A DNA stretch of 64,000 bases from Fimicolochytrium jonesii (Eukaryota): the NCBI RefSeq assembly GCF_025526975.1, contig NW_026515671.1:310001-374000 (forward strand), given 5' to 3'. Below, in pieces: positions 1-64,000 of this stretch. Below the pieces are notes generated by a model. The model saw only the letters and a list, made by a program, of their open reading frames with translations, was not told where the DNA came from and did no database searches. The position numbers and the translations under genes are program-made. How positions within the stretch are numbered: the first letter of the stretch is position 1; each line of letters opens with the position of its first letter.

Positions 1-2922
1 TGGATTTGGCGGATTCTGACTTGCTGCAGGCGAGAAAGTGGGCCATCTTGGTGAGGCAACAGTTGACGTTCAGGATGGAGTCGTACCCGTCCACGGGAGG
101 CAGACCGGTGATAAAGTCCAGGGACCAAGATCCCCAAGGGCGGGTAGGGATACTGTTGGGCTGGAGTAGGCCGTATGGTTTGTGTCGACTGGATTTCGCT
201 TGGCTACAGGTATCGCAGGACTTGACGTAGGCCTTGACGAAGCGCCACTGGCTGGGCCACCAGTAGTTGCGGGAGGCGAGTTCAAGCGTCTTGGACATCC
301 CAAAGTGGCCGGCTAGGGGAGTATCGTGCATGTCGTGGCAGACTTCGGCTCGGAGCTCGTTGGTGGGGACATAGACCAGGTTATCGTGCAGCAGGATCCC
401 ATCTTCATCTGAGAACCGCTTGATACGATCTCGGGTTTCCTCAGTTCGTTGGGCGAGGGGTATCTTGAGCTTTTCGCGAATGGTCTTAGCGAGGGGATCA
501 GAGGCCTGGGCGGCCTTAATCTTGTCAAGCAGCGTGGTATCCATGGGTGTGAGGTAGGCAGCCGCGAGTCGAAGGCGTTCGGGAGTCAAAATTGTGGTTG
601 CCTGGGAGCGGAACGCTTCTTCCCCCTCTTTTAGCTCATGTTCGGAGCGTCGGGAGAGGGCATCGGCTTGGTGCTGCTGGGAACCGGGGCGATAGGTAAT
701 GACAAAGTCAAAATCCGAGAAGAATATCGACCAGCGGGCTTGGCGGCGGTTCAGGGTGCGGGTGGTCATGAAGTACAGAAGGTTTTTGTGGTCGGAGTAA
801 ACGGTGATCTTGTGACGGGCGCCAATGAGATGGTGGCGCCACTGGGCAAAGGAGTCTTGGATGGCCAGAAGTTCCTTATCGTAGATCTCGTAGTTGATCT
901 CTTCGGCCGTGAATTTGCGAGAGTGGAAGGCCACGGGGTGGAGCTGATTGTCCTGGTCAGGTTGGAGGAGAACTGCGCCAAGAGCGAAGTCGGAGGCGTC
1001 AGTTTCGACGACGAAGGGCTTCTCTGGGTCAGGGTGAGCAAGGATGGGGGCGTTGGTGAATGCTTTCTTCAGGTTCTCGAAGGCGGTGTTTGCGGCGGGT
1101 GTCCAGGCGTACGGGATGTCTTTCCGGGTCAGGGCTGTGAGCGGGGTAGCGATCTTGGAATAACCTTGGATGAATCGGCGATAGAAGTTGGCAAAGCCGA
1201 GGAAGCGCTGGACGCCTTTGACATTCTTGGGAGGTTCCCAATCCGTGATGGCAGCGATCTTCTTGGGGTCCATCTGGATGCCTCTCTTGGAGATGATGAA
1301 GCCTAGGACCTCAACGGATTCGCGGTTGAATTCGCACTTCTCTGGTTTGGTGTACAACCCATGCTGTCGGAGGCGGGACAAGACTTCGCGGACATGTTTG
1401 GGGTGATCTTCGGGGTTCTTGGAGAATATCAGGATATCGTCGAGGTAGACGACAACAAACACATCGAGAATGTCGCGGAAGATGTCGTTCATCAGGTACT
1501 GGAAGACGCCAGGAGCATTGCTGAGTCCACGGGGCATGACATTGTATTTGAATAGGCCGTAGCGGCAGCGGAAGGCGGTCTTCCATTCATCGCCCGGGCG
1601 CATGCGTAAGAGGTTATAAGCGCCGCGGAGGTCGATCTTGGTGAGACGACGGCGCCACGCAAACAATCCATGATACCGTTGATCAGGGGCAGGGGGTAGC
1701 GATTCTTCACCGTGATGCTGTTCAGGCCTCGATAATCGACGCAGAGGCGGAGAGAACTGTCCTTTTTCTTCACGAATAAGACTGGCGCACCGGCAGGGGA
1801 CTTTGAGGGTTTGATGAATCCTTTGGCGAGGTTTTCTTCGAGGTATTCGCAGAGTGCCTTCATTTCTGGTTCGCTGAGGCTGTAGATTGGGCCGAAAGGT
1901 GGCTGCTTGCCTTCTTCCAGATCGATTGGACAGTCGTAGGGCCGGTGCTCGGGGAGAGTGTCAGCATTTCTCTTTTCGAAAACGTCGGCGAAGTCTCGAT
2001 ACTCGGGGGGCAGGAAGTCTTTGATGTCTTTCTCGGGTGTCGGGGGGTTACTGGGGCTAGGCGAGGCCGGGAGATCGGGTTTCGCAGGGTTGGCGTAGGC
2101 GACGAAGACCTGGTCATGCCTTGCTGCGACCTGGAAGGCTGGGACGGAGATGAACGAGACTCGGAGCGGCGTGGGAGCCGGTTCTGGGGTGCTGGAGCGA
2201 GATACCTTGGGTACTGGAATCGACCATGTTTCGTCGACGGGGACTTCATCCTGGGGGATGCGGATCAAGGGCTCAGGGGTTCTGGCGGGTGCTGGGCTCG
2301 GGGGTGCTGGAGAGTTGTCCCAATTCGCGAATTCATGGTACAGACAGTCGCAACGGAAACCGACCGAAAGGTTCTTGAAGTCAAGGTTAATGTCGTGGAG
2401 GCGGAGCCAGGGGAGACCAAGGAGGATTGGAGCATGGGGTGATTTGGTGACATGGAAGACGAGTTCTTCGAAGTGGTCGTCGACCCACATGCCTACTGGT
2501 TGGGGGTGATGGGTGATTGGCCCAGCAGAGCTGGGTTGACCGTCAACGAGTTCGATCGTCAGTGGACGCTGATGCGGGACTAGGGCGATGCGGTGTTTGC
2601 GGGCAAAGTCTCTGTCGATGAAGCAGGACAGGGCACCATTGTCGATCATGGCTGAGGTAGGTATCGGGGCGCGGCTGGATGATACCATGATGGTAACGGG
2701 GTAGTTGAAGGGTTCGACGGGACCCAGCGCAAGCATGGCGCGGGGGTTAATTTCGGAGTTTTTGACATGGGCAGCGGCTAGGAGGGTTGTGTCGGCTATA
2801 ACGGAGTCGGGAACCAGGGGGGTGGCCTCTCCCGTTGCAGGAGCTGCGAGGTTAGGAGGCCCGGGGCGGTGTGTGTTGTCCAGTCGCTGGGGCTTTACTG
2901 CGGCTGGACTTTGGGAAAACCC
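1..2922 (-). pseudogene. pol: Gypsy pol (PR-RT-RNase H-integrase) of copy 1, frameshifted
   Basis: Protease-like [14 protein letters not shown] motifs [11 protein letters not shown] and YLDDIL, RNase H ETDASDFALG, integrase HDTPLAGHFG/CDTC. One-base deletion near 1643. Confidence 0.9.
2878..2922 (-). promoter_or_regulatory. -1 programmed ribosomal frameshift signal (gag/pol), copy 1
   Basis: G_GGU_UUU heptamer in the gag frame (2916-2922), 6-nt spacer, then hairpin GUCCAGCCGC...GCGACUGGAC. The -1 frame is open into the pol ORF. Confidence 0.8.
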
Positions 2923-3893
2923 TGTTCGGTGGAGGGTTCTTTGATGTCGACGTTGGCGGCACGGGTGGTGGTCTTGTTCTTGACGGGGCAGACTTTTGCA
3001 ATGTGCCCCGCGCCACCGCAGTAAAGGCAGAGGTTGTTGGAAATGCGGCGTTGGCGTTCCTGAGGGCTCAGAGGGCCGCGGGGACGAGCGGCGTCAATCT
3101 GCATAGGCTCGCTGTGGTCGACAGTGGTGGTAGTAGTAAACGAGGTATGGGGAACCGGGAAGGTCTGGCGGCTTCTGTTTCGCTCCAGGCGGCGCTCAAA
3201 CAGCCGGTTATCGCACTGGATAGCCTGCTCCATCACCACATCAATGGTGGCCGCAGGGGGCATTGTGAGCATCAGGTCTTTGACGTCTTCTTTGAGGCCA
3301 CGGCGGAAGGTAGCAATCAGGGCCTGGTCGTTCCAGGAGACATCGCATTGTAGCTGGCGGAACTCAGCGACGTACTCGGTTGCTGCACGGGTTTGGCGAA
3401 GGTTCTGGAGCTTGTTTTCAGAGGTGCGGACCCTGTCGCTGTCTCCGAAGACCGATTGCATCTGACTGATAAAACTATCGAAGTCCTGAAGGCTGTGATC
3501 TTGGCGTTCGACTAGGGGCGCCATCCAGGCTTGCGCAGTGCCTGTGAGGTAGGTGCCAATAGTTTGGATCTGGATGATGTCGCTGGGGTAGCGGTCGGGC
3601 TGGAGAGCAAACATCAACCGGATGTTGTTCAACCACCCACGGAATTTGCTGCGGGTACCATCAAACTTCTTGGGCGAGCTGATTCTTGGCTCCAGAGCAG
3701 GGTTGGTGACTTGGGGACGGGTGTACGTATCGGCTTGAACCTGGGCGGCGATGCTCTGGGCAGCTTGTGCGTCGGCTTGGGCTTGCGCTAGGTTGGCCTG
3801 CAAGTTGGCGTTTTGGCTTTGCAAGGCGGCGATGGCTTGGCACATATCGTTCCATTGCTTGGGAGTGAAAGGTACGGATTCGGGTTGGGACAT
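2895..3893 (-). CDS. gag: Gypsy Gag (capsid plus CCHC zinc knuckle), 332 aa
   Basis: [24 protein letters not shown] and FRRGL capsid motifs; [14 protein letters not shown] knuckle. Confidence 0.92.
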
Positions 3894-3962
3894 GGCGAAA
3901 AAGGTTTGTCGGATGCAGGGCTGGACGGGTTCTGAACTTCGCAGTGTTGGAGCAGATCAAAC

Positions 3963-4455
3963 TGTTATGATCTCGACAAGGGAGGCGGGAAGCGAAGTAG
4001 AGAAGTCAGGGCGAGAGTGATAGGCGACAAGAGATTGTATTGGCGAAACAAGAAACAAGGACTAGAACAGGAGATGAGAAGAACTGGTGTTGATCTGCTG
4101 GGGAGGAAGGGAATGGACGAAGAGAGGCCGGCTATTTATAGATAGGCAACCCAGCAGATCAGAGAACAACAACAACAAGAGGGGACTGGGGGGGCGCCAG
4201 CTATGCTCCTAGAGCGTGCGTGGCGAGCGTAGAGAGCATTGCTACAGCTGCTGGCTATGGGGAAGTAGTGGGGGATGTGAAGAAGCCGAGGGGGGATTGG
4301 CGAAATGAGAGGAGAGAGGGGGAGTGGCATTGACATTGACATTGACACTGACATTGACACTGACATTGACATTGACATTGGCGTTTGACATTTGGCGCTT
4401 GACATTGGCGCCTGTCAGTAGGTAAGCTTATGGTATGGGCGCGTCGTCCATAACA
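3963..4455 (-). repeat. 5' LTR of chromovirus A copy 1
   Basis: TGTTA...TAACA ends; matches 22516-23007 and 27973-28463. TATAAATA on the minus strand near 4133-4140; TGACA(T/C) hexamer array. Confidence 0.95.
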
Positions 4456-4820
4456 CATGTGGCTCATGGGTTCACTGATGGCAACCAAACCAATACACCT
4501 CGTCCGATTGCCTCGGCAACAAGTGCTCGTGGCGGCCGCGGAGCCAGTCGCGGTCGAGGTAGTTGTGGCGGTGGTCGTGGCGGACGATTCGCCCCTTATA
4601 TCAATCCTTGAATTACGGAATTCAAACAAGACTTAGATGATATGACCTTTGGGCTCAATGCCCTTGGTACGTCATACTACCCCCCTGGAGTGAGTCGTCT
4701 CACTACAGGTCAAGTCCCCACCAACGTCAACAGCCCTTTCGTCGACGTGGACAATGACAAACTACTTATGTTCCTTGTCAACGTCCAACGACTCCTTGTC
4801 CCCTTTGTAACAATTTGGTG
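4456..4820 (+). pseudogene. Probable Gag C-terminus/pre-protease remnant of a plus-strand retroelement, the target of copy 1
   Basis: Frame from 4456 reads HVAHGF...RGGRGASRGRGSCGGGRGGRFAPY with one internal TGA; nucleocapsid-like RGG tract. Confidence 0.35.
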
Positions 4821-4869
4821 ACGGACTCGTCTCCTGCTCCCCCCCCCTTAGAGTTTGTCGTGGGGAAGT

Positions 4870-7100
4870 AGATGTTCAAGCCAACGCAACGCCAGCGCTC
4901 GTCGGGGACCGGAATGCAGCGTAGGAGCCCGAAGTTGGAAGCCTGCTTGTTGCGTTGGCAGCCGGGACAAGTCCGGACGTACTGGTGGACCTCGCGCTCG
5001 AGGCGGGGCCAGTAGTATAGCGTGAGGAGTTTGGCGACGGTGCGCTGGACACCCAAGTGGCCGCTGTTGGCCAGGGAGTCATGATAGAACCTGAGGAGGG
5101 GGCCCAAAGGCCCTCGGGGACGTAGCGGCGGCCATGGTACAAAAGGAAGCCGCGGTCGTCGCGCGTGAGGCGGCGGGCAAAACCCGAGAGGGTAGAGGGG
5201 TCATCGGGGTTCGTCGCGGTGGTCTGCAGGTGGGCGAGGGTGTCCTTGCAGAACTTGTCATCGTCGAGCGCAGTGAGCCACTTGGCGTCGGTAGGGAGGC
5301 GGCCGTTGATGTCCGGTAGAGGTGTCCCGGTGACAATGGAGAACACTTCGACCTTGATCTGACAGCTGGCGCACTTCGGGGCGTACAGCGGTGTGCGGCT
5401 GAGTATGTCGGCGATGTGATTAAACTTGCCGGGGAGGTATTCGATAGTGAAGTCGTAGTCCTGAAGGAACTCCACCCATCCGGCCTGGCGCCGGGAGAGA
5501 TGAGGCTGGTTTTGGAGGTATATGAGGGATTTGTGGTCGACGAATGCACGCAATTGGTGACCGATGAGGTAATGGCGGTGAGCGCGGATCACTTTGACCA
5601 ATGCGAGGAGCTCCTGTTCGTGCACAGGGTATCGGGTTTCGGCCGGAGCCATTTTGCGTGAGTAATATGAGATGAAGCGGAGGCGCAAAAGGTTACTGAG
5701 GCCCTTTTTTGTGGTGGGCAGTGGGTTCAGCATGGGAAAGTCGCCGTCCATGCCCTGACCGATCCGGCCCCCTACGGCGAAGCCTAACGCGTTGGAGAAG
5801 ACGTAGGGGAACTTATCGGGGTCAAAGAACGCCAGGCAAGGGGCTTTGGCGACTCGCGCCTTGATGGTGTCGAAGGCTGCTTGTTCCTTGGCGCCCCGCT
5901 GCCACGGGCGGGTGCCGGATTGAAGGTTGGTCAGTGGGAGGGCTGTTTCAGCATAATGCGGAATGTATTCCTTGACATAGTTGACTAGCCCCATGAAGGA
6001 GAGGAAGTCAAGGGCGCTGGTGGGTTTGGGTCAAGCGTGGACAGCCTCGACCTTGGACGGGACGATGGAAAGGCCGTCTCTACCGACCATGTGCCCGCAG
6101 AACTCAACCTGGTCCACTGCCCACTGACATTTGGACGGTTTCACGTGAAGGCGGTGAGCCGAGAGGGTCTTGAGCACTTCGGTGACATGCCCGATGTGTG
6201 AGTCCATGTCAGGGCTGAAAATAAGGATGTCATCGAGGTAAGAGATGAGGTATGAATCGTACTTGTCACCCAGGAGTTTGTTCGTGAGGCGTTGGAACGT
6301 CGCGGGCGCGTTTGTTAGCCCGAAGGATAATACGATGTACTGGAAGTGGCCGAAGCGCGTCCAGAAGGCAGTCTCCTCACTGTCTTCCTCCCGAATGAGG
6401 ATGCAGTGGTAGGCATTGCGGATGTCCATAGCGGTGAAGACCTTCACGCCGACGAGGCGGTCCTGAAGCTCATTGAGGTTCGGGAGGGGCGTGGCGTCCT
6501 TATGGGTCATCTTGTTGAGGGCCCGGTAGTCGATGCAGCAGCGGAGGCCACCGTCCTTCTTCGGGGCAAACAGTACGGGTGCCCCCCAGGGGCTCTTAGA
6601 GTGGGAGATCCACCCGCGGGATGATAGGCGCTTGAGTTGCTGCCGTAGCTCGTCGAGTTTGTCGTTGGCCAAGTGGCGGAGTGGGAGCATGATAGGCTTG
6701 AAACCGGGCTTCAGATTGATGCTGAAGTTGTCATCACCGCGGTCCAGCGGGAGGCCGGTCTGTTTGGTGAAGAGGGTATCTGTAAACTGTTCCAACGTGG
6801 GGTGAAGAGGGTGGTCGGCAGCGACCGACGCGAGTGGATCCCGCGGGGTGGTGTCCGGAGGGGTGGCCGTGCCTTTCGGTCTGCTAGGATCGCACGTTTC
6901 TTCCCCTCGACCGTGCGAACGAAGTTAGCCTCGGCTTCGGCGACGTCCGCGAGGGCGACGTCTGTGGCCAGGTCCACCTCCGTGTCCGTGCGTGAGACCC
7001 ATGCGGTATAGACCTCGGCGGTCTTATCCCTCTTGATCGTCGGTTGAATTGTTTGGCCATGAGGAAACCCTCCTCATTTAAGGCCACAAGCTTGGGGTAG
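4870..7100 (-). mobile_element. Degenerate Ty3/Gypsy pol fragment B (RT, RNase H, integrase N-terminus)
   Basis: LRCCIDYRALN, FGLTNAPATFQ, YLDDIL (6031-6795); YPVHEQELLALV; GHLG...CPGCQ. No LTRs seen. Confidence 0.9.
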
Positions 7101-7125
7101 AAACGGCGGGGGCGAGGGCCCGTAT

Positions 7126-7306
7126 TGTTGTGTTATTACTGGGAAGTAGCCGATGAAGAGTAGAACCATTACTGGTCTTAATGTATTACTTGTTGTATGT
7201 CTATATACTCCGGACTCTGGCGTCGGGGTCTTTGTTTCTCTGACCGTGACCAGACTGCTTACGCGATGACAGCAACTGACAGGATAGTTCGCGTCTCTGC
7301 ACAACA
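7126..7306 (-). repeat. 3' LTR of Copia C1 (181 bp)
   Basis: TGTTGTG...CACAACA ends. Shares GAAGTAGCCGATGAAGAGTAGAACCA and CGTCTCTGCACAACA with the C2 LTRs. Confidence 0.88.
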
Positions 7307-7420
7307 CTCCCCCGACTCGAGCTGTCCAAAAGTCAGCCTGTCCAACTCCCGCTCTCAACTCCATTCCAATCAACAACACACTCTCTCTTTCCGACACCCA
7401 AATCCAACCAATCCATCAAG

Positions 7421-7867
7421 ATGCCGAACGGTGGTCCAACTTGCCCGATCTGTATGGTCAACCCTGCCATCTACAACGGGCCATGTGGGCACCTCTTTTG
7501 CCGTACGTGCATCGTCCAGGAGATCCTCTCTCATTTGCACGCCCCACGCTGTGGCGTTTGTTGGTGAGTGGTGAGAGGAGGTAATTCAACTGATAAACGT
7601 GTATTGATTGCCTCTCTTAGAGCCCCGTGGCCAGTTTACTTAACCCGGGACCGGCACAATCGTCAGTGCTGCATGTGCGGCACTAATCCCATCTCGTGTC
7701 GCATGGTGACCTCGTGTGGCAACTGCACCATATGCAACGGATGCTCCATTTATCTTGTTCGGTGTCACCCGCCGAATCAAGTTCGGTGTCCGTCGTGTCA
7801 TGTAGCTTTTGACGCTCCGCTGCTCACTTGGCTCCGAAGAGCCATTATTCAACAATACGGCGTGTAG
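7421..7867 (+). pseudogene. Antisense two-exon tandem RING-finger gene inside Copia C1 (exons 7421-7563 and 7621-7867); one nonsense codon at the splice junction
   Basis: Exon 1 CPIC-x10-CGHLFCRTC-x13-CGVC (C3HC4). Intron GTGAGT...CTTAG, 57 nt. Exon 2 CCMC-x12-CGNCTICNGC-x13-CPSC. Confidence 0.75.
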
Positions 7868-9013
7868 TGTAGACTTCACTGTCGTAGCCCACATAGTTCC
7901 CGTAAATAAACAAACACCGGTCTCAGAAGCGCTTTCGTTTGGATGTCCGCTATCATTTCTTTTGTTGAGATATACTGGAAATCTAGCTTGCGTTCAGCTA
8001 CAAGTTCCCGAATAAAGTGGTGTCGAACGTCAACGTGCTTCGTCCGCTGATGATCCACGGGATTGTTCGCAAGTTTGATGGCGGCTTGGTTATCTTTGTA
8101 AATCAGTATGGGCTTGTCGGATGCGCCCAGGATTTCCTGTTTCATCCGAGAAAGCCACAGCGCTTCTTTGGCTGCTTCTCCGAGCGCTACATATTCCGCT
8201 TCCGCCGTAGATACTGTAACAGCCGCTTGCCGTTGTGACTTCCAGGATATTGCTCCCCCGTTTAAGGTGAACATGTACCCTGAAACCGAACGCCCAGTCT
8301 CTTTGCATTTTGCGAACTCCGCATCACTGTATCCCCGGAGTTTGTTATCTGACTCGTTATTGTATTGTAGGATAAGCTCTTCCGTTTTGGCAACGTAACT
8401 GAAAACCCGCTTAGCCGCCTTCATATGTGTCTGTGACGGCTTAGCCAGAAACTGGGATAACTTAGATATCGCGAAAGCGATATCAGGGCGAGTTCCAATC
8501 ATAAGGTACATCAATGACCCTATCATCGATTGATACGTTGCAACGTCTGCCGGTTTCTCATCCGCAGCTATAATCTCAAGCTTCACATTGGGATCCAGCG
8601 GCGTGTCGTGCGGTTGCATCTGCTCCAACCCGAACTTCCGTAGTATATCACTGATGTAATTCTGTTGTCCAATAGTGAGGGTTCGTTGGATGCGATTTTG
8701 TCTGACTTCTATTCCGAGGAGGTAAGAGAGCTCCCCCATGTCTTCCATTTCGAAGCGTAATTTCAACCCTTCTTTAATTGCTTCCCGTTCCACTTTGCTC
8801 GTTGAAAGAATTGTCAAATCATCAACGTAGACGGCGATGATGATAAAACCTCAGCCAATGCGCTTTATGTAAAGAGCATTGTCTAGTTTGGAAACGTTGA
8901 AGCCTTTCTCTCGTAGGTAAGCGTCCAACACCTTATTCCACAACCGAGGTGACTGTTTCAGTCCGTACAGAGAACGTTTGAGTTTAACCGTTGTCCCCTC
9001 TGGTAGGCGAAGG

Positions 9014-11845
9014 TTGAAACAAGAATTCGTCGCTGCCAAGATATTAGCTGCGCCAAACTACGAAGAAGACACACCCCTGTTTATTATTACGACCGACGCT
9101 ACACCCATTTCATGGGGAGCGATACTCTCCCAAGTTGATCCCAAAGGAAGAGAAAGACCGATACAATTTGAAAGTTGATTGTTTACTGAACAGCAACGAA
9201 ATACCTACCCGATAGTCAAACTCGAATCACTCGGAGCCTACAAAGGAGTTCGCAAATTACGAACTTACGTTTGGGGCAGACGTTTCGAGCTCAGAATTGA
9301 CGCCAAACCCTTGATTCAACTACTACAAAAACCCGAATTCCCCGACAGTACCATCACGCGATGGGTAGCACAGTTAATGCTATTCGACTTTGAAATCAAA
9401 CATATCAAAGGAGGAAAGAACCCCGCGGACGGACTTTCTTGAAAACCCTGAGCAGACGATGATACCGACACCGAAAACGAAGACTCCGACGATTCGGAAA
9501 TGCACGTTTTACGAGTCAACTCAGCAACGACCGAATGGAAAAGTGATTTGAATGAAATTCCAATACCTGACCCATATGACCGTACCTACGCGATACAAGT
9601 ATCCCAGCCAACGAAGAAAAATCCGAAACCGATGTACCCGATACGCTCTACGATCATCTTTTCTTACGAAATGGAAGGCTGAAACCACCCCTGCGAATCA
9701 TCGAAAATGAACAGGATCAAGAAGAAATTATTCGATTCATGCACGAGAGCAAGGAAGGCGGAGGACATCGAGGCATCCTCGCTACATTTCAGAAGATACG
9801 ACAACGCTATTACTGGCCAAGACTATACAAAGAAGTGAAGGCCTACGTTCAATCCTGCAACAACTGCCAATTCAGAGACCCGCGACGTGAATTTGAACCG
9901 CTTTATATCGAAATCCGAACGACACGACCCTTCCAGAAATGCGGACTAGACTTCGTATTTATCACAAAAGGAACAAACGCAAATGAAGGAGGGATGATTT
10001 TACGAGATGACGCAACCGCTTACCCTGAAGGACGAATGATCAGAGGCAAGCCAACTGCACACAAGATTGCTGCTTTCTTATATGAAGAAGTATTCTGCCG
10101 ACACGGACCGATTGAAAACCTAGTATCCGATGGTGGACCTGAAAACGTCAACGAAATCGTACGACATCTTACCGAACGATACGGTGTCAAACACCAAATC
10201 ACAACTGCATATCACCCGCAAGCGAATGGATTAGTAGAAAGAGGACATGCTCCGATCATCGAAAGTCTTTTTTGAACCGCACCGACTCCGAGAGAATGGC
10301 CAACCGTATTCCCTGCTGCATTATGGGCAGATCGAGTTACCACGAAACGAACGACACAGTTTACACCCTTCTATATGATTTATGGAAGAGACGCCGTACT
10401 ACCTATTGAACTCACATACGAAACATGGATGATAGTACCGAATCTTTAACAACCCATGACAACCGAGACACTCCTACAACACCGCATTAAACAATTCTGA
10501 TACAGAGATAAAGATCTGAGGCTAGCGACAGAGCGACTAATCGCAAGCCAAAAAGCGAACAAGAAGTATTGGGAGAAACGACACCGAATCAGAAATCGAC
10601 CTTTTGAACCCGGCGATATCGTTCTCCTGCACAACATGAAACTATTGACTCAACAAACCGGCAAGACCGACAACAATGGTTTGGACCGTACAGAATTACC
10701 AAATCCAACGACAATGGCTCGTATTATATCGAAGAATTAGACCGGACACCGATACGCAAACCTGTAGCCGGAGACCGATTGAAGATATTTCGAACTCGAA
10801 CCCAGACACAACCAATAGTCGAAGACAATACAGAAGATGAAGAAGAAACAGACGAAGAAGACAACATTACGGACGAGAATTGATGAGCACATCAATATTT
10901 GACAAAAGGAAAGATGTAGTAGTGCGCTTCGAACTGCGCATGAAATCGATAATATTTCGACGCCAATTATACGCCTAGAATCTTCAACAAGCGAATGAAA
11001 TCACCTTTATACGACAACGTAAAAATACCGTCAAAAGTTCCAACAATAAATCGACACACTCGCGTTCCCGACACTCTGACGTTTACCAAATACAACCACG
11101 TTTACCGAAACCTTGCTTCACAACAACGTTTTTTCCTCGGATACGACTGACATGCGAGAGATGTAGGCATAGGAGAGGAACACATGAAAGCGCCCCCAAC
11201 CCAACTCTCAACCAACCAGAAGCTCCCACGACGCCCGAAATGCTGAAGAAACCAACTGCGAAACGAGAAAACCAATTTCCGGTGGCCGTATACGCCGAAC
11301 GTTGCAGAAAACCCCAAGAAAAGATTAGCAATAAGACTGTATCAGCGCCAAAATTGCGAATGGAAAAAGGAAAAACTACGTAGACCGCCGCAGGAAAAGA
11401 GAAAAAGACCCGATGTAGCTAAATCCTCTAGAGACGACTAGTAGAGAGTTTGGACTTCGACAAACTGCAGTAGCCTAGAAAGATCCATATAAAAACCCAC
11501 CTGTTTTCCCCAGACCTTTGTACGATAGGCAAGACTCAGATCTGTGTACGCAGAACACAGATCCCGATCAACAACAGAGCTTTCTACTTCTCTACTCCTA
11601 ACGACTTCTTCCAGTTTCAGATAGACTTTCAAGGCGCGCTCACAGACTCTGAGAGCATAGACAAGACGACCCTGAGGGTCGCGACTTGTACTTTGCTGAC
11701 GTCGCCGAGGACTTGATAGTTCAGGAATCTCGGAAGAAGAGCTGAGAGTGAGATTGGATAACCCCGTCGTATTGTTTCGCAGTCAAACCTGCAGATATTT
11801 CCGAGTTCGTATTTCGTACCCGTACCCGTAATTCCCGACCCCGTT
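9014..11845 (+). mobile_element. Degenerate A-rich Ty3/Gypsy fragment D (RNase H, integrase, PPT, probable long 3' LTR from 10915)
   Basis: IITTDA...WGAILSQ, GHRG...CNNCQ, SDGGPEN, AYHPQANGLVER. Purine tract 10903-10914 followed by TGTAG. Right end uncertain. Confidence 0.85.
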
Positions 11846-12019
11846 TAAGAAGAAGGACTCCTTTCAAAGCACCTGGATATTAAGGTTGCAAGACGACGCT
11901 CTCGCCTGAGATCTCTTCTTGTGCTATTGAGAGACCGGCAGCTTATCTTTCCCAACACCCAGCCGTACCCATCGATTCGACAGACCCTCGCTTCTGCCGG
12001 CCACCACCACAGCGTCTTA

Positions 12020-13885
12020 CGACCCGGAGCAAGATTTATAGTGTTCACGGATGCATCGGTTTTTGCAATAGGCGGATGGCTTGCCCAGCCGGCGAATCCA
12101 TCAGAGCATTACCCATCACCGTTGCCTACCTCAGTAAACGGATTTAAGAATCTGCCACCGTTAAAGCCGATAGCTTTCTTTGGGCGGAAGATGCAACCCG
12201 CTGAAACACGTTACCCCTTGCACAAACAAGAGCTATTAGCTCTGGTTAGCATATGCAAGGCAAACAGGCATTACTTGCAGGATCGGACAAATGACCGCCC
12301 GTTTCGCGCGTTCACCGATCACGCTAGTTTGGTCTGGCTGCAGACACAGCCCTTCCTGAGCCATTGCCAAGCATGATGGGTTGAATTCCTGCAACAATCC
12401 AAATTTGATATTGAATATCAACCTGGTCGTTGGAACACCGTCGCGGATGTGTTGAGTCGTAATCCTTATTACGCTCCTTGCTGCGCCGAGTGTAACAAGC
12501 AAGTGGAAATCGCTGCGGCCTTGGGGATGTCCGTCGAGTATATTCCTTTGGGGAATGTTACGCTTGAGGATTGGATACGAACCTTGGAGGCTGATGAGTA
12601 CTTCGCTTTGCGGAAAGAGGCGTTGTCACAGCCAAAGGAACGACAGTCAACATTCGATCGCCGTTTTTCGATCGATGACTATGGTTGTTTACTGTACCAC
12701 GATAAGTTCTATGTGCCAGCTGCTTTACGAGGAACTGTATTGCAGGCGTACCACAACTCGTTGCTATCTGGCTCGCATACGGGGGTACAAGGTACATTGG
12801 GCAAACTCCTACGTGAGTTTTACTGGCCCGATATGGACGCAGATGTGAGAGGGTACATCAAGACTTGTGGGTCTTGCCAAAGGTTCAAGTCGCTGAACAG
12901 TAAGTGCGTTGGCTTACTTCGTTCGCTCCCAGTTCCCGACCGACGTTGGCACACAATGGGTATGGACCCTGTCTGGATGCCAATAACACGGTCATTGGGG
13001 GGGAAGGTGCAGAGTGATGCGTTTTACGACAGTTTTATTGTCTTCATCGACTATCTGTCAGGGTGCGCATACTTTATACCTGCGGCATCCACGATAACTG
13101 CCGAGGAGTTGGCCCATCTTTACTTCCGTGAAATATGGCGCCATACAGGTACTGCAGCTCTGATCGTCGGAGATCGAGATCCCCGCTACCTGGCAGATTT
13201 CTGGAAGGTGTTTCAATCGTTGTTGGGCTCAAAGCAGAGCTTGAGCACGGCACGACCCCAACAGATGGACGGAAAGGTCGAACGGTGTATCTCTATCTTG
13301 AAGAAGATGATTAAACCGTACCTTAATGTAACGGGAGACGATTGGGTTGACAAACTACCGATGTTGGAGTTTGCCTACAACCGTACGCAGAACAGCACTG
13401 GATACTGCCCTTTCGAGGTTGATTTGGGTAGAATTCCGCAGGCGCCGATGCATTGGCAAGTTGACACAAAGGTGTTGCAACGTATGGACGATATCTCGAT
13501 CCCATTCTTGCATAAGTCACAATGTGAGCTCATCAAACAGATGGAGAAGCGTGCTGAGGCATACCGATCCATTGAACTCATAGTGCAGCAGAAACTGCAG
13601 GAAGCCCAGGACAAACAAGCGAAGTATCACGATCGTGGACGTCGTGTACAGAGCTTTCGTCCAGGAGATAAAGTCCTGTTGAACAGCGATGGGATAACGA
13701 TCCCTGCTTTCAATAAGAAGCCGCTCAAGTTTAGACAGAGCTGGCTAGGACCCTTCATTGTGAAGAGGGAAGGACCACACCCGGAAACATACGAGTTAGA
13801 GCTGCCAGCTTTGATGGGCGCTTTATACCCGGTCTTCCATACGGATATCTTTAAGCCTTGGCACAAGCCGACTTCAGATCCGCAC
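12020..13885 (+). mobile_element. Degenerate Ty3/Gypsy fragment E (RNase H plus integrase)
   Basis: FTDASVFAIGG, YPLHKQELLAL, HTG...CGSCQ, GDRDPRY, DGKVER, WLGPF (GPY/F module). Confidence 0.9.
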
Positions 13886-13889
13886 GCTG

Positions 13890-15555
13890 CAGGGGGGGAT
13901 TCTGAGCTCCCTGACGCATCTCCCAACCCACAATCTGACACTGATCAATGGGCAGAGGCCCCAGAGGACCTAGACGACCAGGAAGACCAGGAAGATGACG
14001 ACTTGGTGCACTACGGACGCATCACATGCTCCCAGAGCACTCGAATACGCCAAAGCAACCTTGCCTATGCCCTGGCCACCGAAGTACTGCACACAGAGCC
14101 CAAAACCCTCAAGCAAGCTCTAAACTCCAACGACTCAGCCAAGTGGAAGGAAGCCATGGAGGCTGAATACGTATCCCTTGTCAAGAACGGCACCTGGGAG
14201 CTCTGTCCGGCACCCAAAGATAGCAACCTTGTTGGATGCAAGTGGATTCACAAGATCAAGACGAATGCTGAAGGCAGTATCGAACGCTACCAGGCCAGAC
14301 TATCCGCCCAAGGCTTCTCACAAGAATAGGGAGTTGACTAGAACGAAACATTCGCACCAGTGGCCAAGTTCGACACCATTCGGCTACTCTTGTTGTGGGG
14401 AGCAGCACAGGACCTCGAAATGGACCAAATGGACGTGTCCACCGCATTCCTGAACCCGACACTCAGTGAGGAGATCTATATGAAGCAGCCACCGGGCTAC
14501 ATCAAGCCAGGAGAAGAGCATCTTGTGCTTAAACTCAAGAAGACACTCTATGGTCTCAAACAAGCCCCCAGGGAGTGGTACATCGAAATCCATGGCACTC
14601 TCGTTGAGAAAGGCTTCACTCGTCTTGATTCAGACCATTGCGTCTATATCAGGTTCTTTGAGGGCTGGCTACTCATCCTGATCCTCTATATGGACGATCT
14701 CATACTTATGAGGCACAAGAGACTCGATCTTGACAGCTTCAAGGCCAAGGAACTTCAAAAGGCGTACGAAATGCGTGATCTAGGTGCCCTGCACTACTTC
14801 CTGGGTCTTTTAGTCCCTCGAGACCGAGCCAAACGACTCCTGACGCTCAACCAGACTGGGTACATCGAAAAATGTCTTGAAACATACGGGATGACCGATT
14901 GCAAGCCTGTATCAACTCCCAGCGTCGTGGGAAGCCCTCTCACCAAGGAAATGACACCTCAAACGCCTGAAGAGACTGCAGAGATGCAGAACAAGCCCTA
15001 TCGAGCGATTGTAGGCAGTCTGATCTCTGCAATGTTCGGCACAAGACCAGACATAGCCCAAGCAGTTGGAGCTGTGAGCTAGTTCTTAGCCAATCCAGGC
15101 AAAGGACATTGGAAAGCTGCCAAACGCATTCTGGCGTATCTCAGGACGACCAAACACTTCCAACTTCGACTGGGAGCCGTCCAAGAAACCCCCAAACTCG
15201 TGGGATGGTCAGACTCAGACTGAGGAGGCTGCCCAGACACTCGAAGATCGACCACAGGATACCTCTTCACCTTCTGCGGTCCAGTAAGCTGGAAATCACG
15301 CACACAACGCACTACAGCACTCCCCTCCACCGAAGGCGAATACATGGCACTCACAGACGCCTGTAAAGAAGCCATGTGGCTCAGATCTCTACTCAGAGAA
15401 CTGAGCACGCACCAAGACCAGACAGGACTCGTTCAAGGCCCCACAGTCATCTGGGAAGACAACCAAGGAGCTATGACACTCGCCACAAACCCAGTTCACC
15501 ATGCACGAACCAAGCACATCGACATCTGAAACCACGTCATTCGTGAACAATTGAT
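13890..15555 (+). mobile_element. Degenerate Ty1/Copia fragment F (RT plus RNase H)
   Basis: EPKTLKQA, WKEAM, GCKW, QMDVSTAFLN, LYGLKQAPREW, YMDD, WEDNQGA, RTKHIDI; several stops. Confidence 0.92.
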
Positions 15556-15954
15556 CAGGTTGTATTAGCTAGATTGGGTTTTATTGAGCTGGTGGAAGCC
15601 TGTAGCAACTTCCGCGGGCTCCGCGGACTTGGCAGACGTCCATGGGGGCATTAGCAGGCTACACAGACTTGGCAAAACCTTACCAACCTTAACTGCGGCA
15701 CTCAGAGACGCCTTGGGCGTTCTGAAGGGGTCGCAGAGGGTGCTTTGGACGCCCCAGCACATAGCTAAATCCCCAAGAAAGAAGCCCCAGATTTGTGTAA
15801 AAGGCAGACCTGTTGCCCGTCCCCTCTCTTCACGTTATCCTCTTCAATACACCACTTTCTATCGCACTACTCTAGCCACACTACCGTCTTCTACATCACA
15901 ACACTGCCCTTTGGGCAGCTTCGTCCCTCAGTCATCGGCGAACCAGTCTTAGTG

Positions 15955-17640
15955 ACCTCTCAGATACACCTATATCAGCTAAGGTTTCAATACTTCCGAC
16001 TTCAAAGATATCAAATCCGATCGTTGGCCATCTTCCTACACGGTATGGGAAGAGGTTGGAGAAATCCATATGGATGATGACCAGGTTTGAATCGTCAACA
16101 GGATTTGCAAGTTCCAACATATCTGGGAACGTCGCAGCATGCGGGAGGCCAGTAGTATTGTGTAAGAATCCTTGCAAGAGTCTTATTAAAACTGAGATGT
16201 CCTCCGGTGGTGAGATCATCATGGAATTGCCGTGAGATTGTTGCGAATATCTTCAGGAACGTATAAACATCCTTCAGGTTCCATTCCATTTTCGAACGTA
16301 TAGCAAAGTTGTCTAGAAGGTTTCTTGTGTTGAGGCTTCCGAGAAACTTCGTCTAGGTAATCCAAATGGGTCTTCGCGTACCGCAATTTTCCATTCTTCC
16401 TCTTGGTAGGTAGGTGAGCTTTGTCTGTTGTAGCGTTGAAGGAAGCTTCACCGGCAAGCGCGTTGCTGATCTGCGTATGCATGTCAAGGCGAGATTGACA
16501 ATCTATACACCGAGGCACATAGATTGGATTGCGAGAAAGCATATCGGCTATGATTCCACCATCCAGGTAGATACTGGATGTCGAAGTCATACTCTTGTAG
16601 CTTCTCCACCCATTTGGCTGGTCTTCTGCTCAAGTGGGGTTGCGTTTGGATGAATTCGAGTCCCTTGTGGTCGCTGAAACTTCGGAAGTAATGACCAATG
16701 AGATATGGTCTATTGGCGAGCAACATCTTCACAAGAGCTAGGAGCTCTTGTTTGTGCATAGGATATTGAGTTTCTGCATCCTTCATCTTCCTTGAGGAAA
16801 TAATTTGTTAAACCGAGGAAGCTCTGAACTCCTTTGGTTGATCTTAGAGTAGGCCAATCCTTAATAGCTTGGATCTTTGAGGGCGCAATGCGAACACCAT
16901 GTCCTCCGACAATATGTCCTCACCATTCGATTTCTTCCTTGGCCCATACACACTTTGAATGTTTGATGAAAAGGGCATGTTCTTCGAGCTTCTTCAGGAT
17001 ACAATCAACTTGTTCCCGATGTTCGGCAAGAGTTTTTGAAAAAATGAGGACAATGTCCAAATAAGTAGGAAGGAATTCGTCATAGTCTTTATGAAAGATC
17101 TTATTCATAAGTCGTTGAAATGCGGCAGGTGCATTGGTTAGCCCGAATGGCATAACCAAGTGTTCGAAGTTTCCCAATCGAGTTTGTATTGCTGTTTTCT
17201 CTTGATCTTGTCTGCCTATAAGAAGAGAATGGTATGCTTCTCGAATGTCGGTAAGCGTAAACCATTCACAACCTTGATTCCGATCCCTCATCTCACAAAT
17301 ATTGGGTAAAGGAGTACGATCTTTCTTGGTGATGGAGTTGAGACCTAGATAGTCCCAACAAATACGTAGTTTGCCATCTTCCTTCTTGGCAAAAACGACA
17401 CTAGCTCTCCATGGACTTGAGGAGTGTTGTATCCATCCTTTTTCGAGCATAACGGAGATTTGCTTCCTGAGCTCAGCGAGCTCTTCCTTGTTCATGTGAC
17501 AGAGAGGTTGCCAAATGGGTTCAGCACCTTCAGTGAGTTCTATCTTGAAGTTGTCTTTTCCACGATCAGGAGGTATACCTTCTGGTTCCTTGAAGAGCGT
17601 ATCGACGTATTTATCTAGGATATCCTTAAAGAACACTTGT
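15955..17640 (-). mobile_element. Degenerate Ty3/Gypsy fragment G (RT, RNase H, integrase N-terminus) with internal deletions
   Basis: MPFGLTNAPAAFQ, YPMHKQELLALV, GGHL...CKSC. Confidence 0.88.
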
Positions 17641-19137
17641 CTTGACGGCTTGAGGACGCGATTGAAAGCAGATGCAGCCGACGATGACTTCCTCGATGTC
17701 GTACATCAAATGAAGCAGAACCGATTCGATCTGGCTCCTATGATCACCACCGACACGAAACTTACCACGCAGGCAGGAATTGCCAAAGTTATCAAGCACG
17801 CTTCACTCTCCAGAAGAGACATTGCTCAAGGAATGTTGGAGATCCTTTGTAACGCTGTCATAAAGTCTGGCACCGATGTAGTCAAAAGATGCACGATTTA
17901 TCGCACACCAGTGCTATTGGAGACCAGGGCTATTTGGAAGTCAAATAGCACCAACTTTGCGATGCACCTATGCGCTGGAATATCACACCAGTGCTATTAC
18001 AGGACCAGCAGTACGTCGTTGTATGTACATCTGTTTCGAAAGCACAGGACTGGGCAATTCAATTCAAGAACATTACCAAAGCCAATCGCTTGAGGGCAGC
18101 CTGGATTTGGGCACATCTCCCGTCGTCACCCGGCCTTGCTAAGTTACGTCCCAGATCTTGAGTTCAGCATTGCACTCAGCACCCCATCCTCCGACACCCT
18201 GTCTGACATGGGTGATGATCACTACCCTATCCTCACTCCAATGGAGGCAGACGAGGCCCTCTCACAGTTCCCCGCAGGCCAGGAAGAGCCAGAGTCTGAA
18301 GTCTACAACAGAGGCCGCCGCAATTCCTTTGACCGGCGTCAGGAAGAGTGGGACTACACTCAGAGAATGTCGAAGGAGGGTGAGGACCAGGACAATAAGC
18401 CCAGTGCCGTGCCTTGCAAACCAGGCCCTGACGATACCATTGCCATCACTTTGCCTTTGAAGAGGAAGCTGATTCCTGAGAATCTTGCGCCAAGATTTTG
18501 ACCGTTGTCCGAGGAGGAGATACAGAGGATTAATGAGGCAGACAAAAACCTGAACACCGTTCGCTCTACAAAGACATGGGTCAAAAAGTGGAACCAGTAC
18601 AAGGAAGAGTGCCACTTGACTAAGAAGATGGCACTGTCAACGTTGCTCAATTGAACAAGGTGAGAACCCACAACTGCTTCCGCACAGTCCATTTGTTTGA
18701 CCTCAAAGCTGATATCTACTTCACGCAAACCATCTAGGACTTGGAGGCCTTCATCATTCAGGTCAAAATGGACAACGGGGAAGGGTTTTGTGACTCCAGC
18801 TTGGATACTGGCTTTGGTAGTCTTGGCCGCTATTTCAAACTCAAAGGGGAGGAAAACAACCGGGTTGTCAATATTCAGTCTGACACTGAGTTCCGTGGTG
18901 CACGTACTATTCTCAACGTGAGGATGGCCGACCTACATAAGATGGGCAATGGTGGGACCACGCAGCCTCTGACCTCAGCCTTGAAGAATTTCGCACTATG
19001 CTGGGTTCAGCCTTCTGCTCAGTGGACACGCCGGAAGGCCTTCTCCACTGCGTTTACCTCTACCTGTCAGTCTTCCTTGTTGAGCGTGGAGGAGAGGCAA
19101 GCCGCATGGAGGTTACAGATCTGAAGCTGAAGATGAT

Positions 19138-19333
19138 TCTTGTGGTTATAGGAAGTAGCCGATGAAGAGTAGAACCATTACTGTATTACTATTAGTTATA
19201 TCTATTACATTCTTAGGTGTCGGGCACTTCACTCCTAGCCGTCTGCGCAGACTGCTGAAGCGAAGGCTTACTAATGACGGCGTTTGACAGGATTAGGGAT
19301 AGGGTTAGGGATAGCTCACGTCTCTGCACAACA
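19138..19333 (-). repeat. 3' LTR of Copia C2
   Basis: Near-identical direct repeat of 29916-30111. Confidence 0.95.
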
Positions 19334-19489
19334 CTCCCCCGACGCGAAATGCCCAAACAACCCTAAAATCCGGCTGTCCACATCGCCGACGACTGCATAC
19401 CCCTCTTCTTCTTCCATATCCGACCCCATCCAACCGGTCCAGATTCATTTCCCCTCTCATTGGGCAACTTCGACCACATCCGCTCTTGT

Positions 19490-22400
19490 TTACGGCTCTC
19501 TTTGTCTAAATCCGCATAGTGCCCGGAGGTGAACAAAGGCTGGTTTCGGGAGGGCTTTCGTCTGGATGTCGGCGACCATTTCTTTTGTTGATATATACTG
19601 AATATCTACTTTGTTTTCAGCCACGAGTTCCCGAATGAAATGGTGTCAAAGGTCGATGTGTTTTGTCCTCTGATGATCTACCGGATTATTGGCGAGTTTT
19701 ATGGCGGCTTGGTTGTCCTCATAGATCAGGACGGGCTGGGGCTCGTCAGGGACCCCCAGGATTTCCCTTTTCAACCGAGAGAGTCAGATCGCTTCCTTAG
19801 CCGCCTCTCCAAGCGCCACATATTCTGCTTCCGCTGTGGATACCGTCATGTTTTTCTGCCGTTGGGATTTCCAGGATAAAGCTCCCCCATTCAAGGTGAA
19901 CGTATAGCCCGAAACCGACCGTCTCGTCTCTTCACACTTCGCGAAATCCGCATCACTGTATGCCCGCAGCTCGTTATCTGATTCGCCATATTGCAGGACA
20001 AGCGTTTTGGTCTTGGCAATATAACTGAAAACCCGCTTGACGGCTTTCATATGAGTTTGCGAGGGTTTGGCTAAGTACTGAGAGTGTTTGGATACGGCGA
20101 ATGCGATGTCTGGTCGGGTTCCAACCAGTAAGTACATCAATGACCCGATCATTGACTGGTACGTTTTGACGTCTGCCGGCTTCTCCTCCTCCGCAGTCAT
20201 AACTTCTAGTTTCACATTTGGGTCCAGCGGAGTGTCGTGCGGTTGCATCTGTTCCAGCCCGAATTTTCGCAGGATGTCGCTTATATACTTCTGCTGTCCA
20301 ATAGTGAGGGTCCGCTGGGTGCGATTTCGTCTCACTTCTATTCCTAGGAGGTGGGAGAGCTCCCCCATGTCCTCCATTTCGAAGCGCAATTTCAGCTCTT
20401 CTTTAATAGCGTCCCGTTCGGATTTACTGGTTGAAAGGATGGTCAAATCATCGACGTAGACGGCAATGATAATGAAACCTCGTCCAATGCGCTTTATATA
20501 AAGAGCATAGTCCAGTTTTGACACATTGAAGCCCTTCTCCCGGAGGTAAGCGTCCAAGACCTTATTCCATAACCGGGGCGACTGTTTAAGGCCGTATAGG
20601 GAACGTTTGAGTTGAACAACGGTACCGTCGGGCAGGCGAAGGTATATTACGGTGTCGAGGTTCCCATTCAGGAAGGCGGTTTTCACGTCCATCTGATGGA
20701 TTTCTAGGTCGTGTGCCGCTGCAATGGCCAACAACATCCGCAACGTGTTGAATTTTACGACGGGCGCAAACGTTTCATGATAATCTATCCCCTCTCTCTG
20801 CGTGAAACCCCTTGCGACTAGACGAGCTTTGAACTTCTTTATGGTGTTGTCAGGGTTGCGCTTTACTTTGAATACCCACTTAGAATCTACTGTGTGTCCA
20901 GAGTGGTTTTGACCGGGATTTTGGGCGCTCTGGTCATCGGGTTTTGGACCAGAATTCTGGGCGTCCCCAGAAATTCGGTGGTCAACCCATCGACCGGGTG
21001 CTTCCCAGGTTCCATTCTTTGCATGGGATGCAAGTTCCTCTTCCATAGCGGCTTGCCATTTGCGTGCGTATGGAGATTTCATAGCGGCTTTCAGTGTGGA
21101 GGGTTCGTCTGTGTCTACCGTCGCTGCTAAGAGCTCTGCGCCGGGTCCTGATCCGGGTTCAGCTCCAAGGTACTGACTCCCGTCGTCTTCGACCCCCAGA
21201 AATTCCGACAACGCTACTGCGTCCTTCACAAATTCATAGGGTTCCCAAGTGGGGTCGTCAAACCCTACCCACTTAACAAGGTATTCCTTCTCCCCCAAAT
21301 CTCCATCCCCACGCCACAAAAGCATCTTTTCAACGGCGTATTCAGCATCTGAGTTTGATTCAGGGATGGATTCGCTACGACTGTTGTTTTCTTTGAAAGT
21401 GACGTCCCGGGATTCAAAGATCTCCAACGTTTCTTCATCAATGAGTCGGTATGTGCCATGTTTGGTGGCATGGTAGCCAAGAAGCCGCAACGGGCCTAGC
21501 GCCCATGCCGAAAGCTTACTTCTCCTCTTTTGTTTAGGGATGTGAAGGAAGGCTTCACTCCACGGTGTCCGCAAATTCGAGATATCTGCGGGTCGTCCGT
21601 ACCATCTATGGTATGGGGTCGTTCCGGTTGCACTGGCCGGCGTCCGCTGTCTAAGATAATTGACCAATACAGCCAATTCATTCCATAGATTTTCTGGGAC
21701 ATTACTAATCCACATTATGGCCCGAATTTGGTCCATAATAGTCCGGTTGAAGCGCTCCGCAATCCCGTTTTGTTGGGAAGAGTATGGCTGCGTCGGAACC
21801 AGCGAGATCCCTGCTTCCTTTAATTCATCCAGCATCTCGGTCGACATGTATTCCCCCCCGTTGTCGCAGCGCAACTCTTTGATCTTCCCATTACAATGGC
21901 GCTCTGCAAACGCTTTAAACTCTTTCCACTTCTGGTGCACCTCGCTCTTATTTTTCAAGATGTAGATTACTGACCATCTCGAAAACTCGTCAATAAACGT
22001 GAGGATGTACCGCTTTCCATTAAAAGATTTCGTTTTAGGACCGACGTCCAATACATCTGAGTGGATCCTGTCCAATAATTTGGTTGCAGGCCGGGGGTTT
22101 TGCCCAGTGAAGGGCTTCCGTGTTTGTTTTCCTTTTTTACAGCCCACACAGAGTGGGGGTTCGGCGTTTTTGGTGTTGAGTTCGAAGTTGTATTCTAAAC
22201 TCGCAGCTTGAAGCGCTTTGGATCTGATGTGTCCAAAACGCTGGTGCCATAGTTTATTGACGTTGCGGTCTTGGGCTTTCCCTCAAGTGCCAGAATAAAC
22301 GCTTCCGGCTCTGCTTCAATATACCCTTTCAGGAACGGAAGTCGTCCATTATGGGTCACTCGCAACACGGATGTCCCATCTCGTCTGATTTCCGCATGTC

Positions 22401-22515
22401 CTTTTCGGAGTTGGATGTCGTAGCCCTCATCAACCAAAGGTGCCGTACTGCATAGATTTTGGCGCGCATTGGGCACATAGAGCACGTTTCAAAGGGTAAT
22501 GTGTTTTTCCGGCTC
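19490..22515 (-). pseudogene. pol: Copia C2 pol (integrase, chromodomain, RT, RNase H)
   Basis: IHSDV, RCDNGGEY, QQNGIAERFNRT, chromodomain ~21200-21343, QMDVKTAFLNG, YVDD, YSDADFA. Premature stops at 19784 and 22489. Confidence 0.92.
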
Positions 22516-23007
22516 TGTTATGATCTCGACGACGGAGGCGGAAGCGAAGTAGAGAAGCCAGGGTGAGAGTGATAGGCGACAAGAGATTGTATTGGCGAAA
22601 CAAGAAACAAGGACTAGAACAGGAGATGAGAAGAACTGGTGTTGATCTGCTGGGGAGGAAGGGAATGGACGAAGAGAGGCCGGCTATTTATAGATAGGCA
22701 ACCCAGCAGATCAGAGAACAACAACCACAAGAGGGGACTGGGGGGGCGCCAGCTATGCTCCTAGAGCGTGCGTGGCGAGCGTAGAGAGCATTGCTCCAGC
22801 TGCTGGCTATGGGGAAGTAGTGGGGGGTGTGGAGAAGCCGAGGGGGGATTGGCGAAATGAGAGGAGAGAGGGGGAGTGGCATTGACATTGACATTGACAC
22901 TGACATTGACACTGACATTGACATTGACATTGGCGTTTGACATTTGGCGGTTGACATTGGCGGCTGTCAGTAGGTAAGCTTATGGTATGGGCGCGTCGTC
23001 CATAACA
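22516..23007 (-). repeat. 3' LTR of chromovirus A copy 2
   Basis: TGTTA...TAACA, adjacent PPT AAGAGAGGGGTGA on the minus strand. Confidence 0.95.
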
Positions 23008-26000
23008 TCACCCCTCTCTTGAGCGGCGGCGGCGGCGGCGTCGAGTTTGATGTGGCCGCACAGGAGGTGCTACGGGGACAGAGGAAGGCTTGTTGGGGTA
23101 CGCGCTGTGGTAGTCCTGGAGGAGTGCGTCGGTATGGGTGAGGTGTTCCACGGGCTCCCAGGTGTTCTCAGAGTCAGGCCAGCCCTGCCATTTGACCAAG
23201 TACTGAAGGCGACGACGATGGATGCGAGAGTCAAGGATGGCTTTGACAACCCACTCTTCTTGACCCTCAACGGTCTCTGGGGGCGCGGGTTCGGGTTCGT
23301 GTCGTTCGGGGATGGTGAAGCGGGGTTCGAGGAGCGAGACATGGAAGACATCGTGGATTTTGTACGTAGGCGGGAGCTTGAGCCGGTAGGCGACGGGATT
23401 GATTTTTTCAACGATGGGGAATGGCCCAATCTTGCGATGGTCGAGTTTCTGAGAGGGCTGGGTTGTCTGGAGGTCTTTGCGGAGGAGCCAGACGTGGTCG
23501 CCAGGCTTGAAGTGCGGTCCAGGAATTCGTTTGGCGTCGGCGTAGCGCTTCATTTGATCTTGGGCTTCCTTGAGCTCGAGGGCGAGCTGTTCATGGACTT
23601 CCCTGATTTGTTTAGCGCGGGCTTCAGCGGCAGGGTTGACGGATTCGGAGGTAGCAGAGGCCGCGAAACTGAAGCGGGGGTGGAGACCCTTGTTGGCGTA
23701 GAAGGGGGTGGTCTGGGAGGCGGACTGATGGGTGTTGTTGTAGGCGAACTCGGCGGACGACAGAAGCTGTTTCCAGTTGTCCTGTTGGTGGTTGCAAAAG
23801 CATCGGAGATACTGCTCCAGGATCTGGTTAGTGCGTTCCGTCTGGCCATCGCTCTGGGGGTGGAAGGCCGAGGAGAGGTTGGCTTTCGCCCCAAGGAGTT
23901 CGAGAAGTCGACGCCAGAAACCGGGACTTAAACTGGGGTCCTCGGTCAGAGATGAAAACGTTGGGGAGGCCGTGGAGACGGATGATGTTGTGGAAGACTA
24001 GGTCGGCGGTGGATTTGGCGGATTCTGACTTGCTGCAGGCGAGAAAGTGGGCCATCTTGGTGAGGCAACAGTTGACGTTCAGGATGGAGTCGTACCCGTC
24101 CACGGGAGGCAGACCGGTGATAAAGTCCAGGGACCAAGATCCCCAAGGGCGGGTAGGGATACTGTTGGGCTGGAGTAGGCCGTATGGTTTGTGTCGACTG
24201 GATTTCGCTTGGCTACAGGTATCGCAGGACTTGACGTAGGCCTTGACGAAGCGCCACTGGCTGGGCCACCAGTAGTTGCGGGAGGCGAGTTCAAGCGTCT
24301 TGGACATCCCAAAGTGGCCGGCTAGGGGAGTATCGTGCATGTCGTGGCAGACTTCGGCTCGGAGCTCGTTGGTGGGGACATAGACCAGGTTATCGTGCAG
24401 CAGGATCCCATCTTCATCTGAGAACCGCTTGATACGATCTCGGGTTTCCTCAGTTCGTTGGGCGAGGGGTATCTTGAGCTTTTCGCGAATGGTCTTAGCG
24501 AGGGGATCAGAGGCCTGGGCGGCCTTAATCTTGTCAAGCAGCGTGGTATCCATGGGTGTGAGGTAGGCAGCCGCGAGTCGAAGGCGTTCGGGAGTCAAAA
24601 TTGTGGTTGCCTGGGAGCGGAACGCTTCTTCCCCCTCTTTTAGCTCATGTTCGGAGCGTCGGGAGAGGGCATCGGCTTGGTGCTGCTGGGAACCGGGGCG
24701 ATAGGTAATGACAAAGTCAAAATCCGAGAAGAATATCGACCAGCGGGCTTGGCGGCGGTTCAGGGTGCGGGTGGTCATGAAGTACAGAAGGTTTTGTGGT
24801 CGGAGTAAACGGTGATCTTGTGACGGGCGCCAATGAGATGGTGGCGCCACTGGGCAAAGGAGTCTTGGATGGCCAGAAGTTCCTTATCGTAGATCTCGTA
24901 GTTGATCTCTTCGGCCGTGAATTTGCGAGAGTGGAAGGCCACGGGGTGGAGCTGATTGTCCTGGTCAGGTTGGAGGAGAACTGCGCCAAGAGCGAAGTCG
25001 GAGGCGTCAGTTTCGACGACGAAGGGCTTCTCTGGGTCAGGGTGAGCAAGGATGGGGGCGTTGGTGAATGCTTTCTTCAGGTTCTCGAAGGCGGTGTTTG
25101 CGGCGGGTGTCCAGGCGTACGGGATGTCTTTCCGGGTCAGGGCTGTGAGCGGGGTAGCGATCTTGGAATAACCTTGGATGAATCGGCGATAGAAGTTGGC
25201 AAAGCCGAGGAAGCGCTGGACGCCTTTGACATTCTTGGGAGGTTCCCAATCCGTGATGGCAGCGATCTTCTTGGGGTCCATCTGGATGCCTCTCTTGGAG
25301 ATGATGAAGCCTAGGACCTCAACGGATTCGCGGTTGAATTCGCACTTCTCTGGTTTGGTGTACAACCCATGCTGTCGGAGGCGGGACAAGACTTCGCGGA
25401 CATGTTTGGGGTGATCTTCGGGGTTCTTGGAGAATATCAGGATATCGTCGAGGTAGACGACAACAAACACATCGAGAATGTCGCGGAAGATGTCGTTCAT
25501 CAGGTACTGGAAGACGCCAGGAGCATTGCTGAGTCCACGGGGCATGACATTGTATTTGAATAGGCCGTAGCGGCAGCGGAAGGCGGTCTTCCATTCATCG
25601 CCCGGGGCGCATGCGTAAGAGGTTATAAGCGCCGCGGAGGTCGATCTTGGTGAGACGACGGCGCCACGCAAACAATCCATGATACCGTTGATCAGGGGCA
25701 GGGGGGTAGCGATTCTTCACCGTGATGCTGTTCAGGCCTCGATAATCGACGCAGAGGCGGAGAGAACTGTCCTTTTTCTTCACGAATAAGACTGGCGCAC
25801 CGGCAGGGGACTTTGAGGGTTTGATGAATCCTTTGGCGAGGTTTTCTTCGAGGTATTCGCAGAGTGCCTTCATTTCTGGTTCGCTGAGGCTGTAGATTGG
25901 GCCGAAAGGTGGCTGCTTGCCTTCTTCCAGATCGATTGGACAGTCGTAGGGCCGGTGCTCGGGGAGAGTGTCAGCATTTCTCTTTTCGAAAACGTCGGCG

Positions 26001-26932
26001 AAGTCTCGATACTCGGGGGGCAGGAAGTCTTTGATGTCTTTCTCGGGTGTCGGGGGGTTACTGGGGCTAGGCGAGGCCGGGAGATCGGGTTTCGCAGGGT
26101 TGGCGTAGGCGACGAAGACCTGGTCATGCCTTGCTGCGACCTGGAAGGCTGGGACGGAGATGAACGAGACTCGGAGCGGCGTGGGAGCCGGTTCTGGGGT
26201 GCTGGAGCGAGATACCTTGGGTACTGGAATCGACCATGTTTCGTCGACGGGGACTTCATCCTGGGGGATGCGGATCAAGGGCTCAGGGGTTCTGGCGGGT
26301 GCTGGGCTCGGGGGTGCTGGAGAGTTGTCCCAATTCGCGAATTCATGGTACAGACAGTCGCAACGGAAACCGACCAAAAGGTTCTTGAAGTCAAGGTTAA
26401 TGTCGTGGAGGCGGAGCCAGGGGAGACCAAGGAGGATTGGAGCATGGGGTGATTTGGTGACATGGAAGACGAGTTCTTCGAAGTGGTCGTCGACCCACAT
26501 GCCTACTGGTTGGGGGTGATGGGTGATTGGCCCAGCAGAGCTGGGTTGACCGTCAACGAGTTCGATCGTCAGTGGACGCTGATGCGGGACTAGGGCGATG
26601 CGGTGTTTGCGGGCAAAGTCTCTGTCGATGAAGCAGGACAGGGCACCATTGTCGATCATGGCTGAGGTAGGTATCGGGGCGCGGCTGGATGATACCATGA
26701 TGGTAACGGGGTAGTTGAAGGGTTCGACGGGACCCAGCGCAAGCATGGCGCGGGGGTTAATTTCGGAGTTTTTGACATGGGCAGCGGCTAGGAGGGTTGT
26801 GTCGGCTATAACGGAGTCGGGAACCAGGGGGGTGGCCTCTCCCGTTGCAGGAGCTGCGAGGTTAGGAGGCCCGGGGCGGTGTGTGTTGTCCAGTCGCTGG
26901 GGCTTTACTGCGGCTGGACTTTGGGAAAACCC
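23008..26932 (-). pseudogene. pol: Gypsy pol (PR-RT-RH-IN-chromodomain) of copy 2, several 1-bp frameshifts
   Basis: ORF pieces 25595-26746, 24775-25680, 23828-24850, 23008-23553 carry the standard motifs. Most frameshifts lie in homopolymers. Confidence 0.9.
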
Positions 26933-27903
26933 TGTTCGGTGGAGGGTTCTTTGATGTCGACGTTGGCGGCACGGGTGGTGGTCTTGTTCTTGACGGGGCA
27001 GACTTTTGCAATGTGCCCCGCGCCACCGCAGTAAAGGCAGAGGTTGTTGGAAATGCGGCGTTGGCGTTCCTGAGGGCTCAGAGGGCCGCGGGGACGAGCG
27101 GCGTCAATCTGCATAGGCTCGCTGTGGTCGACAGTGGTGGTAGTAGTAAACGAGGTATGGGGAACCGGGAAGGTCTGGCGGCTTCTGTTTCGCTCCAGGC
27201 GGCGCTCAAACAGCCGGTTATCGCACTGGATAGCCTGCTCCATCACCACATCAATGGTGGCCGCAGGGGGCATTGTGAGCATCAGGTCTTTGACGTCTTC
27301 TTTGAGGCCACGGCGGAAGGTAGCAATCAGGGCCTGGTCGTTCCAGGAGACATCGCATTGTAGCTGGCGGAACTCAGCGACGTACTCGGTTGCTGCACGG
27401 GTTTGGCGAAGGTTCTGGAGCTTGTTTTCAGAGGTGCGGACCCTGTCGCTGTCTCCGAAGACCGATTGCATCTGACTGATAAAACTATCGAAGTCATGAA
27501 GGCTGTGATCTTGGCGTTCGACTAGGGGCGCCATCCAGGCTTGCGCAGTGCCTGTGAGGTAGGTGCCAATAGTTTGGATCTGGATGATGTCGCTGGGGTA
27601 GCGGTCGGGCTGGAGAGCAAACATCAACCGGATGTTGTTCAACCACCCACGGAATTTGCTGCGGGTACCATCAAACTTCTTGGGCGAGCTGATTCTTGGC
27701 TCCAGAGCAGGGTTGGTGACTTGGGGACGGGTGTACGTATCGGCTTGAACCTGGGCGGCGATGCTCTGGGCAGCTTGTGCGTCGGCTTGGGCTTGCGCTA
27801 GGTTGGCCTGCAAGTTGGCGTTTTGGCTTTGCAAGGCGGCGATGGCTTGGCACATATCGTTCCATTGCTTGGGAGTGAAAGGTACGGATTCGGGTTGGGA
27901 CAT
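26905..27903 (-). CDS. gag: Gypsy Gag, copy 2
   Basis: Identical to 2895-3893 apart from one Q/H change in the translation. Confidence 0.92.
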   Translation of the reverse strand: MSQPESVPFTPKQWNDMCQAIAALQSQNANLQANLAQAQADAQAAQSIAAQVQADTYTRPQVTNPALEPRISSPKKFDGTRSKFRGWLNNIRLMFALQPDRYPSDIIQIQTIGTYLTGTAQAWMAPLVERQDHSLHDFDSFISQMQSVFGDSDRVRTSENKLQNLRQTRAATEYVAEFRQLQCDVSWNDQALIATFRRGLKEDVKDLMLTMPPAATIDVVMEQAIQCDNRLFERRLERNRSRQTFPVPHTSFTTTTTVDHSEPMQIDAARPRGPLSPQERQRRISNNLCLYCGGAGHIAKVCPVKNKTTTRAANVDIKEPSTEQGFPKVQPQ

Positions 27904-27972
27904 GGCGAAAAAGGTTTGTCGGATGCAGGGCTGGACGGGTTCTGAACTTCGCAGTGTTGGAGCAGATCAAAC

Positions 27973-28463
27973 TGTTATGATCTCGACAAGGGAGGCGGAA
28001 GCGAAGTAGAGAAGTCAGGGCGAGAGTGATAGGCGACAAGAGATTGTATTGGCGAAACAAGAAACAAGGACTAGAACAGGAGATGAGAAGAACTGGTGTT
28101 GATCTGCTGGGGAGGAAGGGAATGGACGAAGAGAGGCCGGCTATTTATAGATAGGCAACCCAGCAGATCAGAGAACAACAACAACAAGAGGGGACTGGGG
28201 GGGCGCCAGCTATGCTCCTAGAGCGTGCGTGGCGAGCGTAGAGAGCATTGCTCCAGCTGCTGGCTATGGGGAAGTAGTGGGGGTGTGGAGAAGCCGAGGG
28301 GGGATTGGCGAAATGAGAGGAGAGAGGGGGAGTGGCATTGACATTGACATTGACACTGACATTGACACTGACATTGACATTGACATTGGCGTTTGACATT
28401 TGGCGGTTGACATTGGCGGCTGTCAGTAGGTAAGCTTATGGTATGGGCGCGTCGTCCATAACA
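27973..28463 (-). repeat. 5' LTR of chromovirus A copy 2
   Basis: Direct repeat of 22516-23007, followed by TSD GGCTC. Confidence 0.95.
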
Positions 28464-29833
28464 GGCTCTTCGTTGTTGAAGACCCGGACGGTGCCGGCTT
28501 TCTGGGCTTTAATGGTCTGACTGTTGGCGACTGTAATGATGACCGGCGCAATGGGATGAAGCTCTTCAAACATGAACTCGTCCTTAACCACATGATGGGT
28601 TGCACACGAGTGCAGGGCAATACTATGGTCCGCTCCCCGGTCCGTAGCCAAAACAAGGTTCGCCTCAGCGTCTGATTTCTCCTTCCGCGTCTCTTTTCCA
28701 AGTAGCTCCTTCGCCGCCTTCAGTTTCGGGCATGTGTTTACCCAATGACCATGTTCCCCACATAATTTGCATGGAAACCGGTCAAATTTGGATCCACTTC
28801 CTTGGGCACCTCCTCCTCGTCCACGGCCTTTACTCTCTCCATTTCCGCCACGGCTAGGGTTATCCTCCGTCTTCTTCAGCAAGTCTGACAACTGTTTCGC
28901 TTCGGCATTGCTGGCCTCCACTGATTTAGGGCGAAATGAGCGTTGGGTTGACGAGTCTAGCGCCCCCATCATCTGTTCCTGACGGGTAGCCGCTTCCTGC
29001 ATGGCATCTAAATTCGGCAACTCCTTACTGATGATTGCTGAGTAAATAGATCGTTTTAACCCTTTGAGGTATCTATGTTCGACATCCTGTTTTGATGTAT
29101 CCGAGATCTGCATCACTAAGCGGTTGAATGCCACGTTATATGCAATGACAGAGTGGGTCTGTTTCAACCCATCCAATTTATCCCGAACCATCGTTCCATA
29201 GGCGGGTGGGATAAACCGCTTCTCCAGTGTCGTTCTTAATTCCATCCAGGTTCTGGGAATGTTTCGAGAGAGGTTCCGCCACCACAGATCTGCGGTTGCC
29301 GTAAATTTACTAGTAACCAAAGCGATTTCTATGTGCGGGGGTAAATCCACCGTATTGATGAAGTTTTGAACCTTGCTGACAAACTCATAAAGAGTTTGCG
29401 GTTTTCCCATATCCCCGTCATATTTCGGGATCTCCCTCAATAACTGATTCGTTATAAAGGAGACACTTGTCTTGGATGCAGTGCTCTGGGTGGGTGACGG
29501 ATATCTCTTTGGCGGTTGATTAATGTCGTCCGGAAGAACATCCTCCTTTAATCCCAACGCTACCCTTTCCCTTTCCTGCGCTGCTGTAGTCTGCATCTCT
29601 AGGATAAGATTCAGGAGCGTATTCTGCTGCTCCCGCTGTGCTCTGAGCTCTTCACGCTGTGCGCGAAGCTCTTCCAGCATTTTCAGTTTATACTCGCGCT
29701 CGTTCATCTCCTCAACACCTTCCCACTTCGACTGCTCTTCAAGCTCCTCTGTTTTATACGCCGACACCAGTCTCACTGGAGGGACTGCTCCGGTGCGTGC
29801 GGGGGTTTGGATGGGGCTCAGCTCGATGTTCAT
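28464..29833 (-). CDS. gag: Copia C2 Gag-protease N-terminal part, cut by the insertion
   Basis: Capsid motifs ADLWW...TWMEL...LKQTHSVIAY...YLKGL; knuckle CKLCGEHGHWVNTC; Copia-type protease motif degraded to LHSCATHH. Confidence 0.85.
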
Positions 29834-29903
29834 GGCGGTTTGTCGTGTTGGTTCAACGAGTTCGCGATACGATCCTTACTGCTTCGTTCCGGCTTCGCAG
29901 GCA

Positions 29904-29915
29904 GGGCTCATAACC
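29904..29915 (-). promoter_or_regulatory. Primer-binding site GGTTATGAGCCC (initiator tRNA-Met anticodon-arm type)
   Basis: Immediately follows the 5' LTR; same type as the Ty5/copia half-tRNA PBS. Confidence 0.85.
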
Positions 29916-30111
29916 TCTTGTGGTTATAGAAAGTAGCCGATGAAGAGTAGAACCATCACTGTATTACTATTAATTATATCTATTACATTCTTAGGTGTCG
30001 GGCACTTCACTCCTAGCCGTCTGCGCAGACTGCTGATGCGACTGCTTACTAATGACGGCGTTTGACAGGATTAGGGATAGGGTTAGGGATAGCTCGCGTC
30101 TCTGCACAACA
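29916..30111 (-). repeat. 5' LTR of Copia C2
   Basis: Direct repeat of 19138-19333, flanked by the PBS and the ATGAT TSD. Confidence 0.95.
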
Positions 30112-31131
30112 ATGATGGCTGCTGGGGAGTACTATTTTGAGAGAACCATGACCGTCGAAAAGAATCACCAGGGTGGCCGCCATGCTAAAGGCCTCGTTGC
30201 TAGAGTCAATGTCACTCCGCTCACCGTTGGGCAATCAGGACCGTCTGCCGACATTCGGAAATACCTTGAGAAGCGTTCTGGACTGGACACTTCACGATTC
30301 TTTGTCCGTGCAAACTCAGTCAAAAACCTCTTGGCATCTGGCAAATGGTACATCGATGCCCCAGTTGGCAAAAACTCCATCTCAAAGTGGTTGAAAGAAG
30401 CGTGCGTTCAGGCTGGAATTGATTGCAACGACCGAAAGCTTGTCCCGCACTCTGCCCACAGCAATTACGGCACGGCACTTCTTGAAGCTGGGGTCCATCA
30501 GGATATCACCCAGAAAACTTCAGGACACCGCAGGGCCGCAGGCCTTGCCTCGTACTCTCGAATGAAGGAAACTCATTGCCTTGCCATTGCTAAAGTGCTC
30601 GATCCAACAAACACCAAAGGAAACAAGAATGAGCTGCCCATCATTGTTGGCACGCAAACCATCAATTCCTGGACGGCTACCGAGACAAAAGTCAGCACCA
30701 TGGCGCATCCCCCCAAGTCCCCTATCAAGCAGTTGAAGGTCAAGATTCCTGCAAGGCCCAAATCAGCCAATGCGGATAATGATGATGAAGCATCCAAACT
30801 TCTTGACGGAGTTGAATCAGATGCAGCCCATGTAGCCCGTAGCTTTGGTAGTTTCCTGGCCAATGCAAAGGTTGGCCACCTGACTGTTATCAACTGTGTC
30901 AACTATAAATCTAAGGCAGAATATTTGTTGTACGGTGTGTGCGATAAATACAATATAACCCTTGTCCTCTCGGGAAATTGCTCAAACCGATCCTCGGGGC
31001 CTTGCTTGGCCTTGCAAATAGTCCCTCGGCAAGCCTCGGGCCGATTTTTAGGCCTCGACGCGTCCCTCGGAGCGATTTCTCGCGAATTTCCCTTGACGCG
31101 GGCTATATCTGCTACATATAGTACAGATACA

Positions 31132-31159
31132 GGCAGACGGCAGACGGCAGACGGCAGAC
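31132..31159 (+). repeat. 7-bp tandem repeat (GGCAGAC)4
   Basis: Read directly from the sequence. Confidence 0.9.
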
Positions 31160-31539
31160 GCTGGTCAATCTCCTCAATGCTCCCATTATGTGAGTAGGTG
31201 CCTGGGACTGTTGCACCGTCCGGGAGCTCCATATTACCGTAAGCGGGCTGAATACAAGTCTACTATTCAACTATGAGCGAAACACTCACGTAACGGCCAC
31301 GGGCCAGCCTTGTTACCTCTCAGAGTGATATCAACCCTGACCCAAGCCCTAACCCTACTCTAACGTTAATTGTGGGAATAGCAATTTCTCGTGTGGCGAT
31401 AGCGTTTCCCAATGATATTCTTACAAAAGTATCGCTGAATGATATCTACAGAGTACCATACAACCTGCCGTCTCCCTTAGAAGGCTTCTTGACAGGACCT
31501 GCCGGAAATATTGGCCTTTCTACCCTAACCCTAACGTAC

Positions 31540-32005
31540 CGGATGCGACACGAAGATATCACTCTCCTTGATGAACTTCCAGAGATACTGCCAAACATGG
31601 TGTTGCTCAGTGGATGGATCGTCGGCGAGAGATGCAGTCACTGCAGCGAAGAATTCGCGTTAGTCAAAAGTCTGCCTGAATGCTTGGAACTCAGATCCAT
31701 TGTACCTTCGATATGGCTGCGAAATATGATCTTGCATTTCGGATTGAGTTCCCGAATGATTGGAATCATGGCAGATGCTGCGAAAAGGGAAAGTCAACAA
31801 GCGAAGGGGCGATTTGTAATAGCCAAAACAGATGCTCACGTTGCGGGTCGTCTGCGAATAGGAGGAACGCGTTAGTTATTGAAGTGCCAGACGGGAAAGC
31901 CATAGTGGGCACACCTACCTATGATGATGACATTAGAAGTCATGATGGGGCCACTGGGATCAGCCCAGTATCGGTAGGCGTTATCCGCACACCACTGCCG
32001 ATAGA
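31540..32005 (-). pseudogene. Internal fragment of a fungal trehalose synthase/phosphorylase (GT4 family) gene, 4 exons
   Basis: Splicing introns 31852-31918, 31778-31839 and 31641-31705 gives NAYRYW...VIIIDDPQPSAMIPIIRELNPKCKIIFRSHIEV...VWQYLWKFIKESDIFVSHP. No upstream or downstream exons found. Confidence 0.8.
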
Positions 32006-35000
32006 GGAGGGTGCATGAGCACATGGGGCTATCTTGCCGGTGAACAAACCACGTCCGGTAATACTCTACATGTTCAAACCCTTCCATGTCCTGTTTCGTC
32101 AAATGTGTGCCACAATCTCTGCAAAGCCCGTGTGTTTCTCCCCATCCAATACTTGGACCGTGTAGTCCACCTCGTCTTGATCACGAAAGACAAAGTGTGG
32201 TTCAGGATTATGGAACAGGGCAAAGAAGATGTGACTGACACTCACAAAACCCGTCATGAACATAGACGCAGAACGCCGGAACTGGTAGCAAAGGACAGAT
32301 CTCAATCCCGACGTACACTCCTTGTTGAACGCTTCCGTGTTGAACGCTTCCGTGTCTGAGAGTCTTTGGAACCTTGAGCGGTTGATGCCGGCAAGAGTTT
32401 TTGCGTCGCACTTGGGGTGCGTGGTCAATGGGAACTGAACTCATCTTGCATATGGCAGGTTGGAGCGCAATAGGTTCCAAAACGAAGTATACGTATTATG
32501 TGGATGTCGCCAAAAGCACCCAAGGCGGTGGAGGCTAGTAGCGGGGTGTCGGAGGTTCTCCCGCGTTGAGTGCGAAACGTCACCGCCGCTCGTGTTGGAA
32601 GGCGTGTCGTGATGACGCGCAGCTCAGTCCGGCCGTGTTTGATGCAAGTTGGGTCGTACGGTACAGTACGGTAGATGGTGTATTCCTCCATGGTGCAGAT
32701 AAGGTCTTTTTGACATCGTGCGGATCGACCTGGGCTTTGGCAAAGTGGGTTGTCTTGTGCTGGCAGCCTGTTGATGCCGTTCATGGTCTCTCGGTCGCCA
32801 ATTCCAGCCAGATTTAGATGCGGTTAAGAACTCCCGTAAGACTACGTTGGCGCCGCACGCGACAATGTTCTAAGAAGGACTTGTAAGCTTGGACGAGTGG
32901 TTTGCAAATGCGTTATGGGCTTGACGGACTGTGGCAGTAATGCGATCATCGTTGTCTCGGATGAGGCCATCACACAGGCTGTCGCCAACTCCACTTCCGC
33001 TTGCGATGTCCACGCTTCACCTATCACTTCTCTTTTCGCTTCTGTTGGCGACCTTGACTCGGTCTGGTGACTTGCCTGCTTGGAGGTCGGCGACGTCGTT
33101 TACTTCCAAGCAATTGGTAACTGAAATCGAGGACTGTACAGTAACAATTGGACACCCAGACGGTCTCCGCATCCCCATCAGGTACCCTCATGGATGCGTG
33201 TGCAACACCAACATCATCTGGGCCAAACTCAGACTAGGCTGCAAAAGGTTAAAAATGTCATCATAGCCCAAAAATCCGTGGGAGTTGGCCAAGGTAGCCA
33301 CCAAGTCGGGGTAGACGTCGTAAGGCCTTTCTTTGCATGTCAAAGCATGTCCAGGGTGTTCGCGCGCCTGGGTCGATGGAACAAAGTTTCCCCGGGTAAG
33401 GGAGACGCCCGCACATAGCCCCTCTTGTCTCAGGATGCATACGTATGGGGCGCTTGGCAGATGCCCACGGTAGTCCCAAAATGAACTTGAGAACCGCTTC
33501 CTTCGACGGTGCCCCTCTGACCCTTGCGTCATAAAAAAAGATCAGATACCACTTCTCGTCTCGTGGGGTCGTAGCGGACGGACTCCGCCGCCTCGGACCC
33601 CACACTGCAGAAGGATATGAGGCGGTCCTGAATGTACATCCCCCCTGTCTCCGCCCTGCTCCACAAGACCATTTCGCGGGTACATTGTCACCTCTCCGCT
33701 CCGCTTGTTCACCGTTATCCCCTGGGAATGGAGTTTGAGGGTCTTCCAGCGTCGAGTGCTACAGTATGCTCGTTTCCTTTGGTGGCGCGGATGCAGACGA
33801 TCCCATATCTTCCTCCCCCTTCCTCTTCTTCTCATCCGCTTTCATCTTCGTCTTAAATGTTCTTTATCTCCCAAGCGCTCGCCTCGGGGACGTCCAACAC
33901 CTCTGGATTCCTCCAAGCTTTCGTGTTGTCGTGGGAACGGTAAAGTCACTCGACTATGAGCCACACTCAGGCGTGAGCGTCTTCCGCTCCTGCGGTAAAG
34001 CCAGTGGCCTTTTCTGCTACCCACTTCTCCTGTTGGTATCTACATACAAGGTAACAAACGGAGGGCAGATCTTGGTGGATATCGTCGCCGGACAGACTTT
34101 GGCATGGTCGTAGGAAAAACGATACAATTCGGAGACCATAGGCCAAAGCACGCATCATCCCGAGCATAGCCACCACCAGAACTCGCCGGCACTCACTGGG
34201 CACTCATTTCAACCTCTTCCCATGGCTCAAGACGGTGTTCCCTCGACCGCGGAGAACTGACGACCGGCCGGTGACTTCTGGCGTTCACACAGACGGGGCC
34301 GAAACCTGTTACAGGACTGCATGTTTGAATTATTAGCCTGTCAGGTGCGCTCGTTTAAACTGGCCGTTTTGACGCGCAAAGCCGAGGGAGAAGCAAATTT
34401 TGGGGCAACGAAAACGCGTTCAAGTTGTGTCTGGCTTCCCGAAGGCCTGCGTCCCACGCCATAACGTGAAATGGGGCGCCTTTTCACCCCATCCATGCTC
34501 ACGGCCGCTGGTGAGCGAGCGCAGACGGTTGGCACCTCTGGCGTGATCATGCCCGCCCGATGTCCGCGGCGGTCGGATCAGCCGTGTCACCGTCGAGCTG
34601 CTGGTGCTTCCTGGCTGGTGCTGAAGCGCTGGCTGCGGTCCGACCGGGTTGTGCATCGAGAGGCTTTCTCGTTATTATTAGATATTGCTCGCCGTCGGTG
34701 TCTTGGATCACTTTTGTGATTGTTGTTCGGGGTTGGATGCTGGATCTCATGAAGTCAGCCCTTCCGCTTGCGCCCGATGCCATAGCGCCCGACCGTTGTG
34801 TATCGATTATCCTTCTCTATCGCTCTCAAAGTCACCGCCGTACGAAATACCTCCAGAGAGCAAGCCAGCTCGTCCTCTCGTCTTCCTCCAGATCCAACGC
34901 AGCCAATTTCAACTAAACGACAAGGGTCCCAAGAGTGAATTCGTGTGATCCGGCACTCGTAGACAAGCAACCGACGCTGAACGTTTTCATCCATCAGCAT

Positions 35001-35236
35001 ACTCTGGGCCATCCCGGACCGACACTGAACACGGGATTGCATATACTGCACTTTTACGAGACTCGAGATTGAGCCATCACACAACGTGCGCATAGGCACT
35101 GCCCTCAGCGTGACATCGAAACTCCGGGTAGCTGGTTAGGAACTTAAGTAGAGAACTTCCGCCTTTGCGTTGCACTCAACCTGAACGTCGATCGCGAACC
35201 GGAGGTTGGGCCAAAATCCTCAGGAGTCCGGGCGAA

Positions 35237-37396
35237 ATGCCCCGAGCAAACCGGCGACCTGCTTGCGCAGCTTTGTATCTAGCGGCCCTCATCTTGACAT
35301 ATCAGGTTCTCCTCGCTAGGTGTGCAGCACAGAGAACGGGTAGGGGACGATGGTCACCTACTCATGTTGGACGAAAACAGCACGGGCTCAGACAAACAGC
35401 TGCTCTGCATCGAAGGTCTGCAGGCGAGCCCGAACGGGTGTCCACCTCGAAAGGTTTACGGCCACAAGCGGTGGATCAGATCACAGAAACGATACCCTCT
35501 CAGACGACCATAATACATAAAGTATCATCTTCCGGATTGCCGCCCGTCTCGTTGACGCAGACTGTCGATGACTCTGAAACGACATGGGCATCTTCCTGGG
35601 AAAGCCTACCGACGCTAACACAAGCGGAGTCCGATGGACCTTCAGCAAGCACGGCGCAGATAGACGATCCGGCATCGACCCTTGCTGAAACATCGACAAC
35701 CGAGCTTCCCTCAGTATCCCTCTCAACAACGGCCGTAGAGGACACTCGGGGTCCAACCTCTACTGGGGAAGCAAGCGCATCTGTGACAGACAATCCTACG
35801 GGAAGCGGTGAAAGCGAAGACAATATTCCAGCCTCATCCACTATTATATACACGAAGACGTCCGTTATCATCTCGACCCCATTGCCCTCTCTGCCAGACA
35901 ATAGCCCATCGCCGACGCCTACGGTTCTTCCGACAGAGGGTCCGCATGGTGGCGAGCATCCAGATATACCTGCCGAGACTTCCTTGAGGGAGAGCACCAC
36001 AACAACAAGCGGCATTTCCACGATTACCACCCCAGTATCAGCTTCGTCCGAAAGTGACGCAACTAGACACACTCACATCTCTTTCACGACATCGAGCGAT
36101 CTACCCCCACCGCCGGTCACCGATGCACCACCGACTCCGACGCACTCTAGGTCTGGAACTGCTGTAGTAACTCCTATAGGAGGAACACCTTCCGTTACTT
36201 CTCCCTCGACAGAGCCACAGAACACTGGAGCTACATCGGCATTGCCGACTGAGACCACGGCTCCGAGTGGGACTGAAGCCACTATCCTTCCCACAATCGC
36301 CACAAATACTCCTGGCGTCGCTGCATACCTTTCTAGTGCTGAGGTAGTGCCTGGAGACCAACGGCCGGTGATGGGTGCGATGGGAACCCACCCTCTTGGA
36401 GGGATCATTCCCGGAGGGCCTGCCCGCGGCGATGGCAGTGTTCCTTGGATGTCACCCGATGGTGGGACGGGAAGCAATGGTGGCGGAATTCCTGGAATAT
36501 CCAGCGACATCTCTGCCGCAAGCAATAGCACGACGGTCATAACCGGAGTTATGGTCAGTGTTTTCATCGCTGCGGTAGTTGTCGGTGGACTTATCTACCG
36601 ACGCCAAACCCGTGCCGATCAGCAGGAGTTTGGAGCGAAATCAATCGATCCAAAACACGACAGCGATCTGCCGCCACCTTTGGCAGAGCTTCCTTCCACT
36701 ATCTTTGACACTCCTTCTCGAAAAGCCTTCATGATCGACACGCCCAGTTCGTTCTCCTCCCTTGCCGTTCCCAGCGAGGCACATACGATACCTGGATCCA
36801 CCCTGAGCCTCGCATCAAAGCGCACCATCTTGGCCGCCACAACGAAAGAATGGATGTCGGCTACCGAATCCGTAGCCAAGTCGCTCAAGCAAATATTCAT
36901 CCCAACTGGCAAGTCCCGGGGTCGCAACCCCGTGCCGTCGATATTATTATCAGGCGTTCCCCATCACCTCGCCCCGCTTGCCTGGTCACCGCCCAAGACG
37001 CGGCCCCTCTTGGACGTAGACATCGACACGAGCGAATTTGTCATGCTCGTTCGGTCTCCGAGCACGCAGTCCTCGAGTTGTTTCTCAGAGTTCCTGATTT
37101 CAGAAGAAGACTCAGAGGAGGCGAGACAAAGGGGAACGCAGATCGGTGTCCGCGGAGGCTTGGACCGTCTGGGCTCCTGGTCTTTGGATGGAGAGGGCCT
37201 TCCGACGTTGGCTCGAAACGACTCAGTCCAGAGTGATAGTGACGCGTCACTGTCTTCCGTTCCTAGCTCGAACGAGTCTCTCCAACGACTACTCTCCGAC
37301 AAGCGAAAATCGACTTCGGAAACGCACTTCCAAATCGAGCACCGAACAGAAGATGCTTTTGTTGTGAATGCGATCGCTCCTGCTGCCGACGTGTAG
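35237..37396 (+). CDS. Single-pass mucin-like surface protein (signal peptide, Ser/Thr/Pro-rich ectodomain, TM, cytoplasmic tail)
   Basis: Hydrophobic N-terminus AALYLAALILTYQVLLA; S/T-rich stalk; TM VITGVMVSVFIAAVVVGGLIY followed by RRQ. Confidence 0.75.
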   Translation: MPRANRRPACAALYLAALILTYQVLLARCAAQRTGRGRWSPTHVGRKQHGLRQTAALHRRSAGEPERVSTSKGLRPQAVDQITETIPSQTTIIHKVSSSGLPPVSLTQTVDDSETTWASSWESLPTLTQAESDGPSASTAQIDDPASTLAETSTTELPSVSLSTTAVEDTRGPTSTGEASASVTDNPTGSGESEDNIPASSTIIYTKTSVIISTPLPSLPDNSPSPTPTVLPTEGPHGGEHPDIPAETSLRESTTTTSGISTITTPVSASSESDATRHTHISFTTSSDLPPPPVTDAPPTPTHSRSGTAVVTPIGGTPSVTSPSTEPQNTGATSALPTETTAPSGTEATILPTIATNTPGVAAYLSSAEVVPGDQRPVMGAMGTHPLGGIIPGGPARGDGSVPWMSPDGGTGSNGGGIPGISSDISAASNSTTVITGVMVSVFIAAVVVGGLIYRRQTRADQQEFGAKSIDPKHDSDLPPPLAELPSTIFDTPSRKAFMIDTPSSFSSLAVPSEAHTIPGSTLSLASKRTILAATTKEWMSATESVAKSLKQIFIPTGKSRGRNPVPSILLSGVPHHLAPLAWSPPKTRPLLDVDIDTSEFVMLVRSPSTQSSSCFSEFLISEEDSEEARQRGTQIGVRGGLDRLGSWSLDGEGLPTLARNDSVQSDSDASLSSVPSSNESLQRLLSDKRKSTSETHFQIEHRTEDAFVVNAIAPAADV

Positions 37397-38228
37397 TTCG
37401 GCGACCCCAGTGGCCGACAATTGTATAGCAATTAGGCGCTCCCCAAATATACCCCTCAACCTCATCCGTCTACGAACACACACCGGGGGACCGACAAACC
37501 TCTTATACCACACACTCTGACGAATAGCTCAAAGTAGAATAGCGTCTGCGCCAGCACTTGTATGCGTACCTCCCCTTCCCTCTCCATCATGTATGGTTTT
37601 TTTGGTTAGTGCTTTTGGGAGATGTTTGCTGTAGCTAGTAGATTCCTGGAGGTTACCAGCTGATCTTTATGTGTTTATGACCATGAATATGAATTGCCGA
37701 CTGAAGCGATAAGTTCCGAGGGTTTTGGGATTAGCGGCTTTTTTTTCGACCGGCACGGTTGTCTGTCTACACTGCCTAGTGAAACTGCCCATGGTCGTCA
37801 GGGATTCCCGTCTTTTCTCCAAGCTTACACGAAGATAACCGTTACAACAAACCCTTTGCTGCAGTGCCATAGCACTGCCGTGGTTGCGGCATGTGTGTTC
37901 CGCTTCATGGAGTAGCTTCGTCAAACAGACTCAAAACCCAGCCGATGCGTGGCTTTTCTCTACGCGCTGTCGATTGTAGAGTATGTCAGCATTGACAGCG
38001 CCATTCTTGTTGCTATTTTCAGACTCCATCGCCAGGCGCAGGGGCGAGTCTGGTGAGCTGTTGGCTCGGAGCTGCTTGGAAGATTGTGGGGCTCAACCAT
38101 CGCGGAAAGTCCCTCACGACGTTTCTTTCTACTCGCAAACTTGTCTGACGGCTTTCCCGCCACCATCAAGAGAGCTTTACTGGGACACTATCTTTCCCAT
38201 CCTGAAATCGTAACGGGAACGGTTCGCT

Positions 38229-41200
38229 ATGAGACTGAAACTTCAGGAAACGCTTGACGCTTTGCGCGACAGCATGAAGTCTGGTCCGAAGGAGGGGCCC
38301 AAGATCCCGTTAACGAGCGCATCTGAAGTACACAGCAAATCGAAGCGTGCCCGGAATTCCTTGTCCCCAGCAACCACGGAGACGGACCACGTTGACGAAG
38401 GATTGCCAGAAACGCCGCTGGTATCGTCCATACAGTCGAGCAGGCAAGCCACTATGGAGCGGCCACGGGAGATGGCAAATCCCGACGGTAGTCCACCCGA
38501 GGAAACAATAGAAGTCGACGATTCGGATGACTCGCAAGACGCATCAGCGGAAGAAGAAGGAAGCGACGGGAACTCGGCGGACCCGTCCCAGATGCGGCGG
38601 CTAGCCACCGAGCACAAATCTTCGCATAAACTGTACTCGAACAAAACGTCGCGGTCGGTGCCTGAGATTGCGATTTCGGATCGGGAGGTTGTGGAGAAAG
38701 AGACGGAGATGGGAATACTGGGTAGTAACGAGGGGAAAGATTCAGTCGCGGAGTTAGGAAATATTTTACAGAGACGGGAGAGTGGGATCGCTGCTGTGGG
38801 TACAGGTGGGATGAACGGAGGTGTTGCTGGCCCCGTCGTGCCCTGGAAAGGGGCGACACCCGGGACAGAAGCCAACCCGGCGCCCCTGCGCCAGAGACGA
38901 TCGTCGGCTGGACTGTTCTTCAAACCTGGGTTCTCAAAGACCGAGGCATGGCAAGGTCTGGGTGAAGCTCCAGGCGAAACTCCTAGGGGGGACGGGACGA
39001 CGACAGGGAACAAACGACATTCTGACTCGGAGAAAGCACGGAGTCCTTTGAGTGCGAGCGATGAACATCTGGACGACCGTTCACCCCGCCCGAGCACCAC
39101 GCATAACCTGTCGCCTCCTAGCGAACAACGGAGCGGTGAGGAAGAGCAACAGCCACGGCAGAGCAAAGCGGCTTCCGATCGGCCGTACTCGTTTATGCCG
39201 GGCTCAGATGCATCATTTCAGATGCCCTCGATGATGCAAATAGACTTGGATGATTTTCCAGAGACGACGACTAAGGACGCAGCCTCGCGGCGGCCGGAAG
39301 AGCGAAGCTTGCCTATAAGGCTATCCCGGTCACTACGGGTGTCTGTTGCGCGGAAATCGGTCACGGGCGCGAGTAGCTATGGCGCCAGCAACGTGGGTTC
39401 GCAGGACTCATTATCGCTCAACAAGTCGTACAGCACATTATCGGTACAGTCGGGCCCCAGGCATTCTTCCGTAGCTTCTCTCCTGGCTAGGCGACAGGAC
39501 GTGCCATCAATAGGGCACTTTGTGGTCAAAGCCCAGCAGCGACAAGCTTTGGAAAAGACCGTGAATGAAGAGCTACTGGCTTCTTTAGGTGTACGTGATG
39601 AGGAGAGCTGGACAATCGAGTCGACGGGAGTAGTTCAGCCACATGTTGACCTGCGGCCCAAGTTCCTTTCGAGCCACTCTATGTTGACGACGGAGAACAT
39701 CAATGGAAAACTTACGGTCGTATCCGGTAGACTACCGGATCTCGTACAGGTTCTGGCTTCAGAGGGCACGACCGACGCTGAGTACATTGTCGATTTCCTG
39801 ACGACGTACCGCTATTTCGCCGACCCTGTAGACGTCGCCCGTCTGCTCATCATGCGATATGTGACGGTGGGAGGGGATCCGCCGATAAGCGCGGAGTCGG
39901 AAACGGAAGCAGAGGAAGAAGGAACGAATGTTTCTGAAAGTCTAGCAGATTTCCTATCCTACTTGAAGAAGGCGGACCCTGTCAAAAAGTCTACCGAGAC
40001 CAACCCGCGGAAACTGTCAAAAAGTGGATCGTCATCATCAGAAGACTGGGGCAGACTGCTGCAACTCAAGATTCTGAACGTATTCAAGAAATGGATCGAC
40101 CTATACCCTCTCGATTTCGACCAAACCAGAGAACTGTACTTGTTGACAGTCCTCTTTCTGCAAAAGCATGTGGAGACACAGCCGACACGAAGTGTGTTTG
40201 CAAGCTCAATGCTGCAAAATCTTCACGAAAAACTGGATGCTTACAGAGCGCATGAGCCGATGCCACTTAGCCCTTCGCAGTTGCTTGTACCGGCATACCA
40301 AGCGGCAATATCGCCGGTGTTGCCGTCACCTGGGAGAGCATTGACGCATGGGGTCAGCGAGCCCAGTCTTGCGAGTCTGAGTGTCCGACGCGGCTCAGTG
40401 GAGGGCTCGACGGGGACATCGCTTGGAGACTTTGTTACGGCGCGTACTAGTCGATTACCGGGTGGGGCGCCTACGCTGGGGAGGGCATCATCTTCGTTGA
40501 CGCTTGATACCACCATTCGATCGAAACGGAGAAGCTCGAACGCTGCTCATGGCATTTCGAGCCCGCCGGCAGATGGACCTCTTACTCCGTCGCTTGGCAT
40601 TGCGATTTCCCTCGATACCTTTTCCCCGAAATCCGCGTCTCACGCTCGAGCCTCTACCTCCCCAGCGAATTTGGAAGCTAGTCAGGTGTCGATGCCTAAT
40701 ATCAGTGACACCTATCATGTACGGCACGCCGGTCTCGAATCTCCCGGTCCGGGGACGACGACCGATTTGAGCGCCGATGCGCTGGCGCAGCAGCTGACCT
40801 TGATGGAACACGGATATTTCTCGAGGATACAAATGTCGGAGTTGTTTTTTCAGTCATGGAACGACAAACAAATGAAGCATGTGCTGGCGCCCAACCTCAT
40901 TGCCCTTATTACGTGGTTCAACCGGATAGCCTACGGGGTAGCAACACAGGTCGTTAGCCAGCCTCTTCTGCGGTCTCGGGTGACATGCATAAAGCGTTTC
41001 ATCTATATTGCGCAATTGTGCTTTTCCTGGGGCAATTTCAATACGCTTTTTGAGGTAGTGGCAGGGCTTAATCTGGGGCCTGTTACGAGACTGAAACGAA
41101 CGTGGAAGGCACTGCCCAAGAAATACTGGGATGTTTGGAATCAACTGAATCTCATCGTTTCGAATGAAAGTGAGTTACATGGGCCCAACGGCGTTACTCC

Positions 41201-41603
41201 TCGCATAATCTTGACAACTTGTCTCTTCATCTGTTTTGCAGACTCCTACAAAACGTACCGAGCAGCGCTTCGATCGCTCCAAACCACCTCCCACCCGATA
41301 CTGCCCTACCTTGGGGTAAACCTCTCGGATCTCACCTTTGCAGAAGATGGAAACCCTTCCTTTCTATCAACGCCGTCTTCCGCGATCGCGGGAGGAAAGA
41401 CCAGCGCGCCCGTCATAAACTTCACAAAGTTCCAGCTCATATCGTCCCTTATTCGGTCGATAGTGGGCCTGCAAGCACGAGGATCTTACGCCTTTCCACC
41501 TGACATGAAACTGCAGGCCTTCTTGATACAAGAGTGGCCGGTGTTGGATGACGCTGAGTTATACGAGTATTCCAAAGTTGCTGAGCCGAAACAGTTAGGA
41601 TAG
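38229..41603 (+). CDS. Ras guanine-nucleotide exchange factor (REM plus CDC25 domain); intron 41170-41241
   Basis: DFLTTYRYF, LNVFKKW, LAQQLTL, NFNTLFEVVAGL, LPYLGVNLSDLTFAEDGNP, INFTK. Confidence 0.9.
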   Translation: MRLKLQETLDALRDSMKSGPKEGPKIPLTSASEVHSKSKRARNSLSPATTETDHVDEGLPETPLVSSIQSSRQATMERPREMANPDGSPPEETIEVDDSDDSQDASAEEEGSDGNSADPSQMRRLATEHKSSHKLYSNKTSRSVPEIAISDREVVEKETEMGILGSNEGKDSVAELGNILQRRESGIAAVGTGGMNGGVAGPVVPWKGATPGTEANPAPLRQRRSSAGLFFKPGFSKTEAWQGLGEAPGETPRGDGTTTGNKRHSDSEKARSPLSASDEHLDDRSPRPSTTHNLSPPSEQRSGEEEQQPRQSKAASDRPYSFMPGSDASFQMPSMMQIDLDDFPETTTKDAASRRPEERSLPIRLSRSLRVSVARKSVTGASSYGASNVGSQDSLSLNKSYSTLSVQSGPRHSSVASLLARRQDVPSIGHFVVKAQQRQALEKTVNEELLASLGVRDEESWTIESTGVVQPHVDLRPKFLSSHSMLTTENINGKLTVVSGRLPDLVQVLASEGTTDAEYIVDFLTTYRYFADPVDVARLLIMRYVTVGGDPPISAESETEAEEEGTNVSESLADFLSYLKKADPVKKSTETNPRKLSKSGSSSSEDWGRLLQLKILNVFKKWIDLYPLDFDQTRELYLLTVLFLQKHVETQPTRSVFASSMLQNLHEKLDAYRAHEPMPLSPSQLLVPAYQAAISPVLPSPGRALTHGVSEPSLASLSVRRGSVEGSTGTSLGDFVTARTSRLPGGAPTLGRASSSLTLDTTIRSKRRSSNAAHGISSPPADGPLTPSLGIAISLDTFSPKSASHARASTSPANLEASQVSMPNISDTYHVRHAGLESPGPGTTTDLSADALAQQLTLMEHGYFSRIQMSELFFQSWNDKQMKHVLAPNLIALITWFNRIAYGVATQVVSQPLLRSRVTCIKRFIYIAQLCFSWGNFNTLFEVVAGLNLGPVTRLKRTWKALPKKYWDVWNQLNLIVSNESELHGPNGVTPRIILTTCLFICFADSYKTYRAALRSLQTTSHPILPYLGVNLSDLTFAEDGNPSFLSTPSSAIAGGKTSAPVINFTKFQLISSLIRSIVGLQARGSYAFPPDMKLQAFLIQEWPVLDDAELYEYSKVAEPKQLG

Positions 41604-42163
41604 TTATTAGAGAAAAGTGATACCATAGGATCGTATTAGATAGTTCAAATAACTCCCCTGAAGGTTATTCCAAGGTGATAGATACCCTTTCAACACTACT
41701 AATTTTTTTGAATTCGACAACTTGGAAGCGTTGAGGGCTGCGCAATTGACAGGGGGTGAGTCACCGCCACGTTCCCGTCAAGCTGGAGCGGGGAGCCAAA
41801 ACGTGCCTTCGTCATCGTCACTTTACGGCGGAGAGGTTTCTATCATCGCCTCAGGCAATCTCTCCAACTATAAAGTCGCTCCCTGAACCTCATCACCTGT
41901 ATATGTAGGGTCTGCTCAGAGAATACCGCCTACTTTTACTCCAAGTTGGATCTATCCTGGAATATTTCCCACCTCTCTTCAGGCGTTATCCTCGCAAACA
42001 CCGCGAACAACTTCCTCCCGTTCCAGCCCATCTCCACGTTGATTCGAATCTCAGTGGCACGATCCCCTCAGCTTCCCAAGTTTCCACGGGCCAACCCTCT
42101 TTCCGGTTTGCCGATCCTCCGTTCTGTCGGACCGTTTGACTTGGTTAAGATCACTCGACCGCG

Positions 42164-43885
42164 ATGCCCGACTTGTTAGAGCCGGTAGGGCCGCCATGCT
42201 CTACGAAAGACGGTGCGAATAGTTCTTCTGAGGTGGCTGCGAGCACACCGAATTTTTCCGACCCTGGTCTGTCCAACGGCCGACACGCCAAACCGGACTT
42301 CCATCTTTCACTTTCTACGAACGGGAACACAGCAGACAGTTCGACGGCGAGCACAGCACAATCACCAGTATCGTCTCCCCTGATTTCCACCCCGGGAGGT
42401 TCCCCTTGGGACAGTATCGAGTTCGACTTCGACGTACAAGATCTTTCAGTTTTCGACCTTGTTGGTTCGGATTGGGTCCGTGTTCTCCAAAACAATTTCA
42501 AGCAGCAACGGCGTCGCATCGAAGCAAGCGCAGTAGGGCGCAACTTGCGCTCCCGACAGGTATGGGATTCTTAGGATCAACTGTCTTGGGAAACCGATTG
42601 ACCTCTAGCTGTTTTTCAGGAAAAGTTAGCAGCCCTGCAGAAAAAAGTCATAGAGCGTCAATTACGAGTTCTCACTGGATTAGTGGACCCACGGAAGAAA
42701 GCAACCTCAGCGGCTGCCGCCAAAAATCGTGATAAGATTGCGTTTGTTGTTGGCGTGACGAACATGTGGGTCACGGCCTTGTTGTTCGGAGTCGCCCCGT
42801 CGATCATGCCATACTTCTACGTCGTGAAGGCGGCGGTGCTCTTGCTTGCACGTCTCGTCACCTACAAAAACAACAAATGGCACTACTTTATGTTCGACAT
42901 GTGCTATTTCGTCAACTTCCTTCTATTTGTTCTCATATTCTTCCGGGGAGCTCACACTTCGCTGTATGCTGCGACATGGGGATTAGCAAATGGACCGGTG
43001 CTCGTGGCGATAACGGCATGGCGGAACTCACTAGTGTTCCACTCACTGGACAAAGTCACATCGCTGTTGATTCATTTCGATCCGCCTTTGACCCTCTTCA
43101 CATTGCGATGGGTGATGAGCACGCCGATCTCGACGGAGTGCCTTCATCACCCGCTCGCCGCTCTTACCGAGTCGTCTCTGAACACGACCATAGCTGGCGG
43201 ACTCCCGTCATCTCTCTCGGTGTTCCGTCTGCCGGCGCATTTGGAATGCCTTTCCGCCGATCCCCCGCACTTATCGTTTATGACATTGTTCACCACTTCC
43301 CTGGCTGTCTACATGTTCTGGCAGGCGGCCTATTGGGTTTTTGTTTGGACGATGCGGGCGGACAAGATTGCCGCCGGATACGCGACCTCCACCACCTACA
43401 TGCTGCAGAATCACAAATCGGCCGTCGCCAAAGTCGCCAACAAAGTAGCACCGCCTTACCGACCGGCGGTTTTCATGGGCATTCAATTCGTTTACACGAT
43501 GATCACGATCGCACCAACGTACTTGTTCTATCATTACAAGTGGCTCCATGCTACCGCGCTCGTTGCCTCATTGGCGATGGCGACATACAATGGAGCGAAC
43601 TACTACTTTGAAGTGTTCTCCAAAAAGTATGTGGAAGAACTACTCAAGTTGGAGAAGGAGATTGAGGCCGACGCTAAGCGAGCTGCTGCCGGCATTCCGA
43701 GTTCCCCAAACCCTTTCACAACGGATTCATCGAGCTCACCAACGAAAGCGAATGCGAATGGGAAGGCCCAGACGGAGGTAGATCCCACATCGCCCCTTCT
43801 GCTTCCCGAAGCGTATCCTGGCGCGTCCCCTGATACGACACCGCTACCGCCCCCGGACCCTTTGGCGGTCAAGAAGGATATTTGA
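42164..43885 (+). CDS. GPC1: Glycerophosphocholine acyltransferase (DUF2838); intron 42560-42619
   Basis: WHYFMFDMCYFVN, WRNSLVFHSLDKVTSLLIH, NGANYYFEVF; multiple TM segments. Confidence 0.85.
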
Positions 43886-44521
43886 ACCAGCGGGGCTTTC
43901 TACGTGTAGCTTACTTCCTTCGTCGACGTCTCGATGCACATCAATGCAGCCCGTCCAGTATAGCGTTCCGCTCCCTTGTATAGAGATACCCTCAATACGT
44001 GCCGCAATAGCATAACATCTTCTTCTGAGCTCGCTCCCTCTTACCAGGTCACCGCATGGAGTTTTCGTTCGATGTACCCATTTTTCGTATCATGCCAATT
44101 TTGTAAATATCATCACAACGCACCTCATCTTTTCCAGCGTGTGGAGACAATGCCAACCTGGTTTCTCAGTTGGACGGGTTGAGTTCACTAACTCATTGGC
44201 GAGCGAACTACCATTATGATAATGTTGCTCGAAGCATATCTACATCCTCCCCCTTTTTGATGTCTGCTTTGCTTTCTTCGTTCAGTCTACCAAGCGAACC
44301 AAACGCGAACTGACATTATTGACGGGATAGAAGCCACGTGACGTCGATTAAATATGCAACGCTCCGTTCGTTCGGTTTGGCAGAATGCCCAAAGGCCCAA
44401 GCTCCGTCCTCCCTCGTATATTCTACTCCGGACAGTCCTGCGATTCATATTAGGTTTGTGAGAACTTGGGAGAGCAGCCTGACCTCGTCATTAGTCTAGT
44501 CGTCTTTTCCGCTCGGTCATA

Positions 44522-47500
44522 ATGGGGCGACGAAACTTCATAAAGCCGGCCCCACGACCGAACGGAGGAAGGTCATTGCAAGGCAGCATGGAGGACAGAA
44601 TGCTGCCGCTTGTGCAGGAATACCAATACCAACAGAGCCAAATAGACGGCATAAAAAGCGACGTCGCCTTGAGGGAGGAGGATGCCATTTTGCAGTACAT
44701 TCGCTCTCAGGATACGACCCTTGCGCGGAAGCCTGAGCGGAATTTAAAGGTTGCTTTGGCAAATGGTAACGAAATTGTCCATCCCAAACCGACAAAGGCA
44801 GGCTACTGACAAACGCTCGTGATTTTGTGATTCCTGTAGTCGTGAGGCAAGTTCGCAGTTTGGGCTCAAATCAGGGCACAGATACGCCGAACGACTCCGA
44901 CGAAGACTTGGACTCCGATTTTGCTTTCGAGGACGTTCCCATGATGGAGGTGAAGGTACGTAGAATCGGAAGCATTCTGCACGCATTCGTTCTCTGGTCT
45001 GACATACATGCTATAGGAAACGAATTCGATGAACAGGTCCATTTTGGGAATATACGGGGCGAAAAAGACTGTTGTGGAGACTTCGTCTTCCATCATTGTA
45101 CCGGCCAGTCCTGCACGGGTCACCACCTCCTTTGCAGGAGACACAATCAACGCAGCAAACGAAGCTACACAGCAGGAAGCGCGGAACGTACTGGATGTGG
45201 AGCAACCGTCGGGGGAAACAGCCATTTCAGACGCACAACCGGCCGAGCGAACGAAGAAGCGTCGCCAAAAGGACGCTCCCTCAGGCCAGGAGTCGAAGAA
45301 AGCGAAACGAAGCAGCCACGAGAAAGCCACAGCGAAGTGGCCGACACCAACAGCACGATTGTCTGATCTCGGAGGAATGGACGGATGCGTAGAGGAGGTT
45401 CTCCAGCTCATCGGGATGCCACTGAAGCATCCAGAGATTTTCCTGCATTTGGGGATTCAACCTCCCCGAGGAATCCTGCTGCATGGTCCTCCTGGATGTG
45501 GGAAAACTCTGTTGGCCCACGCGATTGCGGGGGAGGCTGGGGTTCCCTTTGTTAGCATCTCTGCACCGTCTATCGTTTCAGGGATGTCTGGAGAATCAGA
45601 GAAGAAGTTGCGGGAGATCTTTGATGAGGCTAAGGATATTGCACCGTGCCTGATGTTCATTGACGAAATCGATGCCATTACCCCCAAGAGGGAGACGGCG
45701 CAGCGGGAGATGGAAAGGAGAATAGTCGCTCAGCTGTTGACGTGTTTAGACGGTATGCTTTATGAGGCGTATCAGGAAACGTCGCAACTGAAACTTAATG
45801 AACCCTTACAGACATATCAATGGACAAGACGGACAACAAGCCGGTTATAGTGATTGGAGCAACAAATCGACCAGACTCGATCGACTCCGCATTACGGCGA
45901 GCCGGACGATTCGACCGTGAGATAGCGATCGGCGTGCCAGACGAGGCAGCGAGGGCAAGAATTCTGGACAAACTATGCTCGAAATTGCGCTTATCGGGAG
46001 ATCTGGATACGAAATCTCTGGCGAAAGTGACACCGGGCTATGTTGGAGCAGATCTGAACGCATTGACGGCGGAGGCGGGCATGCTGGCCGTACAACGCAT
46101 TCTGAAGACACTGACGAGAAAGACGGGTCCGGAAGGCCCAGCGGAGGCGGTGGTGGCGCCTCCGTCGATATCGATGGATGGGGAAGCAATGGACGTCGAC
46201 CAACAGATCCCAACCACGACGGAAACTAGTGATAGTCCGACTTGGGTTGAGGGCATCCAGGGTGTGCTCTCCCAGACGATGTCCGTCTCGGAGTTCCTGA
46301 GTTCCTGCCCAGAACCATTAACGGAATCCGAGCTAGAGCCATTATGCATCATCTTCAGCGACTTCGAAGCCGCACTGAAGGTAGTCCAACCCTCAGCAAA
46401 GCGTGAAGGTTTCGCGACTGTGCCCGATGTCTCCTGGGCCGACGTTGGGGCATTAACGCAAGTCCGGGAAGAGTTGCGCATGGCCATCGTTGAACCGATT
46501 AGGCATCCGGAATTCTTTTCGCGGATGGGCATTGCGTCCGCTATGGGCGTTTTGCTGTACGGCCCACCGGGATGTGGAAAGACATTGTTGGCTAAGGCTG
46601 TGGCGAACGAGAGTTGTTGTAATTTTATCTCAGTTAAGGGGCCGGAGTTATTGAACAAGGTGAGCTCTCCCCTGCGTTGTAGAATATACTCGCTTCGCAG
46701 ATGTTGACTTCGTGATTGTTGTAGTATGTCGGCGAGAGTGAGCGAGCGGTACGGATGGTGTTTGCAAGGGCGCAGGCTTCATCGCCTTGTGTCATTTTCT
46801 TTGACGAGCTGGACGCTTTATGTCCAGCGAGGTCCAATGAGGGCGAGGTAAGAAAGCATGTGATCTCCGCGAGTCTCGATGAACTTATGGCTCACATGTA
46901 TTCTTTACGTTACATAGTCGCAATCATCATCCCGCCTCGTAAACACCCTTCTCACCGAAATGGACGGCATGCAAGGCCGCAAACAAGTCTATGTCATCGC
47001 CGCCACCAACCGACCCGACATGATCGATCCAGCCATGCTCCGTCCGGGCCGTCTCGACAAAGCCCTGTACGTCGACCTCCCCGACGCGTCGGAGCGTTAC
47101 GACATTCTCACAGCCGTCGCCCGCCGCACGCCACTGGCACCTGACGTTGACCTGCGGAGCGTTGCGGGTGACGCGAGATGCGACGGATTCAGCGGTGCAG
47201 ATTTGGCGGCGTTGGTGAGGGAGGCGGCTGTTGCGGCGTTGAGGGAGGGACTGTTTCAGCAGAGTGCGGCTTTGGGCGCACCCGGGGCTTGGGGCGTGAA
47301 TCACATCCAGGGACCGAAGGTGAAGGTTGAGGCTACGTTTGTGCAGCAACGACATTTCATGGTGGCGTTCTCGAAGATGTTGCCTTCTGTCAACAAAAAG
47401 GTGGGTGCTTCAATGGGCGCACCACGGTGAGGCTATTGCTCCCAGGGTTGTGTTGCTAACGCTTTCCCTTTTCCCTGATATAGGACCGCCGCAAATACGA

Positions 47501-47591
47501 TCTCCTACGCGTGAAGTTCGGCAATGCATCCTCCCCAAACGTGCCTGCCCCCCCGCAGGCACCCGTGGCCAACCAAGATGTAGATGCCTGA
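44522..47591 (+). CDS. RIX7: Type II AAA ATPase for 60S ribosome biogenesis (Rix7/NVL), multi-exon
   Basis: Two Walker A motifs [52 protein letters not shown] introns join the ORF pieces. Confidence 0.92.
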
Positions 47592-47826
47592 TAAGCATCG
47601 GCCACGCATCAACCCCCCCTTTTTGGCGTTCCAGTTTAGCGCATATGGATCTTTCAGTTTGCAGATTATTGCGCTCTCAGCACCTCGCGGAGAGTCAAAG
47701 CATGTATATAGAGCCAGGGTATGTAGGATTATTTACAATTAGGAGATAAAGAACCATGTGCACCAGTGCTTTCATGAAAGGCGCTTACATGATATGGCTC
47801 GAAGTACAGTGGGGTCACACACCACC

Positions 47827-49326
47827 TCAGGGCCACACAAACAAATCCGTAAGATGATTAATGTCCTTACTCGTCCCGGACACCATCTCGCTCAACCTGA
47901 ACCCCGACACCTTATGCAGCCCAGCCAGCAGCGGGAAAAACTGCAACGTCACATCGACATGCTCCAACGGCGGCACGTTCCCAAATGCGCGTTCGCTTGC
48001 GCCCATGAGGAGGATACTGCTCATGTTCGCTTTGATGCCCGATAGGGTGAGGCGGAGTGTTTCTGAGACGAGGTTGTTGTACACGCGGCAGGTCATGCTG
48101 AAAGGCTGTTCCGCGACGATACGGTCCGGGACGCTGACAACAGCCATCTCGTAAGGGTCTGTGGGTGGCACTTTCCGGCTGAGTTGAGATGTTTGTAAAC
48201 GGCCGGTCTGGCCAAGATGGGTCCGCCACATGATATCGAGTTTGCCGAGTGTGGGCGATGTGCGGGCGACGGGATCGTGCGGTTTTTTGGGGTTGAGCAT
48301 ATAGAGGTATTGGCGGATGTCCTGCGGGTTGAGGTAGATGGAGCCTTCTTCGGTGGCGCCCACGGTTTGGGCGGGGTTGGCGGGGGTGGGGTTTGGACGG
48401 GTGATGTTGGTGTTGAGGACGCCTAATGGTTCTGATGGCGATACGTGTGTCAATGTTGTTGGTGAGGAAGAGTCAGACTCGCTCCCGCGGGGTATTATGG
48501 AGTTGAGGTCCGTGTAAACGAACAAATCCGACGGATCGAACCGCATCCGTTCCAAGAACATGGGCTCGGCGGCCATATTCTGTACCTGCGCCTCGAGGAA
48601 CACCTTCCCATCCGGCAGCGAGTTGACCTTCGTCTTGACCGCCAACGGGTTCAACACCTGAAATTTGTAAAACTTGCGAAAGAACCGCTTCTCCCCCGCC
48701 GGCGTCGAGTAGTGCACCGAGCACACCAGGATATGCACGCCCAGCTCCTTGATCTCGTGCTGGATCACAAACTCCGCCGATTGGGTGGGCAGAAGTGGCA
48801 CACGCGTGGGTGTGCTGGTTCCACTCCGGTCCGTCAACGAGATGCTCGCTCGGGGCGTCGTGCTCGCGACGGTATCGGTGAGCGTGAACCGCTGGGACCC
48901 CGTCTGCAGCTCAGCTTTAATCCCGACATCCTGCGTGGCGGCCTGGCTTTCGTTGTTGATGCAGAGGTAGCTGGAGAAGGTTTCGCCGAGGTAGATGTTT
49001 CCGAAGGAGGGCGGGAGGGCGAGGAGGTCGCTGAGGCCAAAGTCGCGGAGGTTGACACTGTCCGGGGCTTGTTGAGATCGCGTGGGTGTTTGAGCTACTG
49101 GTGAGTCGAGGTGTAATAGGTCCGCCAAGCCGGGCTGAGAGGATGCGCCAGCGTTTGCGAGCGGCAACTCGTTGGCGGCCGCTTCTACTAGTGCGACATG
49201 GCCGGGAAGACTTGGATCGGAATCATCGAAAGGTATCGGGTTTGTTTGCACGAACGCCGGCCGCGACAGCCGCATGACTTTCAGTGATAGCAAATGCGGT
49301 GGACCCGCATTGCCATGGTCCCCCAT
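47827..49326 (-). CDS. TRAPPC13: TRAPP complex subunit 13 (DUF974)
   Basis: HLLSLKVMRLSRP, LPPSFGNIYLGETFSSY, HEIKELGVHILVC, FRKFYKFQV, GRLQTSQL. Confidence 0.9.
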   Translation of the reverse strand: MGDHGNAGPPHLLSLKVMRLSRPAFVQTNPIPFDDSDPSLPGHVALVEAAANELPLANAGASSQPGLADLLHLDSPVAQTPTRSQQAPDSVNLRDFGLSDLLALPPSFGNIYLGETFSSYLCINNESQAATQDVGIKAELQTGSQRFTLTDTVASTTPRASISLTDRSGTSTPTRVPLLPTQSAEFVIQHEIKELGVHILVCSVHYSTPAGEKRFFRKFYKFQVLNPLAVKTKVNSLPDGKVFLEAQVQNMAAEPMFLERMRFDPSDLFVYTDLNSIIPRGSESDSSSPTTLTHVSPSEPLGVLNTNITRPNPTPANPAQTVGATEEGSIYLNPQDIRQYLYMLNPKKPHDPVARTSPTLGKLDIMWRTHLGQTGRLQTSQLSRKVPPTDPYEMAVVSVPDRIVAEQPFSMTCRVYNNLVSETLRLTLSGIKANMSSILLMGASERAFGNVPPLEHVDVTLQFFPLLAGLHKVSGFRLSEMVSGTSKDINHLTDLFVWP

Positions 49327-50043
49327 CTTTGACGAAAGTGGTTGAACTTATGCCGTTTGCTCGGACGGTGGTATTGCAAAGATTCCCGCTTGGAAGATGT
49401 CGAGTAAGAAGTCGAGTGATTAGCGTCGCGTCAAGGGTTCCCGAGATGAGACTTTTTGCGGGGATTAGCAAGAGAACCCCAACTAAAAGCTATGGCCGTT
49501 GACGACAGCAGATATTCGGAGCTCGGAAGAAGAAGGATGGGCCGATGCGAGTGGGGATTTATTGAGGTACTGGGACCGCATAATAGTCAATCCGCCGAGT
49601 CCGTCTTGGCTGGGAGTGCTAACGTCACGTGCGAGAACTTCGGTTTGCACCACCACTTACGTACCACCTCCGACCGGTAGCTTGCGAACATATTCTTGAT
49701 TTTACTAAAGATTTATACTCAAACTTTTCATGTGGCCAGGTATGCATGTCCAGTTGTTTTGCTGATACGGAGAATAGTTGATGTCCTTTCCAAAAACGGA
49801 AGCTTGGATGCTCATATTTTGCCCAACGATGGGAGATGCAGAGGACACACCTGCAGAATACAATTCAATGTCATCAAGGTATATCAGAAACGAAGCTAAA
49901 CTATTCCAAAATAATATAAACCATCTCAAGAGTCCTAATGTACGGAAAAGTGCCCGCTGGTATCAAAAAAAGGCTAAAGCGCGAGGATCAGTGGAAAATA
50001 ATCTATCTACACTCCAAAATCTATAAAACCGAAGAAACTCTAC

Positions 50044-50550
50044 TCAATGAGGCCGAGGAGAATCGAGCTCACTGGCCGCATAACTCGGCGGCTCAGCCAT
50101 GTACACCGTCGCTAAACTCTCCAGCGTAGGATACCGCCGCATCTCCCTCACAATCGTATTGTCCCTCTCCCTCTCGAGCTCCGCGACGCCCTCCGCCATA
50201 GACAAAGGTCGCGGGGAATCCACCCTCGTGATCAGCAGCTCATCATGCTCGACTTCCCTGTACACAATCTCGACTGGTTTCGACGACGTGACTTTCGGCC
50301 GGTTAAATGCTTCGCGGAACCCGGGCGAGTATTTGTAAAGAAGGGCAATGATGAGGAACAAGACAAAGATAGCGACGGGGATTAGGACCCAGTAGGTGTT
50401 GAAGGAGCGGATGGTGCTGGCGGTGGATGTGGAGGTGGGTAAGTTGGGTGAGTCGGAGACGATGGGGGATACGCCGGGTGGTGAATATGTGAAGGATGTG
50501 GAGTCGTCGGCTGGGGTTGCTGATTCTGGTGAGGCGGATACGGGCGGCAT
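50044..50550 (-). CDS. Small single-pass membrane protein with a C-terminal PPSY motif
   Basis: S/P/T-rich N-terminus, TM WVLIPVAIFVLFLIIALLY, tail EPPSY. Confidence 0.65.
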   Translation of the reverse strand: MPPVSASPESATPADDSTSFTYSPPGVSPIVSDSPNLPTSTSTASTIRSFNTYWVLIPVAIFVLFLIIALLYKYSPGFREAFNRPKVTSSKPVEIVYREVEHDELLITRVDSPRPLSMAEGVAELERERDNTIVREMRRYPTLESLATVYMAEPPSYAASELDSPRPH

Positions 50551-51743
50551 TGCGAGCGGACGTGCAAGGAGCGGACGAGTGTTATAGTATTATTTTGGCA
50601 AGACAAAGCAAGCGTTCCTATGTTCTCGGAATGAAGGTGTGAGGAAGGTTCCGTATGTAAAACGTGGGTCGACAATTCTGGACAGCGGACGACTGGTGTG
50701 GTGCTTTGGAGCGGTTGACTGTTCCCCTTGGAGAGAGTATCAATGACGTTCAAGTGGGTTTGCGGGGGGGCGAAGGAGAGGGGGGGTTTGTTGTGAGTTG
50801 CAAACGGGGTCTGATGAGAGTGGAATTGGGTCCAGGCGATTCGCTTTTTGTTCTGCGTTTGCCGTAAGTTGCGCATCTCTCTCTTGCGGAAGTTGTCGCA
50901 CAAGGCGTCTCGTCATTCCTGTGGACCATTCTCATCGTAATATTTGGGGGGTGTCGAATTTCCGTCTCAGATTGCCCAACAAAAAAGAACTTCAACATGC
51001 AGGCGGCAAAAGGGACCGTTGCGACGCGCCTGTGCACGCAAATTTGACGTGAGCCGTATCCCGTCAGTGTGCTGTCAATGTGAGTCACGCAGTGCCCGTC
51101 ACTGACCGCTCTGAGAGCTCTCCCGCCCTTTTCTCCCTGCTGCCGTTTTAATAGTACGTTATTGCTTGCCCCCTTTGTTTGAGCTTCCCCCGATTCGCAC
51201 CGACAGCATGCGAGCGGTCAATATAATATATAAACGGGGGGTATTATTACAGAGACTCGCTGGATGTGGGATCCGACTATGCGATTGATGAGAAGGTCTT
51301 TCAGCGCGCAACCCAGCCTCATGTCAGTATGTATCCGCTCTCGGACTCGGGGTGTCGGAGCAGCAGAGCACTGGGGCCGTGGGGAAAACGACTGCCAGCG
51401 CCCACCAGCGGCTCTTAAACATGCGGCAACCGTCCCTTTTCCCTGAGCATCCCGCAAATTCGCCATTTTGCTGCATTTGACCCACCTACAGTAATACGTA
51501 CCCACCCACACAACGCAACCTCAAAGCGGCAGCATGGAGCTGCTCTTACAGGTGGATGGTAAGGGTTTGAAATGTGAAGGACTCACCTCCATTTGCATTA
51601 TTCTGCATAATCCGTGGGAACTTTCGTCGCAACTGAGCTCGTAACGTCAACCTTTCATCTCATCCAACTCACAACATCCTCCATATCGATCACACACAGA
51701 ACTCTGCCGCAAGCTCGAGCGTCGCGCCGACGACCACGACACC

Positions 51744-53048
51744 ATGCTCAAAACCCGTCGCAGCGCAATGCACCTCTGCAAAACAGCGCTCAGCAAACTC
51801 AAAATCGATCCACCCACCACCGCTGTGCGCGTCGGGCCTGATTCCGCCACCAGCCCAACCCAGTCACTCAAAGATGAACGCAAGGCGAGCGGTGACAATG
51901 ACTACTCCCGCCTCCACCCATTATCGGCGCCACTGAGCCCGGATAGACTGTCGGTGCTGACGGCCACGAACTCGCGGTGTGGGTCTGATACGCCCTTGCT
52001 CCTTTTCATTGAGAATGGGAGTAGTGAGAGCTTCAGGCCACTTTCGGCGACGGGAGATGGATCCGGAAGGCATCCGATGCATGTTGCGCAACAGGAGGGG
52101 CTGAGTTTGAATGCGTCTCCTGGGCTGGATGAAGAGGATGTCTTTGATGATGAGAATGAATTCGTTCCGCCCAACAGGTATGTAGATATGCAGCCGTACT
52201 CCCAACTCTCGTCCGCGAGACTCACCTCCCATTCCTACCTCCATCCCAAATCTCATTCCAGCCCACCCGGTACACCACCCCCAACCCCCGCTGACATCCT
52301 TTCGCCTACCTACCTCCTTCTCCCCGGCTCATCCCCGTACACCCGAACCCAATCCCTCGACACGGAGACACCCAGTCCCGCACTGTCTGCGTGGGCCGAC
52401 GGAACTTGGGCCAAGTTCCGTCGCTACGGCCCAGGCACGCCGGTGTGGAACCCGACTGAAAGGTCGCTTGCTGCTTTGGAAGAACGGGCTGCGATGGATG
52501 GGCAGAGTGATGAGACTGGTGATGCGCGCCCAGAGCCTATCAGGGAATCCATGACCGTCGAACGACAGGTGCAATATCAGAATGCACAGGATCAGGACCA
52601 GCCTCAGACCGATACTGATATGAAGCACCCACCCCAGTTCGATACCGAAAAGCAAGGCTACCGCCCAACCCTCCGCCGGCACCTAACCCGCCTCCTCTAC
52701 CGGCCCCGCGCTCACTCACCTCAAACCATGCCCCCGACCTCCATCCCAACCATCTCTCTAACACGCACCCCCTCCTTCCGACGCCTCCGCCGCCGCCGTG
52801 CTCTCCCCGCCGACACCGCCATCCGCGGGGTGTATCGCCCGACGCCTGTGAGTGGGTCGTTTTCGTCTAGTCGGACTGAAATTGGCGATGTTATGGCGTG
52901 TGGGGTTGGGAGCGACGCCGAGGGCGAGAGGAAAGGGGGAGCGGTGAGGGAGAGTGTGGGGTCAAAGACGAGTGTTGGTGTGACGAGACGCAGGAGGAAG
53001 TGGTTTGGGTTTTGGAGGGGGCTCCTTCGTGGGAGGGGAAAGAAGTAG
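51744..53048 (+). CDS. Hypothetical disordered protein, 434 aa
   Basis: Long ATG-initiated ORF, no recognisable domain. Confidence 0.55.
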   Translation: MLKTRRSAMHLCKTALSKLKIDPPTTAVRVGPDSATSPTQSLKDERKASGDNDYSRLHPLSAPLSPDRLSVLTATNSRCGSDTPLLLFIENGSSESFRPLSATGDGSGRHPMHVAQQEGLSLNASPGLDEEDVFDDENEFVPPNRYVDMQPYSQLSSARLTSHSYLHPKSHSSPPGTPPPTPADILSPTYLLLPGSSPYTRTQSLDTETPSPALSAWADGTWAKFRRYGPGTPVWNPTERSLAALEERAAMDGQSDETGDARPEPIRESMTVERQVQYQNAQDQDQPQTDTDMKHPPQFDTEKQGYRPTLRRHLTRLLYRPRAHSPQTMPPTSIPTISLTRTPSFRRLRRRRALPADTAIRGVYRPTPVSGSFSSSRTEIGDVMACGVGSDAEGERKGGAVRESVGSKTSVGVTRRRRKWFGFWRGLLRGRGKK

Positions 53049-53419
53049 AACGTTTGAGTGCTCTGGTGGTTGATTTGAGTTATGTTTTCTTTTCGTCGTT
53101 CTCATTCGTTGAACCGCTATCGTTCTGTTGTACAGTTGTTCTTTTCATATTCCCCATTTGCACATACAGTAGCATTTTAGGTGTGGTGCCTGCTATCCGA
53201 GACGCTCCTCTTTCGTTTTACGGTTCTAGATACCTGTTCATTCTGTGTACATACTTTCGTCTCCCACATATATACGTAAGAGAACCGCCTGTCAATACAT
53301 TCCTCATTTTCCACGATCCTACGTGCCTAACATAAGTTACTAGTTTCAAAAAAATTTCTCCCCACAACCGATCTCCCTGGTTCCGCAGTCAGCGATCACC
53401 CCCTAGTTGTCGCGTCGGG

Positions 53420-54633
53420 TCATGGCACAACATCCATCATAGCCCCTCTGTTCGCAAGCTGGTCGGCGGCTTCATTCCCTGGTATGCCTACATGCGCCGG
53501 TACATATTTCTATAATCAAGACAGAGCGAGAGAGGCGATAAGTCCTGCATCAACCAACACCACCACCACCACCACCACCAAATCACTTCAAGACTTACAA
53601 AAACAAGCCCCTTGGGAGGAAACCGCCCCTTCAACTCCTCCAACCTAACCCAAAGATCCTTATTCAACACATCTTTGCCTTCCCTGGTCTTCCACTTCCT
53701 CCTCATCCACCCTCGCACCCACGTCTCGATCCCGTTCTTCATATACGACGAATCCGAATACACGACGACGCCCCTCCCGGGCTCGTTCTCCAACGCAATC
53801 TCCAGTGCGCGGATGACGGCGAAGAGTTCCGCGCGGTTGTTGGTTTGGGTTGTGCCGGGGAGACGTGCGGCGGTGTTGCGGGGGTCGGAGGGGCCGAAAT
53901 AGATGCCGATGCCGGCGCGCGCGGAGGGGGTGCCGTTGGAGAGGCAGGAGCCGTCGGTGAAGATCGTGAGTGGGGGTAAAGAGGAGGAGGAGGAGGGGGG
54001 GAGGGTGGTGGTCGTCAGTGTGCCCGACGTGATGGTAATCACCGTGGTCAAGGTAGCGGTGGTAATCATTGCGCTGGAAGCGGGCGCCGTAGAGGATGGG
54101 GAGAGGTCGATGGTGGCGCAGGCTTCGTCGTCGGAGGCTGTGTAGCCGAATTCGTCGGTTTCTTCGTCGGGTTGTTCGTCGGCGGCGGTGGTGGCCTCCT
54201 GCTGAGGGGTTGACTCTGTTGGAAGGGCGGCCGGTGCCGATGATGACGAAACCTTCGTTGCCCCTGGAGGTGGTGCGCCATACGTCTGCTTTACCGCCTC
54301 CTTATCCACCTCTTTGACAGCCACCGCCCCTACACTCGATCCCGGTCCCGATGCTTGGACCCTAGCAAATTGCAACGCCCCCTCCCTAGAGTTGAAGGAT
54401 TTGTACACAGCTCCGCTGAATCCATCCACGTTGGCTTTGCATGCCTCCCTACGAAGGAGAATGAGTCGAACGGCTCACGCGTAAAATAAGAGCAATTTCG
54501 CCGTGAATGTAAGGACAGTGTAATAGGGCGGAAAGCCGGAGAACATGATGTGGGGCACATACCAGGTATCGTAAACCCCGGGCAGCTTGCCCCGCTTGAC
54601 GGCGTAGAACTTTACCTTTGCGGACTTTGGCAT
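53420..54633 (-). CDS. RNH1: Ribonuclease H1 (hybrid-binding domain plus catalytic domain); introns 54449-54562 and 53510-53598
   Basis: FYAVKRG...GVYDTW|EAC...YKSF; IFTDGSCLSNG, TNNRAEL, YSDS, NKDLW, HVGIPGNEAADQLA. Confidence 0.92.
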
Positions 54634-55123
54634 TGTTGTTAGTGAAGATACTCGTTTTGGGCTTGCGAGTCAACAGAGGGCGGTGGTGGGAGGAAGCGGC
54701 GACAAGCAGCGAGGATTTGAGAGACGAGCAGCAGCAGCAGCAGCTGTTGCGGGTGGTCGCATCCTTGTAAGTGGGAAGTCGTCCTGGCGGGGGCCCGTTC
54801 CAGCTGTTTCCAACGTTCCAGCGGGTCTTGTACATACAGATAGTCTCCGGAGTGAGCGAAAACGCGCGGGCGCCCGCCCGATCGAACGGTCGTCATCGCC
54901 ATCTCCCTTTCCCTCCCTTTCCCTCAACCTCCCCTTTCCTGCTTCATCCTCCCCCCAGCGCCTTCAAGAGTCCCCCCCCAACGAGCGGCCCTTTCGCACA
55001 CGCACTTCCTACTGTGTATCCGTCGGTTATCCTCTCGCAGCTTCAACCGACAGCCTTTTCACGAAGCGCTTATTAGTCTTCATCACTGCCCTCGAGATCA
55101 TTTCTCCGCTTCCCACAACCACA

Positions 55124-55531
55124 ATGTCCTCCTCGTCAAGAATATTCCGCATCGCCTACTCAACGTCCTTGCACCAACCAGCAGCACTACGCCTATCCCC
55201 ACTACGAATCACCCACCGCGCCCCTCATTTCTGCACAACCACCCCATCTCTCATCTCCGACGACAAACCCATAACCCCCGACGCAATCGAGAAGGAAATG
55301 CGTGAATTCAACGCCAAAGTACAGCAACAAAAGGGTGCCACTCGGAGTGTCCCAGGCAACCCGCCATCCCCTTCTTCACCTTATATCGACAAATCGAAGA
55401 AGAAGGCAGGCGCGGAGGAGAATGAAAGTGCTGCTGAGCGGAGGGATTTGCTGGCGGATAAGGACCCGGAGCAGATTGCGGTGCATGGGAATCAGACGCT
55501 TAAGGGTGCTTCTTTTAAGCCAAAGAATTAG
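55124..55531 (+). CDS. Hypothetical 135-aa protein with a mitochondrial-presequence-like N-terminus
   Basis: R/S-rich, acid-free N-terminus MSSSSRIFRIAYSTSL...; ACAATG start context. Confidence 0.55.
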   Translation: MSSSSRIFRIAYSTSLHQPAALRLSPLRITHRAPHFCTTTPSLISDDKPITPDAIEKEMREFNAKVQQQKGATRSVPGNPPSPSSPYIDKSKKKAGAEENESAAERRDLLADKDPEQIAVHGNQTLKGASFKPKN

Positions 55532-56479
55532 GAGTCGTAGAGGGGGAGGGACGGTTCACACATGGAGAGGTTGCAACTCCGTGGTGTCCCTACTATCCCA
55601 TGTGGAATACGGACAAGCATTACTTCACAAGACGTATTGAACGTAGACTGATGTAGTCTCCAACTTCCCCCGTAATGTATATACATGCGAATGTCGGTGT
55701 TCTTTTGTACCAGGCGCTCGCTCTTGGAATATATGGCGTATTGATTTACCCCACGTCGAACCTGGTCCTTCCCGTCAAACCATGTGGGGCATGAGTTCTC
55801 TCATTGCTGCAATAACCGATCCAATTAAGGATTCACAAAGATAAGACAGATGAAAACGGTTCAGCTAAACAGATGGATCCGGCGGCCTCAGCACGGGACT
55901 CCTTTGCTGTACGCCAGCGGAAGGGAACTGACTCGGAGCGCTTGCTGTCCAGATTGACTCTTCCCCGCATCGTGGGAGGGCCTTCGCGTCTTTTTAACAG
56001 GTGACGCGCTGTCAATTTGACAAAGTGCCACTTCCGACTTCGTTAAATCTCCGAAACGCTATTTTTGATCACACTATCAACAAGCGCAGGGTAGGTTGTC
56101 ATCCTAATGCCTTGTTCCTATATCAAAGGTGTTGCCACAAGATGACCTTATTGCGAGTTTACTTTCTGCACATGACGGGTGAGTTCGGACGTGGCGTTTA
56201 CGGGCGGGTACGGATTTAAGATAGGGTAGGATATCTGTGCGTCGCGCATTCATGCGTTTATGTCTTGCCTTCTCTCCTTCGGCGCTTTTTCGTGGCCGAA
56301 TTCGCCTTCCCTTGAAGAACCAAGTTCTGGTGGTTTTTCCAAGTTGTTTCCCAGACAAGTTTCTCTCCGCTCTTGTTGAAACGTAGAGTCATACGAGAAT
56401 CAATTCAAGGGAAAGCTTCGCACATTGCGGGAAAAGTGCTACGAACGACATCTCCACGGAGCACATACCAGGCAAAGGT

Positions 56480-58528
56480 ATGCCCCAAACGCCCCAAATG
56501 GCGACCCTCCGGCCGCCTTCCCGTCCCGCCTCGGCTCCCCCGACCACCGTCGGGACGCCTTCTCCCGACGTCAACACTTCAAACACCAATACCCCCTCCC
56601 CACCACCCACCTTGTCCTCGCGCCCCCCACCTCACCCCAACCAACCCCACCCACACACCCCACACCGCCGCGAACGCCTCACCCAACTCCTCATCTGCCT
56701 CTCCACCTCGGCCACTACCCTCGCGCGCATCTGGCTCACCCTCGTCATCGCCGGCCTCGTGTTCCTGCTCCTGCAACCCCGTGGCGCGTTTGGATCGGAG
56801 TGGTTGGGCGCCACGACCAAACCCGCTTCCTCGTCGCGCGGGTTCGACGCTGAGCGCGTACGGCTCGCCGAGGGCGCGAAACCTCCGACCAGTACAGGGA
56901 GTGTACGCGCCACCGCGAATGCAAACCGATACCGGGTCGTCAATATCACCGTCCAGATCGCGTCACCGTCCACCACCGACGGGCGGGTCCGTGTCGCCGC
57001 CAACAACTACGTGCATACGACAAAGACGACGTCTATCACGGCGATCCCGGCGTTTTTTGGGGGGAAGATTGAGAGTAGTGTGGTGGTTAGGATGGTCGTC
57101 ATTGAGCGGCTGAATGGGTGTGTGCCGTTTAGTTTTGATATGAGGGGGGTGGAGGATATGGGTGGGGATGAGGTGGGTGGCGTGAGGAACAGGGAGGTTA
57201 TGAACGACGAAGTTGGCAATCGGTTGGAAGATGATGAACGGGGAGAGAAAGGAGCGTATGGCGGCCGACATGGGAGCGATTCTTCCCGTCCTAAATCGAC
57301 CGCGGCGCGACCACATGCCGTCCCACACGCACCCACCCCCAACACCCCCTTCATCCTCCTCCCCCGCGGTTCCTGCCCATTCGACACTAAAGTCCGCCAC
57401 GCGCAGACAGCCGGATTCGCCGGCGCCATCATCTACAACGTCGCCTCCAGCGCCCACCCGGACGCACTCATCAAGATGCAGACGGTGGACGGTCAACCCG
57501 CGGAGGATGTTAGCATCCCCGCGCTGTTTGTGACGAGTCGGGATGGAGGGCTGTTGAGAGAGGCTGCGCAGGAGACCGCCGTGGGTGGTGTCAAAGTTGT
57601 AGGTGTGACAGCCGTCCCGGCCATGATAGAATACTCCGCACCCGACAAAGTGTTCACCCAACACGCCACCAAAGCGGGCGAAAACCGGAAATCCAACGTC
57701 GGCTCGGAACCCACCCCCAACAACCACTACACCCCCGACACCGCCCCACCACCCCGCCACTACCCGCACGACTGGGACGGCTTCAACCCGACGTTCTGGG
57801 GCGACGCGTTCGTCTCCGCCGCCTGCCTCATCCTCGGTGCACTCGGCGCCATGGCCGTCGGCGCCTCCCTCGTCCTCCTGCACAACCGCATGTTTGACGC
57901 GCTGGGGATCGACTACCGCGTCGGCGGCAGCGGGCAGACGACGCGGAACCTCGCGAGGGTGGTGATTTCGCATGACGGGGAGATGATGGTGGAGCGGATC
58001 AAGTTGCCGTTGAGGGTGTTGACGGCGGTGGATGTGCAGATGGCGAAGGAGGGGCTTGGTGGGGAGTTTCTGGCGAGTAATATGGAGAAGGGGGATGCGG
58101 GTGATGATGGTGCGGGGGAAAAAAGCGAGAAGGAGAAGGAGAAGGAAGGCAGGAGGCCGATCTCGACGGATTGTTGTGCGATCTGTATTGATAATTTTGG
58201 GGTTGGGTGTCGGGTTAGGGAGTTGCCCTGCAGGCATTGCTTTCATGATACGTGGTAAGTCTCGCAAGCTGCCGCGTTTCCCGACGATTCGTTCGAGTTT
58301 GGCCCCTCTCATTTGTCTGCAAACATGTTTTCTAGTATTGACCCCTGGCTCCTGCACCACGCCCTCCTCTGCCCGGTCTGCAAACGCGAGATCATACCCG
58401 CTACGGTTAACTCAACCGCATCGATCCCGCCGCCCCTTCGCCGCCAATCGTCCATCGCTATTATTATTAACGACCCGGCGGCTATGCCGCCGCTTGCGCC
58501 GCCTAATACCGGGAGACGGATGTCGTGA
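56480..58528 (+). CDS. PA-domain/TM/RING-H2 E3 ubiquitin ligase (RNF13/RMR-like); intron 58255-58335
   Basis: PA motif LLPRGSCPFDTKVRHAQTAGFAGAIIYN; TM; CAICIDNF...LPCRHCFHDTC|IDPWL...CPVCK. Confidence 0.88.
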
Positions 58529-59015
58529 TGGGGCAGCTGAAGATGGGGGATGATGGTTCGAATGTGGCTTGGGATAAGATAGATCAGATGATAGCAGCAT
58601 GTAGGAGGACTAGGATTAGTCAGGTAGACGTTTTTTTTTTTCGAGTTTAGCTATATCCATAGCATAGGTAGGACTCCCGTAATGATAGAAATGAACGCAG
58701 TTGGCCTCCGAGTCGCCCGCCATGGGTGCTGTCATTTTCAGATCAAGGTGCCGTCAAAACACGCTGACTCACGGTCGGACTTTTGACTCAAGCTTCAAAC
58801 TCTTTGGCTTAACATGCTTTCACTCACCTGACCGACGATCTATTGACGTAGCAGCGAGCGTTTTGGGTTTTAGCGAATTCATTCCACCTTATCGCGCGGC
58901 GGGTGCGCCGGCAGTTAAAAGCCGAGCCCCTCCCCACAAAGAAATATGTTCGATGTATGATCTATACAAAAAGGCCCCACAAAAGCAGTGAATAAAACTG
59001 GCGAAAGAAACCCGA

Positions 59016-59822
59016 ATGCCAGCCATGATGATCGACATCCCGCCTCAAATCTCGCACGACCCCTCCGCCGTTCCCTCCCCTGGGAACACCGCGATCTCCC
59101 ACAACCCAGCGCTCTCCGACCCCCTCCTCCACGAACTCTTCACCGCCCGTCTTGACGCCGTCGGAGGCGACGACGACACCGATACCGAGGACTGGTTTGC
59201 CTGCGATAGGGAGTGGGTGGAAGCCGCGTTTGGGTTGCTGGCGAGGAGTCGGCGGGGCGGGGTCGTTTATACCGCTAGTGAGTTGGTTGTGGTTGGGCGG
59301 ATGGCCTTGCCGGTCGTGCAGGACGGTGGTGATGTGACGGCGGTACCTGCATCTGCACGCGCAACGGTGATCGACAAAACGAAACACTCCCACTCACACC
59401 ACCATCCCCACGAGTACAACCCGTTCCAGCGGTACTCGTTGCAGAACTGGGGCGCGCCGACGCAAGCGTTGGCGAGAGCGGCTGATGATGACGGGGGATG
59501 TGTTGATGAGCCGGAGGAGGAGGAGGAGGTTCATCCCCCTCCTAGAGACTCTGGCACGTCAGGGCATAGAGAGAAAGACGGAGCGCAGACGCACCCGCCG
59601 CGATCCGCATCCACATCCGCCCCAATCCGCGGCTACCACAAAATGCTGCCAAAGACGCCAAGCATGAGAGCGTTGGCGAAAGGACTACTCGACATGGCGC
59701 GTCATCCTATCAAGACGGGCGAGCAGCAGCGACCGCCAGCGCCGGTGCCCCCGCCGTTGCAGACGCAGAGGTCACAGAGCTGGTTCAATTTGTTCGGGAG
59801 GAATCTCGCGAGTGCGTCGTAG
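59016..59822 (+). CDS. Hypothetical protein, 268 aa
   Basis: ATG-initiated ORF between AT-richer spacers; no domain recognised. Confidence 0.5.
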   Translation: MPAMMIDIPPQISHDPSAVPSPGNTAISHNPALSDPLLHELFTARLDAVGGDDDTDTEDWFACDREWVEAAFGLLARSRRGGVVYTASELVVVGRMALPVVQDGGDVTAVPASARATVIDKTKHSHSHHHPHEYNPFQRYSLQNWGAPTQALARAADDDGGCVDEPEEEEEVHPPPRDSGTSGHREKDGAQTHPPRSASTSAPIRGYHKMLPKTPSMRALAKGLLDMARHPIKTGEQQRPPAPVPPPLQTQRSQSWFNLFGRNLASAS

Positions 59823-60253
59823 ATAAGATTTTTAATCTTTTTTGGGGATGGGCACCTTGGCTTTCTTTCTGCTTGTTCATCATTTTCCACCACTCCGGAT
59901 GCCGTTGTTTACAATCTCCCCCTTTGTAAAATGCTGTATCTATCGCGGGTTCGACTTTTCTTTATCTTTATGTGCACCAATCATTGAATTTGATTGCCCC
60001 AACGGAAAATGGTGTGCTGCATCCGCAAACAACAATCTAGTGCTTCCCAAGCCCTCGGCGCTACATACGCTACAAGCTCTAAATCTAGATTCGCAACACA
60101 CGCCGTGCCGACGTAGCCACCCAAAAGAAGAACGCACCAACGCGGCCCTAAAACACGCGCGCTTGACATCTGCCAAGTGCCGTCTACGCATGCTCCTCCC
60201 AAGCTCAACACAATACCCAGTGACCGCTAATTTTCCTCCTGCCTTTCTCACTC

Positions 60254-63082
60254 CTACCCCGCCACCCCATCAACGCGCACATCCCCCCTCCTCAGATAAT
60301 CCGCAAAGATCAACGAATTATCACTCGCAACCGAAATGAGCGTCTCCCTCTTCCTCCACACATCAAACTTGGCCACAAGCACCCGTTTCGTATGCCCCAC
60401 ATCAATCTGCTGCGTCGGCGCGCGCTCAACGCCCACATGCCGCATATCCCATATCCCGATCCTGCCCGCGCGCGTCGAGCCCATCGAGACGAGGTAGCCG
60501 CCGTGATGCACGTCCGGGTGCATGTACCGGGTGGCGTCATCGGCGGCGTCGCCCATGCCAAACTCCAGAACGAACTTGTTGACGCGTTCGTCCCACAGCC
60601 GTAACTGTTTGGTGATCGTGGAGAACCCGACGAGCATGAGGTGCGGCTGGGTTGGGATGCCGGTGATGTCGCGGATCCGCCCGTCGACGCGTTCAGTCGG
60701 GAGCGTGTTCCGCTGGTTGGTGAGCGACCACCCGACCAGGCGCGAGTCCTGTCCGCCCGTGTACAGGATCTCGCTGTGCGGGTTGTAGTAGATGCCCTGG
60801 ATCGCGCTGGTGTGCTCGGTGTGCACGGAGATGTGGTTGACGCGGGTGTAGTTGGAGCCGTCGAGGTCGCCCGCAAACGGGCCGTCGAAGCTCCAGAGGA
60901 TGAGCTTCTTGTCCATGCCTCCGGTGAGCCAGTGTACGCGGTTGTTGTTGTTGGAGAAGGGGTATATGATCGAGGGGCCGCGGTCGTGGGGCATGTTGTG
61001 GACGAGATGCTGTAATCTGTATGTAAACTTGCTCTTCTTGACGCTGCAATCGTACAGTAGTGCGATCTGGTGGGGGACGACCGTGCCGTCTCTGACGCCA
61101 TTTTGCGCAGACCCCGATGGTGCTGCTGCAACAGCGAGGATGTCCGGTGCGACCCACGCCATATCTTCTGCCCAGTAATTGCGTAACTCGGCATGTCGTA
61201 TTGAACACATAGCCTCCTTCGACTTGCGATTGAACAGATGGAGGTTCCCATCCAGAGTCGACGTGATCACCGTCTCGCGTAAACTGTGCGCCATGCCCTC
61301 TCTCGGAAGTAATAATGACCGTGGTTTGCGACCTAGATCGCCTCCCTTCACTATATTGAGTCCGTACAGAACATCCAGCGTGTCACTCGACTTTGGTTGC
61401 CAGGTTGTATTCAGGATTTGATCCTCGACTCGGTTTCCATTCGTTTCGTGAGGTAACGGCGTGGGCGCTGCCGGAGTATCTTCACTCTCCTCGCCCGACG
61501 GTTTCCCTCCCTTGGAGTGCCCCCGCGGCCCCCGCGATCGCTTCTTCTTCTTTGCCGTCTCCTGTACATCTATTGGCCCGACGGGTGCCTCGCTAACGGT
61601 CGGTGTACGCACAGCTGGTGTGCTAGCGACGGGTGTACTAACCACGCTCGACGCCGCTTTCGCCAAACACTTTGTCAAGCGCGACATTTTTTTCGAAGCC
61701 TGCCGCGCTTTCTCGCTGTGGAGCAGGAAATGCGATCGGTATTTTTCCAGTTTGAGGTTGATCTTTTCCACGTCCGTCGTTTCAAAATCCGACTCGCTTG
61801 ATGAAGATGATATGTCGTCAGAATCTACTTCCACCGGCTTTTCCGCCCTTTCGCTGTCCCGACGCTGCGCATTGCGCGATGGGACTTGCACGATCGGCTC
61901 GGCTGTATGTACGGGGTTCCTAACAGGTGTCGAGGTAGGTATTGTGCTCCGAATGTTTTGCAACGCATGGTGCTGTGTCAGCAGGGTGTCCAGCGCGTTG
62001 ACCAGTCGTGCATCGTTCAAGGGTGGGTCTGCCTTTGGCCGTGGCGGCACAGGTGCAGCTTCAATCACCGGCCGAGATTCGACAACTGGACGAGGTTCGA
62101 CAACTGGCCACGATTCGACAACTGGTCGAGGTTGAGGTGGGACACCAACGAATGGCCAAATTTGAGGTGGCCGAGGCTGTGGTGTTACTTCGACTACTCG
62201 GCGAGGTTGAACATCGTTAGCTGGAGGTGGATTCGAATTGATGCTCCATTGTGTCGCTGCCAGATGGGGGGGCGCATTGGCCACCACAATTTCCGCCTCT
62301 ACCATCGGTTCGCTTTTCACTGGTACATCATCTGAAAGCTGCGTGTGACCACCGCGAAGGTGATTATATGGGTTCCCATTCGTCTCATCGAATCGGCGTC
62401 GCTTGCGCTGTGGCCCGTCCGGTCCATCATGGCCATTAGAGGGCCCGTCGTCCGGCTCATCATCTCCAAAATATGGCGGATATCGAGACTCTGTTGGAGG
62501 TTGATAGGTGCGTGGTTCCTGAGCAACACTGCTGCGTCCGCGCTGGCTCCTCATGGGACAGTACATGCTCCAATGATAACCTCCACATCGACAGGGTCGA
62601 TTGGGTACGACAGTAGGGTCACCAACGCGCTGATTGCGGATGCGGTGATCGATCCTCTGACTGCGTGGAGTGCTTTCCAGGGGACTTGTGGGAATCTGTA
62701 AAGCAGGCTCCTGAATGTGAATTTGTGAAGCACGCTCTTGATTGATGTGGAACCGGGGCTCATCGTCGCGTCGGGAATGATGCCCGTCGTATGGGTGTTT
62801 ACTGCGTTGTGGGGTGTATCCACCTGAACGAGAATCTCTCCTGTCGTCGTGTTCCGTCCTGCTCTCGAAAAAAGCGCCGCTCTCCGGATAGTTTGAATGA
62901 TTCGAGGTATGATGGTATCCTGCCGGGTTCCGCGCTTCTTTCCTGTCCCCGCTGCGTCCCGGGCCAGCACTATGCCCTCTGGCACTCCCACCTCCTCGTC
63001 CCCGTAAGGAAGCCTCGTCCTCCACGGCGGGTGGGGTTGGCGAGCTTTGGAAGATGCGGTGCGTCCCGCTCTGTGTGTCCAT
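60254..63082 (-). CDS. Protein with a disordered N-terminus and a C-terminal WD40 propeller
   Basis: LTGGMDKKLILW, HTSAIQGI...YTGGQDSRLVGW, LRLWDER, IGIWDMR, HTKRV...SVASDN. Confidence 0.8.
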   Translation of the reverse strand: MDTQSGTHRIFQSSPTPPAVEDEASLRGRGGGSARGHSAGPGRSGDRKEARNPAGYHHTSNHSNYPESGAFFESRTEHDDRRDSRSGGYTPQRSKHPYDGHHSRRDDEPRFHINQERASQIHIQEPALQIPTSPLESTPRSQRIDHRIRNQRVGDPTVVPNRPCRCGGYHWSMYCPMRSQRGRSSVAQEPRTYQPPTESRYPPYFGDDEPDDGPSNGHDGPDGPQRKRRRFDETNGNPYNHLRGGHTQLSDDVPVKSEPMVEAEIVVANAPPHLAATQWSINSNPPPANDVQPRRVVEVTPQPRPPQIWPFVGVPPQPRPVVESWPVVEPRPVVESRPVIEAAPVPPRPKADPPLNDARLVNALDTLLTQHHALQNIRSTIPTSTPVRNPVHTAEPIVQVPSRNAQRRDSERAEKPVEVDSDDISSSSSESDFETTDVEKINLKLEKYRSHFLLHSEKARQASKKMSRLTKCLAKAASSVVSTPVASTPAVRTPTVSEAPVGPIDVQETAKKKKRSRGPRGHSKGGKPSGEESEDTPAAPTPLPHETNGNRVEDQILNTTWQPKSSDTLDVLYGLNIVKGGDLGRKPRSLLLPREGMAHSLRETVITSTLDGNLHLFNRKSKEAMCSIRHAELRNYWAEDMAWVAPDILAVAAAPSGSAQNGVRDGTVVPHQIALLYDCSVKKSKFTYRLQHLVHNMPHDRGPSIIYPFSNNNNRVHWLTGGMDKKLILWSFDGPFAGDLDGSNYTRVNHISVHTEHTSAIQGIYYNPHSEILYTGGQDSRLVGWSLTNQRNTLPTERVDGRIRDITGIPTQPHLMLVGFSTITKQLRLWDERVNKFVLEFGMGDAADDATRYMHPDVHHGGYLVSMGSTRAGRIGIWDMRHVGVERAPTQQIDVGHTKRVLVAKFDVWRKRETLISVASDNSLIFADYLRRGDVRVDGVAG

Positions 63083-63453
63083 CTCTCCCGCAAGCTATAA
63101 TTCCTCACTCAATTTTGAGAACTCTGCTCTGGCCTCTTCGATGTTCCCCTCGGAAGGAACTCCTGTAGGATGGCAGAAATCTGACACCTCGCTCGTAGCG
63201 CCGATGTTGGACAGCCACAATGAGAAAGGAACGACGGGCGTCCCGCAGAAGGTCCGACAGGCGGGACAGGCGAGCGATTTAATTTGGGTCACATGACGGC
63301 ACGTGGGCCTTTTATTCCGGCTCTTCCTTCTCTCGGTCCCAGCCCTCTGCTCTCTCTCTGGACAAGCTAAACGCACCCTTCATTGCCTGGGAATCTTCCT
63401 CTCACCGCTCCGCTCTCCCGAAGCCCGATTAACCACCCTGCTAACCTCTCAAG

Positions 63454-64000
63454 ATGGCTATGGCTGCAAAAAGTCGCGCAAACGGTAACAGTCCTAGCAG
63501 TCGACCTACATACCTACCCCATTGGCCACAGGTCCAGATGCCAGCTCGTTCGAACATGGTACTTACCGTCGACTTCGGATGCCGAATTTATAGTGCGCCT
63601 GCCTCCGGAAGTCAACCGGGTGCTCTTTGTTCGCAACTTGCCGTTCAAGATTACTGCTGAGGACATGTATGACCTATTCGTGAGTATCCTCCGACGACAG
63701 GATTCCGGTTGGGTGTTTGGCGAGTGGGGAGGGATTCAAGAACGCTAATCGTACCTTTCTCCATTGTAGGGTAAATACGGTCCCATCCGACAAATAAGAG
63801 TAGGAACCGCAACAGACACGAAAGGAACAGCATTTGTCGGTACGTGAACTCCCTTTTTTCAACCCCCCCGCTGCTCCTTTTTAGTGACTCCACGATTCCC
63901 TACAGTCTACGAAGACATATTCGACGCCAAATCAGCATGCGATCACCTCAGCGGTTTCAATATCATGGGCCGGTACCTGATCGTACTATACTACTCGACG
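63454..64000 (+). CDS. SF3B6: Splicing factor 3B subunit 6 (p14), 4 exons visible, truncated by the window end
   Basis: [20 protein letters not shown]...[12 protein letters not shown]...[14 protein letters not shown]...DHLSGFN. Confidence 0.95.

Follow-up and report, generated by a model that had tools for sequence, protein, structure and literature searches.

A putative spliced antisense RING gene between pol and the 3′ LTR of a decayed Copia element in the chytrid Fimicolochytrium jonesii

We analyzed a 64,000-nt stretch of the F. jonesii genome (RefSeq assembly GCF_025526975.1, contig NW_026515671.1, positions 310,001 to 374,000; hereafter, the window), in which a transposon cluster occupies approximately the first 32 kb and is followed by host genes. 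Between pol and the 3′ LTR of a minus-strand Copia element, designated C1, we found a plus-strand gene that starts with an ATG at 7421, consists of a 47-codon exon 1 and an exon 2, and ends with a TAG at 7867, leaving 8 nt to the stop of the convergent pol. Based on sequence comparisons and profile searches, we consider it somewhat probable that this is a spliced antisense accessory gene borne by the C1 family, encoding a RING E3-type product, and that it is now dead in this copy.

The 3′ LTR of C1 (7126-7306, minus strand, 181 nt) has the ends TGTTGTG...CACAACA and contains a TATA-like TATATA at 7202-7207 and a plus-strand ATG at 7266. It adjoins a polypurine tract (PPT; 7307-7314, minus strand), and the same tract occurs in a second element, C2, at 19334. 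The 3′ part of pol (7876-9012, minus strand), comprising the end of the reverse transcriptase (RT) and the RNase H, was assigned by Pfam RVT_2, alignment with C2, and a tblastn map. The pol stop is located at 7876-7878, and 569 nt separate it from the PPT. This series of RT (RVT_2, Copia type), RNase H, PPT, and LTR places C1 among the Ty1/Copia elements. At approximately 9013, C1 is interrupted by Gypsy-type sequence and its 5′ part lies outside the window; an integrase before the RT, two LTRs, a PBS, and a target duplication are present in the sister C2.

The initial annotation had placed the ATG at 7421, an intron segment of 57 nt, the end of exon 2 at 7867, and an 8-nt gap to the pol stop, and all of these coordinates were confirmed. 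The antisense frame contains 129 codons (47 + 1 + 81), and the exons and intron occupy 447 of the 569 nt between the PPT and the pol stop. The gene thus lies antisense between pol and the 3′ LTR, in the aORF-3R position. Codon use favored the RING frame weakly (152 of 2000 null draws).

Exon 1 (7421-7563, 47 codons plus two bases) encodes a complete C3HC4 RING finger, as had been proposed. It scored above the gathering cut-offs of Pfam PF00097 and PF13445 (zf-C3HC4, 25.4 versus 21 bits; zf-RING_UBOX, 28.5 versus 25.2 bits), and together with the spacing C-x2-C...C-x-H-x2-C-x2-C...C-x2-C, these matches assign unit 1 to the RING-HC type. The best PDB match was the TRAF6 RING (E = 3.7e-5), followed by the EHV-1 RING, RNF123, and RNF4. 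These matches are generic and imply no orthology.

The exons are separated by a predicted intron of 57 nt (7564-7620) whose GTGAGT donor lies two bases past the final cysteine codon of exon 1; it also has a branch-like ACTGAT at 7589 and a TAG acceptor. Its GC content is 41%, versus 55-57% in the exons, and it contains an in-frame stop. The donor and acceptor signals were those described in the initial annotation, and a frame-keeping intron with such signals appeared at this place in 27 of 20000 shuffles, under criteria chosen post hoc. Candidate host introns in the window, delimited from reading frames alone, measure 59-82 nt, similar to the 7564-7620 segment; examples among the 14 listed are 59, 65, and 74 nt long with 42-48% GC. 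These signals suggest that 7564-7620 is spliced out.

Exon 2 (7621-7867), with a frame open from 7622, encodes an eight-cysteine RING-like unit and a C-terminal helix. The cysteines follow the pattern C-x2-C-x12-C-x2-C-x2-C-x2-C-x14-C-x2-C, which fits an eight-ligand RING spacing either as an all-cysteine variant or with Asn at the His position. The second RING-like unit of the initial annotation therefore stands as regards its eight cysteines in RING spacing, but the last spacer is 14 residues, not 13, and no Pfam match was obtained at E ≤ 10. The best PDB sequence match was the cIAP2 RING at E = 0.26. Against a six-sequence RING profile, unit 2 scored 9.8 bits versus 33.4 for exon 1, and 23 of 1000 shuffles reached the unit 2 score. 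The check by HMMER and structure modeling that had been suggested gave a profile match for exon 1; for unit 2, the unguided model reached a pLDDT of 42 and the RING-guided model 64. Foldseek rows for the guided model were mostly RING, none at E ≤ 0.001, and are biased by the guide. Taken together, the data weakly support the probable identity of unit 2 as a second RING. The two units are 16 residues apart, with no detectable relation or duplication signal between them. No substrate-binding domain was evident in the 129-residue product, and NCBIfam and Rfam returned chance-level rows only.

Across the 64 kb in six frames, the strict C3HC4 pattern occurred once (7442) and a looser pattern, drawn up after exon 2 had been seen, twice (7442 and 7667); the two loose matches are adjacent and in one frame. 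In three Markov simulations of the 572-nt segment, the strict pattern appeared 2, 0, and 2 times per 20000, the loose pattern 0, 0, and 1 times per 20000, and the eight in-frame cysteines of exon 2 in 0 of 20000 each time.

In the spliced frame, the junction codon TG/A is a stop, as the initial annotation had stated. Without splicing, the frame would likewise be closed, by a stop at 7565-7567. Arg is the usual residue after the last RING cysteine. Of the eight stops listed in the three Copia pol genes of the window, three lie at Arg positions (8853, which is CGA in C2; 15527; and 19648). Decay of the CGA-to-TGA kind is real here, because C1 pol has a TGA at 8851-8853 where C2 reads CGA; in the pol alignment, C2 also has a TGA where C1 has CGA. 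A decayed Arg codon at the splice junction is thus a reasonable reading of the sequence. The CpG-to-TpG loss of CGA that had been proposed was upheld in part, by these TGAs at Arg positions. CpG is not depleted overall, the observed/expected ratio in C1 pol being 1.18, and the case for the CpG route consequently comes down to the three Arg-position stops. High 6mA is reported for F. jonesii in the accessible part of PMC11258239, and no record of 5mC in this species was found in the accessible portions of the literature searched. RNA folding at the junction was no better than in shuffles (z = −0.41). Neither stop read-through nor selenocysteine insertion nor A-to-I editing has any support at the junction in this sequence, and these explanations were dropped.

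The pol gene of C1 carries the premature TGA as its only stop in 378 codons, plus five private amino acid changes at conserved sites. The copy is lightly decayed, and its pol is dead. Because C1 pol is only lightly decayed, one stop in the 129 codons of the antisense frame fits a death together with the copy. The RING frame would then have been intact until about the time of C1 decay, or would have entered shortly before.

Upstream of exon 1, the ATG-free, pyrimidine-rich leader (7307-7420, plus strand) is a candidate 5′ UTR or initiator. On the element strand it is the purine-rich 3′ UTR of C1 (63% purine, versus 62-65% in C2). No ATG occurs between 7266 and 7421. The ATG at 7266 in the LTR is out of frame with exon 1, and its frame would overlap exon 1 if transcription started upstream of 7266. 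Downstream, an AATAAA at 7905-7910, 38 nt past the stop and antisense to the last codons of pol, is a weak candidate for the poly(A) signal of the antisense gene. This hexamer occurs twice in the 1145 nt of C1 pol and once in the 2793 nt of C2 pol, with none at the matching place in C2.

C2 is a full-length Copia element (19138-30111, minus strand) with LTRs 96% alike and the target duplication ATGAT; a Gypsy element is nested in it at 22515-28463. Over 374 codons, C1 and C2 share 85% amino acid identity, with dS = 1.32 and dN = 0.086. In a tree of 20 rows, 18 of them picked among 120 listed matches, C1 and C2 grouped at 100/100 support, and a clade with a Powellomyces protein adjoined them at 98/93. 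These comparisons indicate sister families, each long under selection. The description of C2 as a sibling thus holds in the sense of a sister Copia; given the dS of 1.3, we count it as another family, not as a C1 copy. Only 156 nt separate the C2 pol stop from the LTR, and RING is absent there. The statement that C2 lacks the antisense ORF was borne out, with no significant likeness to an antisense-gene remnant (410 of 1000 shuffles were as good). Of the similar leader ascribed to C2, the PPT is common to both elements, but past that tract the two leaders resemble each other only modestly (21 of 1000 shuffles).

The C1 LTR shares its end and a 33-nt block (7142-7174, 19151-19183, and 29931-29961) with the C2 LTRs. 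Although dS in pol is 1.3, C1 and C2 do not differ at any position of the block, and it is likely a functional cis element near the LTR end; a 31-nt form of the block had 0 matches in viral contigs. We also observed a chromodomain-like stretch in C2 between the integrase and RT (residues ~317-355 of the frame 19787-22282, minus strand), with a Pfam E of 0.001, below the cut-off. Many of the nearest C2 relatives have a chromodomain after the integrase, and P0019 and P0034 are above the Pfam cut-off. A chromodomain in C1 can only be deduced from C2, because the integrase region of C1 is missing. The C2 gag (28439-29875, minus strand) scored above the cut-off for Retrotrans_gag and Ty3_capsid, as did those of the relatives P0054 and P0073, indicating a Gypsy-like capsid profile in a Copia element that also bears a chromodomain-like stretch.

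Several further observations concern the transposon cluster. A tyrosine-recombinase-like frame (30037-31197, plus strand; Phage_integrase E = 8e-6) lies directly beyond the C2 5′ LTR. Together with the segment at ~18100-19137, it raises the possibility that a Crypton- or DIRS-like element was the target of the C2 insertion. A Gypsy-type element occurs twice in the window (1-4455 and 24010-28463). The two copies are 99.75% identical; the five single-base gaps between them, located within or next to base runs, are possibly assembly errors. A third Copia fragment (12377-15553, plus strand) is more decayed, with five stops and no 3′ end, and is fused in-frame to a Gypsy-type integrase zinc finger.

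We searched for relatives, donors, and further copies. The unspliced frame, with X at the stop, gave one candidate in a word-index search of proteins of 81-259 aa and none at E ≤ 10. HMMER against 1.84 billion representatives returned one generic match, a Deltex-type protein with three RINGs. The annotated proteins of the closest named taxa of the host were included in the searched protein collection. A metagenome scan with exon 2 yielded seven loci, none with a Copia pol: six RBR-ligase-like ORFs and one unrelated, matched via a short cysteine peptide. In viral contigs, exon 2 matched four loci (three RBR-ligase-like and one short chance match) and pol none; the pol alignment found one distant locus, near which a weak exon 1 match falls within a separate sense-strand ORF. 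Prokaryote genome contigs contained 67 contaminating Copia loci, all distant, with no C1-family copy, and exon 2 had no match in phage records. The full RING pattern was found downstream of the RNase H in 0 of 36 distant Copia loci, these being the loci, among 68, with at least 600 nt past the RNase H; a RING split by an intron would escape this screen. Among the sequences searched, the RING gene is therefore known from one C1 copy, with no second C1-family copy or protein relative.

Two host genes in the window were also inspected. A PA-domain RING-H2 gene (56387-58420, plus strand) has its RING split by an intron of ~82 nt; this RING is of a different type, and the gene is not the source of the antisense RING. 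The host TRAPPC13 (47830-49326, minus strand) is a single open frame. It matches the F. jonesii record at 96%, identical save for a 21-residue gap, and the records from Geranomyces, Powellomyces, Thoreauomyces, and Spizellomyces at 65-68%, placing the host among the Spizellomycetales. The 21 residues missing from the F. jonesii record align in Geranomyces, which suggests a miscalled intron in that record.

How the gene came to lie in C1 can be explained in more than one way. A small RING gene from the host, a virus, or another transposon might have been captured backwards in a single event, never serving the element, an account that we regard as possible, if on balance unlikely; the intron would have stayed because the capture was backwards. 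Such a one-off passenger would accord with the single copy, the absence from C2 and the 36 distant Copia loci, and the broken frame, and the leader shared by C1 and C2 may be merely the purine-rich 3′ UTR of the element. Cases of transduction by LTR elements are on record, with ORFs of this sort confined to one or a few copies (PMC7264820). A viral donor is conceivable because the nearest named host species retains a giant-virus capsid gene remnant, according to the accessible part of PMC13533422. However, no donor was found in either protein collection or, with exon 2 as the query, in viral contigs, searches from which a short or unannotated donor could escape. Furthermore, the capture must span exactly ATG to stop without flanking host DNA, and transduced sequences are usually sense-oriented (PMC7264820). 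A gene of the element's own is favored in that it takes up the slot from its ATG until only 8 nt remain before the pol stop, foreign flanking sequence being absent, in that its leader contains no ATG, in that an AATAAA, a weak signal, follows the stop where C2 has none, and in that protein searches revealed no apparent donor gene. Counting against it are the one copy, the absence from C2, the broken frame, the weak codon signal, and the upstream ATG at 7266.

Two other readings appear far less probable. The gene might still be alive, either through a later acceptor (a CAG ending at 7634) that would yield a single-RING protein of ~64 residues, or because the junction base is an assembly error, which we consider very improbable. 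The 7634 acceptor does open the frame for 16 more codons, and the five single-base gaps between the near-identical repeats in the window resemble errors of long-read assembly. But the first AG past the branch-like site is the one at 7620, the 64-residue form offers no account of the eight in-frame cysteines in exon 2, the observed gaps are indels, not substitutions, and C1 pol is itself dead. Slightest of all, in our estimate, is the chance that an antisense RNA overlapping the 3′ end of pol damps the element via double-stranded RNA, the protein being secondary, or that unit 2 is another kind of zinc finger. A transcript ending past the AATAAA at 7905 would indeed overlap pol, such damping has been proposed for LTR-element antisense RNAs (PMC7264820), and the RING identity of unit 2 is unproven (no Pfam match, 23 of 1000 shuffles, pLDDT 42). 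This account leaves the complete, above-cut-off RING and the frame-keeping intron unexplained, and any transcript from the region is hypothetical.

If the gene is an accessory gene of the C1 family, as we favor, a promoter in the 3′ LTR or the leader would produce a plus-strand RNA starting after 7266, from which the host spliceosome would remove 7564-7620. An antisense intron is not spliced from genomic RNA. The intron would survive retrotransposition because the gene is antisense to the genomic RNA, which reads the opposite strand. Through its first RING, the product of 129 residues would engage a host E2, acting as a RING E3 or an E2-binding decoy. Many RING-HC ligases need a dimer as the active form; unit 2 might be an in-chain partner RING, one chain replacing the dimer, or a substrate grip. 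As for the target, we can only guess at a restriction or silencing factor of the host or, for copy control, the Gag/Pol of the element itself. In its most ambitious form, this proposal describes a chytrid chromodomain-type Copia family with its own spliced antisense single-chain double-RING ligase that destroys or re-routes a host silencing factor. We regard this as rather doubtful; if true, a fungal retrotransposon would be equipped with an accessory E3 in the manner of retroviruses.

RING-HC E3 ligases (TRAF6, RNF4, cIAP2, and the herpesvirus ICP0 type) resemble the C1 gene in the RING of exon 1, whereas the C1 gene has two RING-like units in one 129-residue chain without a substrate domain. 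HTLV-1 HBZ is a spliced antisense gene driven from the 3′ LTR and encodes a bZIP protein of a true retrovirus. The HTLV antisense promoter sits in the 3′ LTR (PMC7264820). Burro, a giant Gypsy element of planarians, is also an LTR element with motifs of the ubiquitin-pathway type (AIR1, a RING Zn-finger; MATH/TRAF; BIR; and SUMO-like), for which meddling with the host was proposed; the accessible part of PMC6431247 describes a Gypsy element of up to 30 kb, with the motifs mostly in the polyprotein rather than in a small antisense spliced gene. The diatom Copia CoDi-A carries a chromodomain after the integrase, placed as in C2 and its nearest relatives, but belongs to another host, and the accessible part of PMC2774666 mentions no antisense gene.

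The plant aORF-3R genes share the slot and orientation of the C1 gene and have no source gene outside the elements; for the C1 gene, none turned up in the protein collections searched. Among fungi, the antisense gene brtn was reportedly described by Zhao et al. in 2011. In the accessible parts of PMC7264820 and PMC8365987, brtn is an additional gene of Boty/BcGypsy1 in Botrytis cinerea and Sclerotinia, oriented antisense in the interval from pol to the 3′ LTR and present family-wide, and no RING is mentioned. In position and orientation it thus matches the C1 gene, both being carried by fungal LTR elements, but Boty is a Ty3/Gypsy family in an ascomycete, whereas C1 is a single Copia copy in a chytrid. 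The plant cases, as given in the accessible parts of PMC7264820 and PMC11963269, include Grande gene23, for which an own antisense promoter was shown, RIRE2, Retand TRP28, and PvRetro13; antisense genes of this slot occur throughout the families Retand, Grande, RIRE2, and Boty. Retand differs from C1 in being a Gypsy element with a pol-LTR region of 2.9-6.6 kb, and the domains named there for plant aORF-3R products are TRP28 or SMC, none of them RING. In plants at least, Copia elements are reported to acquire domains poorly, and no domain gain was seen when 4,811 plant Copia consensuses were screened, according to the accessible part of PMC9289625. In the largely open-access literature searched, no paper turned up that describes RING genes within Copia elements or chytrid retrotransposons; the accessible part of PMC3248453 contains neither RING nor antisense, and those of PMC5776459 and PMC5408684 contain no RING. 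The initial annotation knew of no such arrangement in fungal Copia elements; antisense genes occupying this slot have been described in the fungal Gypsy element Boty. What the antisense extra genes of LTR elements do is an open question, partly as the known ones are mostly without a recognizable domain; the RING domain of the C1 gene makes a direct biochemical test possible, by E2-dependent ubiquitination or substrate capture. In our analysis, the layout is already known from the plant antisense ORFs and Botrytis brtn, and the RING cargo in a Copia element appears to be the new part. If family-wide, it would represent a fungal retrotransposon with a virus-like tool against its host, hidden from ORF annotation by its intron and orientation.
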